Assembly (NCBI GenBank): GCA_009695195.1 | Contig: SIBJ01000001.1 | Span: forward strand, 53,581-117,580 | Direction: 5' to 3' | Source: Pedosphaera sp. | Lineage (GTDB): Bacteria; Verrucomicrobiota; Verrucomicrobiia; Limisphaerales; JADLHS01 | Length of the DNA stretch: 64,000 nt | Shown: piece by piece, positions 1-64,000 of the stretch | How positions within the stretch are numbered: the stretch's first letter is position 1 | Layout: the number at the start of each line of letters is the position of its first letter | Notes under the pieces: generated by a model | Told to the model about the DNA's origin: nothing | Seen by the model: the letters and a program-made list of their open reading frames with translations, nothing else | The model's database searches: none | Translations under genes and position numbers: made by a program

Positions 1-997
1 GGCCTGTGCCTGCTTGCAGTTTACCGGTCGGGCCGGCTTTCGCAATCATCGTTGCGTCGGTGTCGTTCAATTCAGATTGGTTCGCCATTTCCCGCCGGGC
101 TTTGATGAGGAAGCGATTCGCCGATTCGTAGTCGGGACGTTCGGGCAGTTTGGTTTCAGCCAGGGCGCGTTCGAAGTCGTGGTGCAGTTCCTTGCGCCAA
201 GCGTCCACTTCGGGCCACGGCATTTCGCCACGTTTAACGGCGAGCAATCGGTCGCGGTGCGCCTCGACACGCACGGGTACGCGGGCATCGCGCAACGTGG
301 CCGCGCCGGTGAGCAGCAGGCGCAGCAAGTGCATGGCGTGTTTCCAGCGCACCTCGCCGTGGTTGCGGATGTCCTGCTCGATCTTTTTGAACTGCGACAT
401 GGCGTAGCCGTTGAAGGTCTGGAAAATCATCTGGCTGAGAAAGGCGTCGCGCAAGGCCAGTAGTTCCTCGCCTAGAGGTGTGACCTTCTCGACGATCGGC
501 GAGTAGAGACATTCCAGAATGTTCGGATTCGCCTTGAGCGCCATGGTGAGGAACTTCTGCAATTCCCAGTAGCAGCTTTGCGTGGCGTTGTCCTCGAATT
601 GTTCCGGCGCGCCGAAGAGCGACCATTCCAGGTCGGCAGGCGCGAGGTAGATGCCGCGCCGGTCGGTGTCGGAGTCGTCGTGGTCCAGGCCGTACGCGCG
701 CGAGCCGACGACGCAGCGGTAGATGATGAATCGCTCAAGATCAAAGTTCGACTCTGACGTCCCGTCGCCGAGGCGGTCTTTGAAATGTTTCAGCACTTCG
801 AGTTGGTCACGGGCGAGCGATGCCTCGAAGCCGTCGGGGAAGCGCACGAGAAAATTCTTTTCCATTTCGCTCGCCGGCGTGCGCGTCACGACGCCAACGG
901 CGCCGCGCGGATGCACGAGCGAATTCTTCGTGCCTCGAACTTCGACCAGCGCAACAACCTGCGTCCCGGCAAAGATGTTATCTGGTTGATGCGACAT
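1..997 (-). CDS. Predicted nucleotidyltransferase-domain protein (PF10127-like), partial; the 3' end lies outside the window
   Basis: Absent from the ORF track because it has no stop inside the window. The reverse frame from the ATG (cat at 995-997) runs stop-free to base 1. The translation MSHQPDNIFAG...VVGSRAYGLDHDDSDTDRRGIYLAP...NPNILECLYSP carries a GSxxYG..SDxD nucleotidyltransferase-type motif. The + strand ORFs listed here look like shadow frames. Confidence 0.55.
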   Translation of the reverse strand, partial: MSHQPDNIFAGTQVVALVEVRGTKNSLVHPRGAVGVVTRTPASEMEKNFLVRFPDGFEASLARDQLEVLKHFKDRLGDGTSESNFDLERFIIYRCVVGSRAYGLDHDDSDTDRRGIYLAPADLEWSLFGAPEQFEDNATQSCYWELQKFLTMALKANPNILECLYSPIVEKVTPLGEELLALRDAFLSQMIFQTFNGYAMSQFKKIEQDIRNHGEVRWKHAMHLLRLLLTGAATLRDARVPVRVEAHRDRLLAVKRGEMPWPEVDAWRKELHHDFERALAETKLPERPDYESANRFLIKARREMANQSELNDTDATMIAKAGPTGKLQAGTG

Positions 998-1167
998 TTC
1001 GCGCAGACGGTAAGGATTTTCGACAGGAGATTCCAGCCCCGTTGTGTCGCCCTTACAGGGCTTGAAATTTTTTGACGGTTAACCCGGGGCGTTGTCCCGG
1101 GCTATCACCTCTCAGGCTTTCAGCCCTTGGGAGTTTGGGACTCGTGGAACTCGTCCCTCCGAAAAGG

Positions 1168-1455
1168 TCACTCCACAATCTTCGGCACCATGAAGAGGCC
1201 ATTGGCTTGGGCGGGCGCGTTGCGGAGGGCGTCTTCGTGCGGGAGCGAGGGGCGGACTTCGTCGGGGCGGGTCACGTTCACGCGCGGCGCGGCGTGGGCG
1301 GTCGGCTCGACGTTGGTCACGTCCAGTTCCTTGAGCTTCTCGATGTGTTCGAGGATGTGGCCGAGTTGCTCACCGAATTTCTGTTCTTCTTCCGGCGTGA
1401 GCGCGAGCCGCGCCAGATGCGCGACGTATTTGACATCCACTTGAACCGCTGACAT
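1168..1455 (-). CDS. gatC: Asp/Glu-tRNA amidotransferase subunit C
   Basis: 95-aa ORF MSAVQVDVKYVAHLARLALTPEEEQKFGEQL...; length and N-terminal motif are typical of GatC. Confidence 0.9.
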   Translation of the reverse strand: MSAVQVDVKYVAHLARLALTPEEEQKFGEQLGHILEHIEKLKELDVTNVEPTAHAAPRVNVTRPDEVRPSLPHEDALRNAPAQANGLFMVPKIVE

Positions 1456-1548
1456 GCCGCCAAGCTAAGGTGCGTTGTGCCGGCGGCAAAGCGGAAAGTG
1501 TTGCGATTGATTCAAAAACGCGTAGGGCGCAACCGATGGCGCGGCAGC

Positions 1549-1686
1549 GTCTTGGAGCGCGGTGGGTGAGGGCGAGGGCACACACCGCTTTGGGACGCGG
1601 AAACATCCAACGGAGCAGGCGGCCGAACATCGCAGAAAGAAAAGCGGTGTCAGCCCTGTTCCCCGCCAGCCACCGCACTCCAAGAC
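1549..1686. repeat. Hairpin repeat, family A (GTCTTGGAG(C/T)GCGGTGG...CACCGCTTT arms)
   Basis: The left arm 1549-1591 is the imperfect reverse complement of the right arm 1641-1686. The core GGA(C/G)TGCGGTGG...ACACCGCTTT recurs at 20649-20765 and 22375-22486. Confidence 0.6.
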
Positions 1687-1739
1687 CTTGCGGTGGTTCG
1701 GCGACTTGCAACCGACGACGAGGCGCTTAATCTCCGCGC

Positions 1740-3245
1740 ATGGCTGACGGCCCAACCCACCGCCCGCGCTGGCGACGCATCGTGTTGCGCGGCGGCGTGG
1801 TGCTCGTGGCACTCTATGTTCTGCTGTTGATTCCCGAGGCATCCCCGCCGATGCCGAAGGGCGCGGGCCAACAGCCGTTTGTTTGGAATCACGACACGTT
1901 TTGGTCCGCGCTGGAAGCGAAATTCATCGCGACGCGAAAGTTAAGTGCCGGTGAGTGTGAGGCTCAGTTCGACCGGTCACTGAAGCAAGTTTATCACGCG
2001 CTCGACTCGATCAACGCAACCAATCTCCCGCCAGATGCCCCGGCATTTGAAGAGCTGGAAATGGAATTCTTCCAACTCGCGCCCCTGGCCGCGGCTTGTC
2101 CGGCGCGCATGGGCGATTTCATGAAGGCCGCCGGGCAGATGCGGGATCACGTCAAATGGCACTCGCAATACTGGCCGCCGGATTCTGTGGAAGCCCGCCG
2201 CCGGATTTATCGTTTGCTCTACGGCGGACGGGCCGCAGTCGAGGAGGCGTTGCTGCAATCGCCGCAAGCCACCAACGCGCTTCAGGTCAATCACAACTAC
2301 GAGCTTCCCAAGACACCCGGTGCCGAAGTTCGCGGCGTGATGGTTCAAAGCGGCGATATTCTGGTTTCTCGCGGCGGCGCAGCCACATCGGCGCTCATCG
2401 CGCGCGGAAATGATTTTCCGGGAAACTTTTCGCACATCGCGCTGGTGCATGTGGACGCGCAAACCAAAAAAGTTTCTGTCATCGAAGCGCACATCGAAAG
2501 CGGCGTGGGCGTGCGGTCCATCGAAGCCTATCTCACGGAAACGAAACTCCGCATCCTGCTATTGCGACCGCATGGTCTCCTGCCCGCGCTCGCAGCGGAC
2601 CCGATGCTGCCGCACAAAGCCGCGTCGCTGGCGTTGAGCAACGCGCTCGCCGGACACATTCCCTACGACTTCGCGATGGACCACACCGACCCGGCGAAAC
2701 AATTCTGTTCCGAAGTCGCCTCGGCGGCATACCTGACGCAAGGCGTCACGTTATGGGCGGGCGTTTCGCATCTTTCGACGCCAGGCGTGACCTCATGGCT
2801 TGCCGCGCTGGGCGTGCGGAACTTTGAAACACAAGAGCCATCCGACCTCGAATACGATCCGCAACTGCGCGTCGTGGCCGAGTGGCGCGATCCGGACACG
2901 CTTTTCAAGGATCACGTGGACAATGGGGTCATTGCCGCGCTGCTCGAAGGTGCGGAACGCGGCGAGCGGCTCGCGCACAATCACTGGCTGCTGCCGCCCG
3001 TGCGGTTGATGAAAGCCTGGAGTGTGGTGTTGAACCAGTTTGGAAAGGTCGGTCCGATTCCCGAAGGCATGAGCGCCACCACTGCGTTGCGCGTGGATTG
3101 GTTGAAAGCGAATCACGCTGCGATCGCCGCGCGCGTGATGGTGGCAGCGGAAAAATTCAAAGCCGCGCGTGGTTACCCGCCGCCTTATTGGGAACTGCTT
3201 CGAATGGCGCGGGAAGCGAAGACCGGTTTGAATCCGCGGAAGTAA
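1740..3245 (+). CDS. Membrane-anchored YiiX/YaeF-like permuted papain-fold (NlpC/P60 superfamily) protein
   Basis: 501-aa ORF with an N-terminal TM helix (VVLVALYVLLLI). The motifs SGDILVSRG, FSHIALVH and QFCSEVASAAY are arranged as in the permuted papain-like amidase family C92. Function is tentative. Confidence 0.55.
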   Translation: MADGPTHRPRWRRIVLRGGVVLVALYVLLLIPEASPPMPKGAGQQPFVWNHDTFWSALEAKFIATRKLSAGECEAQFDRSLKQVYHALDSINATNLPPDAPAFEELEMEFFQLAPLAAACPARMGDFMKAAGQMRDHVKWHSQYWPPDSVEARRRIYRLLYGGRAAVEEALLQSPQATNALQVNHNYELPKTPGAEVRGVMVQSGDILVSRGGAATSALIARGNDFPGNFSHIALVHVDAQTKKVSVIEAHIESGVGVRSIEAYLTETKLRILLLRPHGLLPALAADPMLPHKAASLALSNALAGHIPYDFAMDHTDPAKQFCSEVASAAYLTQGVTLWAGVSHLSTPGVTSWLAALGVRNFETQEPSDLEYDPQLRVVAEWRDPDTLFKDHVDNGVIAALLEGAERGERLAHNHWLLPPVRLMKAWSVVLNQFGKVGPIPEGMSATTALRVDWLKANHAAIAARVMVAAEKFKAARGYPPPYWELLRMAREAKTGLNPRK

Positions 3246-3368
3246 TGCCATCCTCATTGATGGCCACGCCTCGTCACACGTTCGTAACAGTCGCGTTGAA
3301 ACGCGGCGGGGAATTGTAGTTCACGGCGGCGCGCGGTTCGGTCAGCCTTCAGTCGAGCAGAGGAACGT

Positions 3369-4922
3369 ATGAAAACAAACCAGGTCGGACTCTGGCAGAG
3401 GTTGGAACAATTCCAACTGGACTCGGCGGAAGCGGCGCTTCCGTTCTCGGCCCGGCTCGCCCGGGAAAACAACTGGCTGCCCGCCCACGCCCAGCGGGTC
3501 ATCGCCGAATACAAACGCTTCGCCTTCCTCGCGGTGGCGGCGGGACATCCGGTGTCGCCGTCCGGAGACGTGGACCAGGCGTGGCACTTGCACCTGACCT
3601 ACTCGCACAATTACTGGAAGGTCTTCTGCCCGGGAATCCTCGGGCAACCGCTCCACCACCAGCCGACGAAAGGCGGGAGCGATGAGCGCGAGAAGTTCGG
3701 CGATTGGTATCGGCAGACGCTGGAAAGTTATCGCGAACACTTCGGCGAAGAACCGCCGCGCGACATCTGGCCCACGCCGGAAGTCCACGCCGCGGAGAAG
3801 CACAACTTCGTCCGCGTGGACCGTGAGCGGAGCTGGGTGATCCCGAAGCCGCGTTTCTGGTCTCTCTCTCCCCGCGAGGAACGAGTGGGGAGAGAGATGG
3901 AGAGAGGGGCCGTTCAAAAAACGCGCCTCCTCTCCCCGGCCCTCTCCTCCGCGCCGCGCGGAGGAGAGGGAGTCTTAATCGTGAAGCTGTTCGCTGGCGT
4001 TGGTTTGTCTGTGCTCGGTGTGCTTTGCACCGGTGCGATGCTGGCGCAGGGCGCGAATCCGTTCGACTGGCGCGGGCCGGACTTCCTCAAGTTTTATCTC
4101 GCGCTCGCCGGGGTGTGCTTCGGCTGCGCGGTGTGGCTGCGCTGGAAATTGCGCCAGCCCGTCGAGTTGCCGGCGGATGATTTGTCCGATCTCGATCCGT
4201 ACGCGATGGCTTACCTCAATGGCGGGCGCGTGCTGGCGGTGAACGCTGCCGTCGCCAACCTGGCGAATCAAGGATTGCTCCACGTGGACACAAAGAAACG
4301 GAAGCTTACGAGCCTCGGGACGATTTCGCCGGACCATCACCCGTTGGAACGCGCGGTCCACTCGGTCGCGAGAAAATCCGGCGGTGAAACGATCAAGGAG
4401 TTGCGCGCAGGCGTTCGATTGGCGGTGGAACGTATCTCGGAGGATTTGAAAGCGCGCGGACTGGTCGTGGCCGACGCGCAGGCGCGGAAAGCGATCTGGT
4501 TCCCGCTGCTCATCGCCGCGCTCGCACCGGCGCTCGGCGGAATAAATATTCTCATCGGTGTGAGTCGCGGAAAGCCGGTCACGATCCTCGTGGTGCTGTG
4601 CATCGTGTCGGCCATCGTGATGCTGGTCGGTTTCGCGCGACGCCCGCTGCGTAGCCGATGGGGCGGCGCGATGTTGGATCAATTGAAAGAACGCCACGCG
4701 ACGTTGCGGCGGCCGGGAATCAACACCGCCGGTCTCGGGCCGGTTGAGTTCGCCACGGCCATCGGGTTGTTTGGTCTGACGGCGCTGGCCGGAACTGAAT
4801 TGGAGGACTTGCGCAAGACGCTCACGCCGCCGGGTGGCGGCGGGAGTTGCGGAAGTTCCTGCGGGAGCGGCTGTGGCGGCGGTTGCGGCGGCGGGTGTGG
4901 GGGCTGCGGCGGCGGGGATTGA
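3369..4922 (+). CDS. TIGR04222-type membrane protein with an N-terminal GRDP-like domain and a Gly/Cys-rich C-terminal tail
   Basis: The N-terminus YKRFAFLAVAAGHPVSPSGDVDQAWHLHLTYSHNYW...DIWP matches my recollection of the conserved N-domain of TIGR04222 proteins. Several TM helices follow. The tail is GGGGSCGSSCGSGCGGGCGGGCGGCGGGD. A GAGGAA motif lies 4 nt upstream of the ATG. Confidence 0.7.
   Translation: MKTNQVGLWQRLEQFQLDSAEAALPFSARLARENNWLPAHAQRVIAEYKRFAFLAVAAGHPVSPSGDVDQAWHLHLTYSHNYWKVFCPGILGQPLHHQPTKGGSDEREKFGDWYRQTLESYREHFGEEPPRDIWPTPEVHAAEKHNFVRVDRERSWVIPKPRFWSLSPREERVGREMERGAVQKTRLLSPALSSAPRGGEGVLIVKLFAGVGLSVLGVLCTGAMLAQGANPFDWRGPDFLKFYLALAGVCFGCAVWLRWKLRQPVELPADDLSDLDPYAMAYLNGGRVLAVNAAVANLANQGLLHVDTKKRKLTSLGTISPDHHPLERAVHSVARKSGGETIKELRAGVRLAVERISEDLKARGLVVADAQARKAIWFPLLIAALAPALGGINILIGVSRGKPVTILVVLCIVSAIVMLVGFARRPLRSRWGGAMLDQLKERHATLRRPGINTAGLGPVEFATAIGLFGLTALAGTELEDLRKTLTPPGGGGSCGSSCGSGCGGGCGGGCGGCGGGD
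3861..3972. repeat. Intragenic hairpin repeats, family M-like (CTCTCCCC / GGGGAGAG arms)
   Basis: Two inverted repeats lie inside the CDS: TCTCTCTCCCC-N13-GGGGAGAGAGA (3861-3897) and CTCCCCGGCCCTCTCCTCCGCG-CCGCGCGGAGGAGAGGGAG (3927-3972). They share the CCCCGGCCCTCTCC core with the elements at 46811-47018 and 59298-59339. Confidence 0.55.
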
Positions 4923-4929
4923 AACGGGC

Positions 4930-5409
4930 TTACTCCACCGACACGATCCGCGCCGCTTGTTTCCTGCTCGCGAGTTCAAGTTGCGGACGGTCGCCCTGCT
5001 TTTTGTCCATGAGTTGCGCGCCGAGCGGGGATTGCGGTGTGATGACGAGCACTTCCGTTTTATCCTGCACCAGTTCCGTGCCGCCGGCGCGCGGGCCGAG
5101 GAAGTAAAATGATTTCTCGCCGGCGATCTCCAATTCCACCAACGCGCCGAGGCCGATGGCTTCACCGGCGGCAAATTTGCGGCCATCGAGTTTTCCAAAC
5201 TCTTCAATGGCCGCTTCAAGTTCGGCGGCCTGTTTGGATTGGCCGCGCGCGAGGTAGGAGGCTTCGAGGCCACGCGTGTCGTATTTGCTCTCGGCCTTGC
5301 TTTGCTCGTGCGTGGCCTCGGCGCGGGAGTTTTGCGCCGCGCGGAAATAAACCGCCAATTCGCTCGTGAGTTGAACGACGATTTTTTGGATGAGGGCGCG
5401 TTTGTTCAT
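4930..5409 (-). CDS. GreA/GreB-family-like protein
   Basis: 159-aa ORF. It has an N-terminal coiled-coil-like region and the C-terminal segment GLGALVELE..GEKSFYFLGPRAGG...VITPQSPLGAQLMDKKQGD, which resembles the GreA/B C-terminal domain. Confidence 0.55.
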   Translation of the reverse strand: MNKRALIQKIVVQLTSELAVYFRAAQNSRAEATHEQSKAESKYDTRGLEASYLARGQSKQAAELEAAIEEFGKLDGRKFAAGEAIGLGALVELEIAGEKSFYFLGPRAGGTELVQDKTEVLVITPQSPLGAQLMDKKQGDRPQLELASRKQAARIVSVE

Positions 5410-5592
5410 GTGGGCGGGGAAAGCATAGCGAAATCATCGGCGGGCAGAAAGAGAACCTTGCTTTTCTACCGGAACCGTGCGATTCGGTTTCGCAATCAGC
5501 AACGCATGACGCCTGGCCTTTCAGCATGGGGTTCGTCTCTGCTCGCCGTGGGAAAAGCTCCGGTAAGCATGTTCCATTCAGCAGGCGGTTCG

Positions 5593-8514
5593 ATGGCTGT
5601 CGCCAAAAAGATGTTTATGAAAATTCGCTCCCTGCCCGCCCGACTGGCGTTCGTCATAGCTCTGGCAACCGCCGTGGCCTCCTCTTCCGCGGCGGTCCTC
5701 TCCGTCACTGGCAACGACACGCTCGTTGGCAACCGCCCGTTGAACCTGATCACCAACGGCAGCTTCGAGGCGGACGGCGGCGTGGCGACCAACTATTCTT
5801 ACTGGGCCACGGGCACTGGCTTCTTGCCAACCATGTCCCTGTCCGGCTGGAGTGCTTCCGGGCAGGTCGGCAGTTATGCATTTTGGGGCAGCGACGGATT
5901 TGGGGGTATCAACAACAGCGCCACGCTCCCGCATGGGACCAACGGAGTGTATTTCGGTGCCGGCATGATGGTATCGGTCAGTCCCTTCCCGACGGAAGCG
6001 AACAATGGCCTGGTCACGTTTGCCACCACCCCGGTGATTGTGCCCAAGCCGACCGACGGCCCGGTGACGTTGAAGCAAACCGTTTCGGGCCTCAACCCCA
6101 CCGCCACCTACTTGTTGGATTTTTGGACCAGCGGGGAAGATGTCGGGGGGACGGCCATGCCGGTGGATGGTTTCTTCGGCCTGGATATCACCGGCGAATC
6201 GCGGCTCTACTTCGCGGCGCCGAGTGGGAATGGGCCGATCGGAACGTCGCAACGTTACCAGGTTTATTTCACGCCGACCGCTTCGACGATCACGTTCCGG
6301 TGGCTCAACTGGGGGCATTACTTCAACAACACGAATGCCCTTTCCGATGAACTCGTGCTCGACGACGTCATCCTGAATCTGTTCACCAACGCGCCCACGC
6401 CGATTGATTGCAGTTGCGCAGCCAACCTCTCGTTCACCTGTCCCGCCGTGCTGCCCGACTTGTGCGCCACGCTGACGAATTGTTTCACCACGAACATGCT
6501 GCCCGGATCGTGCGTGCAGAACTTCCCGCCCGGGATGCCGCTCTCGGTCGGCGTGTATGTCGTCAACCTGCAGGTCCAGGATTTGCAGACCAACGCGTTC
6601 TCCTGCGCGGTGACGATCACGGTGAATCCACCGTCGAATGCCCCGCCGCTCACGGTGATTTGCCCGACGAACAAAACCGTCGAGTGCGGCAGCAACTGGA
6701 ATTTCGATCCGCCCGTCGTCACCTCGTCGTGCTGCGGTTTGATGATCACGCCAAGCGATGTCGTCGTGAGCAACAGCCCGTGCTCGCAAACCATCACGCG
6801 CACCTGGACGATCACCGACGGTTGCACGAACACGACGACTTGCAGTCAGGTCGTCACGCTCGTGGATACGACGCCACCCGGCACGCAATGCAACGGCCAG
6901 AATCTCGTCCCGAACGGCGACTTCGAGCGCTACACGAATTGTCCGTCGTCCATTTCGCAATTTGATTTTGCATCGCCGTGGTTCACCCCGACGGATGCGA
7001 CGACCGATTATTACAACAGTTGCGCCGGCCCCAATTCCTTCATGACCACGCCTACCGCCCTGGCCGGCTATCAGGTTCCATTGAGCGGTCAGGCTTACGC
7101 GGGCGCGGTGCTTTACACCAAGTTCGGCACGAACCCGACCAATTCCTACCGCGAGTATCTTGAAGTGCCGCTCGTCACAGCCCTGACGCCCGGGCAAAAA
7201 TACCTGGTGTCCTTTTACGTCAGTCGCGGGGAAGTTTACGGCCAGGCCATTGCCGACATCGGCGCGCGCTTCATGCCGCTCGCTTACACGATCTACGGTT
7301 CGATCAGCAACCCCTTTACCGGCGTGCTCGATTTCCCGACGCCACCGCATGTTGTTAATTCTCCGACCAACATCATCACCGATTCGACCAACTGGACGCT
7401 CATCCAAGGTCTCTACACCGCCGTCGGGTGGGAAAACCATCTCATCCTCGGCAACTTCAAGGACGATCCGAATACCACGGCCACGTTTGCGGGCGGCGCG
7501 TTCACCAATTACGCTTATTATTATTTCGACAACGTCTCCGTCGTCGCGATTTGCGATCCCGACCTGACGAACAAAGTCGTGCAGTGCGGCACGCCGTGGC
7601 AGTTTCCGCCGTTCCCGGTCATTGACAATTGCAGCGGCGGCAACATCACCGTCTCGAACTTCACGCTCACCACCAGCTATTGCCCCGACGTGACCACGCG
7701 CACTTGGTATCTCCAGGATCAATGCGGCAACTCCAACGTCATCACGCAGACGGTCACGGTCATTGACACGAATCCGCCGATCCTGATGTGCGGCGGCGGC
7801 GCGAACCTCGTCCCGAATCCGCAGTTCGAGGGCTATTCGTATTGCCCGTATTTCTTTTCGCAAGTCAATGCCGCGGGCCCGTGGTTCAATGCGACCATTG
7901 CCACGCCCGATTACATGAACACCTGCTCGACGCATCCCGGCGCGAGCGTGCCGAACAACGTCCCCGGTTCGCAAACGCCCTACAGCGGCAACGGCTACTT
8001 GGGCATCTTCACCTATTCGGTTTACGGAACGAATCCCGTGCCCGGCTACCGCGAATACATCGAAGCACCGCTGCTGTCCTCGCTCCAGGCGGGCACGACT
8101 TATCAGGTCTCCTTCCGCGTGAGCCTCGCGGATTACTCCGGCTGGGCCATGTCCGAGATCGGCGCGTTCTTCTCCGCCGGGCCGCTCACCGGCAACACGC
8201 AAGGGCCGCTCAACGTCACACCGCAGATCGAAAATCCTTCCGCCAACCTGCTGACTTCGACCAACGGCTGGATGCTCGTGCAGGGAACGTTCGTCGCGGT
8301 GGGCGGGGAGAACCACATCACCATCGGCAACTTCCGCAGCGACGCGAACACCACCGCCACGACCGCGTGGGGCACGAACAGTTCCTACTACTACATTGAT
8401 GACGTGGCGGTCACGCCGCTGTGTTCGTTCACGAACAAGACCGTTCTCTGCAACAGCCAATGGGATTTCGACACGCCGCTCGCGTACGACGAGTGCAGCG
8501 GGGATTATCTCTAG
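5593..8514 (+). CDS. Giant secreted Cys-rich modular surface protein, N-terminal part (ends at an in-frame TAG)
   Basis: Start placed at ATG 5593 (alternatives at 5611 and 5617). KIRSLPARLAFVIALATAVASSSA looks like a signal peptide. The track start at 5239 overlaps the divergent neighbouring gene. HYR/Ig-like modules (C..RTWTxxDxCxN...TxxDTxPP) alternate with jelly-roll-like modules of about 190 aa (NLVPNGDFE..YREY..GNF..YYYxDxV). Confidence 0.75.
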   Translation: MAVAKKMFMKIRSLPARLAFVIALATAVASSSAAVLSVTGNDTLVGNRPLNLITNGSFEADGGVATNYSYWATGTGFLPTMSLSGWSASGQVGSYAFWGSDGFGGINNSATLPHGTNGVYFGAGMMVSVSPFPTEANNGLVTFATTPVIVPKPTDGPVTLKQTVSGLNPTATYLLDFWTSGEDVGGTAMPVDGFFGLDITGESRLYFAAPSGNGPIGTSQRYQVYFTPTASTITFRWLNWGHYFNNTNALSDELVLDDVILNLFTNAPTPIDCSCAANLSFTCPAVLPDLCATLTNCFTTNMLPGSCVQNFPPGMPLSVGVYVVNLQVQDLQTNAFSCAVTITVNPPSNAPPLTVICPTNKTVECGSNWNFDPPVVTSSCCGLMITPSDVVVSNSPCSQTITRTWTITDGCTNTTTCSQVVTLVDTTPPGTQCNGQNLVPNGDFERYTNCPSSISQFDFASPWFTPTDATTDYYNSCAGPNSFMTTPTALAGYQVPLSGQAYAGAVLYTKFGTNPTNSYREYLEVPLVTALTPGQKYLVSFYVSRGEVYGQAIADIGARFMPLAYTIYGSISNPFTGVLDFPTPPHVVNSPTNIITDSTNWTLIQGLYTAVGWENHLILGNFKDDPNTTATFAGGAFTNYAYYYFDNVSVVAICDPDLTNKVVQCGTPWQFPPFPVIDNCSGGNITVSNFTLTTSYCPDVTTRTWYLQDQCGNSNVITQTVTVIDTNPPILMCGGGANLVPNPQFEGYSYCPYFFSQVNAAGPWFNATIATPDYMNTCSTHPGASVPNNVPGSQTPYSGNGYLGIFTYSVYGTNPVPGYREYIEAPLLSSLQAGTTYQVSFRVSLADYSGWAMSEIGAFFSAGPLTGNTQGPLNVTPQIENPSANLLTSTNGWMLVQGTFVAVGGENHITIGNFRSDANTTATTAWGTNSSYYYIDDVAVTPLCSFTNKTVLCNSQWDFDTPLAYDECSGDYL

Positions 8515-9480
8515 GTCTTCGTGACGACCAACTGGACCACTGGCATTTGTCCGAAAGTTCACACGCGCGTCTGGACGATTTACGACGCGTGCGTGAACTC
8601 GATCACCGCCACGCAGAGCGTCACGGAAGTGGATTTCACGCCGCCATTGCTGCTGTGCAACGGCGTGAACATGGTGCCGAACGGCGATTTCGAGAATTAC
8701 GTGCAATGCCCGCCGGCGTTTTCGTACCTGCAAAACGCCCAGCCGTGGTCGGGCTGGAGTTCGGAATTGTTTCACGCCTGCGCTCCCTTCAACTCCGGCG
8801 TGTCCGTGCCGGCAAACTTCATCGGTTCGCAAGCGCCGTTCTCCGGCTCCGGTTACGGCGGCTGCTACGTTTATTTCAACACGGGCAACAGCTCCAATTC
8901 CATCCGGGAATATCTGGAAACGCCGCTCATCGCGCCGTTGATCGCCGGGCAAACGTACGCGGTGTCGTTCCGGGTGAGCCGCGCTGATAATTGCACGCAC
9001 GCCATCGCGCAAATCGGCGCGGCCTTTTCCACCGGCAACATTTCGAACTACTTCGCCCTCACGCCGCAGGTCGTGAATCCCTCCGGCAACATCATCACCA
9101 ACTCCACCGGCTGGACGCTCATCTCCGGCGCCTTTACCGCCAGCGGGGGCGAAAACACGCTCACGCTCGGAAACTTTCTCCAGGACGCGAGCACCACCGC
9201 GCAGTTCATCGGCCCCGCCCTCATCAACAACAGCTCCTATTACTACTACGACGACGTGAAAGTCATTGCGCTCTGCACCAACGTCCCGGTCAAGACTGTG
9301 CCGTGCGGTTCACCGTGGAATTTCGATCCCGCGCCACTCGCCGTGGATCGTTGCAGCGGCAGCAACGTCACCGTCACGCTCGCGGGCACGGTCACGAACA
9401 CATCCTGCCCGCTCAACGTCGTCCGCACCTGGACCCTCACCGACGCCTGCGGTAACGCGACGAACTGGAGTCAGACCGTC
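6661..9480 (+). repeat. Tandem coding modules of about 870 bp (HYR-like plus jelly-roll-like); three full copies and a partial fourth
   Basis: Module starts CPTNKTVECGSNWNF (6661), CDPDLTNKVVQCGTPWQF (7551), CSFTNKTVLCNSQWDF (8421) and CTNVPVKTVPCGSPWNF (9276) give spacings of 890, 870 and 855 bp. Confidence 0.7.
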
Positions 9481-11571
9481 ATCGCCGCGACGAACGGCGG
9501 CGCGCTCACCGTGAACTGCGATTGCCTGATGGACGGCGCGATTGCGTTGCTCACCACGAACGCGTGCCAAGCCTTCGTGCCGAACCTGTCCGTGCTGTCG
9601 AACTCGCCGTGCATCTCCAACAACTGCGGCAGCATCAACATCACGCAAACACCGGCAGCGGGAACAATCGTTGGCGCGGGATCGCATCCCATCACGGTGA
9701 AGATTTCCAATTGCGCGGGCATCACCAACACCTGCGTCCTGCCGTTCTTCGTCAACGCGCCGCAACCCACGATCACTTGCCCGCCCAACCTCACGCTTTA
9801 CACCTGCACCAATTACGCCATCGCGAACTTCGCGCCGACCGCCACGGGCAACACCGGCGTCATCGTCTGCTCGCCGCCGTCGGGCAGTGCCTTCCCGATC
9901 AACACCACGACCACCGTGACCTGCACCGCCACAAACTCCTGCGGCGCGAGCGCGAGTTGCACGTTCACCGTCACCGTGCGCCCGCCGCATCCCAAGTGGG
10001 CCTGTTTCATCAAAGTCATCGGCATCATCACCTTCCCGCCGCCCACGGGCCGCATTATTTATCTGCCCAACTTCCCCGACGGCGGCAAGGGCGTGGACTT
10101 CGCCGATCTCAGCGGCACGGACGGCGTACGCTTCGATCTCGGCCCGGCGGAGAAATTCACGTTCAGCACCGTGCTGGATTTCGCCGCCCCCACCAACGCG
10201 AGCTTTGAACTGCGCCTCCCGCCCGGCGCGGGCACGACCATTAGCACACCGCTGGTCCGCTTCGAGCGCACGTGCGACACGAATTGCGGCTGGGCCGTCC
10301 GGCTGTCGCCCCAGATCGTGAGCGATCCGTCCGCGCAGTTCCGCGCCGTGGCCATCAGCGACGAAGGCGAATTGTTCAACTCCGTCACTTTGGACCGCGC
10401 GGCACTCGGCACGAATCGCTTCGCGATCATCGGCCCGATGGACGGCAATACGAACGCGTTGATCACGGTGACCTTCGACTTGCTCACGCGCGAACTCAGC
10501 CTCGGCCTGCCCGGTTGTGATTGGACGCCGAGCGCGCGGCACAAAGGCTGGGACGGCTGCATTTACGGAAACCCGCGGCCACGTCCCACCGGAACGAACA
10601 AAACCGCGCGCGTCATCATCACGCCGCAAACGCCGCTGCCCCTGCCGCCGATCACGGAACTCAGCCTCACGGTCAGCAACCTCGCGACGCTCGCCTTCGA
10701 CAATCCCGCCATCACCATGTCCGGCCGCAAGTGGGGCGACGGCCACGTCACGTTGATGAAGGCGTACGACGACGGCGCGGAGCGCGGCATGGAATTTTTC
10801 GCTGCCGGCACCGGCGGTGGCGTGAACGCGGAACTTGGCCACGCGGCGAGTTTCCAATTGCGCATGACTTCGCTCGACACCAACGGCCTGCCGCCGCTCG
10901 AGCAGCAATTCGCGATACGGGGTTGGCCGCCGGGTACAACCACAAACCGCCCGCCGCCGCCCATCATCAACCTGCGTCTCTCACCGGACCTCAACGGTCT
11001 TAGCGGCGTGGAACTCGCCGCGGAATTTGTCGAGTGGGGCGTTGCTAACGTCACGGTGCAGCTCTGGAACGGCACGGCACTCGTCGCCGAGACGAACCAC
11101 GTTCCTGCCACGCTTGTCAGTTCGCTCGTCATGTTGGGCGGCTTCCCTGGAATCATCGGTTGCTCCGGCGTCGGCATCGTGAGTCTTTCGGTGGACCCGC
11201 CGCGTACGCTGGACGTTTACGACGGTCTTTTCTGCCCCGGCTCCGTTGGCTGCATCGGCACGGAACTGCGCATCCTCCCGGAATTCATCCCCGCCCCGAC
11301 TCCGCCGACCGCTTACACCGGCTTCAGCGCGGCCATCGGCGACGGAATGGACTACTTGATTCACCGCCTGCAAACCACGCCGGCCTGCTCACCGGTGCCG
11401 CTGCACGTTGCGACCGCGCCTGGCGGAGTCACGTTGACTTGGGAAGGCGACGGCTTCCACCTTCAAGGCGCGGAAACTGTCGAGGGCCCGTGGTACGATT
11501 TGAATGTGGAATCACCGGCAACGATTCCGGCCAGCGCAACCGCGCGGGTTTTCAAGCTCCGATGCGATTGA
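8521..11571 (+). CDS. Giant surface protein, C-terminal part; same frame as 5593-8514 and likely a continuation
   Basis: The ORF is in the same frame as the upstream ORF (8521-5239 is divisible by 3). It begins mid-module (TTNWTTGICPKVHTRVWTIYDACVN..TEVDFTPP) and has no signal peptide of its own. It contains further jelly-roll and HYR-like domains (CPPNLTLYTCTNY...CTATNSCGASASCTFTVTV). Confidence 0.7.
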   Translation: MTTNWTTGICPKVHTRVWTIYDACVNSITATQSVTEVDFTPPLLLCNGVNMVPNGDFENYVQCPPAFSYLQNAQPWSGWSSELFHACAPFNSGVSVPANFIGSQAPFSGSGYGGCYVYFNTGNSSNSIREYLETPLIAPLIAGQTYAVSFRVSRADNCTHAIAQIGAAFSTGNISNYFALTPQVVNPSGNIITNSTGWTLISGAFTASGGENTLTLGNFLQDASTTAQFIGPALINNSSYYYYDDVKVIALCTNVPVKTVPCGSPWNFDPAPLAVDRCSGSNVTVTLAGTVTNTSCPLNVVRTWTLTDACGNATNWSQTVIAATNGGALTVNCDCLMDGAIALLTTNACQAFVPNLSVLSNSPCISNNCGSINITQTPAAGTIVGAGSHPITVKISNCAGITNTCVLPFFVNAPQPTITCPPNLTLYTCTNYAIANFAPTATGNTGVIVCSPPSGSAFPINTTTTVTCTATNSCGASASCTFTVTVRPPHPKWACFIKVIGIITFPPPTGRIIYLPNFPDGGKGVDFADLSGTDGVRFDLGPAEKFTFSTVLDFAAPTNASFELRLPPGAGTTISTPLVRFERTCDTNCGWAVRLSPQIVSDPSAQFRAVAISDEGELFNSVTLDRAALGTNRFAIIGPMDGNTNALITVTFDLLTRELSLGLPGCDWTPSARHKGWDGCIYGNPRPRPTGTNKTARVIITPQTPLPLPPITELSLTVSNLATLAFDNPAITMSGRKWGDGHVTLMKAYDDGAERGMEFFAAGTGGGVNAELGHAASFQLRMTSLDTNGLPPLEQQFAIRGWPPGTTTNRPPPPIINLRLSPDLNGLSGVELAAEFVEWGVANVTVQLWNGTALVAETNHVPATLVSSLVMLGGFPGIIGCSGVGIVSLSVDPPRTLDVYDGLFCPGSVGCIGTELRILPEFIPAPTPPTAYTGFSAAIGDGMDYLIHRLQTTPACSPVPLHVATAPGGVTLTWEGDGFHLQGAETVEGPWYDLNVESPATIPASATARVFKLRCD

Positions 11572-11573
11572 GC

Positions 11574-11615
11574 CGCTAATCTTCGCTAATCAGCGCTGAT
11601 GAGTGGAGATTAGCG
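11574..11615. terminator. Hairpin between convergent genes (candidate bidirectional terminator)
   Basis: CCGCTAATCT (11574-11583) pairs with AGATTAGCGG (11606-11615), and there is an inner ATCAGCGCTGAT palindrome. It sits exactly between the stop at 11571 (+) and the stop at 11617 (-). There is no clear U-tract. Confidence 0.4.
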
Positions 11616-11616
11616 G

Positions 11617-12480
11617 TCAAAGATACTTCGCCAAAATCGGTTTCAGTTCGGCGATGGTCTTCCGCGGCCAGACCTTCCGGTCGGTCATGATGGCGTTCTT
11701 GAGCGCGGAGTGGCACGGCCAGTTCGGTTCGGCGGGAATCTGCGCAATGGTGCGCGCGACGACGGCTTTGGCAGTCGCGGCGTTGCGCATCAGGTTGGCG
11801 ATGACCATTTCCACGGTCACGTGCGCTTCGTCCACTTTCCAGCAATCGTAGTCGGTGATCATCGCCATCGTGGCGTAGGCAATCTCGGCTTCGCGGGCGC
11901 ACTTGGCTTCGCCTAGATTCGTCATGCCGATGACGTCGTAACCGAGCTTGTGGTTGGTGATGGATTCGGCGCGGGTGCTGAAGGCCGGGCCTTCCATGTT
12001 CACATAAGTGCCGCCGTCGTGGACGCGGGCTTTCTGGATGCGCGCATTTTTCAAAAGGAGTTGCCGCAATTCTTCACAAACCGGATCAGCGAAAGCAATG
12101 TGCCCGACGATGCCGCGTCCGAAGAACGTGTGCTCGAAGTCGCGCTTGGTGCGGTCGAGGAACTGGTCAATGAGCACGATGTCGCACGGTTTGTATTTCG
12201 CCTGGAGCGAGCCGACGGCGCTGACGCTGATGATCCACGCGACGCCGAGTTTCTTCATGGCCCAGATGTTGGCACGATGATTCAACTCGCTCGGCAGGAT
12301 GCGATGTCCACGAGCATGGCGCGGGAGAAAAACGACTTCGCGCCCAGCGAGCTTGCCGGTGAGCAATTCATCCGACGGCGAACCGAACGGCGTTTTGACC
12401 TTCACCCATTTCTGGTGGGTGAAGCCTTCGAGGTTGTAAAGCCCGCTGCCACCGATGATGCCGATGCGATGTGAAGACAT
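11617..12480 (-). CDS. mtnP: S-methyl-5'-thioadenosine phosphorylase
   Basis: MSSHRIGIIGGSGLY...VVFLPRHARGHRILPSELNHRANIWAMKKLGV...; family-typical motifs and length (287 aa). Confidence 0.9.
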   Translation of the reverse strand: MSSHRIGIIGGSGLYNLEGFTHQKWVKVKTPFGSPSDELLTGKLAGREVVFLPRHARGHRILPSELNHRANIWAMKKLGVAWIISVSAVGSLQAKYKPCDIVLIDQFLDRTKRDFEHTFFGRGIVGHIAFADPVCEELRQLLLKNARIQKARVHDGGTYVNMEGPAFSTRAESITNHKLGYDVIGMTNLGEAKCAREAEIAYATMAMITDYDCWKVDEAHVTVEMVIANLMRNAATAKAVVARTIAQIPAEPNWPCHSALKNAIMTDRKVWPRKTIAELKPILAKYL

Positions 12481-12603
12481 GCGCGGGGTTATAGCAGCGC
12501 GGCTGACAGGTGCGAGCGAATTTTGTATTTTCCCGGCGGTTGCCGCTTGCCGCCGTGCGGATTATCCGGCAGGATATGTTCGCGTCGAAACCTCGACGTT
12601 TTT

Positions 12604-13911
12604 ATGTCACGCACCGGACGTCAAACCACCAACACCAGCAACGCGCTTTGCGTGATCATGGGCGGTGGGCAAGGCTCGCGCCTGTTTCCGCTGACCAAGG
12701 AGCGCTCCAAACCCGCCGTCCCGCTCGGCGGCAAATACCGGATCGTGGACATCCCGATCTCCAATTGCATCAACTCCGGCCTGCGACGCATCTACATCCT
12801 GACGCAGTTCAATTCCACGTCGCTGCACCGGCACATCTCGCAATCGTACAAGTTCGACCAGTTCACGGGCGGCTTCGTGGACGTGCTGGCGGCGCAACAA
12901 ACGCCCACCGACACCTCCTGGTATGAGGGCACGGCCGACGCGGTGCGGAAAAACCTGGTCAATTTTCTCAACCACGACTTCGAATACCTGATCATTCTCA
13001 GCGGCGACCAGCTTTACCGGATGAATTTCCGCGAGGTGGTCGCGCAGCACGCGGAGAGCGGCGCGGACATCACCATCGCGACCATCCCGGTGGGCCGCGC
13101 CGACGCGCAATCGCTCGGCATCATGCAGATCAACGAGGAACGGCGCATCACGCGCTTCGTCGAGAAGCCCAAGGACCCCACCGTCCTCGATTCGTTACGC
13201 CTGCCGGCGGATTGGCATCCAAAACTGGACATCGCGGGCGATCGGGAATTGTTCCTCGCCTCGATGGGCATCTACGTTTTCAACCGCGACGTCATCCGCG
13301 CGCTGCTCGACAACACGTTGTCCGACTTCGGCAAGCACATCATTCCGCAGGCGATCCAGACGCACAAAGTTTTCTCGTACGTTTTCCAGGGCTACTGGGA
13401 GGACATCGGGACGATTCGTTCCTTCTTCGAGGCGAACCTCGATCTCTGCTCGGAACTGCCGCGCTTCAATTTTTTCGACATGAGCGCGCCGATCTTCAGC
13501 CGGCCGCGCTTTCTGCCCGGCTCGAAGATCAACGGCGCGCAGATTGATCACGCGCTCGTCTCGGACGGCTGCATCATCAACCACGCGAAGATTTCCAACA
13601 GCATCATCGGCCTGCGCACCATCGTCGGCGAGGGCACGCAATTGCACCGCGTAGTGAACCTCGGCTGCGACTATTACGAATCCAACAGCTCGATCGAATA
13701 CCACGAGAAGGCGGGCAAGCCGCGCATTGGCATCGGTTCAGGCAGCCGCATCGAGAATGCGATCATTGACAAGAACGCCCGGGTCGGGAACAACGTCGTC
13801 ATCTCGCCCGCCGGCAAGCCGGAGAATCTGGATCACCCGCTTTACTTCATCCGCGACGGCGTGGTCATCATCCCAAAGGGCGGGACGATTCCGCACGGCA
13901 CAGTGGTTTGA
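12604..13911 (+). CDS. glgC: Glucose-1-phosphate adenylyltransferase
   Basis: VIMGGGQGSRLFPLTKERSKPAVPLGGKYRIVDIPISNCINSG...; start placed at ATG 12604 (MSRTGRQ). The track ORF extends further upstream to 12523. Confidence 0.9.
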   Translation: MSRTGRQTTNTSNALCVIMGGGQGSRLFPLTKERSKPAVPLGGKYRIVDIPISNCINSGLRRIYILTQFNSTSLHRHISQSYKFDQFTGGFVDVLAAQQTPTDTSWYEGTADAVRKNLVNFLNHDFEYLIILSGDQLYRMNFREVVAQHAESGADITIATIPVGRADAQSLGIMQINEERRITRFVEKPKDPTVLDSLRLPADWHPKLDIAGDRELFLASMGIYVFNRDVIRALLDNTLSDFGKHIIPQAIQTHKVFSYVFQGYWEDIGTIRSFFEANLDLCSELPRFNFFDMSAPIFSRPRFLPGSKINGAQIDHALVSDGCIINHAKISNSIIGLRTIVGEGTQLHRVVNLGCDYYESNSSIEYHEKAGKPRIGIGSGSRIENAIIDKNARVGNNVVISPAGKPENLDHPLYFIRDGVVIIPKGGTIPHGTVV

Positions 13912-13954
13912 GGCGCGCATTTACTTTCCGCCGCGCGGCTGCTAAAAATGCCGC

Positions 13955-14767
13955 GTGCTTGCCGCCGCCATCTGGAAATCCATGAACTCGCCGCGCACGC
14001 TTGCACTCATCGCCGGGCCGTGTGTCATCGAGCGGGAAAGCCTTTGCCTGCGCGTCGCGGAGTCGCTTCAGAAAACGTGCGCGCGGCTGAAAATCTTTTA
14101 CGTCTTCAAGGCCAGCTTCGACAAGGCCAATCGCACCTCCGGAAAATCTTTCCGCGGACCGGGCCTCGAATCCGGACTGAAAGTGCTCGGCAAGGTGCGC
14201 GCCGAATTCGGCGTGCCGGTGCTGACGGACGTTCACAACGAGGCGCAAGCCGCGGTCGCCGGCGAGGTCGTGGATATTTTGCAAATCCCCGCGTTTCTTT
14301 GCCGGCAGACGGATTTGATCGAAGCCGCCGTCGCCACCGGCCAGATCGTCAATCTCAAGAAAGGCCAGTTCCTTTCCCCGACGGAAATGAATCAAGTTGT
14401 TGCGAAAGCCCGCAGCGCAGGCGGTGAAAAAATCCTGCTCACCGAACGCGGCACAACCTTCGGCTACAACAATCTCGTGGCGGACATGCGCTCCATCCCG
14501 ATCCTGAAACGCACCGGCTGCCCGGTGATTTTTGACGCGACCCATTCCGTGCAACTCCCCGGCGGCGGCGGCGACAAATCGTCCGGCCAGCGCGAGTTCG
14601 CGCCGGTGCTCGCCAAAGCCGCCCTCGCCGCGGGCGCGAATGGAATCTTTATCGAGACACATCCGCAGCCGGACCAGGCGTTAAGCGACGGGCCAAACAT
14701 GATCGCGCTCGCGGACATGCCGGCGCTGTTACGCGAACTGGTGAAAGTTTTCGAGGCGGTCAGATGA
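13955..14767 (+). CDS. kdsA: 3-deoxy-8-phosphooctulonate synthase
   Basis: LIAGPCVIE...[17 protein letters not shown]...LTDVH...[15 protein letters not shown]; 270 aa. The start could instead be the internal MNSPRT. Confidence 0.9.
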
Positions 14768-14899
14768 AAAGCACCAAGCACCAAGCACCAAGCTCCAGAG
14801 AAATTCCAAGCTCCAAATTCCAAGCGGGGCCGGGCGCGCGGAGTTTGGAGCTTGGGTTTTGGAGCTTCTCTGGAGCTTGGTGCTTGGTGCTTGGAGCTT
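14768..14899. repeat. Long hairpin repeat, family C (AAGCACCAAGCTCCAGAGAAATTCCAAGCTCCAAATTCCAAG arms)
   Basis: The arms at 14768-14822 and 14844-14899 are reverse complements around a GC-rich loop, GGGGCCGGGCGCGCGG. A related copy lies at 31757-31892. Confidence 0.7.
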
Positions 14900-14909
14900 A
14901 ACCCCAATC

Positions 14910-15446
14910 GTGCCCCGCCAACCCTCCCCCCACCTCACCGCGCGCCTCAAACGCGTGAAGTTGTTCCTCTGCGACGTGGACGGCGTGCTCACTGACGCCT
15001 CCGTTTTCATCGGCGGCAGGGAAGAAATCAAACGCTTCAACATTCTGGACGGACTGGGAATTGTTTTGCTCCGGCGCGCCGGAATCAAAGTCGGTTGGAT
15101 TTCCAGCCGGCCATCGAGCGCCACCCAACTGCGCGCCGATGAATTGAAAATAGATTTCCTCGTCCAGCAAAAGGAAAGTAAAGTTGCCGGCGTTGAAACG
15201 ATCCTCGCGCAGACCGGCTTCACCTGGGCGCAGGTTTGTTACGTGGGCGACGACATCGTGGACCTTGGAGTTCTGAAACGCGCCGGCGTGGCGGTAGCGG
15301 TGGCCAACGCGACCGCCGAAGCGAAGGCCGCCGCGCATATCGTGACGAAAAAGCACGGCGGGCACGGCGCTGTGCGCGAGGTGGTGGAAAAGATTTTGAA
15401 ATCGCAGAACAAATGGACGCCCTTCGTTGTCGAATACGCGGCTTGA
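14910..15446 (+). CDS. kdsC: 3-deoxy-D-manno-octulosonate 8-phosphate phosphatase (HAD family)
   Basis: VKLFLCDVDGVLTDASVFIGG...DGLGIVLLRRAGIKVGWISSR...YVGDDIVDL. Start proposed at GTG 14910, because the track start (TTG 14859) lies inside the family C repeat. The start remains uncertain. Confidence 0.8.
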   Translation: MPRQPSPHLTARLKRVKLFLCDVDGVLTDASVFIGGREEIKRFNILDGLGIVLLRRAGIKVGWISSRPSSATQLRADELKIDFLVQQKESKVAGVETILAQTGFTWAQVCYVGDDIVDLGVLKRAGVAVAVANATAEAKAAAHIVTKKHGGHGAVREVVEKILKSQNKWTPFVVEYAA

Positions 15447-15921
15447 AACTTTGACCGGATTGAAAACGAGAACTCTTTTACTGTTCGCAGGCGTCGCGCT
15501 GCTGGCGTTGACGTGGTCGTTCGCGCGCGCGCAGCCGAAGCCCTTCACCATCGGCACGGCCAGCGATTTCTCGACCAGCATCTATTACGATCCGCCGTTG
15601 CAGGACAAATTGAAGGCCACTGTCATCGCCGCCGAAGCCGAGCAGAAAACGGACGGGCTGTTCCTGCTCAAAAAGCTGAAGCTCGACGCCTTTCGCGAAA
15701 CCGGCGAGCGCGAACTGACCGTCGAAGCGCCGGAATGTCTGTTCGATTCGTCCGCCCAGACCGCCAGTTCGGCGGGCGCGGTGCGCGTGCAAAGCGGCGA
15801 CGGCCGGCTACTGCTCGAAGGCGTGGGCTTTCTCTGGCAGCAAAAGACCGAGCACCTGACGATTTCCAATAAGATCAGCACCGTCATCACTGGCTTCCGC
15901 CCAACGAAAAAAGAACCATGA
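15427..15921 (+). CDS. LptC-like LPS export protein (putative)
   Basis: 164-aa ORF with a TTG start and an N-terminal anchor (LLLFAGVALLAL). It sits between kdsC and lptA, as in the canonical kdsC-lptC-lptA-lptB order. Sequence evidence on its own is weak. Confidence 0.5.
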   Translation: MSNTRLETLTGLKTRTLLLFAGVALLALTWSFARAQPKPFTIGTASDFSTSIYYDPPLQDKLKATVIAAEAEQKTDGLFLLKKLKLDAFRETGERELTVEAPECLFDSSAQTASSAGAVRVQSGDGRLLLEGVGFLWQQKTEHLTISNKISTVITGFRPTKKEP

Positions 15922-16469
15922 AAACCTTTTGGACCCTTCTCGCAATGTCCGGCTTGAGCGTGATGTTGATCGCGCAAACGAACGCGCCCGCCACCGCCGG
16001 CGCCGCGCGGCCTCAGACCAAGATCACGGCGGTGTCGGTGGACATGAGCGTGAAGGAGCGCCTGGCGGTTTACACCGGCAACGTCCGCGTCGAGGACCCG
16101 CTGATGACCCTGACCTGCGAATTGCTGACCGCGCGTATGTTCACCAACAGCATGAAACCCGAAAGCATCGTGGCCGAGAAAAACGTGGTTGTGGACTGCA
16201 CCGACAACAAGGGACAGACTGGCCGCGCGACCGCGGACAAATTGGTTTACAGCTACAAAGTCGCCGACGGCGTCACCAACGAGGGCATTGTGCTGACGGG
16301 AAATCCGCAGCTTACGACTTCGCAGTTGGGCAGCTTCATCGGTGACCCGATTGTTTGGGACATCACCAGCGGACGAATCGTTGCCCAGGCGCCGGTAACG
16401 CGGATCAATCTGCCGACCAACACCATCGCACCCGTGCTGGAAAAATTCTCCCCGGAGAAAAATAAATGA
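15918..16469 (+). CDS. lptA: LptA/OstA-like periplasmic LPS transport protein
   Basis: Signal peptide MKTFWTLLAMSGLSVMLIAQT; OstA-like strands (AVYTGNVRVEDP...ADKLVY). It overlaps lptC-like by 4 nt and lptB by 4 nt. Confidence 0.7.
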   Translation: MKTFWTLLAMSGLSVMLIAQTNAPATAGAARPQTKITAVSVDMSVKERLAVYTGNVRVEDPLMTLTCELLTARMFTNSMKPESIVAEKNVVVDCTDNKGQTGRATADKLVYSYKVADGVTNEGIVLTGNPQLTTSQLGSFIGDPIVWDITSGRIVAQAPVTRINLPTNTIAPVLEKFSPEKNK

Positions 16470-17242
16470 GACGTGCAGAGAACCAGTCATCCGCACCCAT
16501 CGCCGACAGCGAAGCGAACGGCGTTTTGCTTCGCACCGAAAAGCTGGTGAAGGAATACAAGACCCGTCGCGTGGTGAACGGCGTTTCCATCACGGTCGCG
16601 CCCGGCGAGATCGTCGGCTTGCTCGGGCCGAACGGCGCGGGCAAGACCACGACCTTCAACATGGTCGTCGGCGTCGTGAAGCCGGACGAGGGCGCGGTGA
16701 TGTTTCAGGACGGCGACATCACCCGCCTGCCGATGCACCAACGCGCGCGGCTCGGCATCGGTTATCTCACGCAGGAGCCGTCCGTTTTCCGCAAGCTCAC
16801 CGTCGAGCAAAACCTGCTGGCGATCCTCGAGACCTGCAAACTTTCGCGCGCCGAACGCGCCGTCCGCCTGAAATATCTCCTCGACGAACTCGACCTCGCG
16901 CCGCTCGCGCGCAATATGGCCTACACGTTGAGCGGCGGTGAAAAGCGCCGGCTCGAAATCACCCGCGCGCTCGTCACCAGCCCGAAACTGTTGCTGCTCG
17001 ACGAACCGCTCGCGGGCATTGATCCCATAGCGGTTTACGAGGTGCAAAAAATCATCCGCCGGCTGAAGGAGCGCGGTCTTGGGATCTTGATCACCGACCA
17101 CAGCGCGCGCGAAATGCTCAAGCTCGTGGATCGTGCCTATCTCATCCACCGCGGCGAAGTGGTTTACGAAGGCGACGCCGCGCGCATGGTCGAGGACCCG
17201 AAGGCGCGGGAGATTTATCTCGGGCCGGAGTTTAATATGTAA
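16466..17242 (+). CDS. lptB: LPS export ABC transporter ATP-binding protein
   Basis: Walker A GPNGAGKTT, signature LSGGEKRRLEI, Walker B LLLDEP, and the C-terminal LptB-type tail YLGPEF. Confidence 0.92.
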   Translation: MRRAENQSSAPIADSEANGVLLRTEKLVKEYKTRRVVNGVSITVAPGEIVGLLGPNGAGKTTTFNMVVGVVKPDEGAVMFQDGDITRLPMHQRARLGIGYLTQEPSVFRKLTVEQNLLAILETCKLSRAERAVRLKYLLDELDLAPLARNMAYTLSGGEKRRLEITRALVTSPKLLLLDEPLAGIDPIAVYEVQKIIRRLKERGLGILITDHSAREMLKLVDRAYLIHRGEVVYEGDAARMVEDPKAREIYLGPEFNM

Positions 17243-17251
17243 ATCCGAAAG

Positions 17252-17346
17252 CCGAACATCCAACACTCAACATCCAGATCGAACATCCAATTTGAACGGG
17301 CCGCGCGCCGGGTTCTTTGGATGTTGGTTGTTCGATGTTGGTTGTT
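17252..17346. repeat. Hairpin repeat, family D (GAACATCCAACACTCAACATCC arms)
   Basis: CCGAACATCCAACACTCAACATCCAGATCGAACATCCAA pairs with TTTGGATGTTGGTTGTTCGATGTTGGTTG around the GC-rich loop CGGGCCGCGCGCCGG. It lies between convergent lptB and the DUF554 gene. Confidence 0.6.
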
Positions 17347-17351
17347 TCGTT

Positions 17352-18134
17352 TCACTTCCAAAACCACGTGACCACCGGCGCCACCATCAGCGCCGGCAAA
17401 AAGTCCGCCAGTTCGACCTTCTTGAATTCAAAGATCACCAGTCCCACCGTGCAGATGATCAATCCACCCACGGCGTTCACGGAATCGAGCAGCGCGTACG
17501 CGTGCAGCCACGGCTGGAGATAGATCACGCACGCCAGCGTGAGGGTGCCTTGCAGCAGAAATACCGGCAGCGCGCAGAGCATCGAAGCCGCGCCGAACAG
17601 CCGCACGAAACTCATCATCGCCAGCGCGTCCATCACACCCTTGACCGCGAGCGGATAAAAATAACCATCGGCATCGGGGCGGTTCGGCAGACCGTCGTGG
17701 ATCGCGCCGAGGATCCCGAGCGGCGAGGCGCAGAACAGGATGGCGCACGCGTTCAGGCCGTTGGTGAATCGGAGCGCGCCATCCTTTTGCGTCTCCTCGA
17801 TAAGCCGGCGCGCGTACTGGCCGGCGCGATTCGACGCGTTTTGAAAATGCAGCAGCCGCCCGAGCCATTTGCCAAGCAGCACGGCGAGGAACGCGATCAC
17901 AATCTGCTTGAGCACCAGCGCGAACGGCCCGCCGACGCTCAACCACGAGAGCCGCAGCCCGTAAAAAATTGTGAACACGCCGATCGCGACCTTGAAGAAG
18001 GCCTGCGACTGCGCGGTCAACGGCGTGGACCGCGCCAGCCCGATCACGCCGCCGACGACGATGCCCGTTGCGTTCAAGATTGCGCCCGTCACGCGGCGAA
18101 CTGAACCACGCCGCGCGCCGCGAGCAAAGCGCAA
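17352..18134 (-). CDS. DUF554 family membrane protein
   Basis: VTGAILNATGIVVGGVIG...NGLNACAILFCASPLGILGAIHDGL...GGLIICTVGL matches my recollection of DUF554 (YdfK/YqgA-like). The true start may be the GTG about 14 codons downstream. Confidence 0.7.
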   Translation of the reverse strand: MRFARGARRGSVRRVTGAILNATGIVVGGVIGLARSTPLTAQSQAFFKVAIGVFTIFYGLRLSWLSVGGPFALVLKQIVIAFLAVLLGKWLGRLLHFQNASNRAGQYARRLIEETQKDGALRFTNGLNACAILFCASPLGILGAIHDGLPNRPDADGYFYPLAVKGVMDALAMMSFVRLFGAASMLCALPVFLLQGTLTLACVIYLQPWLHAYALLDSVNAVGGLIICTVGLVIFEFKKVELADFLPALMVAPVVTWFWK

Positions 18135-18143
18135 AGTGCGGAC

Positions 18144-18215
18144 GGAGCGCGGAATTCATTCCGCTTCGCCGCACCAACGCCAACCATCGCCGAAGCGGAA
18201 TAAATTCCGCGCTCC
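18144..18215. repeat. Hairpin repeat, family J (GGAGCGCGGAATTCATTCCGCTTCG arms)
   Basis: GGAGCGCGGAATTCATTCCGCTTCG ... CGAAGCGGAATAAATTCCGCGCTCC, an inverted repeat of about 25 bp. Confidence 0.6.
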
Positions 18216-18274
18216 GGAAAATTCATTGCGCCCGCTCTCAACGCAGCTAAAACTTCCCGGCAACTCAGACACTC

Positions 18275-19552
18275 ATGGAACGCACGATTAAAATCGCCCT
18301 CGTCGGCGCCGGCATGTTCGGCGGCGATGTCCACCTGCGCGCCTACGCCGACCTCCAGCGCTTCGGCATCGCCGGCCAGCTTGCGCGACTTGGCCTCGAC
18401 AAATATTCGCGCGACCTCGCGGCGGTGAAATTTGAAGTGGCCGCCGTCGCCACGCGTTCGGAGAAATCCGCCAGACGCTCCGCCGCCGCGTTCAAGAAAT
18501 GGACCGGTCATTCGCCGAAGCAATACTTCGGCGCCACGCCGTGGCTCGACATCCTCCGCGACTTCCCCGACCTCGACGTGCTGGCCGTCGCCACGCCGGA
18601 CAACTTGCACACGCCCGTCATCCTCGCCGCGCTCAAGACTGGTGTTCACGTCATCACGGAGAAACCTATGTGCCTCAACATCGCCGAGGCCGACCAAATC
18701 ATCGAACTCGCGCGCGCGAAGGACCGCGTCGTGGCCGTGGACATGCACAAGCGTTACGACCCCGATCACTTGCGCATCCGCGACGACATCCAGAAGCGCA
18801 TCGGCGAGCCGCTCTACGGCACGGCGTATCTCGAAGAGCCGCTTGAAGTTTCCACCAGCACGTTCAAGTGGGTCGAGCAAAGCGATCCGTTCAGCTACGT
18901 CGGGCCGCATTGGGTGGATTTGATCTGGCATTACTACCGGAGCAAGCCCGTCTCGCTCACCGCCGTCGGCCAGAAGAAACGCCTCGTGCGCGACGGCATC
19001 AACGCCTACGACGCCGTGCAGGTGCGCGTGGATTTCGCCAACGGCATGAGCATCAACTTCCACAACAACTGGATCACGCCGCCGGACTTTGAAGGCCCGG
19101 TGAACCAGGGCCACGAAATCGTCGGCGCGGACGGCAAGGTGGAAAGCGACCAGCAATATCGCGGCTTCCGCTGGTGGAACGCCGGCGGCGGCTCGCGCAC
19201 AAGCAACAACCATTTCACCCGCGACGTGAAACGCCCCGACGGCACGCAAGCCTGCGTCGGCTACGGCGTGGACAGCCTCACGGCGGGACTCGTGGCGATC
19301 TGCCGCATGAAATTTCTCGGCGCGACCCGCGATGCGGTGGCGGAGACTTATCCGACCGCCGAGGACGCGCGCATCGTGGTGGCCATCGTCCACGCGGCGC
19401 GGTTGGTGCGCGACTTGAATTTCAAATACCTGCAAGCCGGCAAAGGCGCACCCGTCACCGCGCGTTTCGGCAAGGACGGCATCACCGTTGTGGACCCGTT
19501 GGGCCAAGGCTCCCAGAAGCAGTTGCAAAAAATCTACCAGCAACCGCTTTGA
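18275..19552 (+). CDS. Gfo/Idh/MocA family oxidoreductase
   Basis: N-terminal Rossmann motif IKIALVGAGMFGG, then VATPDNLHTPVILAALKTGVHVITEKPM; 425 aa. Confidence 0.85.
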   Translation: MERTIKIALVGAGMFGGDVHLRAYADLQRFGIAGQLARLGLDKYSRDLAAVKFEVAAVATRSEKSARRSAAAFKKWTGHSPKQYFGATPWLDILRDFPDLDVLAVATPDNLHTPVILAALKTGVHVITEKPMCLNIAEADQIIELARAKDRVVAVDMHKRYDPDHLRIRDDIQKRIGEPLYGTAYLEEPLEVSTSTFKWVEQSDPFSYVGPHWVDLIWHYYRSKPVSLTAVGQKKRLVRDGINAYDAVQVRVDFANGMSINFHNNWITPPDFEGPVNQGHEIVGADGKVESDQQYRGFRWWNAGGGSRTSNNHFTRDVKRPDGTQACVGYGVDSLTAGLVAICRMKFLGATRDAVAETYPTAEDARIVVAIVHAARLVRDLNFKYLQAGKGAPVTARFGKDGITVVDPLGQGSQKQLQKIYQQPL

Positions 19553-19556
19553 GATG

Positions 19557-19650
19557 GTAGGGCGCGTCGCTCCGCGCGCGCCGTCCCCCGCCGGTATGCC
19601 AACCTCCAAATAATCCGGGAACGCGGCGCGCGCGGAGCGACGCGCCCTAC
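19557..19650. repeat. Hairpin repeat, family K (GTAGGGCGCGTCGCTCCGCGCGCGCC arms)
   Basis: GTAGGGCGCGTCGCTCCGCGCGCGCCG ... CGGCGCGCGCGGAGCGACGCGCCCTAC are perfect arms of about 27 bp separated by about 40 nt. It lies immediately 3' of the oxidoreductase gene. Confidence 0.65.
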
Positions 19651-19847
19651 CCAGCAACGGCGGAGCGCGGGCGGTCCCCGCCCGCAGCACTTCCGCAAGC
19701 CGAGAGCGGTTGGAAATTTCCGAGGTCTTCCCGCAATCCACGCGCTGCGACCCCGCCATCGCGGGATCGCGCTCCGTCAATAATACGGTTGTTGCAATTC
19801 CACCGGCGCGGGCAATTTCTTCGTTGCATCCATGCCAGGCTGGCGGT

Positions 19848-20285
19848 TCACGTTTTCACCAGCGGATTGCGGGTCTTGAGTTTCGGGAACAGGGAGAAGT
19901 CGCGGTCAGCCGTCCAGAGTTCGCGCACGCCGTTATGCAGGCACAGCGCGGCGATGCGCGCATCGTGGATGCGCGGGCCGGAGAGTTTCGCGGCCAGCGC
20001 CAGCTCGCGCAGCTTTTCAAAATAACCCGGACTTTCGGAGAGCAGATGCAGTTGAGGCGAGGTCATCAAAGAGTCGAGAAAACCCAGCACATTGGCGAGC
20101 GGCGAGGCTGGCTTATAGACACGGCCGCTGGTCACCACACCGATAAATTCATGCACACAAGGCCACGGCAGCGCCCACGGACTGCCGCCTTCGATGACCG
20201 GGCGCAGTTGTTCCATCGTGTCCGAGTGAAATTCCGAATCTTCCCGATAGGCGTAAACCAGCAGGTTGGTGTCGAGCGCAATCAT
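19848..20285 (-). CDS. vapC: Type II toxin, PIN-domain VapC family
   Basis: MIALDTNLLVYAY...IHDARIAALCLHNGVRELWTADRDF; conserved acidic PIN residues; 145 aa; 4-nt overlap with the upstream antitoxin. Confidence 0.85.
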   Translation of the reverse strand: MIALDTNLLVYAYREDSEFHSDTMEQLRPVIEGGSPWALPWPCVHEFIGVVTSGRVYKPASPLANVLGFLDSLMTSPQLHLLSESPGYFEKLRELALAAKLSGPRIHDARIAALCLHNGVRELWTADRDFSLFPKLKTRNPLVKT

Positions 20286-20530
20286 GCGCCGTGGCCCCGA
20301 TAAATTTCGTCACGGATTTTTTCCCACGAGGCGTTCTTGAATTCATCGGTCAGTCCGCCGCCGCGAAAGGTCACGGGCTTCCATTTCCATTTTGCGGGTT
20401 TGGCCTGCTTTTCCTTGAGCACGATCCGCAAGCCCTGTTCGGTCAACGAACGGAAGGTCGTCTTCTCCTTGCGCGCGACGCGTTGGACGCGTTCAAAGAG
20501 ATCGTCGGCAATTTCGATGGTTGTCTTCAT
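20282..20530 (-). CDS. vapB: Type II antitoxin, VapB-like (DUF2191-type)
   Basis: MKTTIEIADDLFERVQRVARKEKTTFRSLTEQGLRIVL; start at ATG 20530. The longer track ORF (to 20677) runs into repeat sequence. Confidence 0.75.
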   Translation of the reverse strand: MKTTIEIADDLFERVQRVARKEKTTFRSLTEQGLRIVLKEKQAKPAKWKWKPVTFRGGGLTDEFKNASWEKIRDEIYRGHGA

Positions 20531-20596
20531 AATATGGCGACCCATATTCGCATGGCTGGCCACCCCTATCAAGCGCCATTTATCAGTAGCGGTCAG

Positions 20597-20829
20597 GGTG
20601 GGTGCGATTAAAGGCAGGTGAGGGTGAGCGGGTGCTGGCGGTATTTTTGGACTGCGGTGGCAAGTCGGACGCGACACCGCTTTCGAGCGAACGAGGCGGG
20701 TTGCTCATTGCCCTCGCCGTCGTCGGTGCCAAAGCGGTGTCGCGTCCGACTTGCCACCGCAGTCCATTATGCCCTCACCCGTTTTTAATCACACGCTGCA
20801 CCCATGGGTGCGATTAAAGGCGGGTGGGG
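20597..20829. repeat. Composite repeat: a family A hairpin (20649-20765) nested between imperfect inverted copies of a GGGTGCGATTAAAGGC-GGTGAGGG motif
   Basis: GGACTGCGGTGGCAAGTCGGACGCGACACCGCTTT ... AAAGCGGTGTCGCGTCCGACTTGCCACCGCAGTCC are near-perfect arms. The flanking motif occurs at 20597-20626, inverted at 20771-20803, and direct again at 20806-20829. Confidence 0.6.
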
Positions 20830-20830
20830 A

Positions 20831-20936
20831 CCGGAGTGTGGCCGTCCCCGGCCACAGCAAGGTGGAGCGTACGGACGTCTTTTGAATTTCACAAATCTCC
20901 AAGCGTACGTGCGTTGCTGCGCCCGGGGACGGGCGC
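20831..20936. repeat. Repeat family B (GGCCGTCCCCGGCCACAGC ... GCGCCCGGGGACGGGCGC)
   Basis: An element of about 105 bp with small terminal hairpins. A recognisably similar copy in the opposite orientation lies at 26252-26356. Confidence 0.6.
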
Positions 20937-20990
20937 ACTCCGATCCCGCGTCGTGGCGGCGCTCTGCCGAGACGCCGCTACGCGCTTCCA

Positions 20991-22241
20991 TCACGCCTTC
21001 GCGTCCGTACCCGCGATGACATTCGTCGCGCCTTGCTTCGTCGGGTTGCGGAAGAAAATCAGGAAGATGACCAGCACCCCGATGGCCAGATACGCCGGCG
21101 TGAGCCAGACTTTTTGCCAATCATGGCCGATCACTTTGCCCGCCGCGTCGGTCAACGCATATTTCCCCAGCACTTTACCCGCGAGCATCGTTCCGACAAA
21201 CGCGCCGACGCCCCACAGGATGAACGCGATGAATCCCTGACACGCGCCGCGGATGCGTTCGTTCGCTTCGTCATCCACATACAATTGCCCGGCGATGAAA
21301 AGAAAATCGTAGCAGCAGCCGTGCAGCAGGATGGCGGTGAAAATAAATGCCGTCTGCGCCGCGCCCGCGTTGGCACTGTGCGCCAGCGCGAAATAGCGCA
21401 GTACCCAGCACAGGATGCCCATGAAGATCGTGACCTTGTAGCCGAAGCGTTTCAAAAACAGGGGCAGCAGCAGGAAGAAGATCACGTCGGACACCTGCGC
21501 GAACGAAGTTTTTACGAGCATGTTTTCCCATTTCATTTCGGTGAGATAGACACCGAGGTTCACGAAGTAGAAGTAGAGCGGAATACAAATGAGAAACATG
21601 CACAGGATGAAGATGGCGAACGACGGTTTCTTCAGCAGCGCGAGCGCGTCGAGGCCGAGGATTTCACCCAGGCTCACATTCGCGCCGGCCTTCTTCGGCG
21701 GCGTGTGCGGCAAGGTGAGGGAGAACAATCCGAACACGATGGACGCGCCGCCCGCGAGATAGAATTGGATAGGTGACTCCGCGCCATGCAGCGCATTGAG
21801 CGCGACGAGGCCGGCGATCCAGCCGACGGCGGACAGCATTTTCACGCGCGGAAAATCGGTCTTCGCATTCGCCAGATGATGCAGTGAGAGCGAGTTTCCC
21901 AACGCGAGGGTGGGAACATAGAGCGCGCAATAGAAAATCAGCGCGGGATAAAAGGTGGCGAAGGTCCGCATCTGCGGCAGCACGCACAACATCGCCCCGC
22001 CGAGAATGCCCAGCACCGCGAGCAACTTCTCCGAAGCAAACCAGCGGTCGGCGATCAGCCCGACCAGAAACGGCGAGATCATCGCGCCGATGGCGAACGC
22101 GCCGTAGGCCAGGCCGATTTGCGGTCCTTCGAACTTGAGCGTGTTGAAGAGATAAGCGCCCATGCTCACATACCACGCGCCCCAGATGAAGTATTGGAGG
22201 AACATGAAGACGCTGAGTTTGATTTTGAGTTGGGTTTGCAT
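20991..22241 (-). CDS. Nucleoside:H+ symporter family MFS permease (NupG/XapB-like)
   Basis: MQTQLKIKLSVFMFLQYFIWGAWYVSMGAYL...LVGLIADRWF matches the nucleoside permease N-terminus as I recall it. It is polytopic. Start placed at ATG 22241, because the track start at 22427 runs into repeat A. Confidence 0.8.
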   Translation of the reverse strand: MQTQLKIKLSVFMFLQYFIWGAWYVSMGAYLFNTLKFEGPQIGLAYGAFAIGAMISPFLVGLIADRWFASEKLLAVLGILGGAMLCVLPQMRTFATFYPALIFYCALYVPTLALGNSLSLHHLANAKTDFPRVKMLSAVGWIAGLVALNALHGAESPIQFYLAGGASIVFGLFSLTLPHTPPKKAGANVSLGEILGLDALALLKKPSFAIFILCMFLICIPLYFYFVNLGVYLTEMKWENMLVKTSFAQVSDVIFFLLLPLFLKRFGYKVTIFMGILCWVLRYFALAHSANAGAAQTAFIFTAILLHGCCYDFLFIAGQLYVDDEANERIRGACQGFIAFILWGVGAFVGTMLAGKVLGKYALTDAAGKVIGHDWQKVWLTPAYLAIGVLVIFLIFFRNPTKQGATNVIAGTDAKA

Positions 22242-22374
22242 AGGTGGTCGGGTTGAGTGCGCCGAACGTAGTGAAGTCTTCGCGTGGCGAGAAGAAGAAA
22301 ATGCTGGACGTTGCCGCCCAGAACGGTGGGCGGGGCCGGTGGCGTTTCCGCATCGGTTCCGCGGCGCGCGTCTT

Positions 22375-22486
22375 GGACTGCGGTGGCAAGTCCGACGCGA
22401 CACCGCTTTGGAAGGCGCGTTGACCAACCGAACCGCTCACGCCGTCCGAAAGCGCCGTCGGCGCTGGCGCTCTGTCGGCGCAGTCC
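22375..22486. repeat. Hairpin repeat, family A (degenerate copy)
   Basis: The left arm GGACTGCGGTGGCAAGTCCGACGCGACACCGCTTTGG is almost identical to that at 20649. The right arm ...CTCTGTCGGCGCAGTCC is diverged. Confidence 0.55.
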
Positions 22487-22585
22487 AAAAATGCAGCACC
22501 GCCGCGAGAAGAAAAAAATGCTGGACGCCGTTCGGCGACTCTGCGAGTAACGTCGCAGTCCTTGGCCGCGTCTGAACCCAAAGTT

Positions 22586-23923
22586 ATGAAAAAACTTCTC
22601 TCGACCCTGACGTTCGTTGCCCTCGCCGCACTCACTTCCCTCGCGGCGGACAAACCGTCCAAACCCAACATCCTGTTCATCCTCGCCGATGACACGGGCA
22701 TTGATGACTACGGCTGTTACGGCTCGGACCGGTTCAAGAAGTTGACGCCGAACATTGATGCGCTGGCGAAGTCGGGCCTGCGCTTCGAGCGTTGTTACGC
22801 CGAGCCGCTGTGCGGGCCGACGCGAACCACGCTCATGACCGCGCGTTACGTTTTCCGCACCGGCGCGATCAGCAATCCCATCACGCACGCGACGTCGTTC
22901 AAGGATGAACCGTCGCTCGCGCGGACTTTGAAGTCGGCCGGCTATGCCACGGGCATGGCCGGCAAGTGGGCGCAGATGGGCGACTCGCCGGGCGACTGGG
23001 GCTTCGATGAATTCATCACGGACAAAACGGCGGGCGGCTGGTATTGGCAGAACGGCTACAACAAAAACGGCCAGCACGTGGACGCGGGCAAGGAGGTTTA
23101 TTGCCCGGACGCTTGCCTCGACTTCACCAAAGATTTCTTCAAGCGCCACAAGGACGAGCCGTTTTATTTTTATTTCCAGACGCACCTCGTCCACGGCCCG
23201 ATCCTCCGCACACCGGACACGAAGGAAGGCACGAAAGGCGAGGAGGCGCTCTATGACGACAACATGGTTTACATGGACAAGCAGGTCGGCCAGCTCGTTG
23301 CCGAACTGGAGAAGCTCGGCCTGCGCGAGAAGACACTCATCGTGTTCTCCGGCGACAACGGCACGGCGAAACAATCCGGCACGATCGGCGGGCGGCAAAT
23401 CAACGGCCACAAAAGCACGGTGCTCGAAGGCGGCAGTCGCGTGCCGCTCATCGCCAACTGGCCGGGGGTGACGCCGAAAGGTAAAGTGCTCAACGACCTC
23501 ACCGACTTCACCGACTTTTTTCCGACCTTCGCGGAAGTCGCCGGCGCGAAGATGCCGAAGGACGTTAAAATTGACGGCCACAGCTTCGCCCCGCAACTGC
23601 TCGGCAAGAAAGGCAGTCCGCGCGACTGGATCTTCGTCCAACTCAACGCGAAGTGGTACGCGCGCAACGACGGCTGGAAGTTGAACGAGTCCGGCGAACT
23701 GTTCGACATGAGCGACGCGCCGTTCGTGGAGAAGCTCGTCGCCGCCGACGGCCAGAGCGCCGCCGCCAAAGCCGCGCACCAGAAACTTCAAGCCGTCCTC
23801 GCCGACCTTAATCCCGCCGCCGGCAAGACCGCCTCGGGCGCAGGCGATGCCGCGACCAAGGCGGCGAAACAGGCGAAGCGCAAGGCCAAACGGCTGGAGG
23901 CGGCGGGCGCGGCGAAACAGTGA
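22586..23923 (+). CDS. Secreted sulfatase (formylglycine-dependent arylsulfatase family)
   Basis: Signal peptide MKKLLSTLTFVALAALTSLAA; NILFILADD; sulfatase signature CGPTRTTLMTARY. It has an unusual Ala/Lys-rich C-terminal tail. Confidence 0.85.
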   Translation: MKKLLSTLTFVALAALTSLAADKPSKPNILFILADDTGIDDYGCYGSDRFKKLTPNIDALAKSGLRFERCYAEPLCGPTRTTLMTARYVFRTGAISNPITHATSFKDEPSLARTLKSAGYATGMAGKWAQMGDSPGDWGFDEFITDKTAGGWYWQNGYNKNGQHVDAGKEVYCPDACLDFTKDFFKRHKDEPFYFYFQTHLVHGPILRTPDTKEGTKGEEALYDDNMVYMDKQVGQLVAELEKLGLREKTLIVFSGDNGTAKQSGTIGGRQINGHKSTVLEGGSRVPLIANWPGVTPKGKVLNDLTDFTDFFPTFAEVAGAKMPKDVKIDGHSFAPQLLGKKGSPRDWIFVQLNAKWYARNDGWKLNESGELFDMSDAPFVEKLVAADGQSAAAKAAHQKLQAVLADLNPAAGKTASGAGDAATKAAKQAKRKAKRLEAAGAAKQ

Positions 23924-23950
23924 ACCGCGCTCGAAGGCGCGCGGCCGGGT

Positions 23951-24628
23951 TCAGGTCTTGTGCTTCGCCAGCACCCACGCGATGTGGATGCCTTGAATCA
24001 CGCCCATCGCGAGCAACAAGACGCCGGAGCCGCGTTCCATTTTGAGCATCGTGGCGTCGGTGATTTTTTGGTGACCGAGCGAGATGGCCCAGCTCAATCC
24101 GAAAAACCACAACCCCACGCCAAGCGCCACGCCGGCCAGACACGCGAATTTGCTTTTCCACGTCGGCTCCACCCAGCCATGCGAGATGAAAATCCCAACG
24201 AGCAAAATCCAGCCGAGCAACACGCCGGGGTTGGCCAGCGTCCGGACGAAGCCGATCATGAACGCCGAGTGCGGATGCAGTTTCTCCTCGATCTTGTCCG
24301 CGTCAACGCCGAGACGAATGGGGGCGGAAACGGTCTTGGCGAAGGTGAATTTGAACCCGAGGAACATCATGAAGAAGAAACTGAACACCTCCATGGCGGC
24401 TTTGATCCAGCGGGTTTCAAAAAAGGCCGCGAAGCCGGTTAAGGCGATGCCGCAATAGATCAACTCCATCAACGTCGCCCCGGTGCCGATCATCGCCGCC
24501 CACTTGAAGCCGCGCCGCGCGCCTTCGTTCATGATGGTGAGATTGACGGGCCCGACGGGAATGCAGAGCAGGATCCCAAAAAAGAATCCGGTGAGCGCCG
24601 CGAGGCCAAGCGTCTGGAATTGATCCAT
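23951..24628 (-). CDS. LysE/RhtB family amino-acid exporter
   Basis: 225 aa. The N-terminus GFFFGILLCIPVGPVNLTIMNEGARRG and six predicted TM segments are typical of LysE-type translocators. Confidence 0.8.
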   Translation of the reverse strand: MDQFQTLGLAALTGFFFGILLCIPVGPVNLTIMNEGARRGFKWAAMIGTGATLMELIYCGIALTGFAAFFETRWIKAAMEVFSFFFMMFLGFKFTFAKTVSAPIRLGVDADKIEEKLHPHSAFMIGFVRTLANPGVLLGWILLVGIFISHGWVEPTWKSKFACLAGVALGVGLWFFGLSWAISLGHQKITDATMLKMERGSGVLLLAMGVIQGIHIAWVLAKHKT

Positions 24629-24631
24629 GAT

Positions 24632-25495
24632 TCAGTTCGTTGCCGGCGGCGTCTCGTCGTCCTCCTCGTCCTCGATCTCATGCCGCATCCGGCCCGAGAT
24701 GAACGGACGCACGAAACCGTAGATCAAATAAACCGCGAAGAACGTCGGCAGCACGAATTGCAGCAGCTTGTCCCAGAGGATCACGAAGAACCCGATCACC
24801 AGCACGATGGCCACCATTTTCGGAAATGTGCGCGTGGCGCGAAAATCCAGTTTCTTGAACGTCGGATACTTCACCGTGCTCACCATCATCATCGAGAGGA
24901 ACACCAGCATCACCGGCAGCACAAAGCGCACATTACTCTCGCGGAACTTGGTGTAATCATGGTCCTCCGCCCACAGCAACAGCAGCGTGAGCGACGCCAC
25001 AAAGCCCGCCGCCGCCGGGATCGGGAAGCCGAGGAATTCCTTGCCGCCGCCACCGCCCTCCTTCGCCGCGATGCAGTTGAAGCGCGCCAGCCGGAACGCG
25101 CCGCAAATCAGATAAATCGAGGCGATGAACCAGCCGATCTTCGGGTAAAGCTTGAACACATCCTGCAACACGATGCGGTAAACGAGAAACGCCGGCGCGA
25201 CGCCGAACGAAACGATGTCCGCCAGCGAATCGAACTCGCGCCCGAACGGACTTTCATAACCTCCCATGCGCGCGACACGGCCATCGAGCAGATCGCAGAT
25301 GCACGCCAGCAAAATGTAGAACAGCGCCACGCGGATCGTGTGGCTGAACATGGGATCGTCGGGATTCGCGTCCACGATTTTCGTGAGCGCGACGAAGCCG
25401 CAGAACAGATTCCCCGCCGTGAGCAGGTTCGGCAGGAAATAAATCCGCAGCGGAACTCCGTCGTCGGGAGGGGGAGTTGGCGTGGGCGTCGTCAT
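24632..25495 (-). CDS. pssA: CDP-diacylglycerol--serine O-phosphatidyltransferase
   Basis: CDP-alcohol phosphatidyltransferase motif DLLDGRVARMGGYESPFGREFDSLADIVSFGVAPA. Confidence 0.9.
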   Translation of the reverse strand: MTTPTPTPPPDDGVPLRIYFLPNLLTAGNLFCGFVALTKIVDANPDDPMFSHTIRVALFYILLACICDLLDGRVARMGGYESPFGREFDSLADIVSFGVAPAFLVYRIVLQDVFKLYPKIGWFIASIYLICGAFRLARFNCIAAKEGGGGGKEFLGFPIPAAAGFVASLTLLLLWAEDHDYTKFRESNVRFVLPVMLVFLSMMMVSTVKYPTFKKLDFRATRTFPKMVAIVLVIGFFVILWDKLLQFVLPTFFAVYLIYGFVRPFISGRMRHEIEDEEDDETPPATN

Positions 25496-25499
25496 GCGG

Positions 25500-26186
25500 T
25501 CACTCGAAGGTTGCGATCACCGTTTCACCACCGACGACCTTGTCGCCGAGTTTACATTGGAGCTTCGCGCCCGGCGGGAAATAGACATCCGCGCGCGAGC
25601 CGAACTGCACGAGGCTGATGCGTTCGCCTTGCGCCACGGTTTCGTCCAGCGCCGTCCACACGATGATGCGCCGCGCGATCAAACCGGCGATGAGCCGGAT
25701 GCCGAGTTTCCGGCCAGGAAAATCCGTCGCGTTGAAACCGAGCAAAACATTTTCGTTGAACGTGCCGCTATCGCTCCGCGTTGCGCTGAGATACTGGCCG
25801 TCGCGATGTTTGTGGAAAACCAGCTTTGCGTTCACGGGCGCTTTCTGGACGTGAACGTCGAAGATGTTCAGGAAAATGGAGATCCGCTGGCACGCGCCGC
25901 CCATGAATTCGGCTTCGGTGGTTTCATCCACCACGTCCACCGTCCCGTGCGCGGGTGCGAGGATCAGGCCATTGCCCACGGGCACGCGCGCGTCGGGGTC
26001 GCGGAAAAAATTCAGGGTGAACAAACCGAATAACGCCCACAGCAGCAACAGCGCCGCGGCCAGCGCCGTCACCCAAAGGCCGGCGTGGCGATTGAAATAG
26101 CAAACCAACGCGACGGCGAGCGCCGGGATCAGCGTCAGCGCGATCAATCGCATCCCGGCCCGCTGCGCTTTGCCCGCGTGTTTCAT
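25500..26186 (-). CDS. psd: Phosphatidylserine decarboxylase proenzyme (short form)
   Basis: FFRDPDARVP...APAHGTV... and the C-terminal VQFGSRADVYFP (GS self-cleavage site). Start placed at ATG 26186; the track uses TTG 26228. Confidence 0.85.
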   Translation of the reverse strand: MKHAGKAQRAGMRLIALTLIPALAVALVCYFNRHAGLWVTALAAALLLLWALFGLFTLNFFRDPDARVPVGNGLILAPAHGTVDVVDETTEAEFMGGACQRISIFLNIFDVHVQKAPVNAKLVFHKHRDGQYLSATRSDSGTFNENVLLGFNATDFPGRKLGIRLIAGLIARRIIVWTALDETVAQGERISLVQFGSRADVYFPPGAKLQCKLGDKVVGGETVIATFE

Positions 26187-26251
26187 CGCGCCGAAGTTAG
26201 AGTCGCGCCGGGCGCGTTCAAAGAACAAAAGTTCGCGGCGCGTTGCGGAGC

Positions 26252-26356
26252 GCGCCCGTCCTCGGGCGCAGCAAGTCGCCTACGCCTGAAGGTTCGGGAA
26301 GTTCGGGCGGCTTTCGTACGTTCCACCTCGCTGTGGCCGGGGACGGCCACACTCCG
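26252..26356. repeat. Repeat family B (inverted relative to 20831-20936)
   Basis: GCGCCCGTCCTCGGGCGCAGCAAG...CTGTGGCCGGGGACGGCCACACTCCGG aligns by eye with the reverse complement of 20831-20936. Confidence 0.6.
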
Positions 26357-26468
26357 GATTCATTTCGAACGCGAACCGGCCCGGCGCGGTCACATACGCA
26401 CGAGCTTTTTCGCTTTGTGCCCGGAGCAATTCGCGTAGGCTCGCGTCAAACCGGTCGGGGATTTTCAA

Positions 26469-28787
26469 ATGAAACCTGTCACACTTCTTATCGCCGTGCT
26501 GTTGGCCGCCGGCGCTTTTGCCGTCGGCTACAAAATCGGCGGACGCGGTGCCGCGCCCACGAAAGCCGGGGAGCCGAACGCGGTCACGTCGTCGCCCGCC
26601 AACTCGGCCAATGCGCTGCCCAAGGTCAACGTCCGCTCCAAACGCGCCTCCGATCCCGCCGGGAAACCCGACAAGTCCGCCAAGCGCATGTCGCTCGCCG
26701 AGATCGAAACGGCGATCGGCGAGTTGAAAGGTCTTTCGCGTAACAAACTTTACGAACGCGTGAACGAGATCGTGAAAGGCGTGGACCCGGCGGACATCCC
26801 GGCGGTGATGGCCCTGGCCGCGAAGTTGCCGCAGGAAATCTCGAACGCGCTGCGTTACCAGTTGCTCCCGCGCTGGGCGGAAACGGACCCGAAGGCGGCG
26901 ATGGATTTCGCCGGCGGCATCAAGAATTTCAACGAGCGGCATCAGGCGATTCTCTCGGTGCTGCGCGGCTGGGCGAAGAATGATCCGCCGGGCGCGCTGG
27001 CGTGGATTCAACAATTACCACCCGGCCGGCTGAAAAACGAAGCGCCCGGCGCCATCGCGGGCATTATCGCCGAAAAGGACCCGAACGCGGCCTTCGAGTT
27101 GTTGAAGAACGTCAAGTCTGACCGCAGCTTCGGTTACAACTCGTATTACCAGTTGTTCGACACCTGGGCCAACAACGATCCCGCCGCCGCCGCCGCGAAG
27201 GCCGGTGAGATCAAGAACTGGCAGCAACGTCAGAACGCCTACCAGAACATCGCGCGCCGCTGGGCCGAGAAGGACGTGCCGGGCGCGCTCGCGTGGGCGA
27301 AGAGCCTGCCCGATGGCCGCGACCGTTCGAGCGCGATGGGCGCGGTGCTCGGCGCGTGGGCGGGAACCGATCCGCGTTCGGCGGCGGAGGCGGCGATCGC
27401 GTTGCCGCCGGGGCAGTCGCGCAACAGCGCGATCAGTTCGCTCGCGAGCCAGTGGGCCTCGTCGGATTTGACGGCGGCGCTGGCGTGGGCGCAGGCGTTG
27501 CCCGATGGCCAGGCGAAACAATCGGCATTGAACAGCATCAGCAGCCAGTGGGCGCAGAACGATCCGCAGGCGGCGTTGAAGTACGCGCTCGATATGCCGT
27601 CCGGCACGAAGAAAAATAGTCTACTCTCGACCATCGCTTCGCAGCTCGCGCAACAGGATCCGGAGGCGGCGCTGAAGTGGGCGCAGGAGTTGCCGCCGAG
27701 CCAGTCGAAGAACCAGATGTTGCAGAACATCGTGAACCAGCTTGCGTGGAACGATCCCAAGGCCGCGGCGGGTTTTGCTGTCAACATGCCGCCCGGCTGG
27801 CCGCGCAACAACGCCATCTCCCAGATCGCCAGCGGTTGGGCGCAACAAGACCCGAAGGAAGCCGGCGACTGGGTCAGCGCGCTGCCCGAAGGCCAGGCCA
27901 AGCGCGACGCGTTGCGAAATATTTCCTACCGCCTCGCCGAGACCGATCCGAAAGCCGCGGCGGAGTTCGCGATGAATCTGCCGGTGGGCCAGGCGCGGAA
28001 TGACTTCCTCGGCCAGGTCGCGTCGTCGTGGGCCCAATCGGACATCCCGGCCACGGTGGATTGGATCCGGCAAATGCCCGAAGGCGACGGCCAGCGCCGC
28101 GCGTTGAGCAGCCTGAGTTCTCAATGGGCGCAAACCGACCCACAAGCCGCGGCGACCTACGGCCTCTCGCTGCCCGCCGGCGCGGGGCAAAGTGATTTCC
28201 TCAACAACGTTGCGCGGCAATGGGGCGAGAGCGATCCCAAGGCCGCGCAAAGCTGGCTCGCGCAATTGCCCGAGGGCGAGGCGCGCCAACGGGCGATTGA
28301 CGGCATCGCGTCCGGCTGGGCGAACACCTCGCCGACGGAAGCCGCGAATTTTGTCGCGACGCTGCCCGCCGGGAAGTCGCAGAACAGCGCGGCGTTGAGC
28401 GTGATGTCCGCGTGGGCGAATGCCGACCCGGCGTCCGCCGCGAACTGGGCGGCGCAATTTCCCGAAGGCGACCTGCGCAAGAACGCGATGCAAAACCTGA
28501 TGAACTCGTGGGCGCAAAACGATCCGGGCGGCGCGGGAAAATTTCTCGAAGGCCTGCCCGCCGGCAAGTCGCGCGAATCGGCGATCCAAAGTTACATCAG
28601 CCAGTTGTCGCATCAGTCACCGGAATACGCCGCGCCGTTCGTGAACCAGATCGCCGACGACAACCAGCGCTTCAACTCCGCGCAAAACCTCGCGCACAAC
28701 TACAAGAACAATGACCCGATCGGCTACGCCAAATGGCTGACGACGCTGAACCTGCCCGAGGACAAATTGAAGCATCTGCCGAAGTGA
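26469..28787 (+). CDS. Membrane-anchored protein with about 19 tandem 32-residue helical repeats
   Basis: N-terminal TM helix (VTLLIAVLLAAGAFAV), then a Pro/Ala/Lys-rich linker. From about 26874 to about 28698 there are repeats with the consensus WAxxDPxxAxxWxxxLPxGxx(K/R)xxAxxxIxxx, for example WASSDLTAALAWAQALPDGQAKQSALNSISSQ. Confidence 0.75.
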   Translation: MKPVTLLIAVLLAAGAFAVGYKIGGRGAAPTKAGEPNAVTSSPANSANALPKVNVRSKRASDPAGKPDKSAKRMSLAEIETAIGELKGLSRNKLYERVNEIVKGVDPADIPAVMALAAKLPQEISNALRYQLLPRWAETDPKAAMDFAGGIKNFNERHQAILSVLRGWAKNDPPGALAWIQQLPPGRLKNEAPGAIAGIIAEKDPNAAFELLKNVKSDRSFGYNSYYQLFDTWANNDPAAAAAKAGEIKNWQQRQNAYQNIARRWAEKDVPGALAWAKSLPDGRDRSSAMGAVLGAWAGTDPRSAAEAAIALPPGQSRNSAISSLASQWASSDLTAALAWAQALPDGQAKQSALNSISSQWAQNDPQAALKYALDMPSGTKKNSLLSTIASQLAQQDPEAALKWAQELPPSQSKNQMLQNIVNQLAWNDPKAAAGFAVNMPPGWPRNNAISQIASGWAQQDPKEAGDWVSALPEGQAKRDALRNISYRLAETDPKAAAEFAMNLPVGQARNDFLGQVASSWAQSDIPATVDWIRQMPEGDGQRRALSSLSSQWAQTDPQAAATYGLSLPAGAGQSDFLNNVARQWGESDPKAAQSWLAQLPEGEARQRAIDGIASGWANTSPTEAANFVATLPAGKSQNSAALSVMSAWANADPASAANWAAQFPEGDLRKNAMQNLMNSWAQNDPGGAGKFLEGLPAGKSRESAIQSYISQLSHQSPEYAAPFVNQIADDNQRFNSAQNLAHNYKNNDPIGYAKWLTTLNLPEDKLKHLPK

Positions 28788-28791
28788 AGGG

Positions 28792-28873
28792 GCGTGTTGC
28801 GTGTTACGTGTTGCGTCAAGCAGCGAGGACGCCAACCGCAATACTTGACGCAACACGCAATACACAACACGCC
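28792..28873. repeat. Hairpin repeat, family E (CGTGTTGCGTGTT..GTGTTGCGTCAAG arms)
   Basis: GCGTGTTGCGTGTTACGTGTTGCGTCAAG ... CTTGACGCAACACGCAATACACAACACGC. A second copy lies at 34045-34116. Confidence 0.65.
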
Positions 28874-28895
28874 CGGTCAAAATACATTCGCGCCC

Positions 28896-31706
28896 TCAAC
28901 TTCCCGCCGTGTCCAGTTCATGAATCGCGTGCCGCAGCCGGCGCTCGATGAGCCGTTGCCGCTCGGGGGAGAGAATTTTCCCGCCGCCGAGTTCGTGGAC
29001 GTAGAAGCTGTCAATCGCCGCGCCTTTCTCGGTGCAGATGCGCGCGGCGGAGATGTCCAATTGCAATTCCGCCAGCGTTTGCGCGATGACATAAAGCAAG
29101 CCGATGCGGTCCTCGGTCTCGACTTCGATGAGCGTGCGCGTTTCCGAGGCGTCGTTGTCGAGGTGGATTTGCGTCGGAATATTTTCGCCGACGTAAGCCT
29201 GGAATAGCGGACGGGAAATCTTCTGGCGCGCGATGTGCGCGGCGAGGTCGGTGTCGTCGCGGATCAGGACCTTTGACAGCAGGGCTTCAAATTTTTCCCG
29301 CTGCTCGGCGTCGGCCAGGGCGCCGGTCTTGGCGTCAGCCACAAAAAACGTGTCCAGCGCGATGGCGTCGGTGCGGGTGAAAATCTGCGCGCTCAAGATC
29401 GTCAGCCCCGTGGCGCTGAGCGAGCCGGCGATCTTGCCGAACAGCCCGGCGCGGTCCCAGGTGCAGACCTGCACGGCGGTGTAGCCGCGGTCGGGTTCGT
29501 TGCGCCAGTCCACCTCGGGCGCGAGTGCGGTTTCGTCGTCGCCCAGCACCTGCGCGCGAATGAAGCGGTGCGTGAGTTTGAGGTCGGCGGCGATTTCGTC
29601 GGCCTGATGGATCTGGAAATAACGCACCGGGAGCGAGATGAAATGGGCGTTCACCTCTTCGGTGGTGACCGCGTCGGCGAGGATGGCTTTCGCCTCGGCG
29701 TAAAGTTCTTCGCGTTGTCTGGCCTCCGCGAGCACGAATTCCGTTCCGCCGGTGAGCAGCGGCAGCGTGCGGCTGTGCAGTTCGCGCAGCAGCGAATCCT
29801 TGAAGCCGTTCCACAACTTGTCGCTCGTCGCCAGCGCGTCGGCAAAGGAATGGAGCGTGAGCAGGTGGAGCATTTCCGGGTTGTGCATCTGCCGCGCAAA
29901 CGCGCGGATGACCGCAACATCATCCAGATCGCGCCGCTGGGAAATGTTGGCCATGAGCAGGTGATGCTCGATGACCGAGCGCAGGGTTTGCGTCGCGGTC
30001 GCGTCGAGCCGCAGGCGTTTCGCCACGCGCACCGCCATCGTCGCGCCGGTGACGGCGTGGCTGCGGTCGTGCGCGGACTTGCCGGTGTCGTGCAGCAGCA
30101 GCGCGAGATAGAGCAGAAACGGGCGCTCAAGACTTTGCAACATCGGCTCGTAGGTTTTGAAGATCGGTTCCTGCGCCTCCCACACGTGATCCAGTTTGTC
30201 GAGGCAGACGAGCGTGTGTTCGTCCGCGGCGTACTGATGATAAAACTCGTGCTGCACCAGGCACGTGAGTTTGCCGAACTCGGGAATGTATTTGCCGAGA
30301 AAATCCACCTCGTGCATCGCGCGCAGGACGGGCGCGACGTTGCCGCGTTGGTTGAGAATGGTGAGAAACGTTTCCGCGACGTGTTCGTCGAAGAGAAAAT
30401 CGCGGTCCACGAGTGAAAGCTGGTTGCGGATGAGTTGCGCGAGATCGGGATGCAACCGGAGGCCGCGCTGCTGCGCGTGCAGGAAAACGCGCATCAACCG
30501 CCGCGGCTGGTCACGGAAAATGCGGTTGGACGCGGCGTGGATCTCGCCGCCGATGAATTTCAATCCGTCCACCGGTTCGAGCGTTTCGGCGCGGCGCGGC
30601 TTGGGCAGCCAGGCGCGGATGGAAAGCCGGCTCGGCGGCTGGGGCGGCGGCGCGAGCGCCATGCGCTGCTCGAGCGTGCGCGTGATGAGAAAAATGTTGC
30701 GCATGTGAACGTAAACATCGCGCATGAATTTCTCGATGCGCTGGCTGGGCGAGCGGTCGCCGTAGCCGAGTGCGGTCGCGACGGCGGGCTGGAGATTTTT
30801 CGTGAGCGCGTCGAGCGGGCGGTTGACGTGGTAATGAAGTTCCGTCCGCACGCGCAGCAGGAAGTCGTACGCCGCCTCCAATTGTTCGCGCTCCTTCTCG
30901 GTGGCGAGTTCGTGCCGGCACAGGTCCGCCAGCGAGCGAGCGCGGTATTTGAAGAACGCCATCCAGAGGAGATTTTGAAAATCCCGCAGCCCGCCGCAGC
31001 CGTTCTTGATGTTCGGCTCCTGCATCGTGGCGGAGTTGCCGAACTTCGCGCGCCGCGACGCCTGGTCCTGGAGGCGCAACGCGATGTACTTCTCCTCGAA
31101 ACCGGCAACGCACTTCGCCACCACGGCTTTTTGGAAACGGGCGAAAAGTTTTTCGTCGCCGACGATCAAGCGCGATTCGATGAACGACGTTTTTGTCTCC
31201 ATGCTGCGCGCGTCGGACTTGTCGTTCGCCGCCGCGATGCAATCGGCGACGCTGCGGACGGCGTGGTTGGGCTTGAGGCCGAGATCGTAGAGCGGCAGCC
31301 AGACGCCGTTGATGATTTTCTCCAGCACGGGCAGCGGCTTGGAGTGCGCTGCGACCTGGCCTTCCTGCAAAAACATCAGGTCAATGTCGCTGTGCGGATT
31401 GAGTTCGCTGCGGCCATAACCGCCCAGCGCAACGACGGCGATGGGCGGGAACTGTTTGCGCGCCGAATCGGAAAGCGAGTTCACCGCCGCGTTCCAGTAG
31501 GCGTGGATGATGTGATCGAGGATCGCCGACCGCGCGGAACTGACGACGAGGCCACCCTTGCCGTTGCGATGCGCGAGCTTGAGGCGGTGCGTGGCGAGCT
31601 TGAGAAACGTGCGGAAGCGCGCGCGTTCCTGGTCGGGCGTCCGCCCGGGCGGCAACGTCAGCCGCGTCTCGGCGTCGGCGGCAATTTTTTTCAGCAAGTC
31701 CTGCAC
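28896..31706 (-). CDS. glnD: Bifunctional [protein-PII] uridylyltransferase/uridylyl-removing enzyme
   Basis: NTase motif VVALGGYGRSELNPHSDIDLMFL, HD domain LLHDTGK, and two C-terminal ACT-like domains. Start proposed at GTG 31706, because the track start at 31922 reads through the family C repeat. The start remains uncertain. Confidence 0.85.
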   Translation of the reverse strand: MQDLLKKIAADAETRLTLPPGRTPDQERARFRTFLKLATHRLKLAHRNGKGGLVVSSARSAILDHIIHAYWNAAVNSLSDSARKQFPPIAVVALGGYGRSELNPHSDIDLMFLQEGQVAAHSKPLPVLEKIINGVWLPLYDLGLKPNHAVRSVADCIAAANDKSDARSMETKTSFIESRLIVGDEKLFARFQKAVVAKCVAGFEEKYIALRLQDQASRRAKFGNSATMQEPNIKNGCGGLRDFQNLLWMAFFKYRARSLADLCRHELATEKEREQLEAAYDFLLRVRTELHYHVNRPLDALTKNLQPAVATALGYGDRSPSQRIEKFMRDVYVHMRNIFLITRTLEQRMALAPPPQPPSRLSIRAWLPKPRRAETLEPVDGLKFIGGEIHAASNRIFRDQPRRLMRVFLHAQQRGLRLHPDLAQLIRNQLSLVDRDFLFDEHVAETFLTILNQRGNVAPVLRAMHEVDFLGKYIPEFGKLTCLVQHEFYHQYAADEHTLVCLDKLDHVWEAQEPIFKTYEPMLQSLERPFLLYLALLLHDTGKSAHDRSHAVTGATMAVRVAKRLRLDATATQTLRSVIEHHLLMANISQRRDLDDVAVIRAFARQMHNPEMLHLLTLHSFADALATSDKLWNGFKDSLLRELHSRTLPLLTGGTEFVLAEARQREELYAEAKAILADAVTTEEVNAHFISLPVRYFQIHQADEIAADLKLTHRFIRAQVLGDDETALAPEVDWRNEPDRGYTAVQVCTWDRAGLFGKIAGSLSATGLTILSAQIFTRTDAIALDTFFVADAKTGALADAEQREKFEALLSKVLIRDDTDLAAHIARQKISRPLFQAYVGENIPTQIHLDNDASETRTLIEVETEDRIGLLYVIAQTLAELQLDISAARICTEKGAAIDSFYVHELGGGKILSPERQRLIERRLRHAIHELDTAGS

Positions 31707-31756
31707 GGGCGGGGAAGGTGCCGGGAAAGCTGGCTTGAAGAAAGCTTCAAAAAAAC

Positions 31757-31892
31757 GAAAGCTCCAAATTCCAACCTCCAAACTCCAGAGAAACTTCAAA
31801 TTCCAATTTCCAAAAACAGCGCGCTGGACGTGGCTCTTGGAATTTGGTGCTTGGAATTTCTCTGGAGCTTGGAGGTTGGTGCTTGGAACTTC
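31757..31892. repeat. Long hairpin repeat, family C
   Basis: GAAAGCTCCAAATTCCAACCTCCAAACTCCAGAGAAACTTCAAATTCCAA ... TTGGAATTTGGTGCTTGGAATTTCTCTGGAGCTTGGAGGTTGGTGCTTGGAAC. It shares the CTCCAGAGAAA / TTTCTCTGGAG core with 14768-14899. Confidence 0.7.
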
Positions 31893-31938
31893 GCGAAACT
31901 TGTCGCGCCGCGTGGTGTTCACCTAGACTCTGGCCGGA

Positions 31939-32547
31939 ATGTCCGTCAATCTCGATCCCGATGCCGCCCTGATGTTGCGCGTGAAAACGGGCGATGCCAG
32001 AGCTTTCACCGCGCTGGTCGAGAAGTACAAACAACCGGTGATGAATCTCGTCCGTCGCACGCTACGCGATGAGACGGAAGCGGAGGACCTCGCGCAAAAT
32101 GTATTCGTGCAAGTCTGGAAATCCGCGCCGCGCTACGAGGTCACCGCGAAGTTTTCGACCTGGCTGTTCACCATCGCGCGGAATCTTTGCCTGAACGAAA
32201 TCCGCCGGCGCTCGCGGCACCCCGCCGAATCCCTCGACGCGCCGCATCCCGAGCAGGACGAACAACCGAAGCATCAGATCGAGGACTTGAAGGTTGTTTC
32301 GCCGCCGGAGACTTTGTTGCAGGGCGAGCTGGTGAAAAAAGTTGAGGCCGCCATCCAGTCGCTGCCCGAGAACCAGCGCACCGCACTGCTGCTTTGCCGG
32401 CAGGATGAGATGAGTTACGAGGAGATCGCCGCGGTGCTGGGCTGTTCGCTCTCGGCGACGAAATCGCTCATCCATCGCGGCCGCGAAACGCTGAAGGAAC
32501 GGCTCAAACCTTACCTCCGCACCGGCCAGTGGGAGGAGACGAAATGA
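31939..32547 (+). CDS. ECF-type RNA polymerase sigma-70 family factor
   Basis: Region 2 (DLAQNVFVQVW..FSTWLFTIARNLCLNEIRR) and region 4 (RTALLLCRQDEMSYEEIAAVLGCSLSATKSLIHRGR). Confidence 0.9.
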   Translation: MSVNLDPDAALMLRVKTGDARAFTALVEKYKQPVMNLVRRTLRDETEAEDLAQNVFVQVWKSAPRYEVTAKFSTWLFTIARNLCLNEIRRRSRHPAESLDAPHPEQDEQPKHQIEDLKVVSPPETLLQGELVKKVEAAIQSLPENQRTALLLCRQDEMSYEEIAAVLGCSLSATKSLIHRGRETLKERLKPYLRTGQWEETK

Positions 32548-32592
32548 ACGCAACTTTCATACGCACACGGTTTTTAATCCAAAGGTGACTCG

Positions 32593-33081
32593 ATGAACAA
32601 CGACCCGGTTTACCAACGATTGCGTGAGATTGCCTGGCGGCGAAAGCTGACCGCGGCCGAGCAGGCGGAATTGCGCGCGTGGCTCGCCGCGCATCCCGAG
32701 GCGGCGGCGGAGCGCGAACTTGATTTCGCGCTGGACGACGCGCTCGCGCGATTGCCCGATGCGCCCGTGCCGTCAAATTTCACGGCTCGCGTTTTGCAAG
32801 GCATCGAGCGCGAAGCGATGCAGCCAGTGCCGCAGCCAAAGGATTGGGCGTGGCTCTGGCGCGTGCTCGTGCCGCGCGCAGCGGTGGCGATGGTGGTCGT
32901 GGGGGTCGGCGCGTTCGCGCTGCAACAGCACCGCACCCGCACCCGCATCGGCACGAGCGTCGCGACGGTGGTGGGTGTGCCGACGCTCCCCAGCCCGGAG
33001 ACGTTGGAAGATTTTGACGTGATCCAAAGATTGGGTTCCGAACCGATTGCGGACACGGAACTGCTCGCGTTGTTGAAATGA
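32593..33081 (+). CDS. Putative single-pass anti-sigma factor
   Basis: It lies immediately downstream of the ECF sigma gene. It has a helical N-domain and one TM segment (AAVAMVVVGVGAFAL), and overlaps the next gene by 4 nt. The call rests on context. Confidence 0.5.
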   Translation: MNNDPVYQRLREIAWRRKLTAAEQAELRAWLAAHPEAAAERELDFALDDALARLPDAPVPSNFTARVLQGIEREAMQPVPQPKDWAWLWRVLVPRAAVAMVVVGVGAFALQQHRTRTRIGTSVATVVGVPTLPSPETLEDFDVIQRLGSEPIADTELLALLK

Positions 33082-34034
33082 ACGAAGGCCGTAAATTTTT
33101 TCTGCTGCTGGCGATGCTGGCCGTCGGCGTGTCGGCGTTCGCCCAGACGAACGCGGTACTGCCGCCGTTGCCGCCGTTGAAATCGCCGGTGGACACGTTT
33201 CGCGAGTTGCTCAACATGACCTCGGCGGAACGGCAGAAAGCGCTCGCCACCGGTTCGGCCGAATGGCAGCGGCGGGTATTGGAAAAACTTCGCGGGTATC
33301 AGTCACTAGGCGCGGACGAACGCGAGTTGATACTGCGCGCCACGGAATTGCGCTGGTGGCTGCTGCAACTCATGCGCCAGCCGGCGACGAACCGCGCCGC
33401 CGGCCTCGTGCAGATTCCGGCGCATCTCCGCAAGCTCGTGGATGATCGGCTCTCGGTTTGGGATTTGCTCCCGCCACCGCTGCAAAAAGACCTGCTCGAC
33501 AACGAAGAGTTGGCGCAAAAGTTTACCCAGATTCAAGGCAGCACGCCGGATCAGCGCGAACGGATGCTGAAAAGTCTTTCGCCTGACCGTCGGCAGTGGC
33601 TCGAAGCGGGCCTCGAACGTTGGGCCGCGATGAACGCCGACGAACGCCGCAAAACCTGCGAACGCTTCGACCAGTATTTTGAACTGACGCCGCGCGAGAA
33701 GAAAAAAGTTCTGGCCACCCTTTCCGACACCGAACGCCAGCAGATGGAACAGGCGTTGCGTTCGTTCGAGAAACTTCCGCGCGAGAAGCGGATTCTTTGC
33801 GTCCGCTCCTTCGAGAAGTTCGCGGGCATGGACGTCGCGGAGCGCCAGCAATTTTTGAAGAACGCCGAGCGGTGGGAGAAAATGTCGCCGACCGAACGCA
33901 AAGCCTGGCGCGATCTCGTGAAAACGGTCCCGGAGTTTCCGCCGCTGCCGTCGGGTTTCGGCGAACTCTCGCCCCCGTTGCCGCCGTCATTGCCACGCGC
34001 CCCGCAACCGCCGGTGACGAATGGTGGCGGGTAG
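33078..34034 (+). CDS. Secreted DUF3106-like repeat protein
   Basis: Signal peptide [16 protein letters not shown]. Repeated motifs of the form ERxxxxxxRWxxMxxxER/LSPxxR ([41 protein letters not shown]) match my recollection of DUF3106 proteins found next to ECF sigma genes. Confidence 0.55.
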
Positions 34035-34044
34035 GACTGGCCTG

Positions 34045-34116
34045 ACGTGTTCCGTGTTCCGTGTTGCGTCAAGTGGCAAGGGACGTCGCTGCTACTTGAC
34101 GCAACACGCAACACGC
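34045..34116. repeat. Hairpin repeat, family E
   Basis: ACGTGTTCCGTGTTCCGTGTTGCGTCAAGT ... ACTTGACGCAACACGCAACACGC, between the DUF3106-like gene and trpB. Confidence 0.65.
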
Positions 34117-34173
34117 AAAGCCCGCCCACTTTCCCACTTTCTCCCCCGCCCGCTTTCGATTAGGGTCGAAAGC

Positions 34174-35388
<1,215 letters not shown>

Positions 35389-35402
35389 ACGCTTCGAAAG
35401 CT

Positions 35403-36698
35403 CTACCGCTGTGATTCACTGCTAGTCGAATTTGTGTAAGGATTGTTGGTGAAACTATGCGTGCTCAGAAGTTTCCAATCTGGCGATTGCACCGATGTGG
35501 ATGACGATGGATCTGGGTGGAATAACCGTTTCAGCTCGGTGCCTTCTGCGTGCGAAAGCACGATCCCAATCTCAATGCCAATCACCACGCATAGCGGAAA
35601 AGTGGTCCATGCCACATGCTCTGGCGGCTTGGGACGGTCGTAAGCCGGAGTGACTCCGGCAGCCACCATGCGGTCGAACAAATGCGGATGCACCTTCCGA
35701 TTACCTGGCATGACTGTAGGTAATTGGTTTGTTTCATACAGCCGCTCCAATGCCCTTGCATAGATTCCTTCCGCAGCTTGGTTGTCGCACGCAACCGCGT
35801 CGGCTCGCTCCTCCATTCGCCGCGCCAGCCGAAGACTGAACACCGTCAACAAGGCGCTACTCACCGCCAGAGTTGCAAGTCCTCCAAACGCGAACTCGTT
35901 GACCACAGGCTTCACAAACAACCATGGAAAAAACTTGAGTGATCCGACCCATCGCCCAACTCTCGTCATGCGCGGCTCGGTCAAGTGCCCGATTTCATGT
36001 GCACAGATCGCCGCAATTTCTGCTTCGGGGTGCACCTCAACAATTCGCCGACTGAATATCAAGTCACCAGTCAATGGCAACGCCGCTGCATACGAGACCG
36101 GGCTGTCAAGCAGCCACACCCTGCAAGGTTTGCCCATCCGTTGAGATACTTGAGCGACGATAAGCTTAAGCAAGGCCGGAGGTGGCCCCAGCAACCGGAA
36201 CAACCGGGCCAACCGGAGAAAAAGCCCGAGATTGATCCAAGTGTGAAAGATAAGCAATCCGCATCCAATCCACATCGTCTGCCCGGAAAATCGCTCCGGC
36301 ATCACGATGAATCCCGCGACAAATAATATCCAAACGCTGAACTGCAGCAACCACGAGGCAATCACCAACCCCAGCCAAACTCGAAAACTCGCCAATTCCG
36401 GAATCACCTCCCGGTCAAATGGAAATGACCCCAACAAAGTGCCCATCCACGCACACAGTGCTGTCAGAAACCAAGCCGCCTGAACCTCCGGCAAAATGAG
36501 TTTTTGTCCCAAGACCAACGTTGCGGGAATCAGCCAGATGTTTAACCGTGCCGAGACGTGTGCGGGGTATAAGCGCCGCGCTCGCTCTGTCCAGTGGTCG
36601 TCAAGGGAACGCCGCCACGGAATCAAAGCGAACCAATTCAATCCCCAAGCGAGCAATAGTGCCGCGCAGAAAATGCCCGTCAGCATCAGGAGAATCAC
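35403..36698 (-). CDS. Polytopic M48-family zinc metallopeptidase
   Basis: HEIGH motif (AICAHEIGHLTEP) with a downstream EERADAVA. Multiple TM segments flank it. The region looks more AT-rich by eye than its neighbours. Confidence 0.7.
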   Translation of the reverse strand: MILLMLTGIFCAALLLAWGLNWFALIPWRRSLDDHWTERARRLYPAHVSARLNIWLIPATLVLGQKLILPEVQAAWFLTALCAWMGTLLGSFPFDREVIPELASFRVWLGLVIASWLLQFSVWILFVAGFIVMPERFSGQTMWIGCGLLIFHTWINLGLFLRLARLFRLLGPPPALLKLIVAQVSQRMGKPCRVWLLDSPVSYAAALPLTGDLIFSRRIVEVHPEAEIAAICAHEIGHLTEPRMTRVGRWVGSLKFFPWLFVKPVVNEFAFGGLATLAVSSALLTVFSLRLARRMEERADAVACDNQAAEGIYARALERLYETNQLPTVMPGNRKVHPHLFDRMVAAGVTPAYDRPKPPEHVAWTTFPLCVVIGIEIGIVLSHAEGTELKRLFHPDPSSSTSVQSPDWKLLSTHSFTNNPYTNSTSSESQR

Positions 36699-37009
36699 TG
36701 CGCCGTGGATAACACTTCAATCCGACCGAGTCCAGCGTGTATGGAAGAATGGCGCAGACTCTTCCGTGCCCGGCTGCTGGACATGAAAACGTTGCGCGCG
36801 TGAGAGGACTTGGACTCTCGTACATCCGCTCTCACTTCGTCACAGCGCGACGAGCCCGATTGCTCGGACTGGAAGAACCACGACGCCTTTGAACGCGCCT
36901 TCGCCCGGCTGGAAAAAGATTTGCGGCGAGCATCGGGTGTTAGGAATCCGTCGTTAGCTTTCCATTGCGCGCTTGCCACGGCACAGTCGCAACTTGAAAC
37001 TCCCCGCGC

Positions 37010-38272
37010 TTGAACGTCGAACTCATCAACACCGGCAGCGAATTGCTGCTGGGCCGCGTGCTCAACACGCATCAGCAATGGCTTTGCCGCCGGCTCGCGG
37101 ACCTCGGTTACGTCGTCACGCGGCAGGTGGCGGTGGCGGACACGGGGCAGGACATCGAGCAGGCGGTGCGCGAAGCGCTTGGGCGCGCGGACCTCGTCAT
37201 CACCACCGGCGGGTTGGGGCCGACTTCGGATGACATCACGCGCGATCTGGTCGCGCAGTTGCTCGGGAAAAAACTTCACGAAGACGCGGCGGCGCTGGCA
37301 AACATCGAGAGGTTTTTCACCCAACGCAAACGCGTGATGCCCGTGAGCGTGCGCGTGCAGGCACTCGTGCCAGAGGATTCAATCGTGCTCCAAAACAGGC
37401 ATGGCACCGCGCCGGGACTCGCGATGGAGTTGAAGCCAAATCAGTTTCGAGCGGGAGGCAAAAGCAGTTGGCTCGTGATGTTGCCGGGGCCGCCGCGCGA
37501 ATTGCGGCCGATGTTCAACGATCAGGTGGTGCCGTTGCTGAAGCGCGAGTTGCCGCTGGAGAGCGAGTTCGTCTGCCGCACGTTGCGCACGACGGGCATT
37601 GGCGAATCGCTGGTGCAGGAAAAAATCAACGCGCCACTGGCCGCGCTGGTCGCGAAGGGTCTGGACGTGGGATATTGCGCGCACGTCGGGCAGGTGGACG
37701 TGCGGTTGGCCGCGCACGGCGAAGCGGCGGGGGCGGTGGTGCGCGATGGCGAGGGCATCGTGCGCGCGCTGCTGGCGAAGGAAATTTTTGGTGAGGAAGA
37801 TGAATTGTTGGAAGCGGTGATCGTGCGGCGGTTGACGGAACGTAAACAAACGCTCGCCCTCGCGGAGTCCTGCACGGGCGGGGCGATTGCGCATCGGCTC
37901 ACGAATGTTTCCGGCGCGTCGGCGGTGTTGCTCGCGAGTCTGGTGACTTACAGCAACGCGGCGAAGGAAAAATTTATCGGCGTGCGCGCCGAAACGCTCG
38001 CGCAACACGGCGCCGTGAGTGAAGCCACCGCCCGCGAAATGGCCGAAGGTTCGCGGCGGGAAACGGGCGCGGACTTCGCACTCTCGGTGACGGGCATTGC
38101 CGGACCGACGGGTGGCTCGGAGGCAAAGCCGGTCGGAACGGTGTTCATCGGCCTGGCGAGCGCGAAGGAGACGGTCTTGTTGAAACAATTCAACCCGTAC
38201 GACCGCGAAACGTTCAAGCAAGCGACGGCGAACCAGGCGTTGGAAATGTTGCGCCGCGCCATCTTCGGTTGA
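37010..38272 (+). CDS. cinA: CinA-family protein (competence/damage-inducible; NMN amidohydrolase domain)
   Basis: TTG start; MNVELINTGSELLLGRVLNTH...ITTGGLGPTSDDITR and the C-terminal PncC-like domain ESCTGGAIAHRLT..GAS. Confidence 0.88.
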   Translation: MNVELINTGSELLLGRVLNTHQQWLCRRLADLGYVVTRQVAVADTGQDIEQAVREALGRADLVITTGGLGPTSDDITRDLVAQLLGKKLHEDAAALANIERFFTQRKRVMPVSVRVQALVPEDSIVLQNRHGTAPGLAMELKPNQFRAGGKSSWLVMLPGPPRELRPMFNDQVVPLLKRELPLESEFVCRTLRTTGIGESLVQEKINAPLAALVAKGLDVGYCAHVGQVDVRLAAHGEAAGAVVRDGEGIVRALLAKEIFGEEDELLEAVIVRRLTERKQTLALAESCTGGAIAHRLTNVSGASAVLLASLVTYSNAAKEKFIGVRAETLAQHGAVSEATAREMAEGSRRETGADFALSVTGIAGPTGGSEAKPVGTVFIGLASAKETVLLKQFNPYDRETFKQATANQALEMLRRAIFG

Positions 38273-38279
38273 ACCCGCC

Positions 38280-38819
38280 ATGCCCGGCCAGATCAAACAC
38301 GTCGCCGCGAACTTCGTCGCGGAGTTGTGTCCGAACTGCGCGATGTGTTGCAACGGCGTTTTGTTCAAGGACGTGGAACTGCAACCCGACGATGACGCCG
38401 CAAAACTGAAGGCGCTCGGGCTGCCGGTTTCCAAAGCGCGCGTCGCGAAATTTCCCCAGCCGTGCGCGGCGCTCGAAGGTTGCACGTGCCGGATTTACGC
38501 CGACCGGCCGGTGCGCTGCTGGGATTTTGATTGTGCGTTGCTTCAGTCGGTCGCCAGCGGCGAAACGGACACGACAGCAGCGTTGCGGGTGATTCGTCGG
38601 ACGCGCGAGCGGTCGGAAAAAGTCCGCGCTTTGTTGCGGGAAGCCGGCGACACGGAGGAAACCCTCGCCCTGAGTCTGCGATTCAAGCGGACGAAGAAAA
38701 AGTTTGAGTCCTCGCCGCCGGACGATGAACGGGCCGACACCTTCAGCCGCCTCACGCTGGCCGTGCATGACCTCAATCTATTGCTGAGTGAAAAGTTTTA
38801 TCCATCGCCGGCGGACTGA
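38280..38819 (+). CDS. YkgJ-family cysteine-cluster (putative Zn/Fe-chelating) protein
   Basis: CPNCAMCCNG ... CAALEGCTCRIYADRPVRCWDFDC matches the CxxCxxCC pattern of UPF0153/YkgJ. It has a helical C-terminal tail. Confidence 0.7.
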   Translation: MPGQIKHVAANFVAELCPNCAMCCNGVLFKDVELQPDDDAAKLKALGLPVSKARVAKFPQPCAALEGCTCRIYADRPVRCWDFDCALLQSVASGETDTTAALRVIRRTRERSEKVRALLREAGDTEETLALSLRFKRTKKKFESSPPDDERADTFSRLTLAVHDLNLLLSEKFYPSPAD

Positions 38820-38846
38820 GCGATTCGATCAGTCAGGCGGACGCGA

Positions 38847-38959
38847 GTGGCGCGCGGCGATCACGCCGCTTCAGCGTCCGAACCGAAGGGAGTGGTCGTT
38901 TTGTATTCGACGCTACCAAGCGCTTGTGCGGTGAAGCGGCGTGAACGCCGCGCGCCGCC
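38847..38959. repeat. Hairpin repeat, family L (GGCGCGCGGCGATCACGCCGCTTCA arms)
   Basis: GTGGCGCGCGGCGATCACGCCGCTTCAGCG ... CGGTGAAGCGGCGTGAACGCCGCGCGCCGCC, with arms separated by about 55 nt. It lies between convergent genes. Confidence 0.6.
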
Positions 38960-38960
38960 T

Positions 38961-39776
38961 TCACACACTGGTCAACCCCGGCAACTTTTCCTCCAGCGCG
39001 GCCCGGAACTTCGCGGCGATTTTGGCGAAGCCTTCCTCGGTGGGATGCAATTCGTCGCCCCAATCGTTTCGCGTGAGCGTTCCCTGGGTGCGGACGTAAC
39101 ACCAGTTCTCGTGCGTTTGCTCGAGCGCCGTGTGCAGGTCGTCAAATTGCGAGAGCAGGTGGTCGATGATCTTTTGCTGGATGACATTGTTCACGATGCC
39201 CTTTTCCTCCTCCATGTATTGTTTGATCCACGGGCCGATGGCGAAGCACAGGAAATGCACCGGCTTGCCACTGACAACGGCGTAATCATAGGCATGCGTG
39301 AAAATCCACGCCTGCGGCTGGTAATCATCGCGCAAATGGGCCAGTTCCTCATACGCCAGCTTGATGGCCGCGAGCCGCGCCTCGAAACGCGTGTGGTTGA
39401 TGCACTGCATGTAGTCCATGCCGTCCTGATAATCGTTGAGCAGCGGCAGGAGTGAAGCGCCGACGATGTCGTTGCCGCCGCCGCTGAACAGGATGGCGTC
39501 CACCGCCACGTTCGCGTCGCGCAGCCGGTGTTGGAGGTTGAGGAATTCGGTGTATTGCTCGCCGCACATCATTTCGCGCGCCTCGTCGCCATTGCTTTGC
39601 AACTGGAACCACGTCGCCTGGTCGCCGTAGGCCTTGATGAGATGCTGGATGAGGCTCACGCGCAGCAGGGCGGGGAAGGCGAACCACGAGTCGCCTTCGA
39701 CGACAATGCCCTTGGCACCGGCGCGCTTGAGACGGACGAAATGTTGGAAGTTTGATTCGGGTCTGACTTCAGGCAT
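38961..39776 (-). CDS. SGNH/GDSL-type hydrolase
   Basis: Block I GDSWF, block III GGGND and block V DELHP. Start placed at ATG 39776 (MPEVRPE); the track start is 39848. Confidence 0.7.
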   Translation of the reverse strand: MPEVRPESNFQHFVRLKRAGAKGIVVEGDSWFAFPALLRVSLIQHLIKAYGDQATWFQLQSNGDEAREMMCGEQYTEFLNLQHRLRDANVAVDAILFSGGGNDIVGASLLPLLNDYQDGMDYMQCINHTRFEARLAAIKLAYEELAHLRDDYQPQAWIFTHAYDYAVVSGKPVHFLCFAIGPWIKQYMEEEKGIVNNVIQQKIIDHLLSQFDDLHTALEQTHENWCYVRTQGTLTRNDWGDELHPTEEGFAKIAAKFRAALEEKLPGLTSV

Positions 39777-39958
39777 GGCGATTCCTTTGGGTTGGTTGTG
39801 ATCGTTCCGGGCCGGCCCAAACAAAACTGATTTTGACGCTGGGGGCAAGTGCGCAACGCGCGAAAAATATGCCTGCTCTCATGCTAGGATTGGATCATTG
39901 CGCCCGGAGCAATGGAACCGCGAGCAGGAAGCCGTTTCGCAACGGTCGAAGGAATTGA

Positions 39959-40162
39959 CACAGGACCTGGCGGGAGCCGAAGCTCAAACCCAACCCCGAT
40001 GTGACGCGCAGCCTGGCAGAATATCGTGTGACGGATCAGCGGCGTCTGGAATCATTACAGTTGACCGATGACACGGCGGAGATTTTCGGACAGTTGACGC
40101 TCGCGGTGCATGATTTGAATCTCGCGTTGCGCCAGCATTTTTATCCCGCCGCCACGGATTGA
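39959..40162 (+). pseudogene. 3' fragment of a YkgJ-like paralogue (no start codon, upstream frame broken)
   Basis: The stop-to-stop frame translates to ...SLAEYRVTDQRRLESLQLTDDTAEIFGQLTLAVHDLNLALRQHFYPAATD*. This parallels the C-terminus of the 38280-38819 product (...ERADTFSRLTLAVHDLNLLLSEKFYPSPAD*). Confidence 0.5.
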
Positions 40163-40312
40163 GTGGTTTGCCGCGAGCCACATGAGGTCCGTTTGCCGTG
40201 GCTTGTCTCCTGCTAAAACTAATGCGGGTAGGAACGCCGCCGTTCGTGGAATTGATGCGGCGCTGACCTGGCGGATCGCGTGATCCGGGGAAACCGCCAA
40301 AGAGGCAAGTTT

Positions 40313-40528
40313 ATGACAGCCGAAAACTTCGTGGACCTGATCGAGGAGATGGTGGACGTGAAACTCCAGCAACACGTGGAGTCGCACATGAAACCGACGC
40401 CGGAGATCGCCGCCATTCTCGCGGAGAAAAAAATGACAGACGGACGGAGACTGAAACAGATTCGCGCGGAATTGATCCGGGCGTTAGGTGAAGGCGAAGC
40501 GCCAACCCGCCAGTTGCAAAGCGCGTGA
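40313..40528 (+). CDS. Small hypothetical protein (71 aa)
   Basis: ATG 40313 is preceded by AAGAGG. The predicted product is helical and charged (MTAENFVDLIEEMVDVKLQQH...). No recognisable family. Confidence 0.4.
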   Translation: MTAENFVDLIEEMVDVKLQQHVESHMKPTPEIAAILAEKKMTDGRRLKQIRAELIRALGEGEAPTRQLQSA

Positions 40529-40543
40529 AGCGCGCGGCCGCGG

Positions 40544-41461
40544 TCAGGCCGCGAGGATTTTTCCCAGTCGCGTCGCGAGGTCTTTCAACCCGTCGAGCGT
40601 GCCGCCGCCGCCCTGCTCGGTGATGGCCCAGCCGTGATAGCCCACGTCGTCGAGGGCGCGCAGGACGGTGGGCCAATTGTTTTCACCCTCAAGCAGCGGC
40701 ACATTGAAGCCGGCCCATTTGCCTTCCTTGTCGGCCTTGGTGCGGCTGAATTCCTTGATGTGCAATTTCTGGATGCGCTTGCCGAGCACGCGGATCCATT
40801 GTTCGGGCCAACCGGTGTTGATGACGTTGCCCACGTCGAAATGCCAGCCGACGGCGGGGCTCTTGAATTCGTCCACGAAGCGCGCGGCTTCGAGCGGGCT
40901 GAGGAGGAAATTGTTCCAGACGTTCTCAATGGCGATCTTCACGCCGAGTTCTTCGGCGAGCGGGACAGCTTTGCGGATTTCCGCCTGCGCCCGTTGCCAG
41001 GCGTCGGCATAGGAAACCTCCTTGTTCACGACGCCGGGAACGAGGAGGACGGAGGTCGCGCCGTAGCGTTTGGCGTCGCGGAGACATTGTTTCAACGCGG
41101 CGAGACCTTCCGCACGAATTTTCGGATCGGGATCGGTGAGCGGCTTGGCCCAATGCTGCGCGCCACAGACGCTCGGGATTTCGAGGCCGGCTTCGTCGCG
41201 CGCTTTCAACACTTCGTCCGCGTTCATGTGGCTCATCATCTCGACGCCGGCAAAGCCCGCTTCTTTTATGGCTTTCATCTTCTCGATGATCGAGCCTTTG
41301 AAGCCAACAGTGCCCCACATGATGGCCTTCTCGATTCGGCGCCCAGCCGCCGGCGACGCGGCTTGGTCGCGCGGCGCAACACATCCCGGCGCGACGGCGG
41401 CCACGGCGAGCGTCGCGCCGGTGGCTTTCAAAAAATCCCGGCGGGTGAAAACTGTTTTCAA
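40544..41461 (-). CDS. TAT-signal sugar phosphate isomerase/epimerase (xylose isomerase-like TIM barrel)
   Basis: Twin-arginine motif TRRDFLKATGATLAVAAV; TIM-barrel motifs (GFAGVEM, ENVWN, HIKE). Start proposed at TTG 41461, 20 nt after the upstream stop. Confidence 0.8.
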   Translation of the reverse strand: MKTVFTRRDFLKATGATLAVAAVAPGCVAPRDQAASPAAGRRIEKAIMWGTVGFKGSIIEKMKAIKEAGFAGVEMMSHMNADEVLKARDEAGLEIPSVCGAQHWAKPLTDPDPKIRAEGLAALKQCLRDAKRYGATSVLLVPGVVNKEVSYADAWQRAQAEIRKAVPLAEELGVKIAIENVWNNFLLSPLEAARFVDEFKSPAVGWHFDVGNVINTGWPEQWIRVLGKRIQKLHIKEFSRTKADKEGKWAGFNVPLLEGENNWPTVLRALDDVGYHGWAITEQGGGGTLDGLKDLATRLGKILAA

Positions 41462-41481
41462 ATTTCGAGGCGCGGCGGTGT

Positions 41482-42783
41482 TCAGGTCAGTTTCGAGAAG
41501 CCCGGTACGGCCATCGGCGGGACATCGAGTTTCATTTTCCAATCGAGTTTTTCGGGGACGAGTTGTTCCTCCGAGTTGAACGCTTCCTCCCACGTGACTT
41601 CCTGTCCGGTGTAGGCGGCCATGCGGCCCATGATCGCCATCATCGTGCTGTTCACCATCCGCGTGCTGTCGTTGATCGGTTCGCCTTTGCGAATGCTCGC
41701 GAAGAGTTCGTCGTGTTCCTGTTGATACATATCAACGGGGTTGGGGCCGCGATAACGCCAGGCTTCCTTGCCGTGAATCACGGGTCCGGCGGCGCCGGTG
41801 ATTTTCGCCGTGCCGCTCGTGCCGAGGATGTAATCGGAAACTTCGCCGTGAGCGTTGCTGAGCTGCCGCTGGCCCATGAACGCGCGCACGTCGTTGGGAA
41901 ACTCGTAGGTGACGAAAATATGATCGTAGATGTTGCCCTCATGGTTCGGGGAGTTGCGCCCGCCAACCGCCAGGGCTTTGAGCGGCGAGGTGTCTTTCAT
42001 CGCCCACGCAATCTTGTCCACGCTGTGGACGGCCTGCTCAACCAGGCCATCGCCGGACAGCCAGACGAAGTTATACCAATTCCGCACCTGCCACTCCAGA
42101 TCACCCATGCCAGCCGGGCGCTTGGCGGCGGGCGGCATCGGCTTCACGGGGCCCGCAAAGTAATTGGCATGAACGGCGCGGATTTCCCCGATCGCACCGG
42201 CGTGGATGCGTTGATAAAACTCCCGGCGCGCGGCCTCGTAGCGCCAGCAGAATCCGGCCACGAGCGAAAGTTTCTTCTCCTTCGCCAGCTTACCCGATTC
42301 GATCACGGACCGCACACCCGGCGCATCCGTGGCCATCGGCTTCTCGCAAAAAATGTGTTTGCCCGCCGCCACAGCGGCCTGGAGGTGAACCGGTCGAAAT
42401 CCTGGTGGCGAGGCCAGCAACACCACGTCCACCCCGCTCTCGATGACTTTTTGATACGCATCCAGGCCAACAAAACATTTTTCCGGCGTCACCTTCACCC
42501 GCCCGGGATGCGCCTTTTGCAACGCGGCGAGGCTGCCGTTGATTTTTTCCTCAAACGCGTCGCCCAGTGCGACCAGCACGACATTCTTGTCGGCGTTGAG
42601 CGCCTGGTCCGCCGCGCCCGAGCCGCGCCCGCCGCACCCGATGAGGCCGACGCGGAGGGTCTCGCTGTTTTCGCCGGCAAAAAGTCTCCCGGAGAGAATG
42701 GCGGGCGCGGAAAGAACGGCGCCCGCGGCGGCGGAGGTTTTGAGAAAATTTCGGCGGGTGGTGAGGAGGTCTGGATCAGTCAT
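41482..42783 (-). CDS. TAT-signal Gfo/Idh/MocA family oxidoreductase
   Basis: TTRRNFLKTSAAAGAVLSAP, then the Rossmann motif LRVGLIGCGGRGSG and ...HIFCEKPM. Confidence 0.85.
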   Translation of the reverse strand: MTDPDLLTTRRNFLKTSAAAGAVLSAPAILSGRLFAGENSETLRVGLIGCGGRGSGAADQALNADKNVVLVALGDAFEEKINGSLAALQKAHPGRVKVTPEKCFVGLDAYQKVIESGVDVVLLASPPGFRPVHLQAAVAAGKHIFCEKPMATDAPGVRSVIESGKLAKEKKLSLVAGFCWRYEAARREFYQRIHAGAIGEIRAVHANYFAGPVKPMPPAAKRPAGMGDLEWQVRNWYNFVWLSGDGLVEQAVHSVDKIAWAMKDTSPLKALAVGGRNSPNHEGNIYDHIFVTYEFPNDVRAFMGQRQLSNAHGEVSDYILGTSGTAKITGAAGPVIHGKEAWRYRGPNPVDMYQQEHDELFASIRKGEPINDSTRMVNSTMMAIMGRMAAYTGQEVTWEEAFNSEEQLVPEKLDWKMKLDVPPMAVPGFSKLT

Positions 42784-42871
42784 AATCGGTTACGGGCAGT
42801 GTTGCCCTGCCCATTGTACGCCGTCAAGCGTGGCCTCGTATTCTCTTATTCGCGGCGGCGACTTTTTTGGC

Positions 42872-42915
42872 CGCAGAGAAAACAGAAAGCGGCCAACTGA
42901 AATCAGTTGGCCGCT
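42872..42915 (-). terminator. Rho-independent terminator of the Cys-rich protein gene
   Basis: A perfect 12-bp stem AGCGGCCAACTG / CAGTTGGCCGCT (42888-42899 and 42904-42915) with a 4-nt loop. On the minus strand it is followed by TTCTGTTTTCTCT. Confidence 0.65.
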
Positions 42916-42936
42916 TCGTGAAACCCTTACGCCTTG

Positions 42937-43242
42937 CTAGTTCTTCTTATCTTCCTTCTTCTCCGGATTGCATTTTTCGCAGACCTTGCTGTCTTTCGAT
43001 GCTGCCACGCAGCATTTGTGAGTGCACTCCTTGCCCGCCGCAATGGCTTTGTCGCAACAATTATTCGCGTCGGTTTGGCACTTCTCGCACAGCTTGGCGT
43101 CCTTGTGCGCCGTCACGCAGCACTTGTGCTCGCACGCTTTGCCTTTGGCTTTGGCTTTGACGCAGCAACTCTCAGCATAGACTGGACTGGCTAACAGCGC
43201 ACAGGCGAATACCGTAGCAATCAATGTCTTGAACAGTTTCAT
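42937..43242 (-). CDS. Small secreted Lys- and Cys-rich protein with an internal duplication
   Basis: Signal peptide MKLFKTLIATVFACALLASPVYA. The mature part has two copies of CC-x9-C-x3-CC-x9-C-x2-C (CCVKAKAKGKACEHKCCVTAHKDAKLCEKC and CCDKAIAAGKECTHKCCVAASKDSKVCEKC). It has its own terminator. Confidence 0.7.
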   Translation of the reverse strand: MKLFKTLIATVFACALLASPVYAESCCVKAKAKGKACEHKCCVTAHKDAKLCEKCQTDANNCCDKAIAAGKECTHKCCVAASKDSKVCEKCNPEKKEDKKN

Positions 43243-43508
43243 TTTTTTAACCTTTCTCTGATGGTTTGGTTATTTGAACGCACCCGCTTGCTCGGATTTC
43301 CGATACAACTTCCGCCGGACGTAGAGCAATTTGGCAACGGGTGCATTGTATCGGGAAACGGACGGCTGTCCACCCGGTTTTATTCGGTTCGCCAACGCGC
43401 CCGGGCGAAAACACTCCAACAATCAAACTTTGTGAAATTAATCACAAAACGCCTTGCCTCGCCGCCAACGCCTGTTAGCCTCCTCCTAGGCGGTGTTGCC
43501 CGGCTTTT

Positions 43509-44018
43509 ATGCGTTCCCAAACTGAATTTGGCTACGATTCCCGAATCGAGGGGGATGTCATCCACACCCGCGTGGATGCAGCCCTAAATTGGTTTCGCAA
43601 GAACTCCATCTGGCCGATGCCGATGGGGTTGGCGTGTTGCGCCATTGAGCTGATGGCCACGGGCGCGAGCCGGTTCGACATCTCGCGCTTCGGCATGGAA
43701 GTCATGCGGTTTTCACCCCGGCAATCCGACTGCATGGTTGTCGCCGGCACGGTGACCTACAAGATGGCGCTGGCGGTGAAGCGCATCTATGACCAGATGG
43801 CCGAGCCGAAATACGTGATCGCCATGGGCGCGTGCGCCTCGACGGGCGGAATGTATCGGAGCTACTCGGTCTTGCAAGGGGTGGACAACATCATCCCGGT
43901 GGACGTTTACGTGGCGGGCTGTCCGCCGCGACCCGAGGCGTTGCTGGACGCGCTGATGAAATTGCAGAACAAGATTCAGTGCGAGCCGTTGCTGGCGGAT
44001 TTGAAGAAAGCAAGCTGA
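43509..44018 (+). CDS. nuoB: NADH-quinone oxidoreductase subunit B
   Basis: [15 protein letters not shown]...GACASTGG...VAGCPPRPE (the N2 cluster cysteines). Confidence 0.92.
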
Positions 44019-44029
44019 ACGGACTTTGA

Positions 44030-44105
44030 GACACGGATTTCACGGATTTCCACGGATTCAACAATTCTGGAAATCAATCCGTGAAAATTCGTGAAATCCG
44101 TGTCT
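44030..44105. repeat. Hairpin repeat, family F (ACACGGATTTCACGGATTTCCACGGATT arms)
   Basis: AGACACGGATTTCACGGATTTCCACGGATT ... AATCCGTGAAAATTCGTGAAATCCGTGTCT. It fills the nuoB-nuoC spacer. Confidence 0.65.
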
Positions 44106-44115
44106 GATTTTAGTT

Positions 44116-44694
44116 GTGAGCGCAGTTGACCAGACAAAGAAACTCAGAGCGCAGTTCGGAGATTTGGTCTCCGAACCGACGGAGTTTCGCGGTGAGCTTT
44201 CGCTGAACGTCGCGGACGCCGAGCGCGTCGTCGAGGTGTGCGAGTTCGCGAAGAAGGAACTGGGCTTCAACTATCTCGTGGACGTTTCGAGCGTGGACAA
44301 TTACGGCGACGACCCGCGCTGGACGATTGTTTATGAACTTTACGGCATCGCTCACAACCAATATCTGCGACTCAAGACGAACGTGAGCGAGGAGAAGTCC
44401 GAGTTGCCGACGGTCACGGGCGTGTGGCGCACGGCGGATTGGCACGAGCGCGAAATTTACGACATGATGGGAGTCCGCTTTCGCGGGCATCCCGACTTGC
44501 GCCGCATCATCATGTGGGAAGGCTATCCTTACTTTCCGTTGCGCAAAGATTTTCCGCTCGGCGGCAAACCGACCGAGTTGCCGGACGTGGCGTTCAGCCA
44601 ACCCGCACCCATCGAAGGCGGCCCGTTCGTCACCGCGCCGGGCGGCAAGAATGCCATCGAGCGCGAGCCGCGCGTGCGAACGCCGGAGAACTGA
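44116..44694 (+). CDS. nuoC: NADH-quinone oxidoreductase subunit C
   Basis: GTG start; ...VWRTADWHEREIYDMMGVRFRGHPDLRRI... is typical of NuoC. Confidence 0.9.
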   Translation: MSAVDQTKKLRAQFGDLVSEPTEFRGELSLNVADAERVVEVCEFAKKELGFNYLVDVSSVDNYGDDPRWTIVYELYGIAHNQYLRLKTNVSEEKSELPTVTGVWRTADWHEREIYDMMGVRFRGHPDLRRIIMWEGYPYFPLRKDFPLGGKPTELPDVAFSQPAPIEGGPFVTAPGGKNAIEREPRVRTPEN

Positions 44695-44713
44695 TTTCAT
44701 GGCTAAAGAATTT

Positions 44714-44801
44714 AACGCAGAGACGCAGAGGCCGCAGAGAGACGCGAAGGAATTCTTTGTGTTTTCTCTGCGAGCCTCTGCGGCCTCTGCGTCTCTGCGT
44801 T
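44714..44801. repeat. Hairpin repeat, family G (AACGCAGAGACGCAGAGGCCGCAGAGA arms)
   Basis: AACGCAGAGACGCAGAGGCCGCAGAGAGACGCG ... CTCTGCGAGCCTCTGCGGCCTCTGCGTCTCTGCGTT. A second copy lies at 54057-54153. It fills the nuoC-nuoD spacer. Confidence 0.7.
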
Positions 44802-44822
44802 TATTCGGCAACAATTAAGGCA

Positions 44823-46118
44823 ATGCCCGAAGTTCAAGAAATCGAAATCCGCGATTCCGCCGCGCAGTCCGCAGCGGCAGCTCGAGCTTTGCCCCGTCCG
44901 AGCGACGAAGATTTGCAGGACATGCAGGGCGAGAAGATGGTCCTCAACATGGGGCCGTCGCACCCGTCCACGCATGGCGTGTTGCGCATCATTCTTGAGC
45001 TGGACGGCGAGATCATCACCAAGGCGATTCCAGACATCGGCTATCTGCATCGCGGCGACGAGAAGATTGCCGAGAACATGACCTACACCCAGTTCATCCC
45101 TTACACGGATCGGCTGGATTATCTCGCGCCGATGGCGAACAACGTCGCCTACGCGCTCGCGGTCGAAAAACTGCTCGGCATCCACGACAAACTCCCGCCG
45201 CGTTGCCAATATCTCCGCGTGATTTGCGCGGAACTGGCGCGTATCTCGTCGCACTTGCTCGGCGTCGGCTGTTTCGCGATGGATGTGGGCGCGATGACGG
45301 TTTTCCTGCTCACGTTCACCGAGCGCGAAAAGATTTACAACCTCTGCGAATCCCTCACTGGAGCGCGATTCACGACGAGTTACACGCGCATCGGTGGCGT
45401 TTCGCGCGACACGCCGCCCGGTTGGTGCGACGCGGTGCGCAAGTTTCTCAACGAAGTCGTCGTCAACATCGCCGAGGTCGAGACGCTGCTCACGCGCAAC
45501 AAAATCTGGGTGGACCGCACGCGCGACGTGGGCGTGATCTCGAAGGAAGAGGCGATTGATTTCGGTCTGAGTGGTCCGAATTTGCGCGGCAGCGGCGTGG
45601 ATTACGATCTCCGCAAAGCGCAGCCGTATCTTTGTTACAAAGATTTGCAATTCGACGTGCCGCTCGGTTCGGTTGGCGATTGCTACGACCGCTACCTCGT
45701 GCGCATGGAGGAAATGCGCCAGAGCGTGCGCCTCGTCCATCAGTGCCTCGATAAACTGCCCGGCGGATTCGAGAACAAATCGAAAGAGCCGGTGAACGTG
45801 GCCGATGGCAAAATCGTGTTGCCGCCGAAGAACAAGGTCATGTCGAGCATGGAGGAATTGATTCATCAATTCATGCTCGTGACGCAGGGCATGAACTGTC
45901 CGCCCGGCGAAGTTTATTTTGGCCACGAAAATCCGAAGGGCGAACTCGGCTTTTACATCAACAGTCGCGGCGGTGGCACGCCGTATCGGATGAAGATCCG
46001 CAGCCCCAGCTTCGTGAACCTGAGCATCCTGTCGCACCTGTTGCCCGGCCACATGATGAGCGACACCGTGGCAATCTTGGGATCGTTCGACTTTGTGATG
46101 GGAGAATGTGACCGATGA
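44823..46118 (+). CDS. nuoD: NADH-quinone oxidoreductase subunit D
   Basis: LNMGPSHPSTHGVLR...GYLHRG.EK...; start placed at ATG 44823. The track ORF start at 44424 lies inside nuoC. Confidence 0.92.
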   Translation: MPEVQEIEIRDSAAQSAAAARALPRPSDEDLQDMQGEKMVLNMGPSHPSTHGVLRIILELDGEIITKAIPDIGYLHRGDEKIAENMTYTQFIPYTDRLDYLAPMANNVAYALAVEKLLGIHDKLPPRCQYLRVICAELARISSHLLGVGCFAMDVGAMTVFLLTFTEREKIYNLCESLTGARFTTSYTRIGGVSRDTPPGWCDAVRKFLNEVVVNIAEVETLLTRNKIWVDRTRDVGVISKEEAIDFGLSGPNLRGSGVDYDLRKAQPYLCYKDLQFDVPLGSVGDCYDRYLVRMEEMRQSVRLVHQCLDKLPGGFENKSKEPVNVADGKIVLPPKNKVMSSMEELIHQFMLVTQGMNCPPGEVYFGHENPKGELGFYINSRGGGTPYRMKIRSPSFVNLSILSHLLPGHMMSDTVAILGSFDFVMGECDR

Positions 46119-46600
46119 GCTTTTCCGTTCCCGCAAATCTTGAAGCCGAGATTGACGAGCTGATCACGCATTATCCCGTGAAGCGCAGCGCGTCGCTCAT
46201 GCTTCTGCACGCGTTGCAGGAACATTTCGGCCACATCTCGCCGGAAGCTACGCAATGGGTCGCAAAGAAACTTGGTCTTCAACCCATCAACGTTCACGAA
46301 CTCGTGACGTTCTATCCGATGTTCCGTCAATCTGCGCCGGGCAAACATCAGATCAAAGTCTGTCGCACGCTCAGTTGCGCGCTCGGTGGTTCGCACAAGT
46401 TGCACGAACATTTTTGCACGAAGCTCGGACTCGATCCGCATGCGCATGGTTTGCAAACGACAAAGGATGGAAAGTTCTCGGTCGAGTTCGTCGAGTGCCT
46501 CGCCGGTTGCGGCATGGCGCCAGTGATGATGTGCAACGAGGATTTCTTTGAAGGCGTATCTGAGAAAAAGGCCGATGAAATTCTGGGAGGCTGCAAGTGA
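46115..46600 (+). CDS. nuoE: NADH-quinone oxidoreductase subunit E
   Basis: 2Fe-2S motif VCRTLSCALGG...VECLAGCGMAPVMM; 4-nt overlap with nuoD. Confidence 0.9.
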   Translation: MSFSVPANLEAEIDELITHYPVKRSASLMLLHALQEHFGHISPEATQWVAKKLGLQPINVHELVTFYPMFRQSAPGKHQIKVCRTLSCALGGSHKLHEHFCTKLGLDPHAHGLQTTKDGKFSVEFVECLAGCGMAPVMMCNEDFFEGVSEKKADEILGGCK

Positions 46601-46647
46601 AGATGCTGAATTCGACATTCTTCATTCTGCCTTCTTCATTGGGAGAG

Positions 46648-46721
46648 TGGTTGCCCGACATGGATTTGAACCATGACAAACAGATTCAGAGTCTGCTGTG
46701 CTACCGTTACACCATCGGGCA
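46648..46721 (-). tRNA. tRNA-Gln (anticodon CTG), 74 nt with encoded CCA
   Basis: The reverse complement folds by hand into a cloverleaf: acceptor TGCCCGA/TCGGGCA (7 bp), D-arm GTGT-AACGGTA-GCAC, anticodon stem GCAGA/TCTGT with loop CTCTGAA, T-arm CATGG-TTCAAAT-CCATG, discriminator A, then CCA. Confidence 0.85.
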
Positions 46722-46810
46722 AACCGACGTGTCCGCTAAACTAGAGAATTTCGCAGGCCAGTCAAGCCGACAGACCGGTTCAACCGCGAACGACTTGAAT
46801 GGTTTTGACG

Positions 46811-47018
46811 CTCGCCCTCACCCCGGCCCTCTCCCCCGAGAAGAGGGAGAAGCTGCGCGCGGCTTACGAAAATTTGGCCGTCACAATTGCAGTCGCCATC
46901 TCTCTGCCGTTCGCTCCAAGGCGCTCACAACAAACTGCGATGTCCGTATCGCCACCAACCGGCGAACGATTCTCCCTCTCCTGGGGGAGAGGGCCGGGGT
47001 GAGGGTGGTCGTTCCCAC
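46811..47018. repeat. Inverted pair of family M elements (CTCACCCCGGCCCTCTCCCC / GGGGAGAGGGCCGGGGTGAG) flanking about 115 bp
   Basis: The left copy (46811-46852) and right copy (46968-47018) are mutual reverse complements, giving a MITE-like architecture in the nuoE-nuoF spacer next to the tRNA. Confidence 0.65.
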
Positions 47019-47056
47019 AAACATTTCACGCATCACGCATCACGCACCACGTTAAC

Positions 47057-48499
47057 ATGCCGCAAGAGTTCAAACTCATCCTCAAGCACCTCGATAACCC
47101 GGGTTACACGCCGGACATCGAATGCTATTTGCGACACGGCGGCTACGACGCGCTCAAAAAAGCACTCGCCATCCAGCCCAAGGATTTGCCCGACGGCAAG
47201 AAAGCATCGCCACAGGAACAGATTCGCGACGACGTGAAGCTTTCCGGCCTGCGCGGTCGCGGCGGCGCGGGTTTTTCGTGCGGACTCAAGTGGAGTTTCG
47301 TGGATCGCCGCAGCGGCAAACCGATTTATCTCATCTGCAACGCCGACGAATCCGAGCCGGGCACGTTCAAAGATCGCCAGATCATCCACAAAGACCCGCA
47401 TCAACTCATCGAGGGCATGATTGTCTCGTGCTTCGCGAACGACGTGAAGCTCGCCTACATCTACATCCGTGGCGAAATGCCCAAGGGCGCGAAGCTGCTG
47501 AACGCGGCGTTGAAGGAAGCTCGCGCGAAAAATTTCCTCGGCAAAAACATTTTGGGCAGCGGTTACGATTTGGAGATTCACGTTCATCGCGGCGCGGGTG
47601 CTTACATCTGCGGCGAGGAAACCGGCCTCATCGAATCGCTCGAAGGCAAGCGACCGTATCCGCGCATCAAGCCGCCGTATTTTCCCGCGGTGCTCGGGCT
47701 TTACATGTGCCCGACCATCGTCAACAACGTCGAGACGCTCTGCAACGTGAAGCACATCGTCACGATGGGCGGCCCGGAATTCGCGAAGCTCGGCACGCCG
47801 AACAACACCGGCACACGCATCGTGAGTTTGAGCGGCCAGGTGAAACGCCCCGGCTACTACGAGATCGAAGTCGGTAAAGCCACCATCGGCCAGCTTATCA
47901 ACGATCCCGCGTTCGGCGGCGGCTTGCTTGATGGAAGAAAACTTAAAGCGGTCATCCCCGGCGGTTCATCCTCAAAAGTTTTGAAGGCAGGCGAGAAATT
48001 CAAACTCAAGCGCAAGATCGAAGGCAAAGATGTCGAAGTGGAAACCGACATGCTTGATCTGCCGTATGATTTCGATTCGCTCCAGCAAGCGGGCACAATG
48101 AGCGGTTCGAGCGCGATCATCGTGATTGATGACAGCGTGGACATCGTCGGCGCGCTGGCGAATCTCTCCGAGTTTTACGCCCACGAAAGCTGCGGCCAAT
48201 GCACGCCGTGCCGTGAAGGCTCGCTCTGGATGAGCAAGACGCTGCATCGCCTCACGCACGGTGAAGGCCGCAAACAGGACGCGGATTATCTCGTGAAGAT
48301 CGCCGACAACATTCCCGGCGGTAAGACGATCTGCGCGTTCGGCGAAGCCTGCTCGTGGCCGGTGCAAAGTTTCGTCGCGAAGTTCAAAGATGAATTCGTT
48401 GCCAAAGGCGCAGCCGATGAAGAACGTCGCGCGAAAGAAAAAGTTCAACCAAAAATTGCCACGCCAGCGGAGCGAAAAGAATTAACGACCGCACATTAG
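47057..48499 (+). CDS. nuoF: NADH-quinone oxidoreductase subunit F
   Basis: GLRGRGGAGFS.G.KW (FMN/NADH site) and ESCGQCTPCREG (N3 cluster). Confidence 0.92.
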   Translation: MPQEFKLILKHLDNPGYTPDIECYLRHGGYDALKKALAIQPKDLPDGKKASPQEQIRDDVKLSGLRGRGGAGFSCGLKWSFVDRRSGKPIYLICNADESEPGTFKDRQIIHKDPHQLIEGMIVSCFANDVKLAYIYIRGEMPKGAKLLNAALKEARAKNFLGKNILGSGYDLEIHVHRGAGAYICGEETGLIESLEGKRPYPRIKPPYFPAVLGLYMCPTIVNNVETLCNVKHIVTMGGPEFAKLGTPNNTGTRIVSLSGQVKRPGYYEIEVGKATIGQLINDPAFGGGLLDGRKLKAVIPGGSSSKVLKAGEKFKLKRKIEGKDVEVETDMLDLPYDFDSLQQAGTMSGSSAIIVIDDSVDIVGALANLSEFYAHESCGQCTPCREGSLWMSKTLHRLTHGEGRKQDADYLVKIADNIPGGKTICAFGEACSWPVQSFVAKFKDEFVAKGAADEERRAKEKVQPKIATPAERKELTTAH

Positions 48500-48504
48500 A
48501 AATC

Positions 48505-48810
48505 ATGCCCAAGCTTTACGAATACTTCGGATTGATCGTGTTCTTCTACACCAATGAACATGAGCCGATTCACGTTCATGGCGAGTTTCAGAACGGCCAC
48601 GCCAAGGCGGAATTCTTTTTGAAAGAAGGCAACATCGTGCGGATTGTGTTCTCGAACGTGAACGGCAAACGCCCATTGCCGGGATACAAAATGAAGGATT
48701 TCAGAACCTTGGTGAACGCCAAAGCCGACGATATCGTCCGGCGTTGGATTGAATACTTTGTGTTCAAGAAACACAACAAGCCGGAAATCATTACCCGAAA
48801 AATCAAATGA
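48505..48810 (+). CDS. DUF4160 domain protein
   Basis: MPKLYEYFGLIVFFYTNEHEPIHVHGEFQNGHAKAEF matches my recollection of the DUF4160 N-terminal signature (xHxPxHxH). It starts 5 nt after the nuoF stop. The region looks AT-richer by eye. Confidence 0.8.
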   Translation: MPKLYEYFGLIVFFYTNEHEPIHVHGEFQNGHAKAEFFLKEGNIVRIVFSNVNGKRPLPGYKMKDFRTLVNAKADDIVRRWIEYFVFKKHNKPEIITRKIK

Positions 48811-49199
48811 AAGCGCTGGCGACAAAATATTTGGAAATCGTCCAAGCCGGATACGTTTCCGGCTACAAGATTCGATTGACGTTCAATGATGGGCTGGTTC
48901 GCGTCATGGACTTCGAGCCGTTTTTGCGCAAAGCCCTGAACCCCGACATCACAAAATACCGGCAATTTCGGAACTTCAAAAAATTCCATCTGCACTACGG
49001 TGATTTGATGTGGGGAGATTTCGATATGATTTTTCCGATAACGGATTTGCATCGCGGGAACATTCTCAAAGGGGAGGAAGCCGCTCTGTCTCACTTTGTG
49101 TTGAACGACACTGCCGCTCCGGCCAAACCAATTTCGGACAGGAAAACCAAAATTGTTTCTTACCAAAATGTGAAACGGAAAAAAGTTTTGCATGGCTGA
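48807..49199 (+). CDS. DUF2442 domain protein
   Basis: VSGYKIRLTFNDGLVRVMDFEPFL is the DUF2442-type beta motif. It has an ATGA overlap with the DUF4160 gene, which is the usual pairing, and its stop overlaps the nuoG start by 8 nt. Confidence 0.7.
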   Translation: MKALATKYLEIVQAGYVSGYKIRLTFNDGLVRVMDFEPFLRKALNPDITKYRQFRNFKKFHLHYGDLMWGDFDMIFPITDLHRGNILKGEEAALSHFVLNDTAAPAKPISDRKTKIVSYQNVKRKKVLHG

Positions 49200-50928
49200 C
49201 GCAACAACAACCGAAGTCAAGCCCGCGCCGCCTGCGATCGAAAAGATCAAGGTCAAGGTGGACGGGCGCGAAGTCGAAGTGCCGAAGCTCACGCCGGATT
49301 GGCAGGGCAAACTCGCGCCCACCACGATGCTGCAGGCGTGCGACATCGCGAAGAAGGATGTCCCGCATTATTGCTATCACCCGAAGCTGCCCGTCGCCGG
49401 TAATTGTCGCATGTGTCTCGTCGAGTTTGGCACGCCCGCACTCGGGCCGGATCGCAAGCCGGTGATGAATCCCGACGGCACGCCAAAGATTGCGAAGTCG
49501 CCGCGTCCGGCCATCGGTTGCGCCACGCCGATTTCGCCGGGAATGGAAATTTACACGAGCACTCCGGGCGTGAAGCAGATGCGCGAGGGCGTGCTCGAAT
49601 CGCTGCTCATCAATCATCCGCTCGATTGCCCGATCTGCGACCAAGCCGGCGAATGCAAGCTCCAGGAATATTCCGTGGACTACGGCCAGAGCGCGAGCCG
49701 TTTCGTTGAGGCAAAGGTTCACAAGCCCAAGGCCGTTGATCTCGGGCCGCGCATCATGCTCGACGCCGAGCGTTGCATTCTGTGCACGCGCTGCATCCGC
49801 TTCACAAAGGATGTCGCAGGCGACGACGCGCTGGGCATCGTGAATCGCGGCAGTTACAACACGATTGCGACGTTCCCCGGCCTGCCGTTCGACAACAACT
49901 ACACGCTCAACACCGTGGACATCTGTCCCGTCGGCGCGCTGACGTCGAAGGATTTTCGTTTCCAGATGCGTGTGTGGTTTCTCAAGGAAACTAAAAGCGT
50001 CTGCACGAGTTGCGCGACGGGTTGCAACGTCCTCATCAGCTCGCGCGAGGAAAAGATTTACCGCTACACGCCACGCGACAACGACGCCGTCAACGGTCCG
50101 TGGATGTGCGATGCGGGACGACTCAATTATAAGTGGATTCAACGCGAAGATCGGTTGAAGGATGTTTTAGTGGGGCAGGCTTCCAGCCTGCCTGTTTCAA
50201 AGTCCGGGCAGGCTGGAAGCTTGCCCCACTACAAATCTTCGTGGACTGCGGCACTCTCGGAAATTGCGGAGAAGCTCAAGCAAGCTCCGGCGGGTTCGGT
50301 GGCGATTGTTGTCTCGGCCTGCCAAACGAACGAAGAGCTTTGGCTGATCAGCAAACTCAAGGCGAAACTCGGTGCGATCAGTGATTCCGTCGAGCGCACA
50401 GGTGATGCCGACAAGTTGCTCGTCAGCGCTGACAAGAATCCCAACACAAACGGCGCGCGGCTCACCGGAATTTGCTTCAGCGAAATGGGAATCAACCTGC
50501 CCAAGATCGCGGACGGCATCGCGAGCGGAAAGATTAAGAGCCTCATCGTTTTCGGCGAAGACGTGACGAAGCACGGCATCAGCGCGGAATTGCTCGGCAA
50601 GCTGGACACGCTCATCGTCAGCGACATTTTGCCGAACGCCACAACGGCAGCCGCGCATTACGTTTTGCCTGGTTGCGCACACGCCGAGAAGCGCGGTTCG
50701 TTCACGAACACCAAAGGTCGTGTGCAAAAGTTCATGCAAGCCGTCCAGCCGCCCGGCGACGCCCGCGCCGAATGGGATTTTCTGCACGACTTGGTTTACA
50801 ACGTCACCGGCAAGAACGGTTTCCTGACCATCGAAGGTCTGTTCAACGAGATGGCGAAGGATGTTCCGGCGTTCAACGGTTTGACGTGGGCCAGCCTCAG
50901 TGACACGGGCGTGACGGTGAAGATTTGA
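49192..50928 (+). CDS. nuoG: NADH-quinone oxidoreductase subunit G
   Basis: N-terminal 2Fe-2S and 4Fe-4S motifs (CYHPKLPVAGNCRMCLVE, HPLDCPICDQAGECKLQ, CILCTRCIRF), then a molybdopterin-like domain. Confidence 0.9.
   Translation: MADATTTEVKPAPPAIEKIKVKVDGREVEVPKLTPDWQGKLAPTTMLQACDIAKKDVPHYCYHPKLPVAGNCRMCLVEFGTPALGPDRKPVMNPDGTPKIAKSPRPAIGCATPISPGMEIYTSTPGVKQMREGVLESLLINHPLDCPICDQAGECKLQEYSVDYGQSASRFVEAKVHKPKAVDLGPRIMLDAERCILCTRCIRFTKDVAGDDALGIVNRGSYNTIATFPGLPFDNNYTLNTVDICPVGALTSKDFRFQMRVWFLKETKSVCTSCATGCNVLISSREEKIYRYTPRDNDAVNGPWMCDAGRLNYKWIQREDRLKDVLVGQASSLPVSKSGQAGSLPHYKSSWTAALSEIAEKLKQAPAGSVAIVVSACQTNEELWLISKLKAKLGAISDSVERTGDADKLLVSADKNPNTNGARLTGICFSEMGINLPKIADGIASGKIKSLIVFGEDVTKHGISAELLGKLDTLIVSDILPNATTAAAHYVLPGCAHAEKRGSFTNTKGRVQKFMQAVQPPGDARAEWDFLHDLVYNVTGKNGFLTIEGLFNEMAKDVPAFNGLTWASLSDTGVTVKI
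50170..50229. repeat. Hairpin repeat, family N, inserted in frame within nuoG
   Basis: GTGGGGCAGGCTTCCAGCCTGCC-N14-GGCAGGCTGGAAGCTTGCCCCAC has 23-nt arms with one mismatch. It is 60 nt long, which is 20 codons (VGQASSLPVSKSGQAGSLPH). Confidence 0.7.
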
Positions 50929-50929
50929 A

Positions 50930-52018
50930 ATGATCGAAAGCGTCAATAACTGGCTCAATGGTTTGAGCCCCGCGCAAAGCCTGCTGCTTTTCACGAGCAT
51001 CAAGGCTGTCGTGTGCTTCGCAATCATGATGACCATGTTTGCTTACACCGTCGTGTTGGAGCGCCGCCTTTGCGCATGGATTCAAGATCGCATCGGGCCG
51101 AATCGCGTCGGGCCGTTCGGTTTGTTGCAACCGGCGGCGGATGGCATCAAAGCCTTTTTCAAAGAAGAAATGACGCCCGCGCATGTGCGCAAAGTATTCT
51201 TCACGCTCGCGCCGATGATTGCCTTGATCCCCGCTGTGTTGAACCTTGCGGTGATTCCTTTTGGGTCGACGCTTGGCAAGCAACACATGGTGCTCGCGGA
51301 TTTGAACGTCGGCATTCTCTACACATTCGGCATCGTGTCGCTGGGCGTTTACAGCATCGTGCTGGCGGGCTATGCGAGTAACTCCAAGTTCCCGTTCCTC
51401 GGCGGCATCCGCTCCAGCGCGCAACTGATCTCCTACGAAATCGCGATGGGCATGAGTGTCATTCCGATTTTCCTGTTCGTTGGCGATTTGAATTTGAATA
51501 GCGTGATCAAGGCGCAGACCGGCACGCAACTCGGCTTCCTGCCGAACTGGTTCGTCATCCAAAGCCCGATGACGTTTCTCGCGTTCTGCATTTTCCTCGT
51601 CGCCGCATTCGCGGAAACGAATCGCACGCCGTTCGATTTGCCAGAAGCCGAGCAAGAACTCGCGGGCGGTTACAACATCGAATACAGCTCCATCAAGTTC
51701 GCCATGTTCTTCATGGGGGAATACTGCAACATGATTCTCGTGTCCGCGATGATGGTGACGCTGTTCTTCGGCGGCTGGACTTTGCCGTGGTTCGGGCTCG
51801 ACCATGCGGCGACAACGCTGCTCGGCGGCGTGCTGCACATCGGCATTTTCCTCGGAAAGGTTTTTCTGTTCCTCGTGATGTTCGTCTGGATTCGCTGGAT
51901 GTGGCCGCGTTTCCGTTATGATCAACTCATGGACCTGGGCTGGCGGCGGTTCATTCCGCTCGCGCTGGCGAATATCTTGGTCACGGCCATCTGGCTCTGG
52001 TGGCAGAGCGGCAAATAA
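50930..52018 (+). CDS. nuoH: NADH-quinone oxidoreductase subunit H
   Basis: ERRLCAWIQDRIGPNRVGPFGLLQP.ADG.K...; a polytopic NuoH/ND1 signature. Confidence 0.92.
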   Translation: MIESVNNWLNGLSPAQSLLLFTSIKAVVCFAIMMTMFAYTVVLERRLCAWIQDRIGPNRVGPFGLLQPAADGIKAFFKEEMTPAHVRKVFFTLAPMIALIPAVLNLAVIPFGSTLGKQHMVLADLNVGILYTFGIVSLGVYSIVLAGYASNSKFPFLGGIRSSAQLISYEIAMGMSVIPIFLFVGDLNLNSVIKAQTGTQLGFLPNWFVIQSPMTFLAFCIFLVAAFAETNRTPFDLPEAEQELAGGYNIEYSSIKFAMFFMGEYCNMILVSAMMVTLFFGGWTLPWFGLDHAATTLLGGVLHIGIFLGKVFLFLVMFVWIRWMWPRFRYDQLMDLGWRRFIPLALANILVTAIWLWWQSGK

Positions 52019-52019
52019 C

Positions 52020-52562
52020 ATGATCGTCAAACGCAAACCACTGAATCTGTTCGAGCGGCTTTACCTGCCGGCCATCATCGGCGGGTTCAAAGTCACGCTG
52101 CGCCACTTCTTCAAGAAGAAGGTGACGATGCAATATCCCGAGGAGAAATGGGTCGTGCCCGATGGTTATCGCGGCGCGCCGTATCTTGTGAAGGATCAAG
52201 AAGGCAACACCAAGTGCGTGAGCTGCCAGCTTTGCGAATTCGTCTGTCCGCCCAAGGCCATCAAAATCATCCCCCCCGGCCCAGTGGTTTCCAACGCCGA
52301 CCGTCCGAACGCGGAGAAGATGCCGAAGGAATTCGAGATCAACATGCTCCGGTGCATCTTCTGCGGCTTCTGCCAGGAAGTCTGCCCGGAGGAAGCGATC
52401 TTCCTGCAAAAGGATTATTCGCTCACCGGCACGAGCCGCGCGGAAATGATTTACAACAAAGAAAAGCTCCTCGCCCTTGGCGGCGTCCACGCGGGCGTCC
52501 AGAAGTGGAAGCACAAAGCCGAAGAGGCGAAGGAGCAGGAAACTTTTCCGGTGAAGGTTTAG
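52020..52562 (+). CDS. nuoI: NADH-quinone oxidoreductase subunit I
   Basis: Two 4Fe-4S ferredoxin motifs, CVSCQLCEFVCP and CIFCGFCQEVCP. Start placed at ATG 52020. Confidence 0.9.
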   Translation: MIVKRKPLNLFERLYLPAIIGGFKVTLRHFFKKKVTMQYPEEKWVVPDGYRGAPYLVKDQEGNTKCVSCQLCEFVCPPKAIKIIPPGPVVSNADRPNAEKMPKEFEINMLRCIFCGFCQEVCPEEAIFLQKDYSLTGTSRAEMIYNKEKLLALGGVHAGVQKWKHKAEEAKEQETFPVKV

Positions 52563-52564
52563 CG

Positions 52565-53536
52565 ATGCGACGAATACTCCTCATAACAGCAGTCGTTCAA
52601 TGCCTGAGCGCTCTAAGCGCACAAGCCGTGACATTGCCTTTTGAGCAGAACTACGTTGAGCCATTCTACTCGTCAAAGCTTCAAGTGGTTTGGGCGGCCA
52701 CTAATCAATTGCCAGCGACGGCAAAGATTTACAAAGTTGTTCCGGCCAATTTTTCGTCGTCAGCCATTTCAAATCTTACGGCGCTGGGCGGTTCGGCAAA
52801 TCTCAAGCGTGGCGCAATGAACCTTTACAAGCCGACCGATGGGCGACTGCCTTTGGAGAAAGTCCCCGACAAGGCCAGAGCCTACGAACTTGGGATTGGC
52901 TTGCTCGCAAAGTTGGAGATTCCGGTTGGTGAATTGATGTCAGAGGGTGGAAAGCCGGTGGCTGGTTATTCTCCAGGCACGCGCGGTCACATGGACAAGG
53001 CCACTCGCAAGATGATAACCGAGCCTTGCACGATGGGAGTTCAGTTTCGGCGTGCGCTTGATGGCATCGAATGTTTCGGCCAGCAAGTCCGCATTCAATT
53101 TGAAAGTCAGGAGGCAATGACGCAGTTGGACGTCAGGTGGTGTGGCGTGCAAGCCGACAAGACCTGCGTGGTCGCCACTCCTGATCAAATCATTTCTTGG
53201 ATCAAGGAAGGGCGAGCACGGGCGCATCCGATTGAAACGACGGGCCAACGCTGGATCAGGGTCGCTGACATCAAGAAGGTCACAATTCGGCAAGTCCGGC
53301 TCTGCTACGATGCCGAGCCAGATACGGAGAACCCGGAGAAGTTCCCGAACTATTTGTATCCTTATTTGGGAATCGAAGCCGAAATCGAGTTCTCGTCCAC
53401 CGACCGCGAAACGTTGGGGATTTCCTGCCCCATCATCAAGGAAGCGTTAAGCAGCGCTAACCGTAAGACCAGCGAGTTCAACATTCTGCCAAAGACATTT
53501 TTCGAGAATGAAGCCCGGCGGGAGGGAAGCCAGTAA
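52565..53536 (+). CDS. Secreted hypothetical protein (323 aa) embedded between nuoI and nuoJ
   Basis: ATG 52565 lies 2 nt after the nuoI stop. Signal peptide MRRILLITAVVQCLSALSAQA. No family recognised. It ends 3 nt before nuoJ. The track ORF (52148-) extends spuriously upstream, out of frame, over nuoI. Confidence 0.65.
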   Translation: MRRILLITAVVQCLSALSAQAVTLPFEQNYVEPFYSSKLQVVWAATNQLPATAKIYKVVPANFSSSAISNLTALGGSANLKRGAMNLYKPTDGRLPLEKVPDKARAYELGIGLLAKLEIPVGELMSEGGKPVAGYSPGTRGHMDKATRKMITEPCTMGVQFRRALDGIECFGQQVRIQFESQEAMTQLDVRWCGVQADKTCVVATPDQIISWIKEGRARAHPIETTGQRWIRVADIKKVTIRQVRLCYDAEPDTENPEKFPNYLYPYLGIEAEIEFSSTDRETLGISCPIIKEALSSANRKTSEFNILPKTFFENEARREGSQ

Positions 53537-53539
53537 GCT

Positions 53540-54043
53540 ATGGAGGAAATCCTTTTCTATATCTTCGCTTTCCTGACGCTGATCTTCGGGGCGCTCGTCG
53601 TCGCGAATCCGTTCAGCCGCAACCCGGTCACGAGCGCGATGTTCTTGGTGTTAACCATCATCTCGATGGCGGGACTTTTTGTGCTGCTGCACGCGTTCTT
53701 CCTCGCGGCGGTGCAAGTGCTCGTCTATGCCGGCGCGGTCATGGTGCTGTTCCTCTTCGTCATCATGCTGCTGGACTTGAAAGAGGAAGAACGCCGCAAA
53801 GTCAAAAAGCTCAGCCTCGTCGCCGGATTGATTTCCATCGGCGCAATCGTCGGCATCTTCGTAAAGTCACTGCTCGCGACACAGCCCGTCAAGGATTTGC
53901 CCGCGCCGATGCACGACGGTGCGACCATCCCGCTCGGCAAGCTGCTGTTCACGAATTACCTGTTGCCGTTTGAAATCGTCTCGCTCCTGCTCCTCGTGGC
54001 GATGGTGGGGGTGATTTTGTTGAGCAAGAAAGATTTGAAATGA
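53540..54043 (+). CDS. nuoJ: NADH-quinone oxidoreductase subunit J
   Basis: 167 aa with 5 TM segments. AAVQVLVYAGAVMVLFLFVIMLL is typical of NuoJ. Confidence 0.88.
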   Translation: MEEILFYIFAFLTLIFGALVVANPFSRNPVTSAMFLVLTIISMAGLFVLLHAFFLAAVQVLVYAGAVMVLFLFVIMLLDLKEEERRKVKKLSLVAGLISIGAIVGIFVKSLLATQPVKDLPAPMHDGATIPLGKLLFTNYLLPFEIVSLLLLVAMVGVILLSKKDLK

Positions 54044-54056
54044 ACTATGGCCAGAT

Positions 54057-54153
54057 AAACGCAGAGCCGCAGAGCCGCAGAGAACGCGGAGAAACGCAGA
54101 GGAAATCATTTTCTTTTCTCCGCGAACCTCCGCGGCCTCTGCGTCTCTGCGTT
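54057..54153. repeat. Hairpin repeat, family G
   Basis: AAACGCAGAGCCGCAGAGCCGCAGAGAACGCGGAG ... CTCCGCGAACCTCCGCGGCCTCTGCGTCTCTGCGTTT. It fills the nuoJ-nuoK spacer. Confidence 0.7.
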
Positions 54154-54181
54154 TAGGTTTTTGCCCCACGGTTAAAAGAAA

Positions 54182-54487
54182 ATGAACGTCGGCCTCGAAC
54201 ATTATCTTGTGGTGAGTGCGCTGTTGTTCGCGCTCGGTCTGCTGGGCGTCATCACGCGACGCAACCTGCTTGTCGTTTACATGTCGCTGGAGTTGATGCT
54301 CAACTCGGCGAATCTCGCGCTCGTCTCCTTTTCGCGGTTCAACGACAACCTCAACGGTCAGGTGATGGTGTTCTTCATCATCACTGTGGCGGCGGCGGAA
54401 GTGGCAGTCGGCCTCGCGCTGATCGTGGCGCTCTACCGCAAGCGCCAGAGTGCGCACGTCGAAGACCTGACGAGCATGAAACTTTGA
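54182..54487 (+). CDS. nuoK: NADH-quinone oxidoreductase subunit K
   Basis: 101 aa. [22 protein letters not shown]....MS.ELMLN is the NuoK signature. Confidence 0.9.
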
Positions 54488-54507
54488 TGATGAAAGGCGA
54501 AAGAATT

Positions 54508-54743
54508 CAACGCAAAGGCGCAAAGACGCAAAGACGCGAGGAATCCTTTGCGCGACGGGCGTTGTGCGGCGTAGCGCAGGTTTCCAAACCTGCTGTATCG
54601 CCGATTTCCAAATCGGCGTGGCGTGTTGATTCAGAGCGCGTCGAACTTGCGGGCGGCCTGCGGGTTTGGAAACCCGCGATACAGCAGACTTGGAAGTCCG
54701 CGCTACAGACTTTGCGCCTTTGCGCCTTTGCGCCTTCGCGTTG
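54508..54743. repeat. Nested hairpin repeats: family H outer arms enclosing a family I element (54571-54706)
   Basis: Outer arms are CAACGCAAAGGCGCAAAGACGCAAAGACGCGAGG ... CTTTGCGCCTTTGCGCCTTTGCGCCTTCGCGTTG. The inner element is GTAGCGCAGGTTTCCAAACCTGCTGTATCG ... CGATACAGCAGACTTGGAAGTCCGCGCTAC, with further small hairpins. Confidence 0.65.
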
Positions 54744-54755
54744 GAAAATTACCGG

Positions 54756-56657
54756 ATGAAACTCGAAGCGCTACCTTGGTTGGTCTTGTTCCTGCCGCTG
54801 CTCGCGGCGGGCATAATCACGCTGTTCACCCTGCGCAACAAAACGGTCAGCGCCACGTTGTCCATTGGCGCGATTGTGACGGGCTTCGTCCTCACGCTGG
54901 CGGTCATCAAGTTCGGCGGCTGGGAAGCGCGCGAACTTTCCGTCAACTGGCTCTCCATCGGCGGCCTGAACGTGGACTTCGGCCTCAAACTCGACGCGCT
55001 CAGCCTGATGATGCTCCTCATCGTCACCGGCGTCGGCAGCGCGATTCATATTTATTCCTACGGCTACATGCGCGAAGACCCGGGCTTCTCACGCTTCTTC
55101 GCGTGCATGAGTCTGTTCACGTTCTCGATGCTTGGCATCGTGCTCTCGAACAATTTCCTCCAGATGTTCATTTTCTGGGAACTGGTCGGTGTGTCGAGCT
55201 ACCTGCTCATCGGTTTCTGGTTTGAAAAACCCAGCGCGGCGGATGCGGCGAAAAAGGCTTTCATCACGAACCGGCTCGGCGACTTCGGGTTCATGCTGGG
55301 CATCCTGACGATTTTCGCCATCGTCGGCTCGCTGAACTTCGGGACGATTCAAGAACTACTCAAAGTGAACCCAGCATTGTTCGGAGCATCAGCCACGCTC
55401 GCCGGTCTGTTGATTTTCTGCGGCGCGATGGGCAAGTCCGCCCAATTTCCGCTGCATGTCTGGCTGCCCGACGCGATGGAAGGCCCAACCCCCGTCAGCG
55501 CGCTCATCCACGCCGCGACCATGGTGGCCGCTGGTGTTTACATGCTGTGCCGCGCGTTCTTCATCTTCTCGCCGGATGCGCTGACCGCCATCGCCTGGAT
55601 CGGCGGTTTCACCGCCTTGCTCGCCGCGCTCATTGCCGTCCAGCAAAACGACATCAAGCGCATCCTCGCCTACTCGACGCTGTCGCAACTCGGCTACATG
55701 GTCATGGCTGTGGGCTTGACTGGGCCGACGCCCGCGATGTTTCATCTCACCACGCACGCGTTCTTCAAGGCGTTGCTGTTCCTCGGCGCAGGCTCGGTCA
55801 TTCACGCCATGCACCATGAGCAGGACATCTGGAAGATGGGCGCGCTCCGCAAGAAAATGCCCGTGACGTTTTGGACGTTCCTTGTCGGCACGCTCGCGCT
55901 CTGCGGCGTCCCGCCGTTCAGCGGCTTCTACTCGAAGGACGCGATCCTCGCGCAGGCGTTGCACGCGCACAACTACCCGCTCTTCGCCGTCGCCGTGTTC
56001 GTCGCGGTGCTGACGACGTTCTACATGTTCCGCTTGTTCTTCGTCGCGCTTGTCGGCGAACCCAGAACGAAGGAAGCCGAACACGCGCACGAATCGCCCG
56101 GCGTCATGATCTGGCCGCTGAGAATTCTCGCCTTGCTGAGCGTGATTGCTGGAGTGATGGGCATTAACAAGATTTTTGACCTGTACTCAAGTAGAGTGCT
56201 TCCTCCCTTTACGTATGAAATCCCCGTCGGCGAATTTTCAGGAGCAGTCAAATATGTAGGAAGGCTGCTCGAACCATTCCAACATGCGCCTGTCGCTGCG
56301 TTCGGTGGATTGATTGCTGTTGTGATTGGTTTCCTCGCCGCCAAGGTGCTTTACGGCAAAGCCAAGACCGATCCGCTGCCCGCCAAACTCGGCGCGTTGT
56401 CCCGCGCGATGGCGAACCGCTTTTACTTCGACGAAATTTACGAAGCCACGGTCATCCGCATCCACGACACCATCGCCGCGATCTCCGACTGGATTGATCG
56501 CTGGATCGTGGAAGGCTTTTGCATCGGCCTGGTGCGCGGCGGAACGGATTTGACGGGCCGCGCGCTGCGCCTGGTCCAAACGGGTAACCTCCAGACCTAC
56601 GCCTTCCTGTTCGTGCTCGGCGTGGCCGTGGTGCTGTGGTTCGTGCTGGGGAAATGA
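54756..56657 (+). CDS. nuoL: NADH-quinone oxidoreductase subunit L
   Basis: Start at ATG 54756 (MKLEALPWLVLFLPLL). Antiporter-like motifs FWELVGVSSYLLIGFW and KSAQFPLHVWLPDAMEGPTPVSALIHAATMV. Confidence 0.92.
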   Translation: MKLEALPWLVLFLPLLAAGIITLFTLRNKTVSATLSIGAIVTGFVLTLAVIKFGGWEARELSVNWLSIGGLNVDFGLKLDALSLMMLLIVTGVGSAIHIYSYGYMREDPGFSRFFACMSLFTFSMLGIVLSNNFLQMFIFWELVGVSSYLLIGFWFEKPSAADAAKKAFITNRLGDFGFMLGILTIFAIVGSLNFGTIQELLKVNPALFGASATLAGLLIFCGAMGKSAQFPLHVWLPDAMEGPTPVSALIHAATMVAAGVYMLCRAFFIFSPDALTAIAWIGGFTALLAALIAVQQNDIKRILAYSTLSQLGYMVMAVGLTGPTPAMFHLTTHAFFKALLFLGAGSVIHAMHHEQDIWKMGALRKKMPVTFWTFLVGTLALCGVPPFSGFYSKDAILAQALHAHNYPLFAVAVFVAVLTTFYMFRLFFVALVGEPRTKEAEHAHESPGVMIWPLRILALLSVIAGVMGINKIFDLYSSRVLPPFTYEIPVGEFSGAVKYVGRLLEPFQHAPVAAFGGLIAVVIGFLAAKVLYGKAKTDPLPAKLGALSRAMANRFYFDEIYEATVIRIHDTIAAISDWIDRWIVEGFCIGLVRGGTDLTGRALRLVQTGNLQTYAFLFVLGVAVVLWFVLGK

Positions 56658-57772
56658 AATCGCGATCTGCCAACAAAAAAACTTTGAGGAAGGCCCGCCC
56701 GGCCTCGCGGAAGATTGTCGCGACATCGTCGCGACAATTGGCGAAGGCTTCTCCCAAAGCCTTGCTGGTAGATGTGCGAGAACTGATTCTCGCCGCGCGC
56801 GCGGGCGTGGCGCGCACGGTCAATGCCGGCCTGACTCTGCTCTATTGGGAGGTTGGGAATCGCATTCGCGTGGATGTCCTCAAGGAGCGGCGAGCTGGTT
56901 ACGGCGAGGAAATTGTGCAGACGTTGTCGGCACAATTGGAAATCGAGTTCGGGCGCGGGTTCAGCAAGCGCAACCTTTTCAGCATGGTCGCTTTTGCCGA
57001 GGCATTTCCTGACCGGAAGATTGTGCAGACACTGTCTGCACAATTGGGCTGGAGTCATTTCAAGGAAATCATTCCGCAGCAGGATGAATTGAAGCGCGAC
57101 TTCTACGCCGAGATGTGTCGCATGGAGCGATGGAATGTGCGGACGCTGCGGCGGAAAATCGGTGGAATGCTTTTCGAGCGCACCGCCATCTCAAAGAAGC
57201 CCGACCAACTCATCCGCCAGGAACTCAAAGCTCTCCGCGAGGAAGACCAACTCACCCCCGACCTCGTCTTCCGTGATCCTTATGTGCTGGATTTTCTCAA
57301 GCTCAAGGACAGCTACAGCGAAGGCGACCTCGAAGCCGCGATTCTGCGCGAGATCGAGTCGTTCATTCTGGAACTCGGTGAGGGCTTCTGCTTCGTCGCG
57401 CGGCAGAAGCGGATGCAGATTGACGACCGCGATTACCATCTTGACCTGTTGTTCTTCCATCGCAAGCTGCGCCGGCTCGTGGCGATTGATTTGAAGCTGG
57501 ATGATTTCGAGGCCGCCGACAAAGGGCAGATGGAACTCTACCTGAACTGGCTCAAGAAACATGAGCAAAGCCCGGACGAAGCGCCGCCGCTCGGCATCAT
57601 CCTGTGCGCGGGCAAACGGCAGGAACACGTCGAACTGTTGCAAATGGAACGCGACGGCATTCACGTTGCCAGCTACGTGACGAAGTTGATTCCGAAGAAG
57701 CAACTCGAGCGAAAGCTTCACCAGGCTGTGCGCTTGGCAAGGGCCCGGCTGGAGGAAACCAAACTTAGATGA
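56654..57772 (+). CDS. DUF1016/YhcG-family PD-(D/E)xK nuclease-domain protein
   Basis: The N-terminal DUF1016-like helical domain (NAGLTLLYWEVGNRI...YGEEIVQTLSAQL, a duplicated IVQTLSAQL motif, WSHFKEI) and the C-terminal nuclease core (GFCFVARQKRMQIDDRDYHLDLLFFHRKLRRLVAIDLK) match YhcG as I recall it. ATGA overlaps occur at both ends, with nuoL and nuoM. Confidence 0.8.
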   Translation: MKSRSANKKTLRKARPASRKIVATSSRQLAKASPKALLVDVRELILAARAGVARTVNAGLTLLYWEVGNRIRVDVLKERRAGYGEEIVQTLSAQLEIEFGRGFSKRNLFSMVAFAEAFPDRKIVQTLSAQLGWSHFKEIIPQQDELKRDFYAEMCRMERWNVRTLRRKIGGMLFERTAISKKPDQLIRQELKALREEDQLTPDLVFRDPYVLDFLKLKDSYSEGDLEAAILREIESFILELGEGFCFVARQKRMQIDDRDYHLDLLFFHRKLRRLVAIDLKLDDFEAADKGQMELYLNWLKKHEQSPDEAPPLGIILCAGKRQEHVELLQMERDGIHVASYVTKLIPKKQLERKLHQAVRLARARLEETKLR

Positions 57773-59418
57773 CGACGTTGACCTTAATCTTTGCGCTGCC
57801 GTTGCTCGCCGCAATCGCGCTGGCGTTTGTGCCGCGCAACTTTGCCGTCATCATGCGCGCCGTGGCGGTGGGTGTGACCTTCGTCACGATGCTGCTGGCG
57901 GTGCTGATGTTTTGGCGGTTCGACGCGAAGGCGGAAGGCTATCAATTCGTCAGCACCATTCCCGGACTCGGCGCGGAGTCGCTCGGTATCGCCTGCAAGC
58001 TGGGCGTGGACGGTTTGAACGTCGGGCTGGTGTTGATGGGCGCGATCGTTGCGTTCGCGGCGGCGTGTTGCTCGTTTGAGATCAAGTCGCGGGAGAAGGA
58101 GTTTTACATCCTGCTGCTCGTAATGACCGGTGGCATCCTTGGCGCGTTCATGTCGCTCGATCTGTTCTTCTTCTACTTCTTCCACGAACTCGCGCTCGTG
58201 CCGACGTTCATCATGATCGGCGTGTGGGGTCGCGGGGAGAAGAAGAACTACGCCACGTTTCAGATCACGCTTTACCTGAGCATCGGCGCATTGCTGGCGC
58301 TCATCGGCCTCATCGCGCTTTACCTGCAAGTGCCGGCGGACGTTCGCACGTTCGACATCCCGACGCTCACAAAGTTTTTCACGGAACATCCAATGGCGCT
58401 CGCGTCGCAGAAATTTATTTTCCCGATGCTGCTGTTTGGCTTCGGAATTCTCGTTTCGCTCTGGCCGTTTCATTCGTGGGCGGCGCTGGGTTACTGTTCT
58501 GCGCCGAGCGCGACGGCGATGTTGCACGCGGGTGTGCTGAAAAAGTTCGGGCTCTACGGTTTGATCCGCGTGGCGCTGCCGTTCATGCCACAGGCGGCGC
58601 AGACTTGGATGCAAATCCTCGCGTGGCTCGCGCTTGGCAACGTGCTTTACGTCGGCTGGGTCGCGATGAAGCAAAAGAACCTGAACCTGCTCATCGGCAA
58701 TTCCAGCGTGGCGCACATGGGCATGATCTTCCTCGGCATTGCGAGCCTGAACCTCATCGGCGTGACCGGCGCGGTGGTCATCATGATCGCGCACGGCTTC
58801 CTCGCGGCGCTGACGTTCGGCTTGAGCGGCTACATCTACAACCAGACCGGCACGCTCGAAATGAGCGAACTCGGCGGGCTGGCGAAGAAGCTGCGTTTCA
58901 TCGGCGTGGCGTTCGTGATGGCGGCGATGGCGGGTTGCGGCCTGCCGGGCTTCTTGAATTTCGTCGGCGAGGTCACGGTGTTTTTCGGCGCCTGGGCTCA
59001 ACCAAGCTTGCGCGTCGTCACCGTGCTGGCGGTGTGGGGCGCCCTGATCATTGGTGCAGTTTACATGCTGCGCGCGGTGCGGGCGGCCTTGCATGGCCCG
59101 ATGCCGGAGAAGTGGGCAGACGTTTCCGACGCAAACCTGTGGCGCAAACTACCCTATGCCCTTTTGCTTGCGAGTTTGCTGGTGTTTGGTTTCTTCCCGA
59201 AGTTGCTCACGGAAAAAATCAAGCCGGTGACGGAACAGATTGTGAACATGGCGGTGGTGAAGGCGGTTGTTGCCGAGAAGCCGGACGCAAAAAATCCCCT
59301 CACCCCGGCCCTCTCCCCTTCTGAAGGGGAGAGGGAGAATCGTCGGCAGTTGTCTGGCAGTTTCGGTGCTGCTGGTGACTTGATACCCGACAAAAAATTG
59401 CCAATAGCCAAGAAATGA
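57769..59418 (+). CDS. nuoM: NADH-quinone oxidoreductase subunit M (with a repeat-derived C-terminal extension)
   Basis: Antiporter-like TM core (FFHELALVPTFIMIGVWG, HAGVLKKFGLYG). The last 50 or so codons (KNPLTPALSPSEGERENRRQ...) run through the family M repeat. Confidence 0.9.
   Translation: MTTLTLIFALPLLAAIALAFVPRNFAVIMRAVAVGVTFVTMLLAVLMFWRFDAKAEGYQFVSTIPGLGAESLGIACKLGVDGLNVGLVLMGAIVAFAAACCSFEIKSREKEFYILLLVMTGGILGAFMSLDLFFFYFFHELALVPTFIMIGVWGRGEKKNYATFQITLYLSIGALLALIGLIALYLQVPADVRTFDIPTLTKFFTEHPMALASQKFIFPMLLFGFGILVSLWPFHSWAALGYCSAPSATAMLHAGVLKKFGLYGLIRVALPFMPQAAQTWMQILAWLALGNVLYVGWVAMKQKNLNLLIGNSSVAHMGMIFLGIASLNLIGVTGAVVIMIAHGFLAALTFGLSGYIYNQTGTLEMSELGGLAKKLRFIGVAFVMAAMAGCGLPGFLNFVGEVTVFFGAWAQPSLRVVTVLAVWGALIIGAVYMLRAVRAALHGPMPEKWADVSDANLWRKLPYALLLASLLVFGFFPKLLTEKIKPVTEQIVNMAVVKAVVAEKPDAKNPLTPALSPSEGERENRRQLSGSFGAAGDLIPDKKLPIAKK
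59298..59339. repeat. Family M hairpin inside the 3' end of nuoM
   Basis: CCTCACCCCGGCCCTCTCCCC-TTCTGAA-GGGGAGAGGGAGAA shares its core with 46811-47018 and 3927-3972. Confidence 0.6.
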
Positions 59419-60875
59419 ATTTGTCATTGATGAGTTTGGAAATCGTGGTGGTCTTGCTTGGCATTACCGTGCTGATGGCGGATTTGTGGCTGCCGGCGGA
59501 GCGCAAGCGGATGCTCGGCTACGCGGCGGCGGCGGCGTTGGGGCTTCTCTTTCTGAATACGTTTACCAGTCATTGCAGTTGCAGTTTGACGGATGGTCAA
59601 ACGGCCAGTACTGCGGGCGGGATGTTCATCCAGGACGGCTTGTCGGTTTTCTTCAAACGCTTTTTCCTGATCGCCGCGGTGCTGGTATTGATTCTGGCGG
59701 TGGAGTTTTCGGATCGCATCGCGGTGGGCGTGTCCGAGTATTACTCGCTCATCATCTTCGCCCTGGCGGGGATGTTGTTTGCCGCATCCGCGAACGACTT
59801 CGTGATGCTTTTCGTTTCCATCGAACTCATCACGATCACGTTTTACGTGCTGACGAGTTTTACGCGTGGCAAGGTTGTCGCGTTGGAGGCGGGCGTGAAG
59901 TATCTGATTCTCGGCGCGCTGGCATCGGCATTCATGGTTTACGGCATCGCGCTGGTTTGGGGAACGACCGGTAAATTCAACTTCAGCGAACTCTCGATGG
60001 TTTCGGCGAAGTTTGCGGAGAACAAGTTGTTCCTGTTCGGCGTGTTGTTCATCCTCGTTGGTCTGGGTTTCAAGATCGCGGCGTTCCCGTTCCAGATGTG
60101 GACGCCGGATGTTTATCAAGGCGCGCCCACCCCGACGACCGCGTTCCTCGCCGTCGGTTCAAAGGCCGCCGGCTTCGTTCTGCTGCTGCGCTTCCTGTTC
60201 ACCGCCATTCCGGAAGTGACGGCGCACTGGAAAAATCTGCTCATTGTGATTTCCGGCATCACGATTCTCTACGGCAATCTCTGCGCCATTCCACAGCGAA
60301 ATCTGAAACGGTTGCTGGGTTATTCCAGCATTGCCCATGCGGGGTATCTTTTGCTGGGTGTGGCCGCGTTGACAAATGCGGGTCAATCGGCAGTGCTTTA
60401 CTATCTGAGCGGTTACCTGTTTACGACGCTGGCGGCGTTCACGGTGATTGCGTTGGTGATGCGGCATCTCGACACGGAAGACATCAGCGGCTTGGCGGGA
60501 TTGAGCCAGCGTTCGCCGCTGCTGGCTGCAACCCTAACACTGGCGATGATTTCGCTGGCGGGCATTCCGCCGCTGGCGGGATTCTTTGGAAAATTCCTGC
60601 TGCTGAAAGCCGTCATCGAGCAGGGCGCGACGAACCACGGTTACTATTGCCTCGTGTTCACAGCGCTCGTCGGCGTGGTGATCTCGCTCTACTACTACTT
60701 CGGCGTCGTCCGCGCGATTTACTGGAGCAAGGATGTGCCGGACCGTTCGCCGATTTGCATTTCGCGGCCGATGCGGCTCGCGGTTTGGGTTTGCATCGCT
60801 GGGATGTTCTGGCTGGGACTTTTCCCCAACGCCGTGCTCAAGCTGGCGGACTCCGCGGTGAGTGTTCTGAAGTAA
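59415..60875 (+). CDS. nuoN: NADH-quinone oxidoreductase subunit N
   Basis: ATGA overlap with nuoM. Antiporter-like core (FKIAAFPFQMWTPDVYQGAPTPTTAFLAVGSKAAGF). Confidence 0.9.
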   Translation: MNLSLMSLEIVVVLLGITVLMADLWLPAERKRMLGYAAAAALGLLFLNTFTSHCSCSLTDGQTASTAGGMFIQDGLSVFFKRFFLIAAVLVLILAVEFSDRIAVGVSEYYSLIIFALAGMLFAASANDFVMLFVSIELITITFYVLTSFTRGKVVALEAGVKYLILGALASAFMVYGIALVWGTTGKFNFSELSMVSAKFAENKLFLFGVLFILVGLGFKIAAFPFQMWTPDVYQGAPTPTTAFLAVGSKAAGFVLLLRFLFTAIPEVTAHWKNLLIVISGITILYGNLCAIPQRNLKRLLGYSSIAHAGYLLLGVAALTNAGQSAVLYYLSGYLFTTLAAFTVIALVMRHLDTEDISGLAGLSQRSPLLAATLTLAMISLAGIPPLAGFFGKFLLLKAVIEQGATNHGYYCLVFTALVGVVISLYYYFGVVRAIYWSKDVPDRSPICISRPMRLAVWVCIAGMFWLGLFPNAVLKLADSAVSVLK

Positions 60876-60888
60876 TCCGGTCGCCCGG

Positions 60889-61362
60889 TCACTTGCCGAT
60901 CGAAATCAGGAGGCAGGCGGGTTCGCGGAACATTGCGTTGTCGGAGGCGCCGGGCGAAACCGCTTTTCCCGATACCGCGCCCCAGGGCCGGTCGCTTTCG
61001 CCCCAGCAGAAATATTTTCCACCGGTCGGCGTCGAAGGCAGCGGGCGTGGAACAGCCAGGCGAATGATGAGCAGGTCCAGGATTCTACGACCGAGGCTGC
61101 GTTCGCCGCCGGGGCGACTTCGACGAAGCCCTTCGATCAACGGGCCGCTGACGATCAAATCGCTTTTGCCGATTCGCAGCGGAGGGGAATTGGACTTCAC
61201 CTGCAAAATCCGGTCCCAGTGCGCCGGGCTGTAATCCCAAGCGGGCATGGCGACGGCGGACGATGAAGCCTTGAGCGAAACGTTTGTGGATTCCGCGCCT
61301 GCCCAACCGGCGAACGCGGTCAGCAGCGCTACGATGGTCAACTTTCTGGAAGCCGCAGCCAC
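60889..61362 (-). CDS. Hypothetical secreted protein (157 aa)
   Basis: GTG 61362 gives (M)AAASRKLTIVALLTAFAGWAGA, which is signal-peptide-like. The longer track ORF upstream of this point is Arg-rich shadow sequence. No family recognised. Confidence 0.4.
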   Translation of the reverse strand: MAAASRKLTIVALLTAFAGWAGAESTNVSLKASSSAVAMPAWDYSPAHWDRILQVKSNSPPLRIGKSDLIVSGPLIEGLRRSRPGGERSLGRRILDLLIIRLAVPRPLPSTPTGGKYFCWGESDRPWGAVSGKAVSPGASDNAMFREPACLLISIGK

Positions 61363-61397
61363 AAAGAACTGACCCGCGCGAACCCGAATTCGTTCAA

Positions 61398-62816
61398 CTA
61401 CACGGTGCGCATCTGGACGGCGTCCACGACCTGATCGCCGACCAGGATCGAGCCGATGATGACGATGGTCTGGCCCTGGGAGATAAAATTCTTTTCCGTG
61501 AGTTCCTTCACGGCGTCTTCGATGGTGTTTTCGGGATTGATCATGTCGAACGGTACGACGAGCGGGGTCAATCCCCAGTTCAAGGTCAGCCCCGCCGCGA
61601 CCTCCGCGCGGGCGCACAGGGCGTAAACCTTCGAGTAACGCGGGCGCATCCAGGCGGTGTGCCGCGCGACGTGGCCGAGCCGGGTGAAAACGAAAATGGC
61701 CTCGGCTTTCAAATCGTTCGCGAGGACGACGGCGCTCTTGACGAGTTTCTGGCGCGCGGTGCTCAACTCGGCGTGCGCCTCGTAATGCGCGCCGCCGCTG
61801 CGCTCGATCCGCCGTGCGATGCGGTCGAAAACTTCGATGCACTGCAACGGATATTTGCCCACGGTCGTCTCGCCGCTGAGCATGATGGCGTCGGCTTGTT
61901 CAAAAACCGCGTTCGCCACGTCGGTGACTTCGGCGCGCGTGGGCATGGGGGAGGCGATCATGCTCTCGAGCATGTGCGTGGCGACGATGACGGGCTTGCC
62001 GGTACGCAGACACGATTTCACGATGCGGCGTTGGACGATCGGAAGTTCCTCGTACGGAATCTCGATGCCGAGGTCGCCGCGCGCGATCATCACCCCATCG
62101 GCGGCGGCGATGATCTCGTCCAGATTCCTGAGCGCTTGCTGATCTTCAATCTTGGCGATGACGAGCGGCGGCGGTTTGCCCTCTCCAAAAAGTTCACGGA
62201 GCTGCTGGAGATCGCGGGCTTCGCGGACGAAGGAGAGGGCGATGAAGTCCACGCCCAGCTCCAGGCCGAGTTCGACGTCCTTGATGTCCTTGGCGGTGAG
62301 CGCGGGGAGGCTGACTTTGACGCCGGGGAGATTGATATGGCGGCGGCTGCCGAGTTTGCCGGCGGTGAGGACTTCGCACTCGACGCGGTTGCCGGACTTG
62401 GCGAGGACTTTCATGTGGATCGCGCCGTTGTCGAGCAGCACCACGTCGCCGACGCTGATGTCGTTGACGAAATTCTCGTAGTTCACGTCCACGGAATGTT
62501 CCTCCTCGCTGCGTTCGCCGCGGACGGTGAGCGTGAATTTCTCGCCGGGTTTCAAATCGAGCGGCACGGGCAGGTCGCCGGTGCGGATGGCCGGGCCTTG
62601 CGTGTCCATGAGAATACCGACGAAGCGCCGGCTCGCGGCGGCGGCGGCGCGGATGTCGGTGACGACGCGGCGCACCCAATCGTGCGTGGCGTGGGACATG
62701 TTGAGGCGGAAAACATTCACGCCCGCTGCGATGAGTTGCGCGAGCATGGCGGGCGAATCCGTGGCGGGGCCGAGCGTGGCGATGATCTTGGTTTTTCTCT
62801 GCGCTTCCGTCGGCAT
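61398..62816 (-). CDS. pyk: Pyruvate kinase
   Basis: RKTKIIATLGPAT...NVFRLNMSHATH...MIARGDLGIEIP...VATHMLESM. Start placed at ATG 62816. Confidence 0.92.
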   Translation of the reverse strand: MPTEAQRKTKIIATLGPATDSPAMLAQLIAAGVNVFRLNMSHATHDWVRRVVTDIRAAAAASRRFVGILMDTQGPAIRTGDLPVPLDLKPGEKFTLTVRGERSEEEHSVDVNYENFVNDISVGDVVLLDNGAIHMKVLAKSGNRVECEVLTAGKLGSRRHINLPGVKVSLPALTAKDIKDVELGLELGVDFIALSFVREARDLQQLRELFGEGKPPPLVIAKIEDQQALRNLDEIIAAADGVMIARGDLGIEIPYEELPIVQRRIVKSCLRTGKPVIVATHMLESMIASPMPTRAEVTDVANAVFEQADAIMLSGETTVGKYPLQCIEVFDRIARRIERSGGAHYEAHAELSTARQKLVKSAVVLANDLKAEAIFVFTRLGHVARHTAWMRPRYSKVYALCARAEVAAGLTLNWGLTPLVVPFDMINPENTIEDAVKELTEKNFISQGQTIVIIGSILVGDQVVDAVQMRTV

Positions 62817-62924
62817 GGGCGAAGAATAGCGAGCCGGCGGCAGCGAGAAAGTTTTTCCGGTGGAAAACGGGACTTGCCAACGTTCCGGCCCGTCCGCATA
62901 TTTTTGCCCGGAAAGAAAAAATTT

Positions 62925-63158
62925 ATGGCAGACCTGGCAAACAAATACGAAGTCAACGTCGGCGGCAAATATTACGTGGACAATCAGTGCATTGATTGCG
63001 ACCTCTGCCGCGAGACCGCGCCGGACAATTACAAGCGTCACGAAGACGGCGGCTATTCGTTCGTCTATAAGCAACCAGAGAATCCGGAAGAGGAAGCGCG
63101 CTGCAAGGAAGCGAAGGAAGGCTGCCCGGTCGAAGCCATCGGCGACAACGGCGGGTAG
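62925..63158 (+). CDS. Small 4Fe-4S ferredoxin (77 aa)
   Basis: ATG 62925; CIDCDLCRETAP ... CPVEAI is a single-cluster Cys pattern. It forms the 3' end of a long shadow ORF antisense to pyk. Confidence 0.75.
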   Translation: MADLANKYEVNVGGKYYVDNQCIDCDLCRETAPDNYKRHEDGGYSFVYKQPENPEEEARCKEAKEGCPVEAIGDNGG

Positions 63159-63184
63159 TTTTGCGCCGTAAATGTTTTCCCAGA

Positions 63185-63217
63185 CCCGCGGGCGAAAAGC
63201 TCGCGGGGGTTTTGTTT
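63185..63217 (+). terminator. Rho-independent terminator after the ferredoxin gene
   Basis: The stem CCCGCGGGC / GCTCGCGGG is 9 bp including one G-U pair, with loop GAAAA, followed by GGTTTTGTTTCC. Confidence 0.55.
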
Positions 63218-63307
63218 CCGCTGATCACCGGCGGGCGGGCCGCCGCCGGGGCGCAATGGAATAAAATTCCCGGTTGCGCACCGCGCGGATGCGCTTATGT
63301 TGCCCGC

Positions 63308-63514
63308 GTGAACTGGCAGCAGATCCTCTCCCTCATCATCGTGGCCGCGGCCGCGGCGGCGTTGGCGCGGGGCGCCTGGCGCCGGCGCAAATTCCGTTTC
63401 GACCGCGACACGCATTGCGGGTGCGCGGCGACCGGCACCGCTCACAACCAGAGTTCAATCGTTTTTCACGCGCGCAAAGGCGAACGACCGCGGGTGGTCG
63501 TCAAAATGAAATAA
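63308..63514 (+). CDS. Small membrane protein with a Cys motif (putative)
   Basis: GTG 63308 gives (M)NWQQILSLIIVAAAAAALARGAWRRRKF...HCGCAA: one TM helix, a basic stretch and CxC. This loosely recalls FeoB-associated Cys-rich peptides. Support is weak. Confidence 0.3.
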   Translation: MNWQQILSLIIVAAAAAALARGAWRRRKFRFDRDTHCGCAATGTAHNQSSIVFHARKGERPRVVVKMK

Positions 63515-63561
63515 GGTGGCGCTTGCGTCATTTTCGACGCTAAGATACTTTCCTCACGCAC

Positions 63562-63978
63562 ATGGCCGTAAACAAAATCAGTTCGACTTTGAATTTCGTC
63601 AGCCAGACGGCGATGGCCAGCCCGAAAGGAACGGCCAACGGGCATTGGGTGCCGAACACCGACGTGTATGTCAGCGACGCCGGCTTGGTCATCAAAGTCG
63701 AGCTGGCGGGGATGAAAAGCGAAAACCTCGAGATCAGCGTCGAAGGCAACCGCCTCCGCATCGCCGGCAACCGGCCGGATGGCTGCCGCGCCGCCAAATG
63801 CAATTTCCTCGTGATGGAAATCAATTATGGTCCATTCGAGAGTTTGATCGAGCTTCCGCCGGGGTACGATTTGAGCCAGGCCAAGGCCGCCTATTTGAAC
63901 GGCTTCCTGCGCGTGGATGTGCCCGTGGCCGTTTCCCAGTCAAAGAGCACCAAGGTGCACGTCGCCGAAGGCAACTAG
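63562..63978 (+). CDS. Hsp20/alpha-crystallin family small heat-shock protein
   Basis: WVPNTDVYVSDAGLVIKVELAGMKSENLEISVEGNRLRIAG...AAYLNGFLRVDVP is an alpha-crystallin domain. Confidence 0.9.
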   Translation: MAVNKISSTLNFVSQTAMASPKGTANGHWVPNTDVYVSDAGLVIKVELAGMKSENLEISVEGNRLRIAGNRPDGCRAAKCNFLVMEINYGPFESLIELPPGYDLSQAKAAYLNGFLRVDVPVAVSQSKSTKVHVAEGN

Positions 63979-64000
63979 CCTTCACCGAGTTTTTCAACGG

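Follow-up and report, generated by a model that had tools for sequence, protein, structure and literature searches.

Two small genes lie between nuoF and nuoG in this operon for complex I, and the locus raises the question of whether they are part of the respiratory machinery or an insertion that lives in its operon, and of how they could be kept there. Herein, the window denotes the whole 64-kb stretch of DNA that was analysed. The features of the locus are as follows.

47057..48499, plus strand: nuoF, the upstream host gene (480 aa, TAG stop; Pfam Complex1_51K and NADH_4Fe-4S, NCBIfam NuoF).
48500..48504, plus strand: the 5-nt spacer AAATC between nuoF and dhiT, without a Shine-Dalgarno-like motif.
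48505..48810, plus strand: ORF1, a predicted dhiT-like toxin gene (DUF4160, 101 aa).
48556..48579, plus strand: codons of E18-H19-E-P21-I-H23-V24-H25, the His cluster that is invariant in the family and may form an active site or bind metal.
48807..49199, plus strand: ORF2, the whole dhiA-like gene (DUF2442, 130 aa), which carries GYKIRLTFNDG...DFEPF.
48807..49064, plus strand: the DhiA core, the first 86 codons of ORF2 (DUF2442; putative antitoxin).
49065..49199, plus strand: the DhiA C-terminal tail, 44 codons plus TGA, specific to the subclade of the window, with its stop inside the nuoG start region.
49192..50928, plus strand: nuoG, the downstream host gene (578 aa; Pfam and NCBIfam NuoG).

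The motifs, ORF sizes and gene spacing given in a preliminary description were all reproduced from these coordinates. Residues 19-25 of ORF1 read HEPIHVH (H19 to H25), dhiT and dhiA overlap by ATGA at 48807..48810, and dhiA overlaps nuoG by 8 nt (49192..49199), the nuoG ATG being at 49192. The N-terminus of NuoG was collinear with that of insert-free relatives. A 210-aa minus-strand ORF across the cassette was dismissed as an antisense shadow, an artefact of the greedy ORF caller. An assembly artefact was dismissed as well, because the identical nuoF-ORF1-ORF2-nuoG order recurs in independent assemblies (Logan contig L081 and two ENA contigs). The pair had been noticed by eye as AT-richer than its flanks, and it proved to be the GC-poorest stretch of the window: the GC content of the cassette was 0.462 versus 0.600 for the whole 64 kb, only 0.06% of all 695-nt segments were equally GC-poor, and the minimum (0.456) was located at 48495. 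The gap in GC3 was smaller (0.65 for the cassette versus 0.76 for the nuo genes), indicating that the low GC is partly due to amino-acid composition.

Both ORFs scored above the Pfam cut-offs, ORF1 for DUF4160 (PF13711; 34.1 bits, cut-off 23, E 3.2e-8) and ORF2 for DUF2442 (PF10387; 27.8 bits, cut-off 23.9, E 2.9e-6). The domain pair named in the preliminary description therefore stands; its label of unknown function is outdated, as DUF4160 and DUF2442 make up DhiTA, a type II toxin-antitoxin family that has been validated experimentally (PMC8198452, PMC12724237). DhiT/DhiA of Dickeya dadantii 3937 were toxic and rescuable in both Dickeya and E. coli (PMC8198452), and a plasmid-stabilising module of Thermus thermophilus has a first ORF that is neutralised by the second (PMC12724237). 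In the NCBIfam search, ORF2 reached 26.4 bits against the DhiA equivalog NF048016, whose cut-off is 200, with positions 2-62 of the 160-position model aligned, and ORF1 had zero matches. Considering that the equivalog score is far under its cut-off and that ORF1 is unmatched, the window pair is a distant family member, not a Dickeya ortholog. A plasmid origin was also tried, and tblastn of the window DhiT against 72,556 plasmids (E <= 1e-3) gave zero matches.

The pair is an insertion, because the closest relatives have nuoF and nuoG only 1-8 nt apart. The two nearest genomes, L001 (94% NuoF identity) and L002 (90%), carry no cassette, and the nuoF-nuoG junction was likewise without a coding insert in most of the 77 relatives (gap below 100 nt in 49 of 77; median 11). 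Of 80 species-level relatives, only about 7 had the DhiTA pair, either intact or as a remnant. In the NuoF+NuoG tree, which like the DhiT tree was built by neighbour-joining without support values, every cargo-bearing tip had empty-site sister tips. The presence of the pair is thus patchy and its GC atypical, rather than vertically conserved with native composition. Together with the Pfam matches, these results support the earlier reading of a mobile or toxin-antitoxin-like pair within the N-module genes.

All DhiT homologs with at least ~58% identity and readable flanks were found within nuo operons, about 37 of them at nuoF-nuoG, 6-7 at nuoC-nuoD and one at nuoD-nuoE. In the DhiT tree, the nuo-embedded copies fell into one clade (33 of 33), which also held a contig without a nuo flank (L106), and the NuoF proteins of the clade hosts were 74-88% identical to that of the window. 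Judging from these contigs, the niche is not a one-off and the DhiTA lineage is nearly restricted to nuo operons, a restriction that may partly reflect sampling, as the metagenome scan yields near relatives only. The deep branches were exclusively nuoF-nuoG copies, and the subclade of the window mixed nuoF-nuoG, nuoC-nuoD and nuoD-nuoE; by this branching order, nuoF-nuoG is the ancestral position, and the subclade of the window has recently moved to nuoC-nuoD and nuoD-nuoE too. The hosts of the lineage are nuo operons of Limisphaerales/Pedosphaera-type (soil) Verrucomicrobia. Across the lineage copies, GC3 of the cassette was lower than that of the flanks without exception (mean difference 0.137) and correlated with it (r = 0.49, p = 0.006), a pattern compatible with long residence in the clade plus movement.

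The same junctions in relatives were occupied by ParE, HigB, PIN, HEPN/MNT, AbiEii, restriction-modification and nuclease genes. Nucleases of the PD-(D/E)XK type were among the occupants, including YhcG in the window itself. The approximately 40 kb of non-nuo genes in the window contained one free-standing PIN pair and zero embedded cargo. A predicted methyltransferase, judged by eye, was seen at nuoF-nuoG of L053.

Some copies bear marks of how they may have reached their sites. In L046, 28 nt from the 3' end of nuoC are duplicated beside the cassette (p ~2e-4); in L075, the duplicated segment comprises 70 nt of the nuoF 3' end; and in the nuoC-nuoD copies the DhiA tail continued into a duplicated NuoC C-terminus. 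Such duplicated 3' ends are compatible with the integration of a circle by a single crossover, and recombination with the terminal part of the gene lying upstream would generate new copies. Repeats around the cassette of the window did not exceed chance level, and neither a flanking duplication nor a target-site duplication was detected there. When the DhiA tail was compared with the 3' end of nuoF, the similarity was not significant (p = 0.07 in the window and 0.09 in L021; likewise in L082, L090 and L101). No recombination tract was found in the nuoF and nuoG flanks of the window: up to the very junction, L001 and L002, which lack the cassette, remained their nearest relatives.

Inverted repeats in 48380..49330 were weak (73-83% complementary), and the dhiA stop lies inside nuoG, leaving no non-coding 3' segment. 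There was no integrase among the called genes in roughly 2-44 kb of the window, and the nuoF-nuoG junction showed no evident sign of an integrase, an attC-like repeat or a tRNA-type att site. One contig, L093, was considered as proof that a cassette carrying nuoC scrap had relocated to nuoF-nuoG; it was set aside as a possible assembly chimera of 1.4 kb. Its downstream 98 nt are a repeat-like element, as in the nuoC-nuoD gap of the window (44714..44801).

Expression of the cassette would depend on the host operon. A scan of 46000..50000 for sigma-70-like promoters, the single promoter type scanned, found none, and no plus-strand terminator was found within the cassette. The co-expression with nuo proposed earlier is compatible with these results, the pair being continuous with the nuo genes without a promoter- or terminator-like site in between. 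The autoregulated own promoter, a usual trait of DhiTA, is absent, and the dhiT ATG follows the nuoF stop after only 5 nt. This arrangement was typical of the lineage: the upstream stop was within 10 nt of the dhiT ATG in 32 of 34 nuo-embedded copies versus 9 of 40 non-nuo homologs, and a 'TGA-ATC/ATTGCC-ATG'-like context was recurrent before dhiT. The nuo genes likewise have no Shine-Dalgarno motifs and abut each other. We propose that the cassette is part of the nuo transcript and that translation passes by stop-start coupling from nuoF through dhiT and dhiA to nuoG; with such co-transcription and coupling, the downstream complex I genes should remain undisturbed.

Selection on the two genes was strong. 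The dN/dS was 0.06-0.09 for DhiT (0.06 in the subclade of the window), 0.11 for the DhiA core (0.12 in that subclade) and 0.29 for the DhiA tail, which indicates purifying selection of this strength on the pair (dN/dS ~0.1). Both genes were intact at 32 loci; at 6, the antitoxin alone was intact, the toxin being broken or missing, and the converse was found at 0; in the order of decay, the toxin goes first. Both ORFs of the window are intact, with every invariant residue present.

DhiT had 957 homologs, and the nearest ones were all 101 aa long. E18, H19, P21, H23, V24 and H25 were invariant among 46 sequences of 57-100% identity, and the layout with the toxin gene before the antitoxin gene was alike in all relatives. 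Most DhiA proteins of the lineage stop after the core, directly behind 'GEI'; the tail 'ILKGEE..HFVL..VSYxxxKR' was common to the window, L046, L082, L090-L095 and L101. The AF2 model of DhiT had a pLDDT of 94, and Foldseek against the PDB found no significant fold match for it (best E 0.12, TM < 0.35). Since phmmer against the PDB also returned nothing for DhiT or DhiA, no mechanism can be transferred from a known fold. Pfam revealed no nuclease domain in either protein.

According to the above results, the window pair is probably a DhiT/DhiA-family addiction cassette that is promoterless, translationally coupled and resident in nuo, and that moves within the nuo operon. On this reading, it is an accessory selfish element, not a complex I component. 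DhiT may act enzymatically through the invariant E/H-x-P-x-H-V-H cluster, and DhiA would neutralise it through direct binding. Loss of the cassette or a stop in nuo transcription would then free the toxin and arrest growth, by which the cassette would be retained; the nuo location may in this way stabilise it. A broader and rather unlikely reading is that 'operon-junction cassettes', a distinct promoterless mobile class, reside in nuo of the Limisphaerales/Pedosphaera-type Verrucomicrobia (DhiTA, ParE, HigB, PIN, HEPN/MNT, AbiEii, restriction-modification and PD-(D/E)XK). Such cassettes would insert precisely at stop/start junctions via the upstream 3' end, depend on coupling and persist by addiction or as shut-off sentinels, with DhiTA as a gene-drive-like specialist.

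Among the alternatives, anti-phage abortive infection survives best, although we regard it as unlikely. Here, nuo transcription would serve as a sentinel: on phage shut-off, the labile antitoxin would decay, DhiT would kill or arrest the cell, and the nuo junctions would form a defence hotspot. The cargo sharing these junctions is indeed defence-like (restriction-modification, AbiEii, HEPN/MNT, PIN, ParE, HigB and PD-(D/E)XK including YhcG), and DUF4160 also occurs as the effector domain of NsnC in the Menshen system. However, neither protein was matched in PADLOC-DB 2.0 at E <= 1, the PHROG matches were weak and to families of unknown function, and pure addiction accounts for the pattern equally well.

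Another possibility is that DhiT or the pair copies itself into empty nuo junctions as a homing or gene-drive element, like the free-standing homing endonuclease genes between conserved phage genes. A single clade kept to nuo junctions across hosts of such divergent NuoF, the duplicated upstream 3' ends beside some copies, the nucleases among the other occupants and a His cluster that could be catalytic would all agree with it. But the confident DhiT model matches neither a nuclease nor any other fold, the three junctions used are unrelated in sequence, the flanks are without a co-conversion tract, and the validated biology of the family is that of toxin-antitoxin, which makes homing very improbable.

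Domestication as an accessory protein of complex I, such as an assembly or regulatory factor of the N-module that is co-expressed from the operon, could explain the strong purifying selection and the tight, coupled place between N-module genes, and the unidentified reading frames (URFs) of the Rhodobacter capsulatus nuo cluster provide a precedent. Such a role is scarcely plausible for a pair that is missing from the nearest relatives and from all but about 7 of 80 species-level ones, that occupies different junctions, that has a broken or lost toxin gene beside an intact antitoxin gene in six genomes, and that is interchangeable with unrelated cargo at the same site. The weakest alternative, an inactive and decaying remnant of a former insertion, could draw on the broken toxins or lone antitoxins of some relatives and on a DhiA tail that resembles fused junk in some copies, and can hardly be reconciled with the intact ORFs, invariant residues and low dN/dS of the window and its subclade.

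The usual description of toxin-antitoxin systems is that of two-gene operons which regulate themselves and are dispersed over mobile elements and genomic islands. In contrast, the addiction cassette proposed here would represent a whole lineage without its own promoter, lodged in a conserved operon of central energy metabolism, kept by selection and hopping between junctions. If so, selfish or defence genes can gain expression and persistence by borrowing the transcription and coupling of an essential operon, and conserved operons can be accessory-gene hotspots. The toxin:antitoxin ratio would be tied to the expression of the respiratory chain, a potential trigger of growth arrest or abortive infection. 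The dozens of paired alleles are a natural set for dissecting the action of DUF4160 toxins. For annotation, a small ORF within a nuo operon of these phyla is not to be taken as an accessory subunit of complex I by default. In the literature searched, no toxin-antitoxin genes inside a nuo operon and no nuoF-nuoG insert were described; the toxin-antitoxin family is already known, whereas its nuo niche appears not to have been reported.

The closest known system is DhiT/DhiA of Dickeya, in which dhiT precedes and overlaps dhiA and the antitoxin, alone or in complex with the toxin, represses the promoter (PMC8198452). The window pair shares both Pfam domains, the leading toxin gene, the overlapping frames and the small size of the two proteins; it matches at the superfamily level only and, unlike the Dickeya operon with its own repressed promoter, lies inside a foreign operon with no space for a promoter. 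The 'Persistence Enhancing Module' on a Thermus thermophilus plasmid consists of an 87-aa DUF4160 and a 92-aa DUF2442 protein encoded downstream of rep, and stabilises plasmids (PMC12724237). Its antitoxin is domain-only, with ~90 aa compared with the 86-aa core here, and in both cases the pair is located directly 3' of another gene (rep or nuoF). Whereas the Thermus module is plasmid-borne and stabilises its replicon, the window pair is chromosomal and sits between two essential-pathway genes.

Defence or toxin-antitoxin hotspots flanked by core genes and integron-type promoterless cassettes are known classes. In a general comparison, the nuo junctions resemble them in that conserved genes enclose a fixed site with variable cargo (toxin-antitoxin, restriction-modification and nucleases), and in that the cassettes are co-oriented and would be driven by an outside promoter. 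Unlike those classes, the nuo hotspot is intra-operonic: its cargo occupies stop/start junctions and abuts the neighbours on both sides. The nuo cluster of R. capsulatus contains interspersed URFs, one of which, urf7, encodes a SAM-dependent methyltransferase, and the Paracoccus nqo operon has equivalent URFs. Like the cassettes described here, the R. capsulatus URFs are unrelated co-oriented ORFs between complex I genes; however, they are described as fixed features of the operon, whereas the junctions studied here carry presence/absence cargo, mostly toxin-antitoxin and nuclease genes.

The ORF table and the sequence agreed on the layout of the cassette and bore out the ORF lengths, motifs and junctions given in the preliminary description. 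ORF1 and ORF2 overlapped by ATGA, and nuoG started at 49192, 8 nt inside ORF2. Profile matches identified both neighbours as genuine NuoF and NuoG.

Features of the cassette locus
47057..48499, plus strand, nuoF, identified as NuoF by profile match, stop codon TAG
directly after the nuoF stop, 5-nt spacer (AAATC) between nuoF and ORF1
48505..48810, plus strand, ORF1 (dhiT-like, DUF4160), 101 aa, with H19-E-P-I-H-V-H25
48807..49199, plus strand, ORF2 (dhiA-like, DUF2442), 130 aa, with GYKIRLTFNDG...DFEPF

The order nuoF-ORF1-ORF2-nuoG was also present, 100% identical, in independent assemblies; therefore, the locus is not a chimera. The pair was indeed AT-richer than its surroundings (GC of 0.462 versus 0.600 for the window), and only 0.06% of 695-nt windows had a GC content as low. 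However, the difference in GC3 was smaller (0.65 versus 0.76 in the nuo genes), indicating that the AT-richness is partly a matter of amino-acid composition.

Both ORFs exceeded the Pfam cut-offs of the families proposed for them, ORF1 matching DUF4160 (34.1 bits; cut-off 23) and ORF2 matching DUF2442 (27.8 bits; cut-off 23.9). The "unknown function" ascribed to these families is outdated, as toxin-antitoxin action has been reported (PMC8198452, PMC12724237). The pair of Dickeya dadantii 3937 is known as dhiTA, with the toxin gene 5' of an overlapping antitoxin gene; the DUF4160 protein inhibits the growth of both Dickeya and E. coli unless the DUF2442 protein is co-expressed, and the antitoxin represses the promoter, the toxin-antitoxin complex doing so more strongly (PMC8198452). 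A Thermus plasmid pair immediately downstream of rep (87-aa DUF4160 and 92-aa DUF2442) stabilises plasmids, and the plasmid cannot be introduced without the second ORF (PMC12724237). In Menshen NsnC proteins, DUF4160 is an effector domain, for which that study found no structural homolog (PMC12065111). The NCBIfam DhiA equivalog model reached 26 bits with ORF2 (cut-off 200), aligning only model positions 2-62 of 160, and no NCBIfam model matched ORF1. Judged from these matches, ORF1 and ORF2 are distant members of the DhiTA family. The AlphaFold2 model of ORF1, built with 46 homologs as input, was of high confidence (pLDDT 94, pTM 0.87) and showed a sheet of five strands, two helices and a short last strand. 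A Foldseek search of the PDB with this model gave nothing significant (best E 0.12, TM <0.35), and sequence searches of the PDB with each cassette protein were empty. The residues E18, H19, P21, H23, V24 and H25 were invariant among 46 sequences of 57-100% identity and point to a candidate metal or catalytic site.

Species-representative genomes were scanned with NuoF, which yielded 80 loci with NuoF identities of 79-94% to the window. Nearly all bore Verrucomicrobiota labels (Limisphaerales, Pedosphaera or subdivision 3), and the few records under other names are probably mis-binned. The nuoF-nuoG gap was <100 nt in 49 of the 77 readable loci (median 11). In the nearest relatives, L001 (NuoF 94%) and L002 (90%), only 1-4 nt separated the nuoF stop from the nuoG ATG. 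In a neighbour-joining tree of NuoF and NuoG, empty-site genomes were sisters of the window, and each of the remaining cargo-bearing tips also had empty-site sisters. The contiguous nuoF-nuoG that the preliminary description had proposed to look for is thus present in the closest relatives, the pair is not vertically conserved across nuo operons, and these comparisons indicate that it is an insertion.

ORF1 had 957 homologs at E <1e-5, and almost all of the best 120 were exactly 101 aa long. Their contexts were read via exact-protein look-ups, a metagenome scan and tblastn with the Nuo proteins of the window. The unusual niche claimed for the pair held, and it is not a one-off, since every homolog of at least ~58% identity with readable flanks was inside a nuo operon: ~37 at nuoF-nuoG, 6-7 at nuoC-nuoD (L046, L091, L092, L094, L095 and L124) and one arrangement at nuoD-nuoE (L084/L085). 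Homologs of ≤57% identity (L126-L169) had no nuo flank, with L118 as the exception. In the DhiT tree, 33 of 33 embedded copies fell into a single clade. Its deep branches held only nuoF-nuoG copies, whereas the derived subclade of the window (≥84% identity) mixed nuoF-nuoG, nuoC-nuoD and nuoD-nuoE positions, which suggests that nuoF-nuoG was probably the ancestral home and that the relatives of the window's pair probably shifted between junctions recently. Most similar to the cassette of the window were the copies in L090 (91%, adjoining nuoG) and L046 (89%, nuoC-nuoD), the NuoF of L046 being only 84% identical to that of the window. The same clade holds one contig without a nuo flank, L106 (798..1309; contig of 1.3 kb), with an AT-rich, non-coding-looking stretch upstream of the DhiT ATG; it may be an escapee with a regained promoter, or a misassembly.

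The nuo operon of L084 (1..8306; also L085) was saturated with cargo, as follows.
nuoC-nuoD: AF2212-like gene, nucleotidyltransferase, HEPN
nuoD-nuoE: DhiTA, glyoxalase, DUF6036/AbiEii
nuoE-nuoF: PIN and three small ORFs

DhiT had a pairwise Nei-Gojobori dN/dS of 0.09, falling to 0.06 within the subclade of the window; the values for the core and the tail of DhiA were 0.11 and 0.29. Toxin and antitoxin were both intact at 32 embedded loci. At six others (L021, L024, L028, L066, L110 and L113) the antitoxin was intact and the toxin lost, truncated or interrupted, while no embedded locus had an intact toxin with a broken antitoxin. Selection and this pattern of decay indicate a functional cassette with toxin-antitoxin-like behaviour, in line with the preliminary description; toxicity and neutralisation are what we infer for the window's own alleles. 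In GC3 the cassettes were always lower than the nuo genes on either side (mean difference 0.137), yet the two correlated (r = 0.49, p = 0.006), which would fit a long stay in the clade with some movement.

The dhiT ATG lay ≤10 nt from the upstream stop in 32 of 34 embedded copies versus 9 of 40 non-nuo homologs, most of which had a spacer of 30-1000 nt. A short context of similar form, TGA-ATC/ATTGCC-ATG, recurred at embedded dhiT starts. Since adjacent nuo genes abut and lack Shine-Dalgarno motifs, the cassette matches the stop-start style of the operon. Basic DhiA has 86 aa and ends in GEI, its TGA often sharing one base with the nuoG ATG; the window's subclade carries an additional tail of 40-55 aa, which in nuoC-nuoD copies continues into a duplicated NuoC C-terminus (REPRVRTSEN, then stop). 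The L046 cassette was flanked by two copies of the nuoC 3' end in direct orientation (28 nt; 639..666 and 1364..1391; 86% identity; p ~2e-4), with the duplicate joined in frame to the C-terminus of DhiA. The nuoF 3' end was duplicated over 70 nt in L075 (7300..7369 and 7977..8046; 74% identity), the duplicate lying between a DUF2283-containing pair and DhiTA. Such duplicated ends may be scars left by the way in which the cassettes insert: a circle carrying the 3' end of the upstream gene would integrate by single crossover and leave such copies behind. In the window, a comparable scar was not detectable at the cassette (p = 0.07), no recombination tract was seen in the nuoF and nuoG flanks, and no sigma-70-like promoter or plus-strand terminator was found in or around the cassette.

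The porosity of the junctions was scored in the same relatives' loci.

Loci with a gap of ≥300 nt at each nuo junction
nuoB-nuoC: 0/58
nuoC-nuoD: 10/60
nuoD-nuoE: 9/69
nuoE-nuoF: 29/73
nuoF-nuoG: 16/77
nuoG-nuoH: 0/69
nuoH-nuoI: 8/67
nuoI-nuoJ: 7/66

Cargo ORFs followed the operon direction in 146 of 180 cases, and several minus-strand clusters were antisense shadows of plus-strand cassettes. Most cargo consisted of toxin-antitoxin, restriction-modification and nuclease genes, the types being ParE with Unstab_antitox, HigB, PIN, HEPN with nucleotidyltransferase, AbiEii/DUF6036 with an 80-aa partner, methylase/endonuclease pairs, Uma2, PDDEXK_3, NYN, IS200-like Y1 transposase (at nuoH-nuoI in three relatives), glyoxalase and repeat elements. 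Four genomes (L020, L039, L058 and L071) carried a ParE-like toxin (98-99 aa) with Unstab_antitox (77-80 aa) at nuoF-nuoG, which may represent a second nuo-resident toxin-antitoxin lineage; compared by eye, the toxins of L020 and L058 were highly alike.

Other elements in the window
44029..44105 (nuoB-nuoC), 44714..44801 (nuoC-nuoD) and 54058..54153 (nuoJ-nuoK), long palindromic hairpin repeats
46648..46721, minus strand (antisense), tRNA-Gln(CTG) in nuoE-nuoF, by ARAGORN; Rfam tRNA 66 bits
52565..53536, plus strand, ORF of a predicted secreted protein in nuoI-nuoJ, ~323 aa, signal-peptide-like N-terminus
56636..57772, plus strand, YhcG/DUF1016 PD-(D/E)XK nuclease in nuoL-nuoM, 378 aa; Pfam 160.8 and 153.7 bits
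~19839..20536, minus strand, PIN-domain pair (VapBC-like), 87 aa and 145 aa, spacers on both sides

The YhcG/DUF1016 gene overlaps nuoL and nuoM by a few nt each; like the DhiTA pair, it is a foreign insert set flush into this operon. The nuoI-nuoJ ORF starts 2 nt past the nuoI stop and fills the junction; it had no match in a Pfam search and has a homolog at the same junction of L028. The shadow peptide of the tRNA, 'WLPDMDLNHDKQIQSLLCYRYTIGQ', was found again between nuoE and nuoF in 31 related loci, a gap that was never <100 nt, so the antisense tRNA-Gln looks like a conserved trait of the clade's nuo operon. The hairpin repeats matched miRNA-precursor models weakly, and their shadow peptides are of the form RRDAEAAE...SAPLRLCV; many nuo gaps in relatives are occupied by elements like these. 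Outside nuo, ~40 kb of the window's genes held the one PIN pair and no embedded cargo. Unlike the flush DhiTA, this pair is free-standing, and GC drops locally to 0.558 where it lies.

Taken together, the cassette is quite likely a promoterless addiction cassette of the DhiTA family, belonging to a nuo-resident lineage and transcribed and translationally coupled with nuo, an arrangement that would stabilise it. An abortive-infection sentinel, a homing-like drive and an inert remnant are less likely rival readings. A complex I accessory factor is contradicted by the patchy distribution of the pair, by its changing position and by decay that begins with the toxin. The addiction-cassette lineage appears to have swapped autoregulation for life in a conserved respiratory operon, and the nuo junctions of this clade appear to be cargo hotspots. 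In the literature searched, neither toxin-antitoxin genes within a nuo operon nor a nuoF-nuoG insert had been described. The gene family was known beforehand, and the nuo-embedded niche seems to be what is new; the nearest precedent for inserts among nuo genes is the nuo cluster of Rhodobacter capsulatus, with its unrelated URFs.

Follow-up and report, generated by a model that had tools for sequence, protein, structure and literature searches.

Several described families of palindromic repeat resemble the element considered here. The Y1/HUH protein TnpA-REP of E. coli (PDB 4ER8; Messing et al. 2012; Ton-Hoang et al. 2012) is reported to recognise imperfect palindromes that carry a GT[AG]G tag. 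The repeat in the nuoG gene of our window (the whole 64-kb stretch of DNA analysed, from a Pedosphaera-like verrucomicrobium) shares with the E. coli REP/BIME sequences the GT[AG]G tetranucleotide beside an imperfect palindrome; however, the E. coli REPs have another sequence and are reportedly strictly extragenic. The Rickettsia palindromic elements (RPEs; Ogata et al. 2000, Science 290:347) are reported to be selfish palindromes that lie in frame within essential protein-coding genes, where they are tolerated because they occupy surface-exposed segments and add a peptide loop. RPE-1 measures some 100–150 bp, and the RPEs are not known to have a transposase of their own. Their likeness to the nuoG element is functional, both being in-frame palindromes that add a peptide loop, but the RPEs are longer than its 60 nt and the two have no sequence similarity. 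Moreover, the RPEs are placed in PMC3733652 either in the CGTC-tagged class, as are RPE-4/6, or in unrelated families, whereas the tag of the nuoG element is GTGG.

Within the same phylum, some 70 in-frame REP inserts have been catalogued in Opitutus terrae, mostly dimers encoding about 15–30 aa (Di Nocera, De Gregorio, Rocco 2013, BMC Genomics 14:522, PMC3733652). These resemble the nuoG element in belonging to Verrucomicrobiota, in being short stem-loops with a GTAG tag (GTGG in one family), in forming inverted dimers and in lying in frame in housekeeping genes. The O. terrae list does not name nuoG; it includes a single REP at residues 331–338 of the 628-aa "ferredoxin" Oter_0480, numerically close to residues 327–347 of the window protein. 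The peptide VARASRP, listed for O. terrae GTAG-19, is also encoded by a nuoG-site allele (P0055) in which, from a protein reading only, one insertion appears to be nested in another. Intragenic REP insertion is already documented in this phylum, but the repeatedly hit nuoG turn described below goes beyond that record: neither the recurrent use of one codon nor intragenic arms that evolve more slowly than neutral sites is reported in PMC3733652. The REPIN–RAYT systems are also similar, in that an inverted pair of REPs forms a long hairpin and a single-copy RAYT is bracketed by repeats (PMC3116915, PMC5581495, bioRxiv 10.1101/2021.07.10.451892). Long-term persistence of REPINs has been claimed by Bertels & Rainey 2011 (PMC3116915), by Bertels, Gallie & Rainey 2017 (PMC5581495) and in the bioRxiv report, and the conserved arms found here are consistent with it. 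However, the REPINs described in these three papers are extragenic and proteobacterial, with PVC phyla and intragenic copies unmentioned; furthermore, doublet and spacer together constitute their replicating unit, whereas in most of the genomes sampled here, though not in one planctomycete MAG, the spacer varies between copies.

Read directly from the sequence, the nuoG element is an inverted repeat of two 23-nt arms around a 14-nt spacer, 60 nt in total (Table 1), as the original prediction had it, and the single mismatch between the arms is also confirmed. Each arm is palindromic by itself (GGCAGGCT-TCC-AGCCTGCC) behind its GTGG tag, which makes the whole a doublet of two small hairpins. The mismatch is a single C>T change from the consensus in the AGCTTGCC stem of the second unit, and it yields a G.U pair in the sense RNA. 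Beyond the REP arms the inverted repeat is lengthened by TTTTA/TACAA, and a repeat finder widens it to 28-nt arms with 93% complementarity (50165–50192 / 50207–50234). The predicted RNA fold of the 60 nt is extremely stable (-61.4 kcal/mol against -29.0 +/- 3.3 for shuffled sequences; z = -9.95), none of the 200 shuffles being equally stable. The element is therefore, like a REPIN, a pair of inverted REPs that form one long hairpin, and both of its units have the features by which Di Nocera 2013 and Nunvar 2010 define the GT[AG]G-tagged REP superfamily: a stem of 5–13 bp, a loop of 2–20 nt and an unpaired GTAG/GTRG tag. At the level of sequence and architecture it belongs to that family, and the original identification of a REP-type palindromic repeat stands. 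An Rfam 15 scan of the region on both strands reached no gathering score (the best matches were miRNA-precursor models, with 39 bits against 94), and membership of a known RNA family was rejected, since Rfam returned just sub-threshold generic hairpin matches. A reading as a -1 frameshift or ribosome-hopping site was dropped as well, there being no slippery site, no in-frame stop and nothing else in its support.

Table 1. Coordinates of the nuoG gene, the REP doublet and its junctions in the 64-kb window.
Feature	Position	Strand	Description and basis
nuoG	49192..50928	+	578-aa short NuoG/Nqo3-type NADH:quinone oxidoreductase subunit; ORF list, translation, Pfam, PDB
Host left flank GTT TTA	50164..50169	+	With GTG, corresponds to host GTT TTG GTG of empty alleles
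REP doublet (REPIN-like)	50170..50229	.	Two inverted GTGG-tagged units, heads outward, in frame, V327-H346
REP unit 1	50170..50192	+	Whole arm GTGGGGCAGGCTTCCAGCCTGCC; direct sequence reading
Unit 1, GTGG tag	50170-50173		
Unit 1, stem GGCAGGCT	50174-50181		
Unit 1, loop TCC	50182-50184		
Unit 1, stem AGCCTGCC	50185-50192		
Spacer TGTTTCAAAGTCCG	50193..50206	+	Loop of the long hairpin; direct sequence reading
REP unit 2, inverted	50207..50229	-	Whole arm GGCAGGCTGGAAGCTTGCCCCAC; direct sequence reading
Unit 2, stem GGCAGGCT	50207-50214		
Unit 2, loop GGA	50215-50217		
Unit 2, stem AGCTTGCC	50218-50225		
Unit 2, tag CCAC	50226-50229		
Junction codon TAC (Y347)	50230..50232	+	Neither host nor REP; alignment with empty alleles L201, L202

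The identity of the host gene is clear. The identical public protein has the Pfam domains NADH-G_4Fe-4S_3, Fer4_Nqo3, Molybdop_Fe4S4 and Molybdopterin, the complex I 75-kDa/Nqo3 chains in the PDB match the window NuoG with E values down to 7e-85, and the N-terminal 2Fe-2S/4Fe-4S domains, the molybdopterin-like domain and the N7-type CxxCxxxC...C motif of NuoG/Nqo3 are all present. The four N7-type 4Fe-4S cysteines (C271/C274/C278/C306) are invariant and align to Nqo3 C256/C259/C263/C291. The element begins exactly at codon 327 and encodes VGQASSLPVSKSGQAGSLPH, after which the protein continues with Y347, K348 and SSWTAAL. This site corresponds to residues ~313–319 of T. thermophilus Nqo3, and in all five displayed PDB alignments there is an indel exactly there. 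As judged from the alignments, the site forms the tip of a beta-hairpin (V-R-G-Q-K), the first to follow the N7-type 4Fe-4S motif, and the SWTAAL helix comes directly after it. The AF2 model of the window NuoG, which with a mean pLDDT of 42 is unfit for fold comparison and serves for local topology only, has a strand at 325–328, coil with pLDDT <50 over the insert, a strand at 346–349 and a helix at 351–363. The earlier placement of the insert in an inter-domain surface linker has thus to be amended: the turn before SWTAAL is indeed tolerant of indels, but it is a hairpin tip following the N7-type motif and not a free linker. In distant orthologues unrelated heptamer arrays occupy the same site, and the aligned sequences indicate that the turn tolerates length changes across the whole protein superfamily. 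The inserted loop is presumably solvent-exposed and its effect on complex I would be near-neutral. For annotation, the 20-residue "GQASSLP...GQAGSLPH" stretch should be regarded as repeat-derived and not as a functional motif. A putative second REP site in NuoG, seen in 581-aa alleles with an empty site, proved to be a 20-aa indel of ordinary, protein-like sequence that follows residue ~440.

Comparison with alleles that lack the insert reveals what the insertion changed. In the DNA alignment the closest empty alleles, L201 and L202, read GTG CGC GGG CAG AAA (V-R-G-Q-K; empty-site DNA GTTTTGGTGCGCGGGCAGAAATC). Relative to these, the 20 residues GQASSLPVSKSGQAGSLPHY stand in place of three (RGQ), and the gene has become longer by a net 17 codons (51 nt) and not by 20: the original prediction of an in-frame segment of exactly 20 codons is correct for the element itself but not for the change that it made to the gene. 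The junction, moreover, is not clean, since 9 host nt were replaced and an additional TAC codon is present, which was introduced or created by the insertion event. Such a replacement, with its extra codon, is at odds with an IS200/IS605-like enzyme, which would be expected to cut and paste seamlessly. Some 30 of the nearest orthologues, at 3.8–9% amino acid divergence and with the closest at 3.8–6%, all have VRGQK, and because these closest relatives are empty the sequence comparison identifies the window insertion as a recent gain in the lineage of the Pedosphaera-like verrucomicrobium; that the insertion is lineage-specific had been correctly anticipated.

We consider it probable that a REP doublet of the RAYT superfamily recently entered nuoG at the tolerant tip of a beta-hairpin and that NuoG is still made. 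A GT[AG]G REP doublet, from a superfamily thought to be mobilised by RAYT transposases, would have landed at the V-R-G-Q-K tip, where the two ends of the inserted loop adjoin. NuoG would still be produced, with a flexible, G/S/Q/A/P-rich loop of 20 residues, because the GC-rich element is stop-free in five of its six frames and the length change is a multiple of three. The nuoG gene would then be a case of selfish palindromic DNA that has been written into a core subunit of complex I without destroying the protein, and such cases help to explain how proteins acquire loops.

The link to RAYTs comes from other genomes. A 225-aa protein (at locus L021) matches the NCBIfam model NF047646, "REP-associated tyrosine transposase", with an E value of 1.7e-22 and 79.9 bits against a cutoff of 80; it is not recognised by Pfam, but it also matches E. 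coli RayT (BLASTP) and PDB 4ER8, to which the PVC RAYT can be aligned across the HUH and catalytic-Tyr motifs. Six distinct PVC RAYT loci (REPtrons) are bracketed on both sides by near-identical GTGG-tagged hairpins (GTGGGGCAGGT...), some of which equal the window arm over its first 10 nt (GTGGGGCAGGTCGCCGACCTGCCC). The stems at all six loci are of the sister types GGCAGGT and GGCACGT; the search turned up the exact GGCAGGCT-TCC-AGCCTGCC type beside none of the RAYTs. The 64-kb window has no RAYT gene, nor has the 1.38 Mb of DNA examined, apart from these six loci. A RAYT of the HUH/Y1 kind may nonetheless be the mobilising enzyme.

The repeat family itself is widespread. The reverse complement of the first unit is the exact 23-mer of the family. 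Species-representative genomes of Planctomycetota, Verrucomicrobiota and other phyla, those of the isolates Pontiella sulfatireligans F21 and Phycisphaerales ac7 among them, carry the identical 23-mer in at least 120 stretches, for the most part in doublets. The predicted recurrence of the arm therefore holds for other genomes but not for the window, in which a search with the 19-nt arm core at up to 3 mismatches (0.02 matches expected by chance) gave no second copy; the MAGs JACOUH01 and JANNGQ01 each have at least 12 arm loci, as against the one doublet in 64 kb of the source genome. In 787 kb of other genomes there are 202 REP units and 39 head-out doublets with 6–14-nt spacers, these doublets making up 39 of the 59 close REP pairs; in most of the sampled genomes it is the single REP, and not the doublet, that looks like the conserved unit. 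Inverted pairing and covarying stems, as in the GT[AG]G-tagged REPs, are both apparent: in the sub-families GCAGGC...GCCTGC and ACAGGC...GCCTGT the two stem halves change together. The copies have no shared flank or target motif (flanks are TA...TA, C...G or unrelated), no gene family recurrently adjoins the repeat in 120 loci, and a full-text search of the literature with the arm strings gave no match. Since the arm is on just 2 of 2.9 million viral contigs, both of them without a RAYT, a viral vector for the spread across phyla seems unlikely. The original prediction had also supposed in-frame intragenic copies to be rare, which is contradicted both by the roughly 70 O. terrae cases (PMC3733652) and by our sample: of the 147 family copies in the sampled loci, 53 fall inside long open frames, and when 10 of the hosts were tested at least 8 proved to be real genes, with GyrB, class II RNR, Tex and a PKS among them.

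Within nuoG, REP-type inserts occupy the same codon in 60 of 200 orthologues, in at least 8 sequence/junction types, and relatives just 3–6% apart carry different types. The occupants in other lineages are different REP doublets, single REPs or heptamer arrays, and some related copies have GTAG heads. Fitch parsimony on an NJ tree of the orthologues requires at least 24 state changes from an unfilled root, while in 534 kb of nuo-operon loci there is no true REP unit elsewhere. On this sequence evidence the nuoG turn appears to be a notable hot spot that was occupied independently in many lineages of Verrucomicrobiota. All 60 REP-bearing alleles share one reading frame for arm 1 (VGQAS...) and, to within +/-1, one insertion codon. 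The host site GTG CGC GGG CAG resembles the REP head GTG GGG CAG GC, and it is likely that this mimicry of the head, along with structural tolerance, lies behind the repeated insertion at one codon and in one frame; the mimicry may have acted as a targeting cue.

The uniform frame and codon could, on the other hand, go back to one old insertion, made in the ancestor of this verrucomicrobial clade and later lost many times, while arms and spacers turned over in place; the window copy would then simply be inherited. We regard this as unlikely, although the very slow evolution of the arms means that their divergence gives no age, and although a doublet in one allele and a single REP in a close relative (P0046/P0105) do attest to conversion by remodelling in place. 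An unfilled V-R-G-Q-K is common to the distant outgroups L186, L189, L190 and L194, the window copy is nested among its ~30 empty relatives, and simple deletion cannot restore the empty state, the type-A alleles being without the CGC codon. Furthermore, four coordinated changes in the stem and an entirely different spacer set the window copy apart from the other copies of type A, and L203, only 8.5% divergent, has the same stem subfamily with another junction and an unrelated spacer.

The conservation of the arms bears on a second alternative. At inherited nuoG sites 2/57 arm positions have changed, whereas 4-fold sites differ by 40% (P about 1e-10), and the lone REP unit of an RNR gene is conserved at 24/24 positions, whereas the 4-fold sites there differ by 46%. 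By this sequence measure change in the arms is several-fold slower than at neutral positions of their host genes, and a passenger under no selection at all would not account for this. The hairpin might accordingly be thought to be kept as an RNA element of the long nuo mRNA, either one that makes translation pause where two domains meet or an internal stabiliser or processing site that tunes the ratio of upstream to downstream subunits, much as the original prediction had suggested an effect on translation or mRNA stability. This idea can appeal to the great stability of the hairpin, to the sole arm mismatch of the window being a G.U pair on the sense strand, to the many lineages with hairpins at the same codon and to arm conservation far above the neutral expectation; nevertheless, we rate it as decidedly improbable. 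For 12 nuoG-site elements the test for the sense/antisense asymmetry of RNA-level selection was negative: the sense strand is no more stable than the antisense (sums of -542 vs -552 kcal/mol) and G.U counts are balanced, so that the constraint is strand-symmetric. About half of the orthologues, the closest included, have no hairpin at the site, the heptamer arrays found there do not fold (-4 to -15 kcal/mol), and no Rfam family reached its gathering score. Since the single REP of the RNR gene is equally conserved, the constraint belongs to the repeat family as such and is not peculiar to nuoG. A selected mRNA hairpin is unsupported.

It is conceivable, though rather doubtful, that the nuoG turn is a sequence-targeted landing pad that homes REP doublets, and that the arms are under a strand-symmetric constraint at the DNA level while synonymous sites saturate. 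If so, the combination of constrained arms and an identical 23-mer across several phyla would imply either that the hairpins are recognised by a conserved factor with a DNA-level function or that they are re-homogenised by RAYTs, and essential genes would be refuges for REP hairpins. The recurrence at one codon and the slow arms are more interesting than the single insertion: if confirmed on complete genomes, they would offer a natural test bed for REP target choice and for the selective maintenance of REP/RAYT systems, which has been argued for Proteobacteria, the PVC phyla having barely been examined for either.

The element is short, non-autonomous and palindromic, and in the window it is flanked by TA at either end, as are some of the other copies (TA|GTGGGG...CCCCAC|TA); this would suit a conventional MITE derived, independently of RAYTs, from a DDE-type insertion sequence with terminal inverted repeats and a target-site duplication. 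This origin is very improbable, however: filled and empty alleles differ by the replacement of 9 nt without any target duplication, the flanks of other copies are inconsistent for TA and often C...G, each arm is an autonomous stem-loop that bears the signature of REPs, a GT[AG]G tag together with subfamilies whose stems covary, and closely similar hairpins bracket RAYT genes. Finally, while the source is a MAG and repeats can yield chimeric joins, an assembly or binning artefact is scarcely credible given the identical 578-aa protein in NCBI and ENA entries, the intact frame between homologous flanks, the analogous inserts that dozens of independent assemblies have at this codon, and the presence of the arm in isolate and complete genomes.

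With regard to the spacers, those within the MAG JACOUH01 vary from copy to copy, and none of the copies compared has an exact twin of the window spacer. The planctomycete MAG JANNGQ01 is the exception to this variability, with a 37-nt spacer conserved among five copies. As a lead only, the window spacer is similar to the two ends of that conserved spacer.

The original prediction of a 60-nt hairpin repeat in the nuoG frame is confirmed by direct reading of the sequence, by a repeat finder, which lengthens the arms of the inverted repeat to 28 nt at 93% complementarity, and by folding: the RNA of the region reaches -61.4 kcal/mol, whereas dinucleotide shuffles give -29.0 +/- 3.3 (z = -9.95). 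What that prediction missed is that each arm is itself palindromic, GTGG being followed by GGCAGGCT-TCC-AGCCTGCC; the element thus consists of two small hairpins, each with its tag, that are inverted relative to each other. It begins at codon 327, encodes VGQASSLPVSKSGQAGSLPH and is stop-free in five of its six frames. The identical protein on record is of NuoG type ("MAG: Pedosphaera sp."), and the operon order around it is nuoB-C-D-E-F-(two small genes)-G-H-I-J. No second copy of the 19-nt arm core was found in the 64-kb window with up to 3 mismatches allowed (chance expectation 0.02).

With each species represented by one genome, the exact 23-mer was found in at least 120 stretches. Among the matches listed, the majority are from Planctomycetota and Verrucomicrobiota; the other sources listed are Kiritimatiellota (the isolate Pontiella sulfatireligans F21), a complete Phycisphaerales chromosome, Acidobacteriota, Myxococcota, Methylomirabilota and Nitrospinota. 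The 787 kb among the matches listed hold 202 units of G[AG]CAGGC-N3-7-GCCTG[CT]C, and 39 close pairs are head-out doublets (GTGG...CCAC) with spacers mostly of 6-14 nt, the window's own arrangement. Members of the GTAG-tagged REP superfamily are stem-loops that carry an unpaired GT[AG]G tag and often form inverted dimers, and their sub-families covary at complementary stem positions (PMC3733652); the nuoG element is a REP-type palindrome of this kind. An Rfam search gave nothing above threshold and the arm strings had no match in the searchable literature. Five loci of the planctomycete MAG JANNGQ01 (L006, L082, L108, L109, L111) carry a doublet sub-family in which both a spacer of ~37 nt, TTGTCGATTCAAAAACAC...TTTTTTCAAGTCCA, and a 3' flank, AAGGAATCG, are conserved, so that here the doublet probably replicates as a unit; the window spacer, TGT-TTCAAAGTCCG, resembles both ends of that spacer. 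Several copies of the PVC-type REP occur in MAGs labeled "uncultured Klebsiella sp." (L002, L084, L106) and "Akkermansia muciniphila" (L018, L085, L089, L112), one of them inside a PKS gene; both labels look doubtful.

The lineage-specificity of the insertion was borne out by a comparison with 120 protein homologues and 80 metagenomic nuoG loci. The gain is recent: in the closest relatives (3.8-9% divergence once the site is masked) V-R-G-Q-K stands in place of the window's V-GQASSLPVSKSGQAGSLPHY-K, and P0002/L203 alone is also filled in the set of about 33 that lie within 9%. The two nearest empty alleles have GTT TTG GTG CGC GGG CAG AAA and the window GTT TTA GTG GGG CAG GCT ... CCC CAC TAC AAA: 9 host nucleotides are replaced and an extra TAC is present, for a net gain of 51 nt, and there is no target duplication relative to these two alleles. 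The empty-site DNA, GTG(CGC)GGGCAG, resembles the REP head, GTGGGGCAGGC.

This same codon holds REP-type inserts in 60 of the 200 orthologues, with several junction and sequence types (see table), and relatives only 3-6% apart hold different types. In the protein P0055, a doublet of a different REP family appears, from the peptide, to be nested in a GQAGSLPH-type remnant; its VARASRP matches a GTAG-19 peptide of O. terrae. Fitch parsimony on an NJ tree gives an unfilled root and at least 24 filled/unfilled changes, an upper-leaning estimate because the tree is noisy. The window and L203 share a stem sub-family, but their junctions differ and their spacers are unrelated; on this basis they are two independent events inside an otherwise empty clade. 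The unfilled V-R-G-Q-K is found in distant outgroups as well and simple deletion from filled alleles cannot regenerate it, so repeated gains are a better reading than repeated losses. Within 534 kb of nuo-operon loci, this site alone has genuine REP units (22 units, 12 loci). Distant orthologues have, at the same NuoG turn, imperfect heptanucleotide tandem arrays, (AAGTCCA)n, (AAGTCCG)n, (AAGTCGG)n, (GTGCGGA)n or (TGCGGAA)n, encoding VQSPKSKVQS, KCGVRSAECGVR and similar peptides; the unit varies by lineage while the 7-nt periodicity is constant. The site thus accepts unrelated repeat DNA too. In O. terrae, Oter_0480 ("ferredoxin", 628 aa) has a single GTAG-18 REP at residues 331-338, VGPALAAG (PMC3733652, Additional file 3), numerically close to the window site; if this protein is NuoG, the hot spot reaches Opitutales. 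A second 20-residue NuoG indel, which some clades have past residue ~440 in the numbering of the 561-aa form (P0035, P0099, P0106, L121, L129 and others; e.g. LLMNSVKSDKLRDKELTSEV), was rejected as repeat-derived, being protein-like and ordinary.

PDB homologues align confidently as far as the insert. In alignments queried with the empty allele, C271/C274/C278/C306 correspond to C256/C259/C263/C291 of T. thermophilus Nqo3, the ligands of the N7 cluster, and the insert site to Nqo3 ~313-319 (PLVR-KEGRLVE-ATW). The AF2 model is of low overall quality (mean pLDDT 42); locally it has a strand at 325-328, the insert as coil (pLDDT below 50), a strand at 346-349 and a helix at 351-363. By homology with molybdopterin enzymes, the site would be the first beta-hairpin to follow the 4Fe-4S motif, GQ forming the turn, and the adjacent ends of a loop inserted at a turn would account for the tolerance. 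Tolerance, as originally proposed, agrees with a 2-4-residue length difference exactly at the site in all five displayed PDB alignments, and with the acceptance of unrelated repeats.

A search of the collected loci with E. coli RayT found one relative, in locus L021 of JANNGQ01, a MAG that also has the exact arm. Its protein has the HUH (HYH) and YxxxNPV motifs, matches RayT (BLASTP), PDB 4ER8 and NCBIfam NF047646 "REP-associated tyrosine transposase" (E 1.7e-22, 79.9 bits, cutoff 80), was not recognized in a Pfam search, and belongs to a family of 438 members at E <= 1e-5. GTGG-tagged hairpins lie on both sides of the gene, as they do in all five further readable RAYT loci: GTGG[GA]GCACGTT...AACGTGC in L206/7 and L214, and GTGGGGCAGGT...ACCTGCCC, whose first 10 nt are common with the window arm, in L209/10, L211 and L212. 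This bracketing by similar-headed hairpins shows that these phyla have RAYT/REPtron systems of this head and architecture. No RAYT bracketed by the exact GGCAGGCT type was found among the RAYT loci examined, nor any RAYT gene in the 64-kb window. In a Gemmataceae MAG (L212:1-2705) the RAYT and its flanking REPs are enclosed by hsdR and hsdM, genes of a type I restriction-modification operon, as is the RAYT of the P0232 locus; one source names many RAYTs of the L021 family "type I restriction enzyme R subunit", probably due to this neighborhood.

The core of the original prediction, a tolerated, lineage-specific, in-frame REP-type palindrome, was right, but the view that such copies are rare does not hold for this family. 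Of 147 elements in the sampled loci, 53 are in open frames that run for at least 80 codons to either side. At least 8 of the 10 largest such frames are genuine genes whose Pfam domains flank the repeat on both sides or span it; hosts include Tex, class II RNR, GyrB, PKS, peptidase U32, DUF7133 and planctomycete PSCyt/PSD proteins. About 70 such inserts, mostly dimers, were described in O. terrae (Di Nocera et al. 2013, PMC3733652). An intragenic copy is thus not unusual in this REP family and the kind of insertion is already described in the same phylum. Three features are less ordinary: a single codon in an essential gene of complex I has been occupied repeatedly and independently, the empty site and the REP head mimic each other, and intragenic arms evolve slower than neutral and strand-symmetrically. 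These findings rest on metagenomic fragments and the NJ tree.

In clearly inherited inserts (same junction codons, related spacer) the arms are nearly unchanged. L143 and L150 differ at 2/57 nt versus 40% of 4-fold sites (P about 1e-10), L156/157/158 at 5-9/66 nt versus 40-50%. In an independent case, a single REP unit in the class II ribonucleotide reductase of two Verrucomicrobiota MAGs is identical (24/24 nt) versus a 46% 4-fold difference. What is constrained is the nucleotide sequence rather than the peptide. The constraint is also strand-symmetric, with summed folding energies of -542 (sense) versus -552 (antisense) kcal/mol and balanced G.U counts, which argues against a selected mRNA hairpin. 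The data fit arms constrained as DNA, whether by recognition by RAYT or another factor, homogenization or repeated re-homing. In Proteobacteria, REPIN-RAYT systems have been argued to persist over long times (PMC3116915; PMC5581495; bioRxiv 10.1101/2021.07.10.451892).

Coordinates and types of the nuoG element, its counterparts elsewhere and neighboring features (L, DNA locus; P, protein homologue)
Feature	Position	Strand	Details
nuoG (host ORF)	window 49192-50928	+	578 aa
Arm 1	window 50170-50192		GTGGGGCAGGCTTCCAGCCTGCC; read from window sequence
Spacer	window 50193-50206		14 nt, between arms; read from window sequence
Arm 2	window 50207-50229		GGCAGGCTGGAAGCTTGCCCCAC; read from window sequence
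Insert type	nuoG codon		V, then GQASSLS..GQAGSLxH
Insert type	nuoG codon		RKV, then GQASSLS..GQAGSPPYF
Insert type	nuoG codon		R[DEN]V, then GQASRLS..ETGATPVLR; second arm with different loop
Insert types	nuoG codon		..TGRMPVL or ..TGKMPVL endings
Insert type	nuoG codon		single REP, GQAGSPSHY
Insert type	P0055 (591 aa), residues ~328-360		apparently nested; ARASRPFVAGDQPKQPGGVARATTEQIGSLPHE
Heptamer arrays	L160, L185, L181, L171, L138, L166, L167, L178, L184		about 3.9-4.0 kb in loci with 3-kb flanks
RAYT	L021:4825-5502		225 aa
DNA gyrase B copy	L072:3134-5191	-	aa 262-268, between ATPase and transducer domains, in frame
Tex copy	L090:4812-7991	+	aa 454-460, splits YqgF-like domain, in frame
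Polyketide synthase copy	L084:2-4879	-	aa 1343-1349, in frame
RNR REP unit	L113:2470-5637; L080:164-3313	-; +	protein position ~685, barrel domain; AGTGGGGCAGGCTTCCAGCCTGCC, peptide SGAGFQPA
nuoF	window 47057-48499		
nuoF-nuoG gap	window 48505-49199		DUF4160 and DUF2442 (Pfam E 3e-8, 3e-6)
nuoF-nuoG gap	L201:179-705; L202:9470-9996		Unstab_antitox (PF09720) protein and 98-aa ORF
nuoF-nuoG gap	L203:2288-2701		137-aa ORF
Tandem arrays	window 14769-14797/14840-14899; 34046-34069/34099-34118; 44032-44058/44076-44102; 54510-54537/54710-54740; 28792-28816; 47026-47051		

The small gene cassettes in the nuoF-nuoG gap differ among close relatives and look like toxin-antitoxin-like pairs swapping within an essential operon. 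The window also has many short heptamer/octamer tandem arrays, several of them forming inverted pairs with 20-170 nt between the two (AAGCACC x4 versus GGAGCTT x9, for instance, and ACGCAAAG versus CTTTGCGC), and one array, TCACGCA x3.7, lies just upstream of the nuoF start.

Follow-up and report, generated by a model that had tools for sequence, protein, structure and literature searches.

Free-standing homing endonuclease genes that lie between conserved genes are known from phage T4, where they are of the Seg/Mob type. In type III toxin-antitoxin systems (ToxIN-like), tandem ~36-nt RNA repeats lie upstream of the toxin gene. The YhcG/DUF1016 proteins, which include E. coli YhcG (PF17761 + PF06250; COG4804; PDC-S02), have been described by an E-D-E(I/L/V)K motif and as a family without demonstrated function (PMC1189080), and our literature search found no biochemical report on nuclease activity of the family. 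PDC-S02 is a PADLOC candidate single-gene anti-phage system; when one representative was tried in E. coli B, protection against T4, T5 or T7 came from four other candidates and not from it (bioRxiv 10.1101/2024.09.26.614923). The defence and mobile setting given for the family in a preliminary description of the present locus agrees with what we found: besides the PDC-S02 match of the gene itself, the family is present on 524 plasmids and 57 viral or prophage contigs, and DUF1016 genes have been reported within type I restriction-modification (R-M) loci (PMC9881135).

The window (the whole stretch of DNA that was analysed, 64,000 nt from Pedosphaera sp.) carries a YhcG/DUF1016 gene lodged exactly between nuoL and nuoM of the complex I operon (Table 1). 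Its assignment as a PD-(D/E)xK nuclease, made earlier from the letters, was upheld by profile searches and by alignment of the catalytic residues. The DUF1016_N match scored 153.7 bits against a cutoff of 32.8 and covered the full-length profile (1-137/137; Pfam PF17761), and the YhcG_C match scored 160.9 bits against a cutoff of 32.5 (profile positions 3-156/157; Pfam PF06250). Residues 31-368 also matched PADLOC PDC-S02 (PDLC04807, E 9.5e-129, profile 10-348/351). E240, D264, K281, Q292 and Y296 were invariant, and D279 at least 90% conserved, among 47 close homologues (alignment A2); E240, D264, K281 and Y296 were likewise invariant among 8 homologues down to 30% identity, E. coli YhcG included (alignment A3). 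Position 279 is D in the window's protein and E or D elsewhere, giving the catalytic motif E...D...(D/E)-x-K. The two-domain architecture and the E-D-(D/E)xK + QxxxY core are shared with E. coli YhcG, whereas the third motif position has the D-x-K variant of the family motif. Judged from these alignments the nuclease core is intact, and with full-length Pfam matches the product is not a coreless, degenerate remnant. The C-terminal core that had been pointed out earlier is real but was misplaced: the catalytic Asp is D264 (HLDLLF) with D279-L-K281, not the 'DDRD' run.

The AF2 model (mean pLDDT 57) was confident in the N-domain only, being all-helical with pLDDT 70-87 over the DUF1016_N region, and fell below pLDDT 50 at residues 1-31. 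These lie in an N-terminal extension that is absent from most non-nuo homologues, which mostly align from residues ~29-40, and whose consensus is conserved among nuo-embedded orthologues. Sequence searches returned no solved-structure relatives for the window's protein or its family, and Foldseek against the PDB with the AF2 model gave no match at E <0.1. Weak Foldseek matches, to be taken as leads only, were to ParB/Noc-HTH proteins and to Bax1/McrC/Can2 nucleases.

Table 1. Features of the nuoL-nuoM region in the window, listed by position.
Feature	Position	Strand	Basis or remark
nuoL, complex I antiporter-like subunit	54756..56657	+	Pfam Proton_antipo_N + Proton_antipo_M
ATGA overlap, nuoL stop/YhcG start	56654..56657	+	sequence; ATG = 56654-56656
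YhcG/DUF1016 gene, probable inserted cassette, 372 aa	56654..57772	+	Pfam, PADLOC PDC-S02, orthologues, dN/dS
N-terminal extension, aa 1-39, K/R-rich, modelled disordered	56654..56770	+	Pfam domain begins at aa 40
Palindrome unit 1, ATTGTCGCGAC-ATC-GTCGCGACAAT, encodes IVATSSRQL	56714..56738	+	11/11 complementary (repeat search)
DUF1016_N helical domain, aa 40-176	56771..57181	+	Pfam E 4e-45
Palindrome unit 2, ATTGTGCAGAC-GTT-GTCGGCACAAT, encodes IVQTLSAQL	56912..56936	+	repeat search, orthologue comparison, alignment A1
Palindrome unit 3, ATTGTGCAGAC-ACT-GTCTGCACAAT, encodes IVQTLSAQL	57020..57044	+	site shared family-wide, shortly before the (S/P)W(S/G)H motif
YhcG_C PD-(D/E)xK nuclease domain, aa 205-355	57266..57718	+	Pfam E 2.8e-47
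Core residues	E240 57371-57373; D264 57443-57445; D279 57488-57490; K281 57494-57496; Q292..Y296 57527-57541	+	alignment columns
GGAGG, possible Shine-Dalgarno for nuoM	57751..57755	+	inside YhcG 3' end, 13 nt upstream of nuoM ATG; presumed function
ATGA overlap, YhcG stop/nuoM start	57769..57772	+	TGA 57770-57772, ATG 57769-57771
nuoM	57769-59418	+	Pfam Proton_antipo_M, ORF; downstream of cassette
nuoN	59415-60875	+	Pfam Proton_antipo_M, ORF; downstream of cassette

The nuoL frame opens with the in-frame ATG at 54756, where the homologue alignments also begin. Both ATGA overlaps claimed for the inserted gene, with the nuoL stop and with the nuoM start, are present in the sequence and in the ORF coordinates. 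The upstream overlap was kept in every nuo-embedded orthologue examined. In two of the compared genomes (which carry labels such as L001, L003, L007, L016 and L074), namely L007 and L067, the YhcG stop and nuoM start overlap directly, as in the window; the other orthologues have additional cargo or a gap between YhcG and nuoM. The ATGA motifs on either side of the insert are native to nuoL and nuoM, because empty sites show the same motifs: the nuoL end aaATGA (gggaaATGA) is also found in empty-site relatives and supplies the YhcG start codon, and ATGAcg is the native nuoM start. When the two junctions were inspected for insertion scars, as had been proposed, neither a target-site duplication nor terminal repeats of the YhcG cassette were found, and the ATGA motifs were the native ones. 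Upstream of nuoM, L007 and L067 share the conserved (T/A)GGAGGAA...AAACTTAG directly followed by ATG. No promoter-like or terminator-like site rose above chance within 54000-61500, insert included. The GC content of the YhcG insert (0.55-0.60) is within the operon range, whereas that of a DUF4160/DUF2442 insert deviates at 0.455-0.475. The 'very clean insertion' envisaged in the preliminary description is an apt account of this geometry, since the gene is co-oriented with the operon, has no terminator signal, borrows native ATGA start and stop codons and is followed by nuoM with a GGAGG in front. The same geometry suggests translational coupling.

Comparison of the nuoL-nuoM junction in relatives gave a mixed picture. 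In ~17 distinct Verrucomicrobiota (Limisphaerales-like) assemblies the junction holds an orthologue with 69-91% identity, which overlaps the nuoL stop in every case, and some sister genomes are empty or hold other cargo. Overall YhcG was present at 10 of ~75 scorable junctions, and most Verrucomicrobiota nuo operons in the sample were without it. Ancestrally, nuoL and nuoM are separated by -4 to +6 nt at this junction. Its uninterrupted sequence, GGGAAATGA-TTTCG-ATGACGACG, is disrupted by the YhcG insertion; in nuoL/nuoM context the empty junction reads GGGAAATGATTTCGATGACGACGTTGACC. Within the close clade, this one junction shows a mix of empty sites, YhcG, PDDEXK_3 cassettes, MITE-like elements and others, and in relatives it also holds a HEPN/MNT toxin-antitoxin pair. 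Occupancy differs even between sisters joined with 100% bootstrap, such as L003 (YhcG) and L016 (empty), or L001 (YhcG) and L021 (MITE). Fillers of 232-276 bp in L015, L021 and L035 were considered as remnants of YhcG deletion, which was ruled out by the lack of blastn similarity; they are a MITE-like inverted-repeat element. Other junctions are occupied too: L020 has a second, distant YhcG paralogue between nuoG and nuoH, and the window's own operon has a DUF4160/DUF2442 pair and long inverted-repeat elements. No further copies of the palindrome (see below) or of the cargo genes were found elsewhere in the 64-kb window.

Because non-nuclease cargo (MITE-like repeats, HEPN/MNT) also collects at the nuoL-nuoM site, the site behaves as a general hot spot. 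The variety of its cargo suggests that YhcG is an accessory nuclease cassette at a hot spot within the operon. Taken as a whole, the explanation we favour, and consider probable though far from assured, is a functional accessory YhcG/DUF1016 nuclease cassette in a complex I operon hot spot of a Limisphaerales-like Verrucomicrobiota clade. Defence islets and integration hot spots are alike in having variable cargo (here YhcG, PDDEXK_3, HEPN/MNT and DUF4160/DUF2442) between conserved flanks, with alleles exchanged by recombination. They differ in that the present hot spot is within a housekeeping respiratory operon, at stop/start junctions; usual islet cargo sits between transcription units, whereas the nuo cargo is co-oriented and, from its geometry, probably translationally coupled. 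Effector genes embedded in host operons, for example DUF1016 inside type I R-M operons (PMC9881135), are a further case for comparison.

Selection on the gene was strong. The dN/dS of YhcG was 0.10-0.22, compared with 0.08-0.25 for NuoM and 0.09-0.23 for NuoN, which puts the window's YhcG gene under purifying selection as strong as on those two subunits. Strong purifying selection over a dS of ~1 is more than a purely parasitic gene needs, and counts against reading the gene as a cassette. In distance-based trees built on metagenome-assembled genomes, the YhcG tree conflicted with the Nuo tree. A YhcG clade of the window, L001 and L003 (100% bootstrap) crosses host sub-lineages, and the nuo-embedded YhcGs group as one clade, with 57% neighbour-joining bootstrap for monophyly. 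L074 belongs to a distant host clade (100%), but its YhcG dN to the others is 0.13-0.19, versus a Nuo dN of 0.22-0.31, and the last ~100 nt of its nuoL (18 aa) match the donor clade at 86%, versus 67% for its sister L080. By this comparison the last ~100 nt of nuoL in L074 appear to have come from the donor along with YhcG. The last 48 codons of nuoL had a median dS of 0.35, versus 0.67-1.57 elsewhere in the gene. From these sequences, the YhcG cassette appears to be laterally exchanged among related soil and freshwater bacteria. The L074 flank transfer, the low junction dS and the tree incongruence are also accounted for by ordinary homologous recombination. The Nuo genes may themselves be mosaic, L008 having 91% identity in NuoM and 74% in NuoL.

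Much of this pattern would also be expected of active homing, in which YhcG, as a free-standing homing endonuclease, would cut nuoL-nuoM junctions that have no insert; these would then be repaired from a copy with YhcG and so acquire the gene and its flanks. A nuclease gene that has a single fixed location flanked by conserved genes, disrupts the junction sequence by its insertion and is polymorphic for presence among close relatives has the look of a homing gene, and the patchy distribution, the conflict with the host tree, the flank tract apparently co-transferred into L074, the low dS adjoining the junction and the single clade of nuo-embedded copies all fit. The T4 Seg/Mob-type genes are similar in their fixed intergenic site, patchy distribution, lateral transfer and, in the present case possibly, flank co-conversion. 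The likeness ends, however, at several points. The nuo junction accepts MITE-like repeats and a HEPN/MNT pair, neither with a nuclease; it lies in a bacterial chromosome, not in phages that infect a cell together; homing cleavage by YhcG is putative; and long-term purifying selection is atypical of the gain-and-decay cycle of homing endonucleases. Furthermore, YhcGs of ~72% identity live in unrelated contexts (IS66-rich regions, prophages, plasmids), and no consistent immunity substitutions were seen between filled and empty alleles. We regard active homing as rather unlikely. Co-option, suggested in the preliminary description, fares far worse. YhcG would then be a partner of complex I (for instance taking part in its assembly, in regulation or in nuo-mRNA processing, or acting as a 'guard' sensing interference) and kept inside the operon for that reason, by analogy with PrrC and similar effectors, whose genes sit inside type I R-M operons. 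Purifying selection as strong as on the Nuo subunits and an upstream overlap conserved in all orthologues speak for such a role, but the presence of YhcG does not track the operon: the closest sister genomes (L016 against L003) have a clean ancestral junction, most nuo operons sampled do without the gene, unrelated cargo can take its place, and the YhcG and Nuo trees conflict. The protein is also soluble, with no membrane or Nuo-related domain by Pfam. A complex I subunit or dedicated accessory factor is thus very improbable.

Under the favoured explanation of an accessory cassette in a hot spot, the genome comparison indicates that the cassette arrived at the nuoL-nuoM junction on one or a few occasions and later spread between related genomes, for which homologous recombination via the highly conserved nuoL 3' and nuoM 5' flanks is the simplest route. 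Without a promoter of its own it would ride the nuo transcript, and YhcG translation would start by termination-reinitiation at the native nuoL aaATGA. Because the frame would end on the native nuoM ATGA, with GGAGG 13 nt before the ATG, nuoM and nuoN would stay expressed. Selection for the YhcG protein itself, rather than for complex I, would maintain the cassette, and family and context suggest that it acts as a DNA nuclease of the structure-specific or defence type. On this evidence, even in an essential and highly conserved operon the stop/start junctions can be a hot spot for nuclease and toxin-antitoxin cassettes, which rely on the operon for transcription and for start and stop codons and are exchanged laterally via conserved flanks. 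Such an intra-operon niche for accessory or defence genes would easily be missed by island-based searches.

The duplicated IVQTLSAQL peptide remarked on in the preliminary description is present, but underlying it are three copies of a 34-nt DNA unit (56708-56741, 56906-56939 and 57014-57047), each holding a 25-nt palindrome. Unit 1 folds as RNA with -19.6 kcal/mol (z -4.7), and nearly all nuo-embedded orthologues have a unit at +60, with differing inner sequences. In alignment A1, 86% of cells were paired at unit 2 (helix 1), with both-side changes in 9 of 11 pairs, and 91% at unit 3. The site of unit 3 is the gene's strongest hairpin in 39 of 58 diverse genes, and a perfect palindrome occupies the homologous position in the N-domain part of E. 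coli yhcG, at nt +377, as well as in plasmid-borne copies. Compared with E. coli YhcG, the window's gene is set apart by its place between nuoL and nuoM and by the 39-aa N-terminal extension with a third hairpin unit. Across the family (E. coli yhcG, plasmids, prophages) the palindrome covaries strongly, overriding amino-acid conservation, and tandem ~34-38-nt units, 1 to 5 in number, lie both ahead of the gene and inside it. The repeated peptide motif is, to judge from these comparisons, the protein-level shadow of a conserved nucleic-acid palindrome. A shufflon with alternative coding was rejected, as inversion between any two units gives stop codons. Long-range pairing of units 2 and 3 was not predicted, RNAalifold giving two local hairpins only; an Rfam search gave no credible match for the units, and a literature search for a yhcG palindrome, hairpin or RNase III site found nothing relevant.

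The likeness to type III toxin-antitoxin systems lies in 1 to 5 tandem structured units upstream of or within the gene of a potentially toxic nuclease. Membership was rejected: YhcG has a PD-(D/E)xK fold that is not ToxN-like, its units are simple hairpins partly inside the coding sequence and match nothing in Rfam, and they show no wobble signature of RNA-level selection. The unpaired cells comprised 38 G-T, 56 A-C and 155 other, with 1:1:4 expected at random, and thus no G-T enrichment. We therefore lean towards selection on DNA or on a strict helix, although the wobble test is not decisive. The same counts would be expected of functionless quasi-palindromes kept symmetric by intra-strand template switching, the protein tolerating the changes. 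Correction of quasi-palindromes through template switching is well established as a mutational process, and the unconstrained inner sequence and the ~1/3 of distant homologues without a long perfect arm are consistent with it. However, in Proteobacteria, Actinomycetota, Planctomycetota and Verrucomicrobiota alike, homologues with identities as low as 28-33% have the palindrome at the very same codon, with perfect arms of up to 15 bp. Additional units are found in 5' leaders and other reading frames, palindromes are enriched 33-fold over flanking DNA, and synonymous sites keep the pairing (9.7 of 11 pairs observed, compared with 5.7 after synonymous recoding). That the palindromes have no function is accordingly doubtful.

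The helical N-domain probably acts together with the hairpin units that lie within the gene and ahead of it, these serving in cis as regulatory elements or as ligand. Going further, YhcG/DUF1016 genes may be self-contained modules that carry their own hairpin or cruciform ligand at a fixed N-domain codon, with a homing-like nuo lineage, a reading that we put forward only tentatively. If it is true, the unit, often repeated in the 5' leader, would be bound or cut by YhcG for latency or for its own movement, and the nuo-embedded lineage would spread between complex I operons via the conserved nuoL and nuoM flanks. A base-paired element that is found across phyla in coding sequence, and constrains the DNA more strongly than the protein, is the first concrete handle that our search turned up on the large, uncharacterised YhcG/DUF1016 (PDC-S02) family, E. 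coli yhcG included. It is directly testable in E. coli K-12, whose yhcG palindrome is perfect (15+3+15).

The 372-aa product of the YhcG ORF carries DUF1016_N (aa 40–176, E 4e-45) and YhcG_C (aa 205–355, E 2.8e-47), both far over the Pfam cutoff, and its neighbours were identified by Pfam as NuoL, NuoM and NuoN. Across 47 close homologues the core residues E240, D264, K281, Q292 and Y296 never vary, and at least 90% retain D279; E240, D264, K281 and Y296 are still invariant at 30% identity, E. coli YhcG included. The core fits E-D-E(I/L/V)K, the motif given for the family (PMC1189080), and the PD-(D/E)xK site is intact. The two Pfam domains and the conserved core thus bear out the nuclease-family assignment made in the preliminary description, and the ORF is a full two-domain protein rather than the degenerate remnant that was considered there. 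Confidence in the AF2 model was limited to the N-domain, and structure searches with YhcG gave nothing informative. The overlaps described on both sides are equally evident from the sequence and the ORF coordinates: the nuoL stop and the YhcG ATG share 56654–56657, reading ATGA, and the YhcG TGA at 57770–57772 overlaps the nuoM ATG at 57769, with GGAGG lying 13 nt upstream of that ATG.

The closest database proteins (69–91% identity) come from Verrucomicrobiota metagenomes. At 76% identity or more, all contexts inspected were nuoL–nuoM with the identical 4-nt overlap of the nuoL stop, and several short metagenome contigs show the same arrangement; one homologue at 72% identity is surrounded by IS66 fragments and not by nuo genes. 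YhcG at this junction is therefore common to many genomes. We compared the junction across relatives by a NuoM scan of species-representative genomes, which gave 80 loci, all from metagenome-assembled genomes and mostly labelled Verrucomicrobiota, Limisphaerales or Pedosphaera. In most of these nuoL and nuoM are spaced by −4 to +6 nt, while members of the close clade differ widely in what lies at the junction (see table). The empty junction in the window's own clade reads 'gggaaATGA TTTCG ATGacgacg', and since the same bases are present there, the ATG and terminating TGA of YhcG are native nuoL/nuoM sequence. The suggested search for a target-site duplication, made against empty-site relatives, found none. 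The PDDEXK_3 cassette, bounded by the inverted repeats TTCAACGCAAAGACGCA...TGCGCCTTTGCGTTAA, encodes a 145-aa product (Pfam E 1e-35) and brings a second PD-(D/E)xK family to the site. The filler of L015 and L021 was considered as a YhcG remnant and rejected. A filler of ~262 bp in two further loci (L031:5473–5734 and L032:9734–10000) has several conserved short perfect hairpins, such as CAATTCGGCG-TCT-CGCCGAATTG and GTTTCGGGCG-TGA-CGCCCGAAAC, and may be a structured RNA or a repeat element.

Features of the window and of compared loci or genomes (L-numbers; L172 is E. coli K-12 MG1655)
Feature	Location	Context
Inverted-repeat element, long, hairpin-type, MITE-like	window 44714–44801	nuoC–D gap
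Same type	window 46808–47012	nuoE–F gap
DUF4160 (101 aa) and DUF2442 (130 aa), 4-nt overlap	window 48505–49199	nuoF–nuoG, co-oriented with operon
323-aa ORF, signal-peptide-like start (MRRILLITAVVQCLSALSAQA)	window 52565–53536	nuoI–nuoJ
Inverted-repeat element, same type	window 54056–54155	nuoJ–K gap
Same type	window 54508–54743	nuoK–L gap
Distant second YhcG paralogue, 35% identity	L020:2363–3529	nuoG–nuoH
Empty junction	L014, L016, L019, L022	nuoL–nuoM, close clade
YhcG-filled junction	several genomes	nuoL–nuoM, close clade
PDDEXK_3 cassette, ~660 bp	L012:9334–10000; also L017, L020, L024, L029	nuoL–nuoM, close clade (L029 just outside)
MITE-like element	L015, L021	nuoL–nuoM
Other ORFs	L013, L023	nuoL–nuoM
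YhcG 3′ side: direct overlap with nuoM	window, L007, L067	nuoL–nuoM
YhcG 3′ side: ~470 bp gap	L003	nuoL–nuoM
YhcG 3′ side: additional ORFs without family assignment	L001, L008, L011, L055	nuoL–nuoM
YhcG 3′ side: weak HNH-like remnant and MNT (nucleotidyltransferase)/HEPN toxin–antitoxin-type pair	L074:9698–10882	nuoL–nuoM
Perfect 15+3+15 palindrome	L172:8205–8237	yhcG (b3220), family site
13+3+13 palindrome	Citrobacter plasmid	family site
14+3+14 palindrome	Rhodococcus plasmid	family site, 33% identity
9+3+9 palindrome	Aquincola	family site
7+3+7 palindrome	Legionella	family site

YhcG is under purifying selection in the same range as its neighbours, with pairwise NG86 dN/dS (dS often near 1) of 0.10–0.22, against 0.08–0.25 for NuoM and 0.09–0.23 for NuoN. 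Neighbour-joining trees were built from protein distances, the relatives all being metagenome assemblies. In the YhcG tree the nuo-embedded copies group together as a single clade within the non-nuo homologues, with a bootstrap of only 57%. On the host tree (NuoL+M+N) the patchy presence of YhcG is strongly supported: L003, with YhcG, is sister to the empty L016 (100%), and L001, with YhcG, to L021, with the MITE-like element (100%). The YhcG tree instead joins the window, L001 and L003 at 100%, crossing both host groups. L074 belongs to a distant host clade (100%) whose remaining members are empty, and its YhcG is no more divergent than the close-clade YhcGs are from one another (dN 0.13–0.19, against 0.22–0.26 for NuoM and 0.29–0.31 for NuoN). 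The last ~18 residues of its nuoL (~100 nt) are 86% identical to the window's clade and 67% to its sister L080, and the L074 gene is thus best read as a transfer that probably carried a nuoL flank with it. In the close clade the last 48 nuoL codons have a median dS of 0.35, 2–4 times under that of the remaining codons, as would be expected if recombination had occurred repeatedly at the junction; selection acting on synonymous sites may also account for it.

An accessory cassette occupying a hot spot within the operon is the reading that fits the data. Such a cassette would ride on nuo transcription and translational coupling and would be swapped via the conserved nuoL and nuoM flanks. The clean insertion proposed earlier holds in that native start and stop are borrowed and no terminator or promoter signal over chance is present at the insertion; its alternative, co-option of YhcG by complex I, is contradicted by sister genomes with an empty junction. 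Active homing, in which YhcG cleaves the empty junction, is possible, but is not required by the data because cargo that encodes no nuclease occupies the same site. The usual contexts of the family are mobile or defensive, as had been supposed: the window YhcG matches the PADLOC candidate system PDC-S02, family genes lie inside type I restriction–modification loci (PMC9881135), a rickettsial conjugative element carries one (PMC4316617), and the family is present on 524 plasmids and 57 viral or prophage contigs. A defence role is nevertheless putative, and the PDC-S02 representative tried in one study failed to protect against T4, T5 or T7 (bioRxiv 10.1101/2024.09.26.614923). On the Citrobacter freundii plasmid NZ_CP056587.1 (L173:2778–5041), a site-specific integrase gene lies upstream of a YhcG homologue and its stop shares 4 nt with the homologue, apparently a further case of translational coupling of the family to a neighbour.

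The nuo operon as a whole is rich in inserts; neither its cargo genes nor its repeat motifs were found in the other ~45 kb of the window, and a look at the first ~43 kb for the inverted-repeat motifs gave none. The DUF4160/DUF2442 pair has a GC content of 0.455–0.475, against ~0.57 in its flanks, and a pair of this kind lies between nuoH and nuoI in the relatives L003–L005. The 323-aa ORF has no Pfam or PADLOC match. The nuoK–L element has no ORF inside, and its arms, CAACGCAAAG(A/G)CGCAAAG, are those flanking the relatives' PDDEXK_3 cassettes. Relatives also have PDDEXK_3 between nuoJ and nuoK, and other ORFs in the operon besides. The 3′ end of the window's nuoM ORF (59297–59334) holds a perfect 12+3+12 palindrome, CCCTCTCCCCTT-CTG-AAGGGGAGAGGG, of the 'GGGGAGAGGG' repeat type. 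NuoM there is 549 aa, compared with the ~500–533 aa that align to most relatives, and its C-terminus may have taken in a repeat element.

The repetition of IVQTLSAQL noted in the preliminary description proves to be a 34-nt DNA unit present three times, with a 25-nt palindrome (11-bp arms, 3-nt loop) in every copy. Unit 1 (56714–56738) lies within a 39-aa N-terminal extension of the nuo-embedded lineage that is missing in most non-nuo homologues. Across 78 distinct homologues (55–91% identity), both sites in DUF1016_N stay paired and the inner six base pairs vary freely (GTGCAGAC/GTCTGCAC, GTCGTGAC/GTCACGAC, GTCGCCGC/GCGGCGAC, TTGCCGAC/GTCGGCAA), the peptide shifting with them (IVQTLSAQL, IVVTLSRQL, IVAALRRQL, ILPTLSAKL). 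At these two sites 88.5% of cells were paired, compared with 68.5% in shuffles (0 of 500 attained the observed value) and 30–49% in slid controls; both-side changes numbered 344 cells against 123 ± 8 in shuffles, and the covariation score was 0.453 against 0.123. RNAalifold independently recovered exactly these two hairpins. Watson–Crick pairs per 11 were 9.0–9.7, where synonymous recoding of the same peptides predicts 5.4–5.7.

Palindromes at the site just 5′ of the (S/P)W(S/G)H motif are also found well outside the window's clade. In 39 of 58 diverse plasmid and viral-contig genes, no hairpin anywhere in the gene is stronger than the one centred at this very codon, and palindrome density in YhcG genes is 33 times that of flanking DNA (1.77 Mb). 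Extra units fall upstream of the start codon or outside the motif's reading frame, which places the constraint on the nucleic acid and not on the protein: L098 has three units, 38 and 37 nt apart, and L112 has three leader units, as does the L020 paralogue, which has one more at the family site in its coding sequence. Unpaired cells comprised 38 G-T, 56 A-C and 155 others; this lack of G-U enrichment argues, though not decisively, against ordinary RNA-level selection, and would favour a hairpin or cruciform in DNA, or else RNA that is strictly helical. We found no description of the element in Rfam or the searched literature. A resemblance of the nuclease domain to Holliday-junction resolvases has been pointed out (PMC1189080). 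Our best guess is that the palindrome would act in cis on YhcG itself, as its structured ligand or as a regulatory site; the main rival is a non-functional, self-perpetuating quasi-palindrome. The element should be easiest to study experimentally in E. coli yhcG, a tractable model in which the 33-nt palindrome AAAGATTTGGCAGAC-GCT-GTCTGCCAAATCTTT lies within the coding sequence (peptide AKIWQTLSAKSF) and folds as single-stranded DNA with −15.8 kcal/mol (z −8.3).
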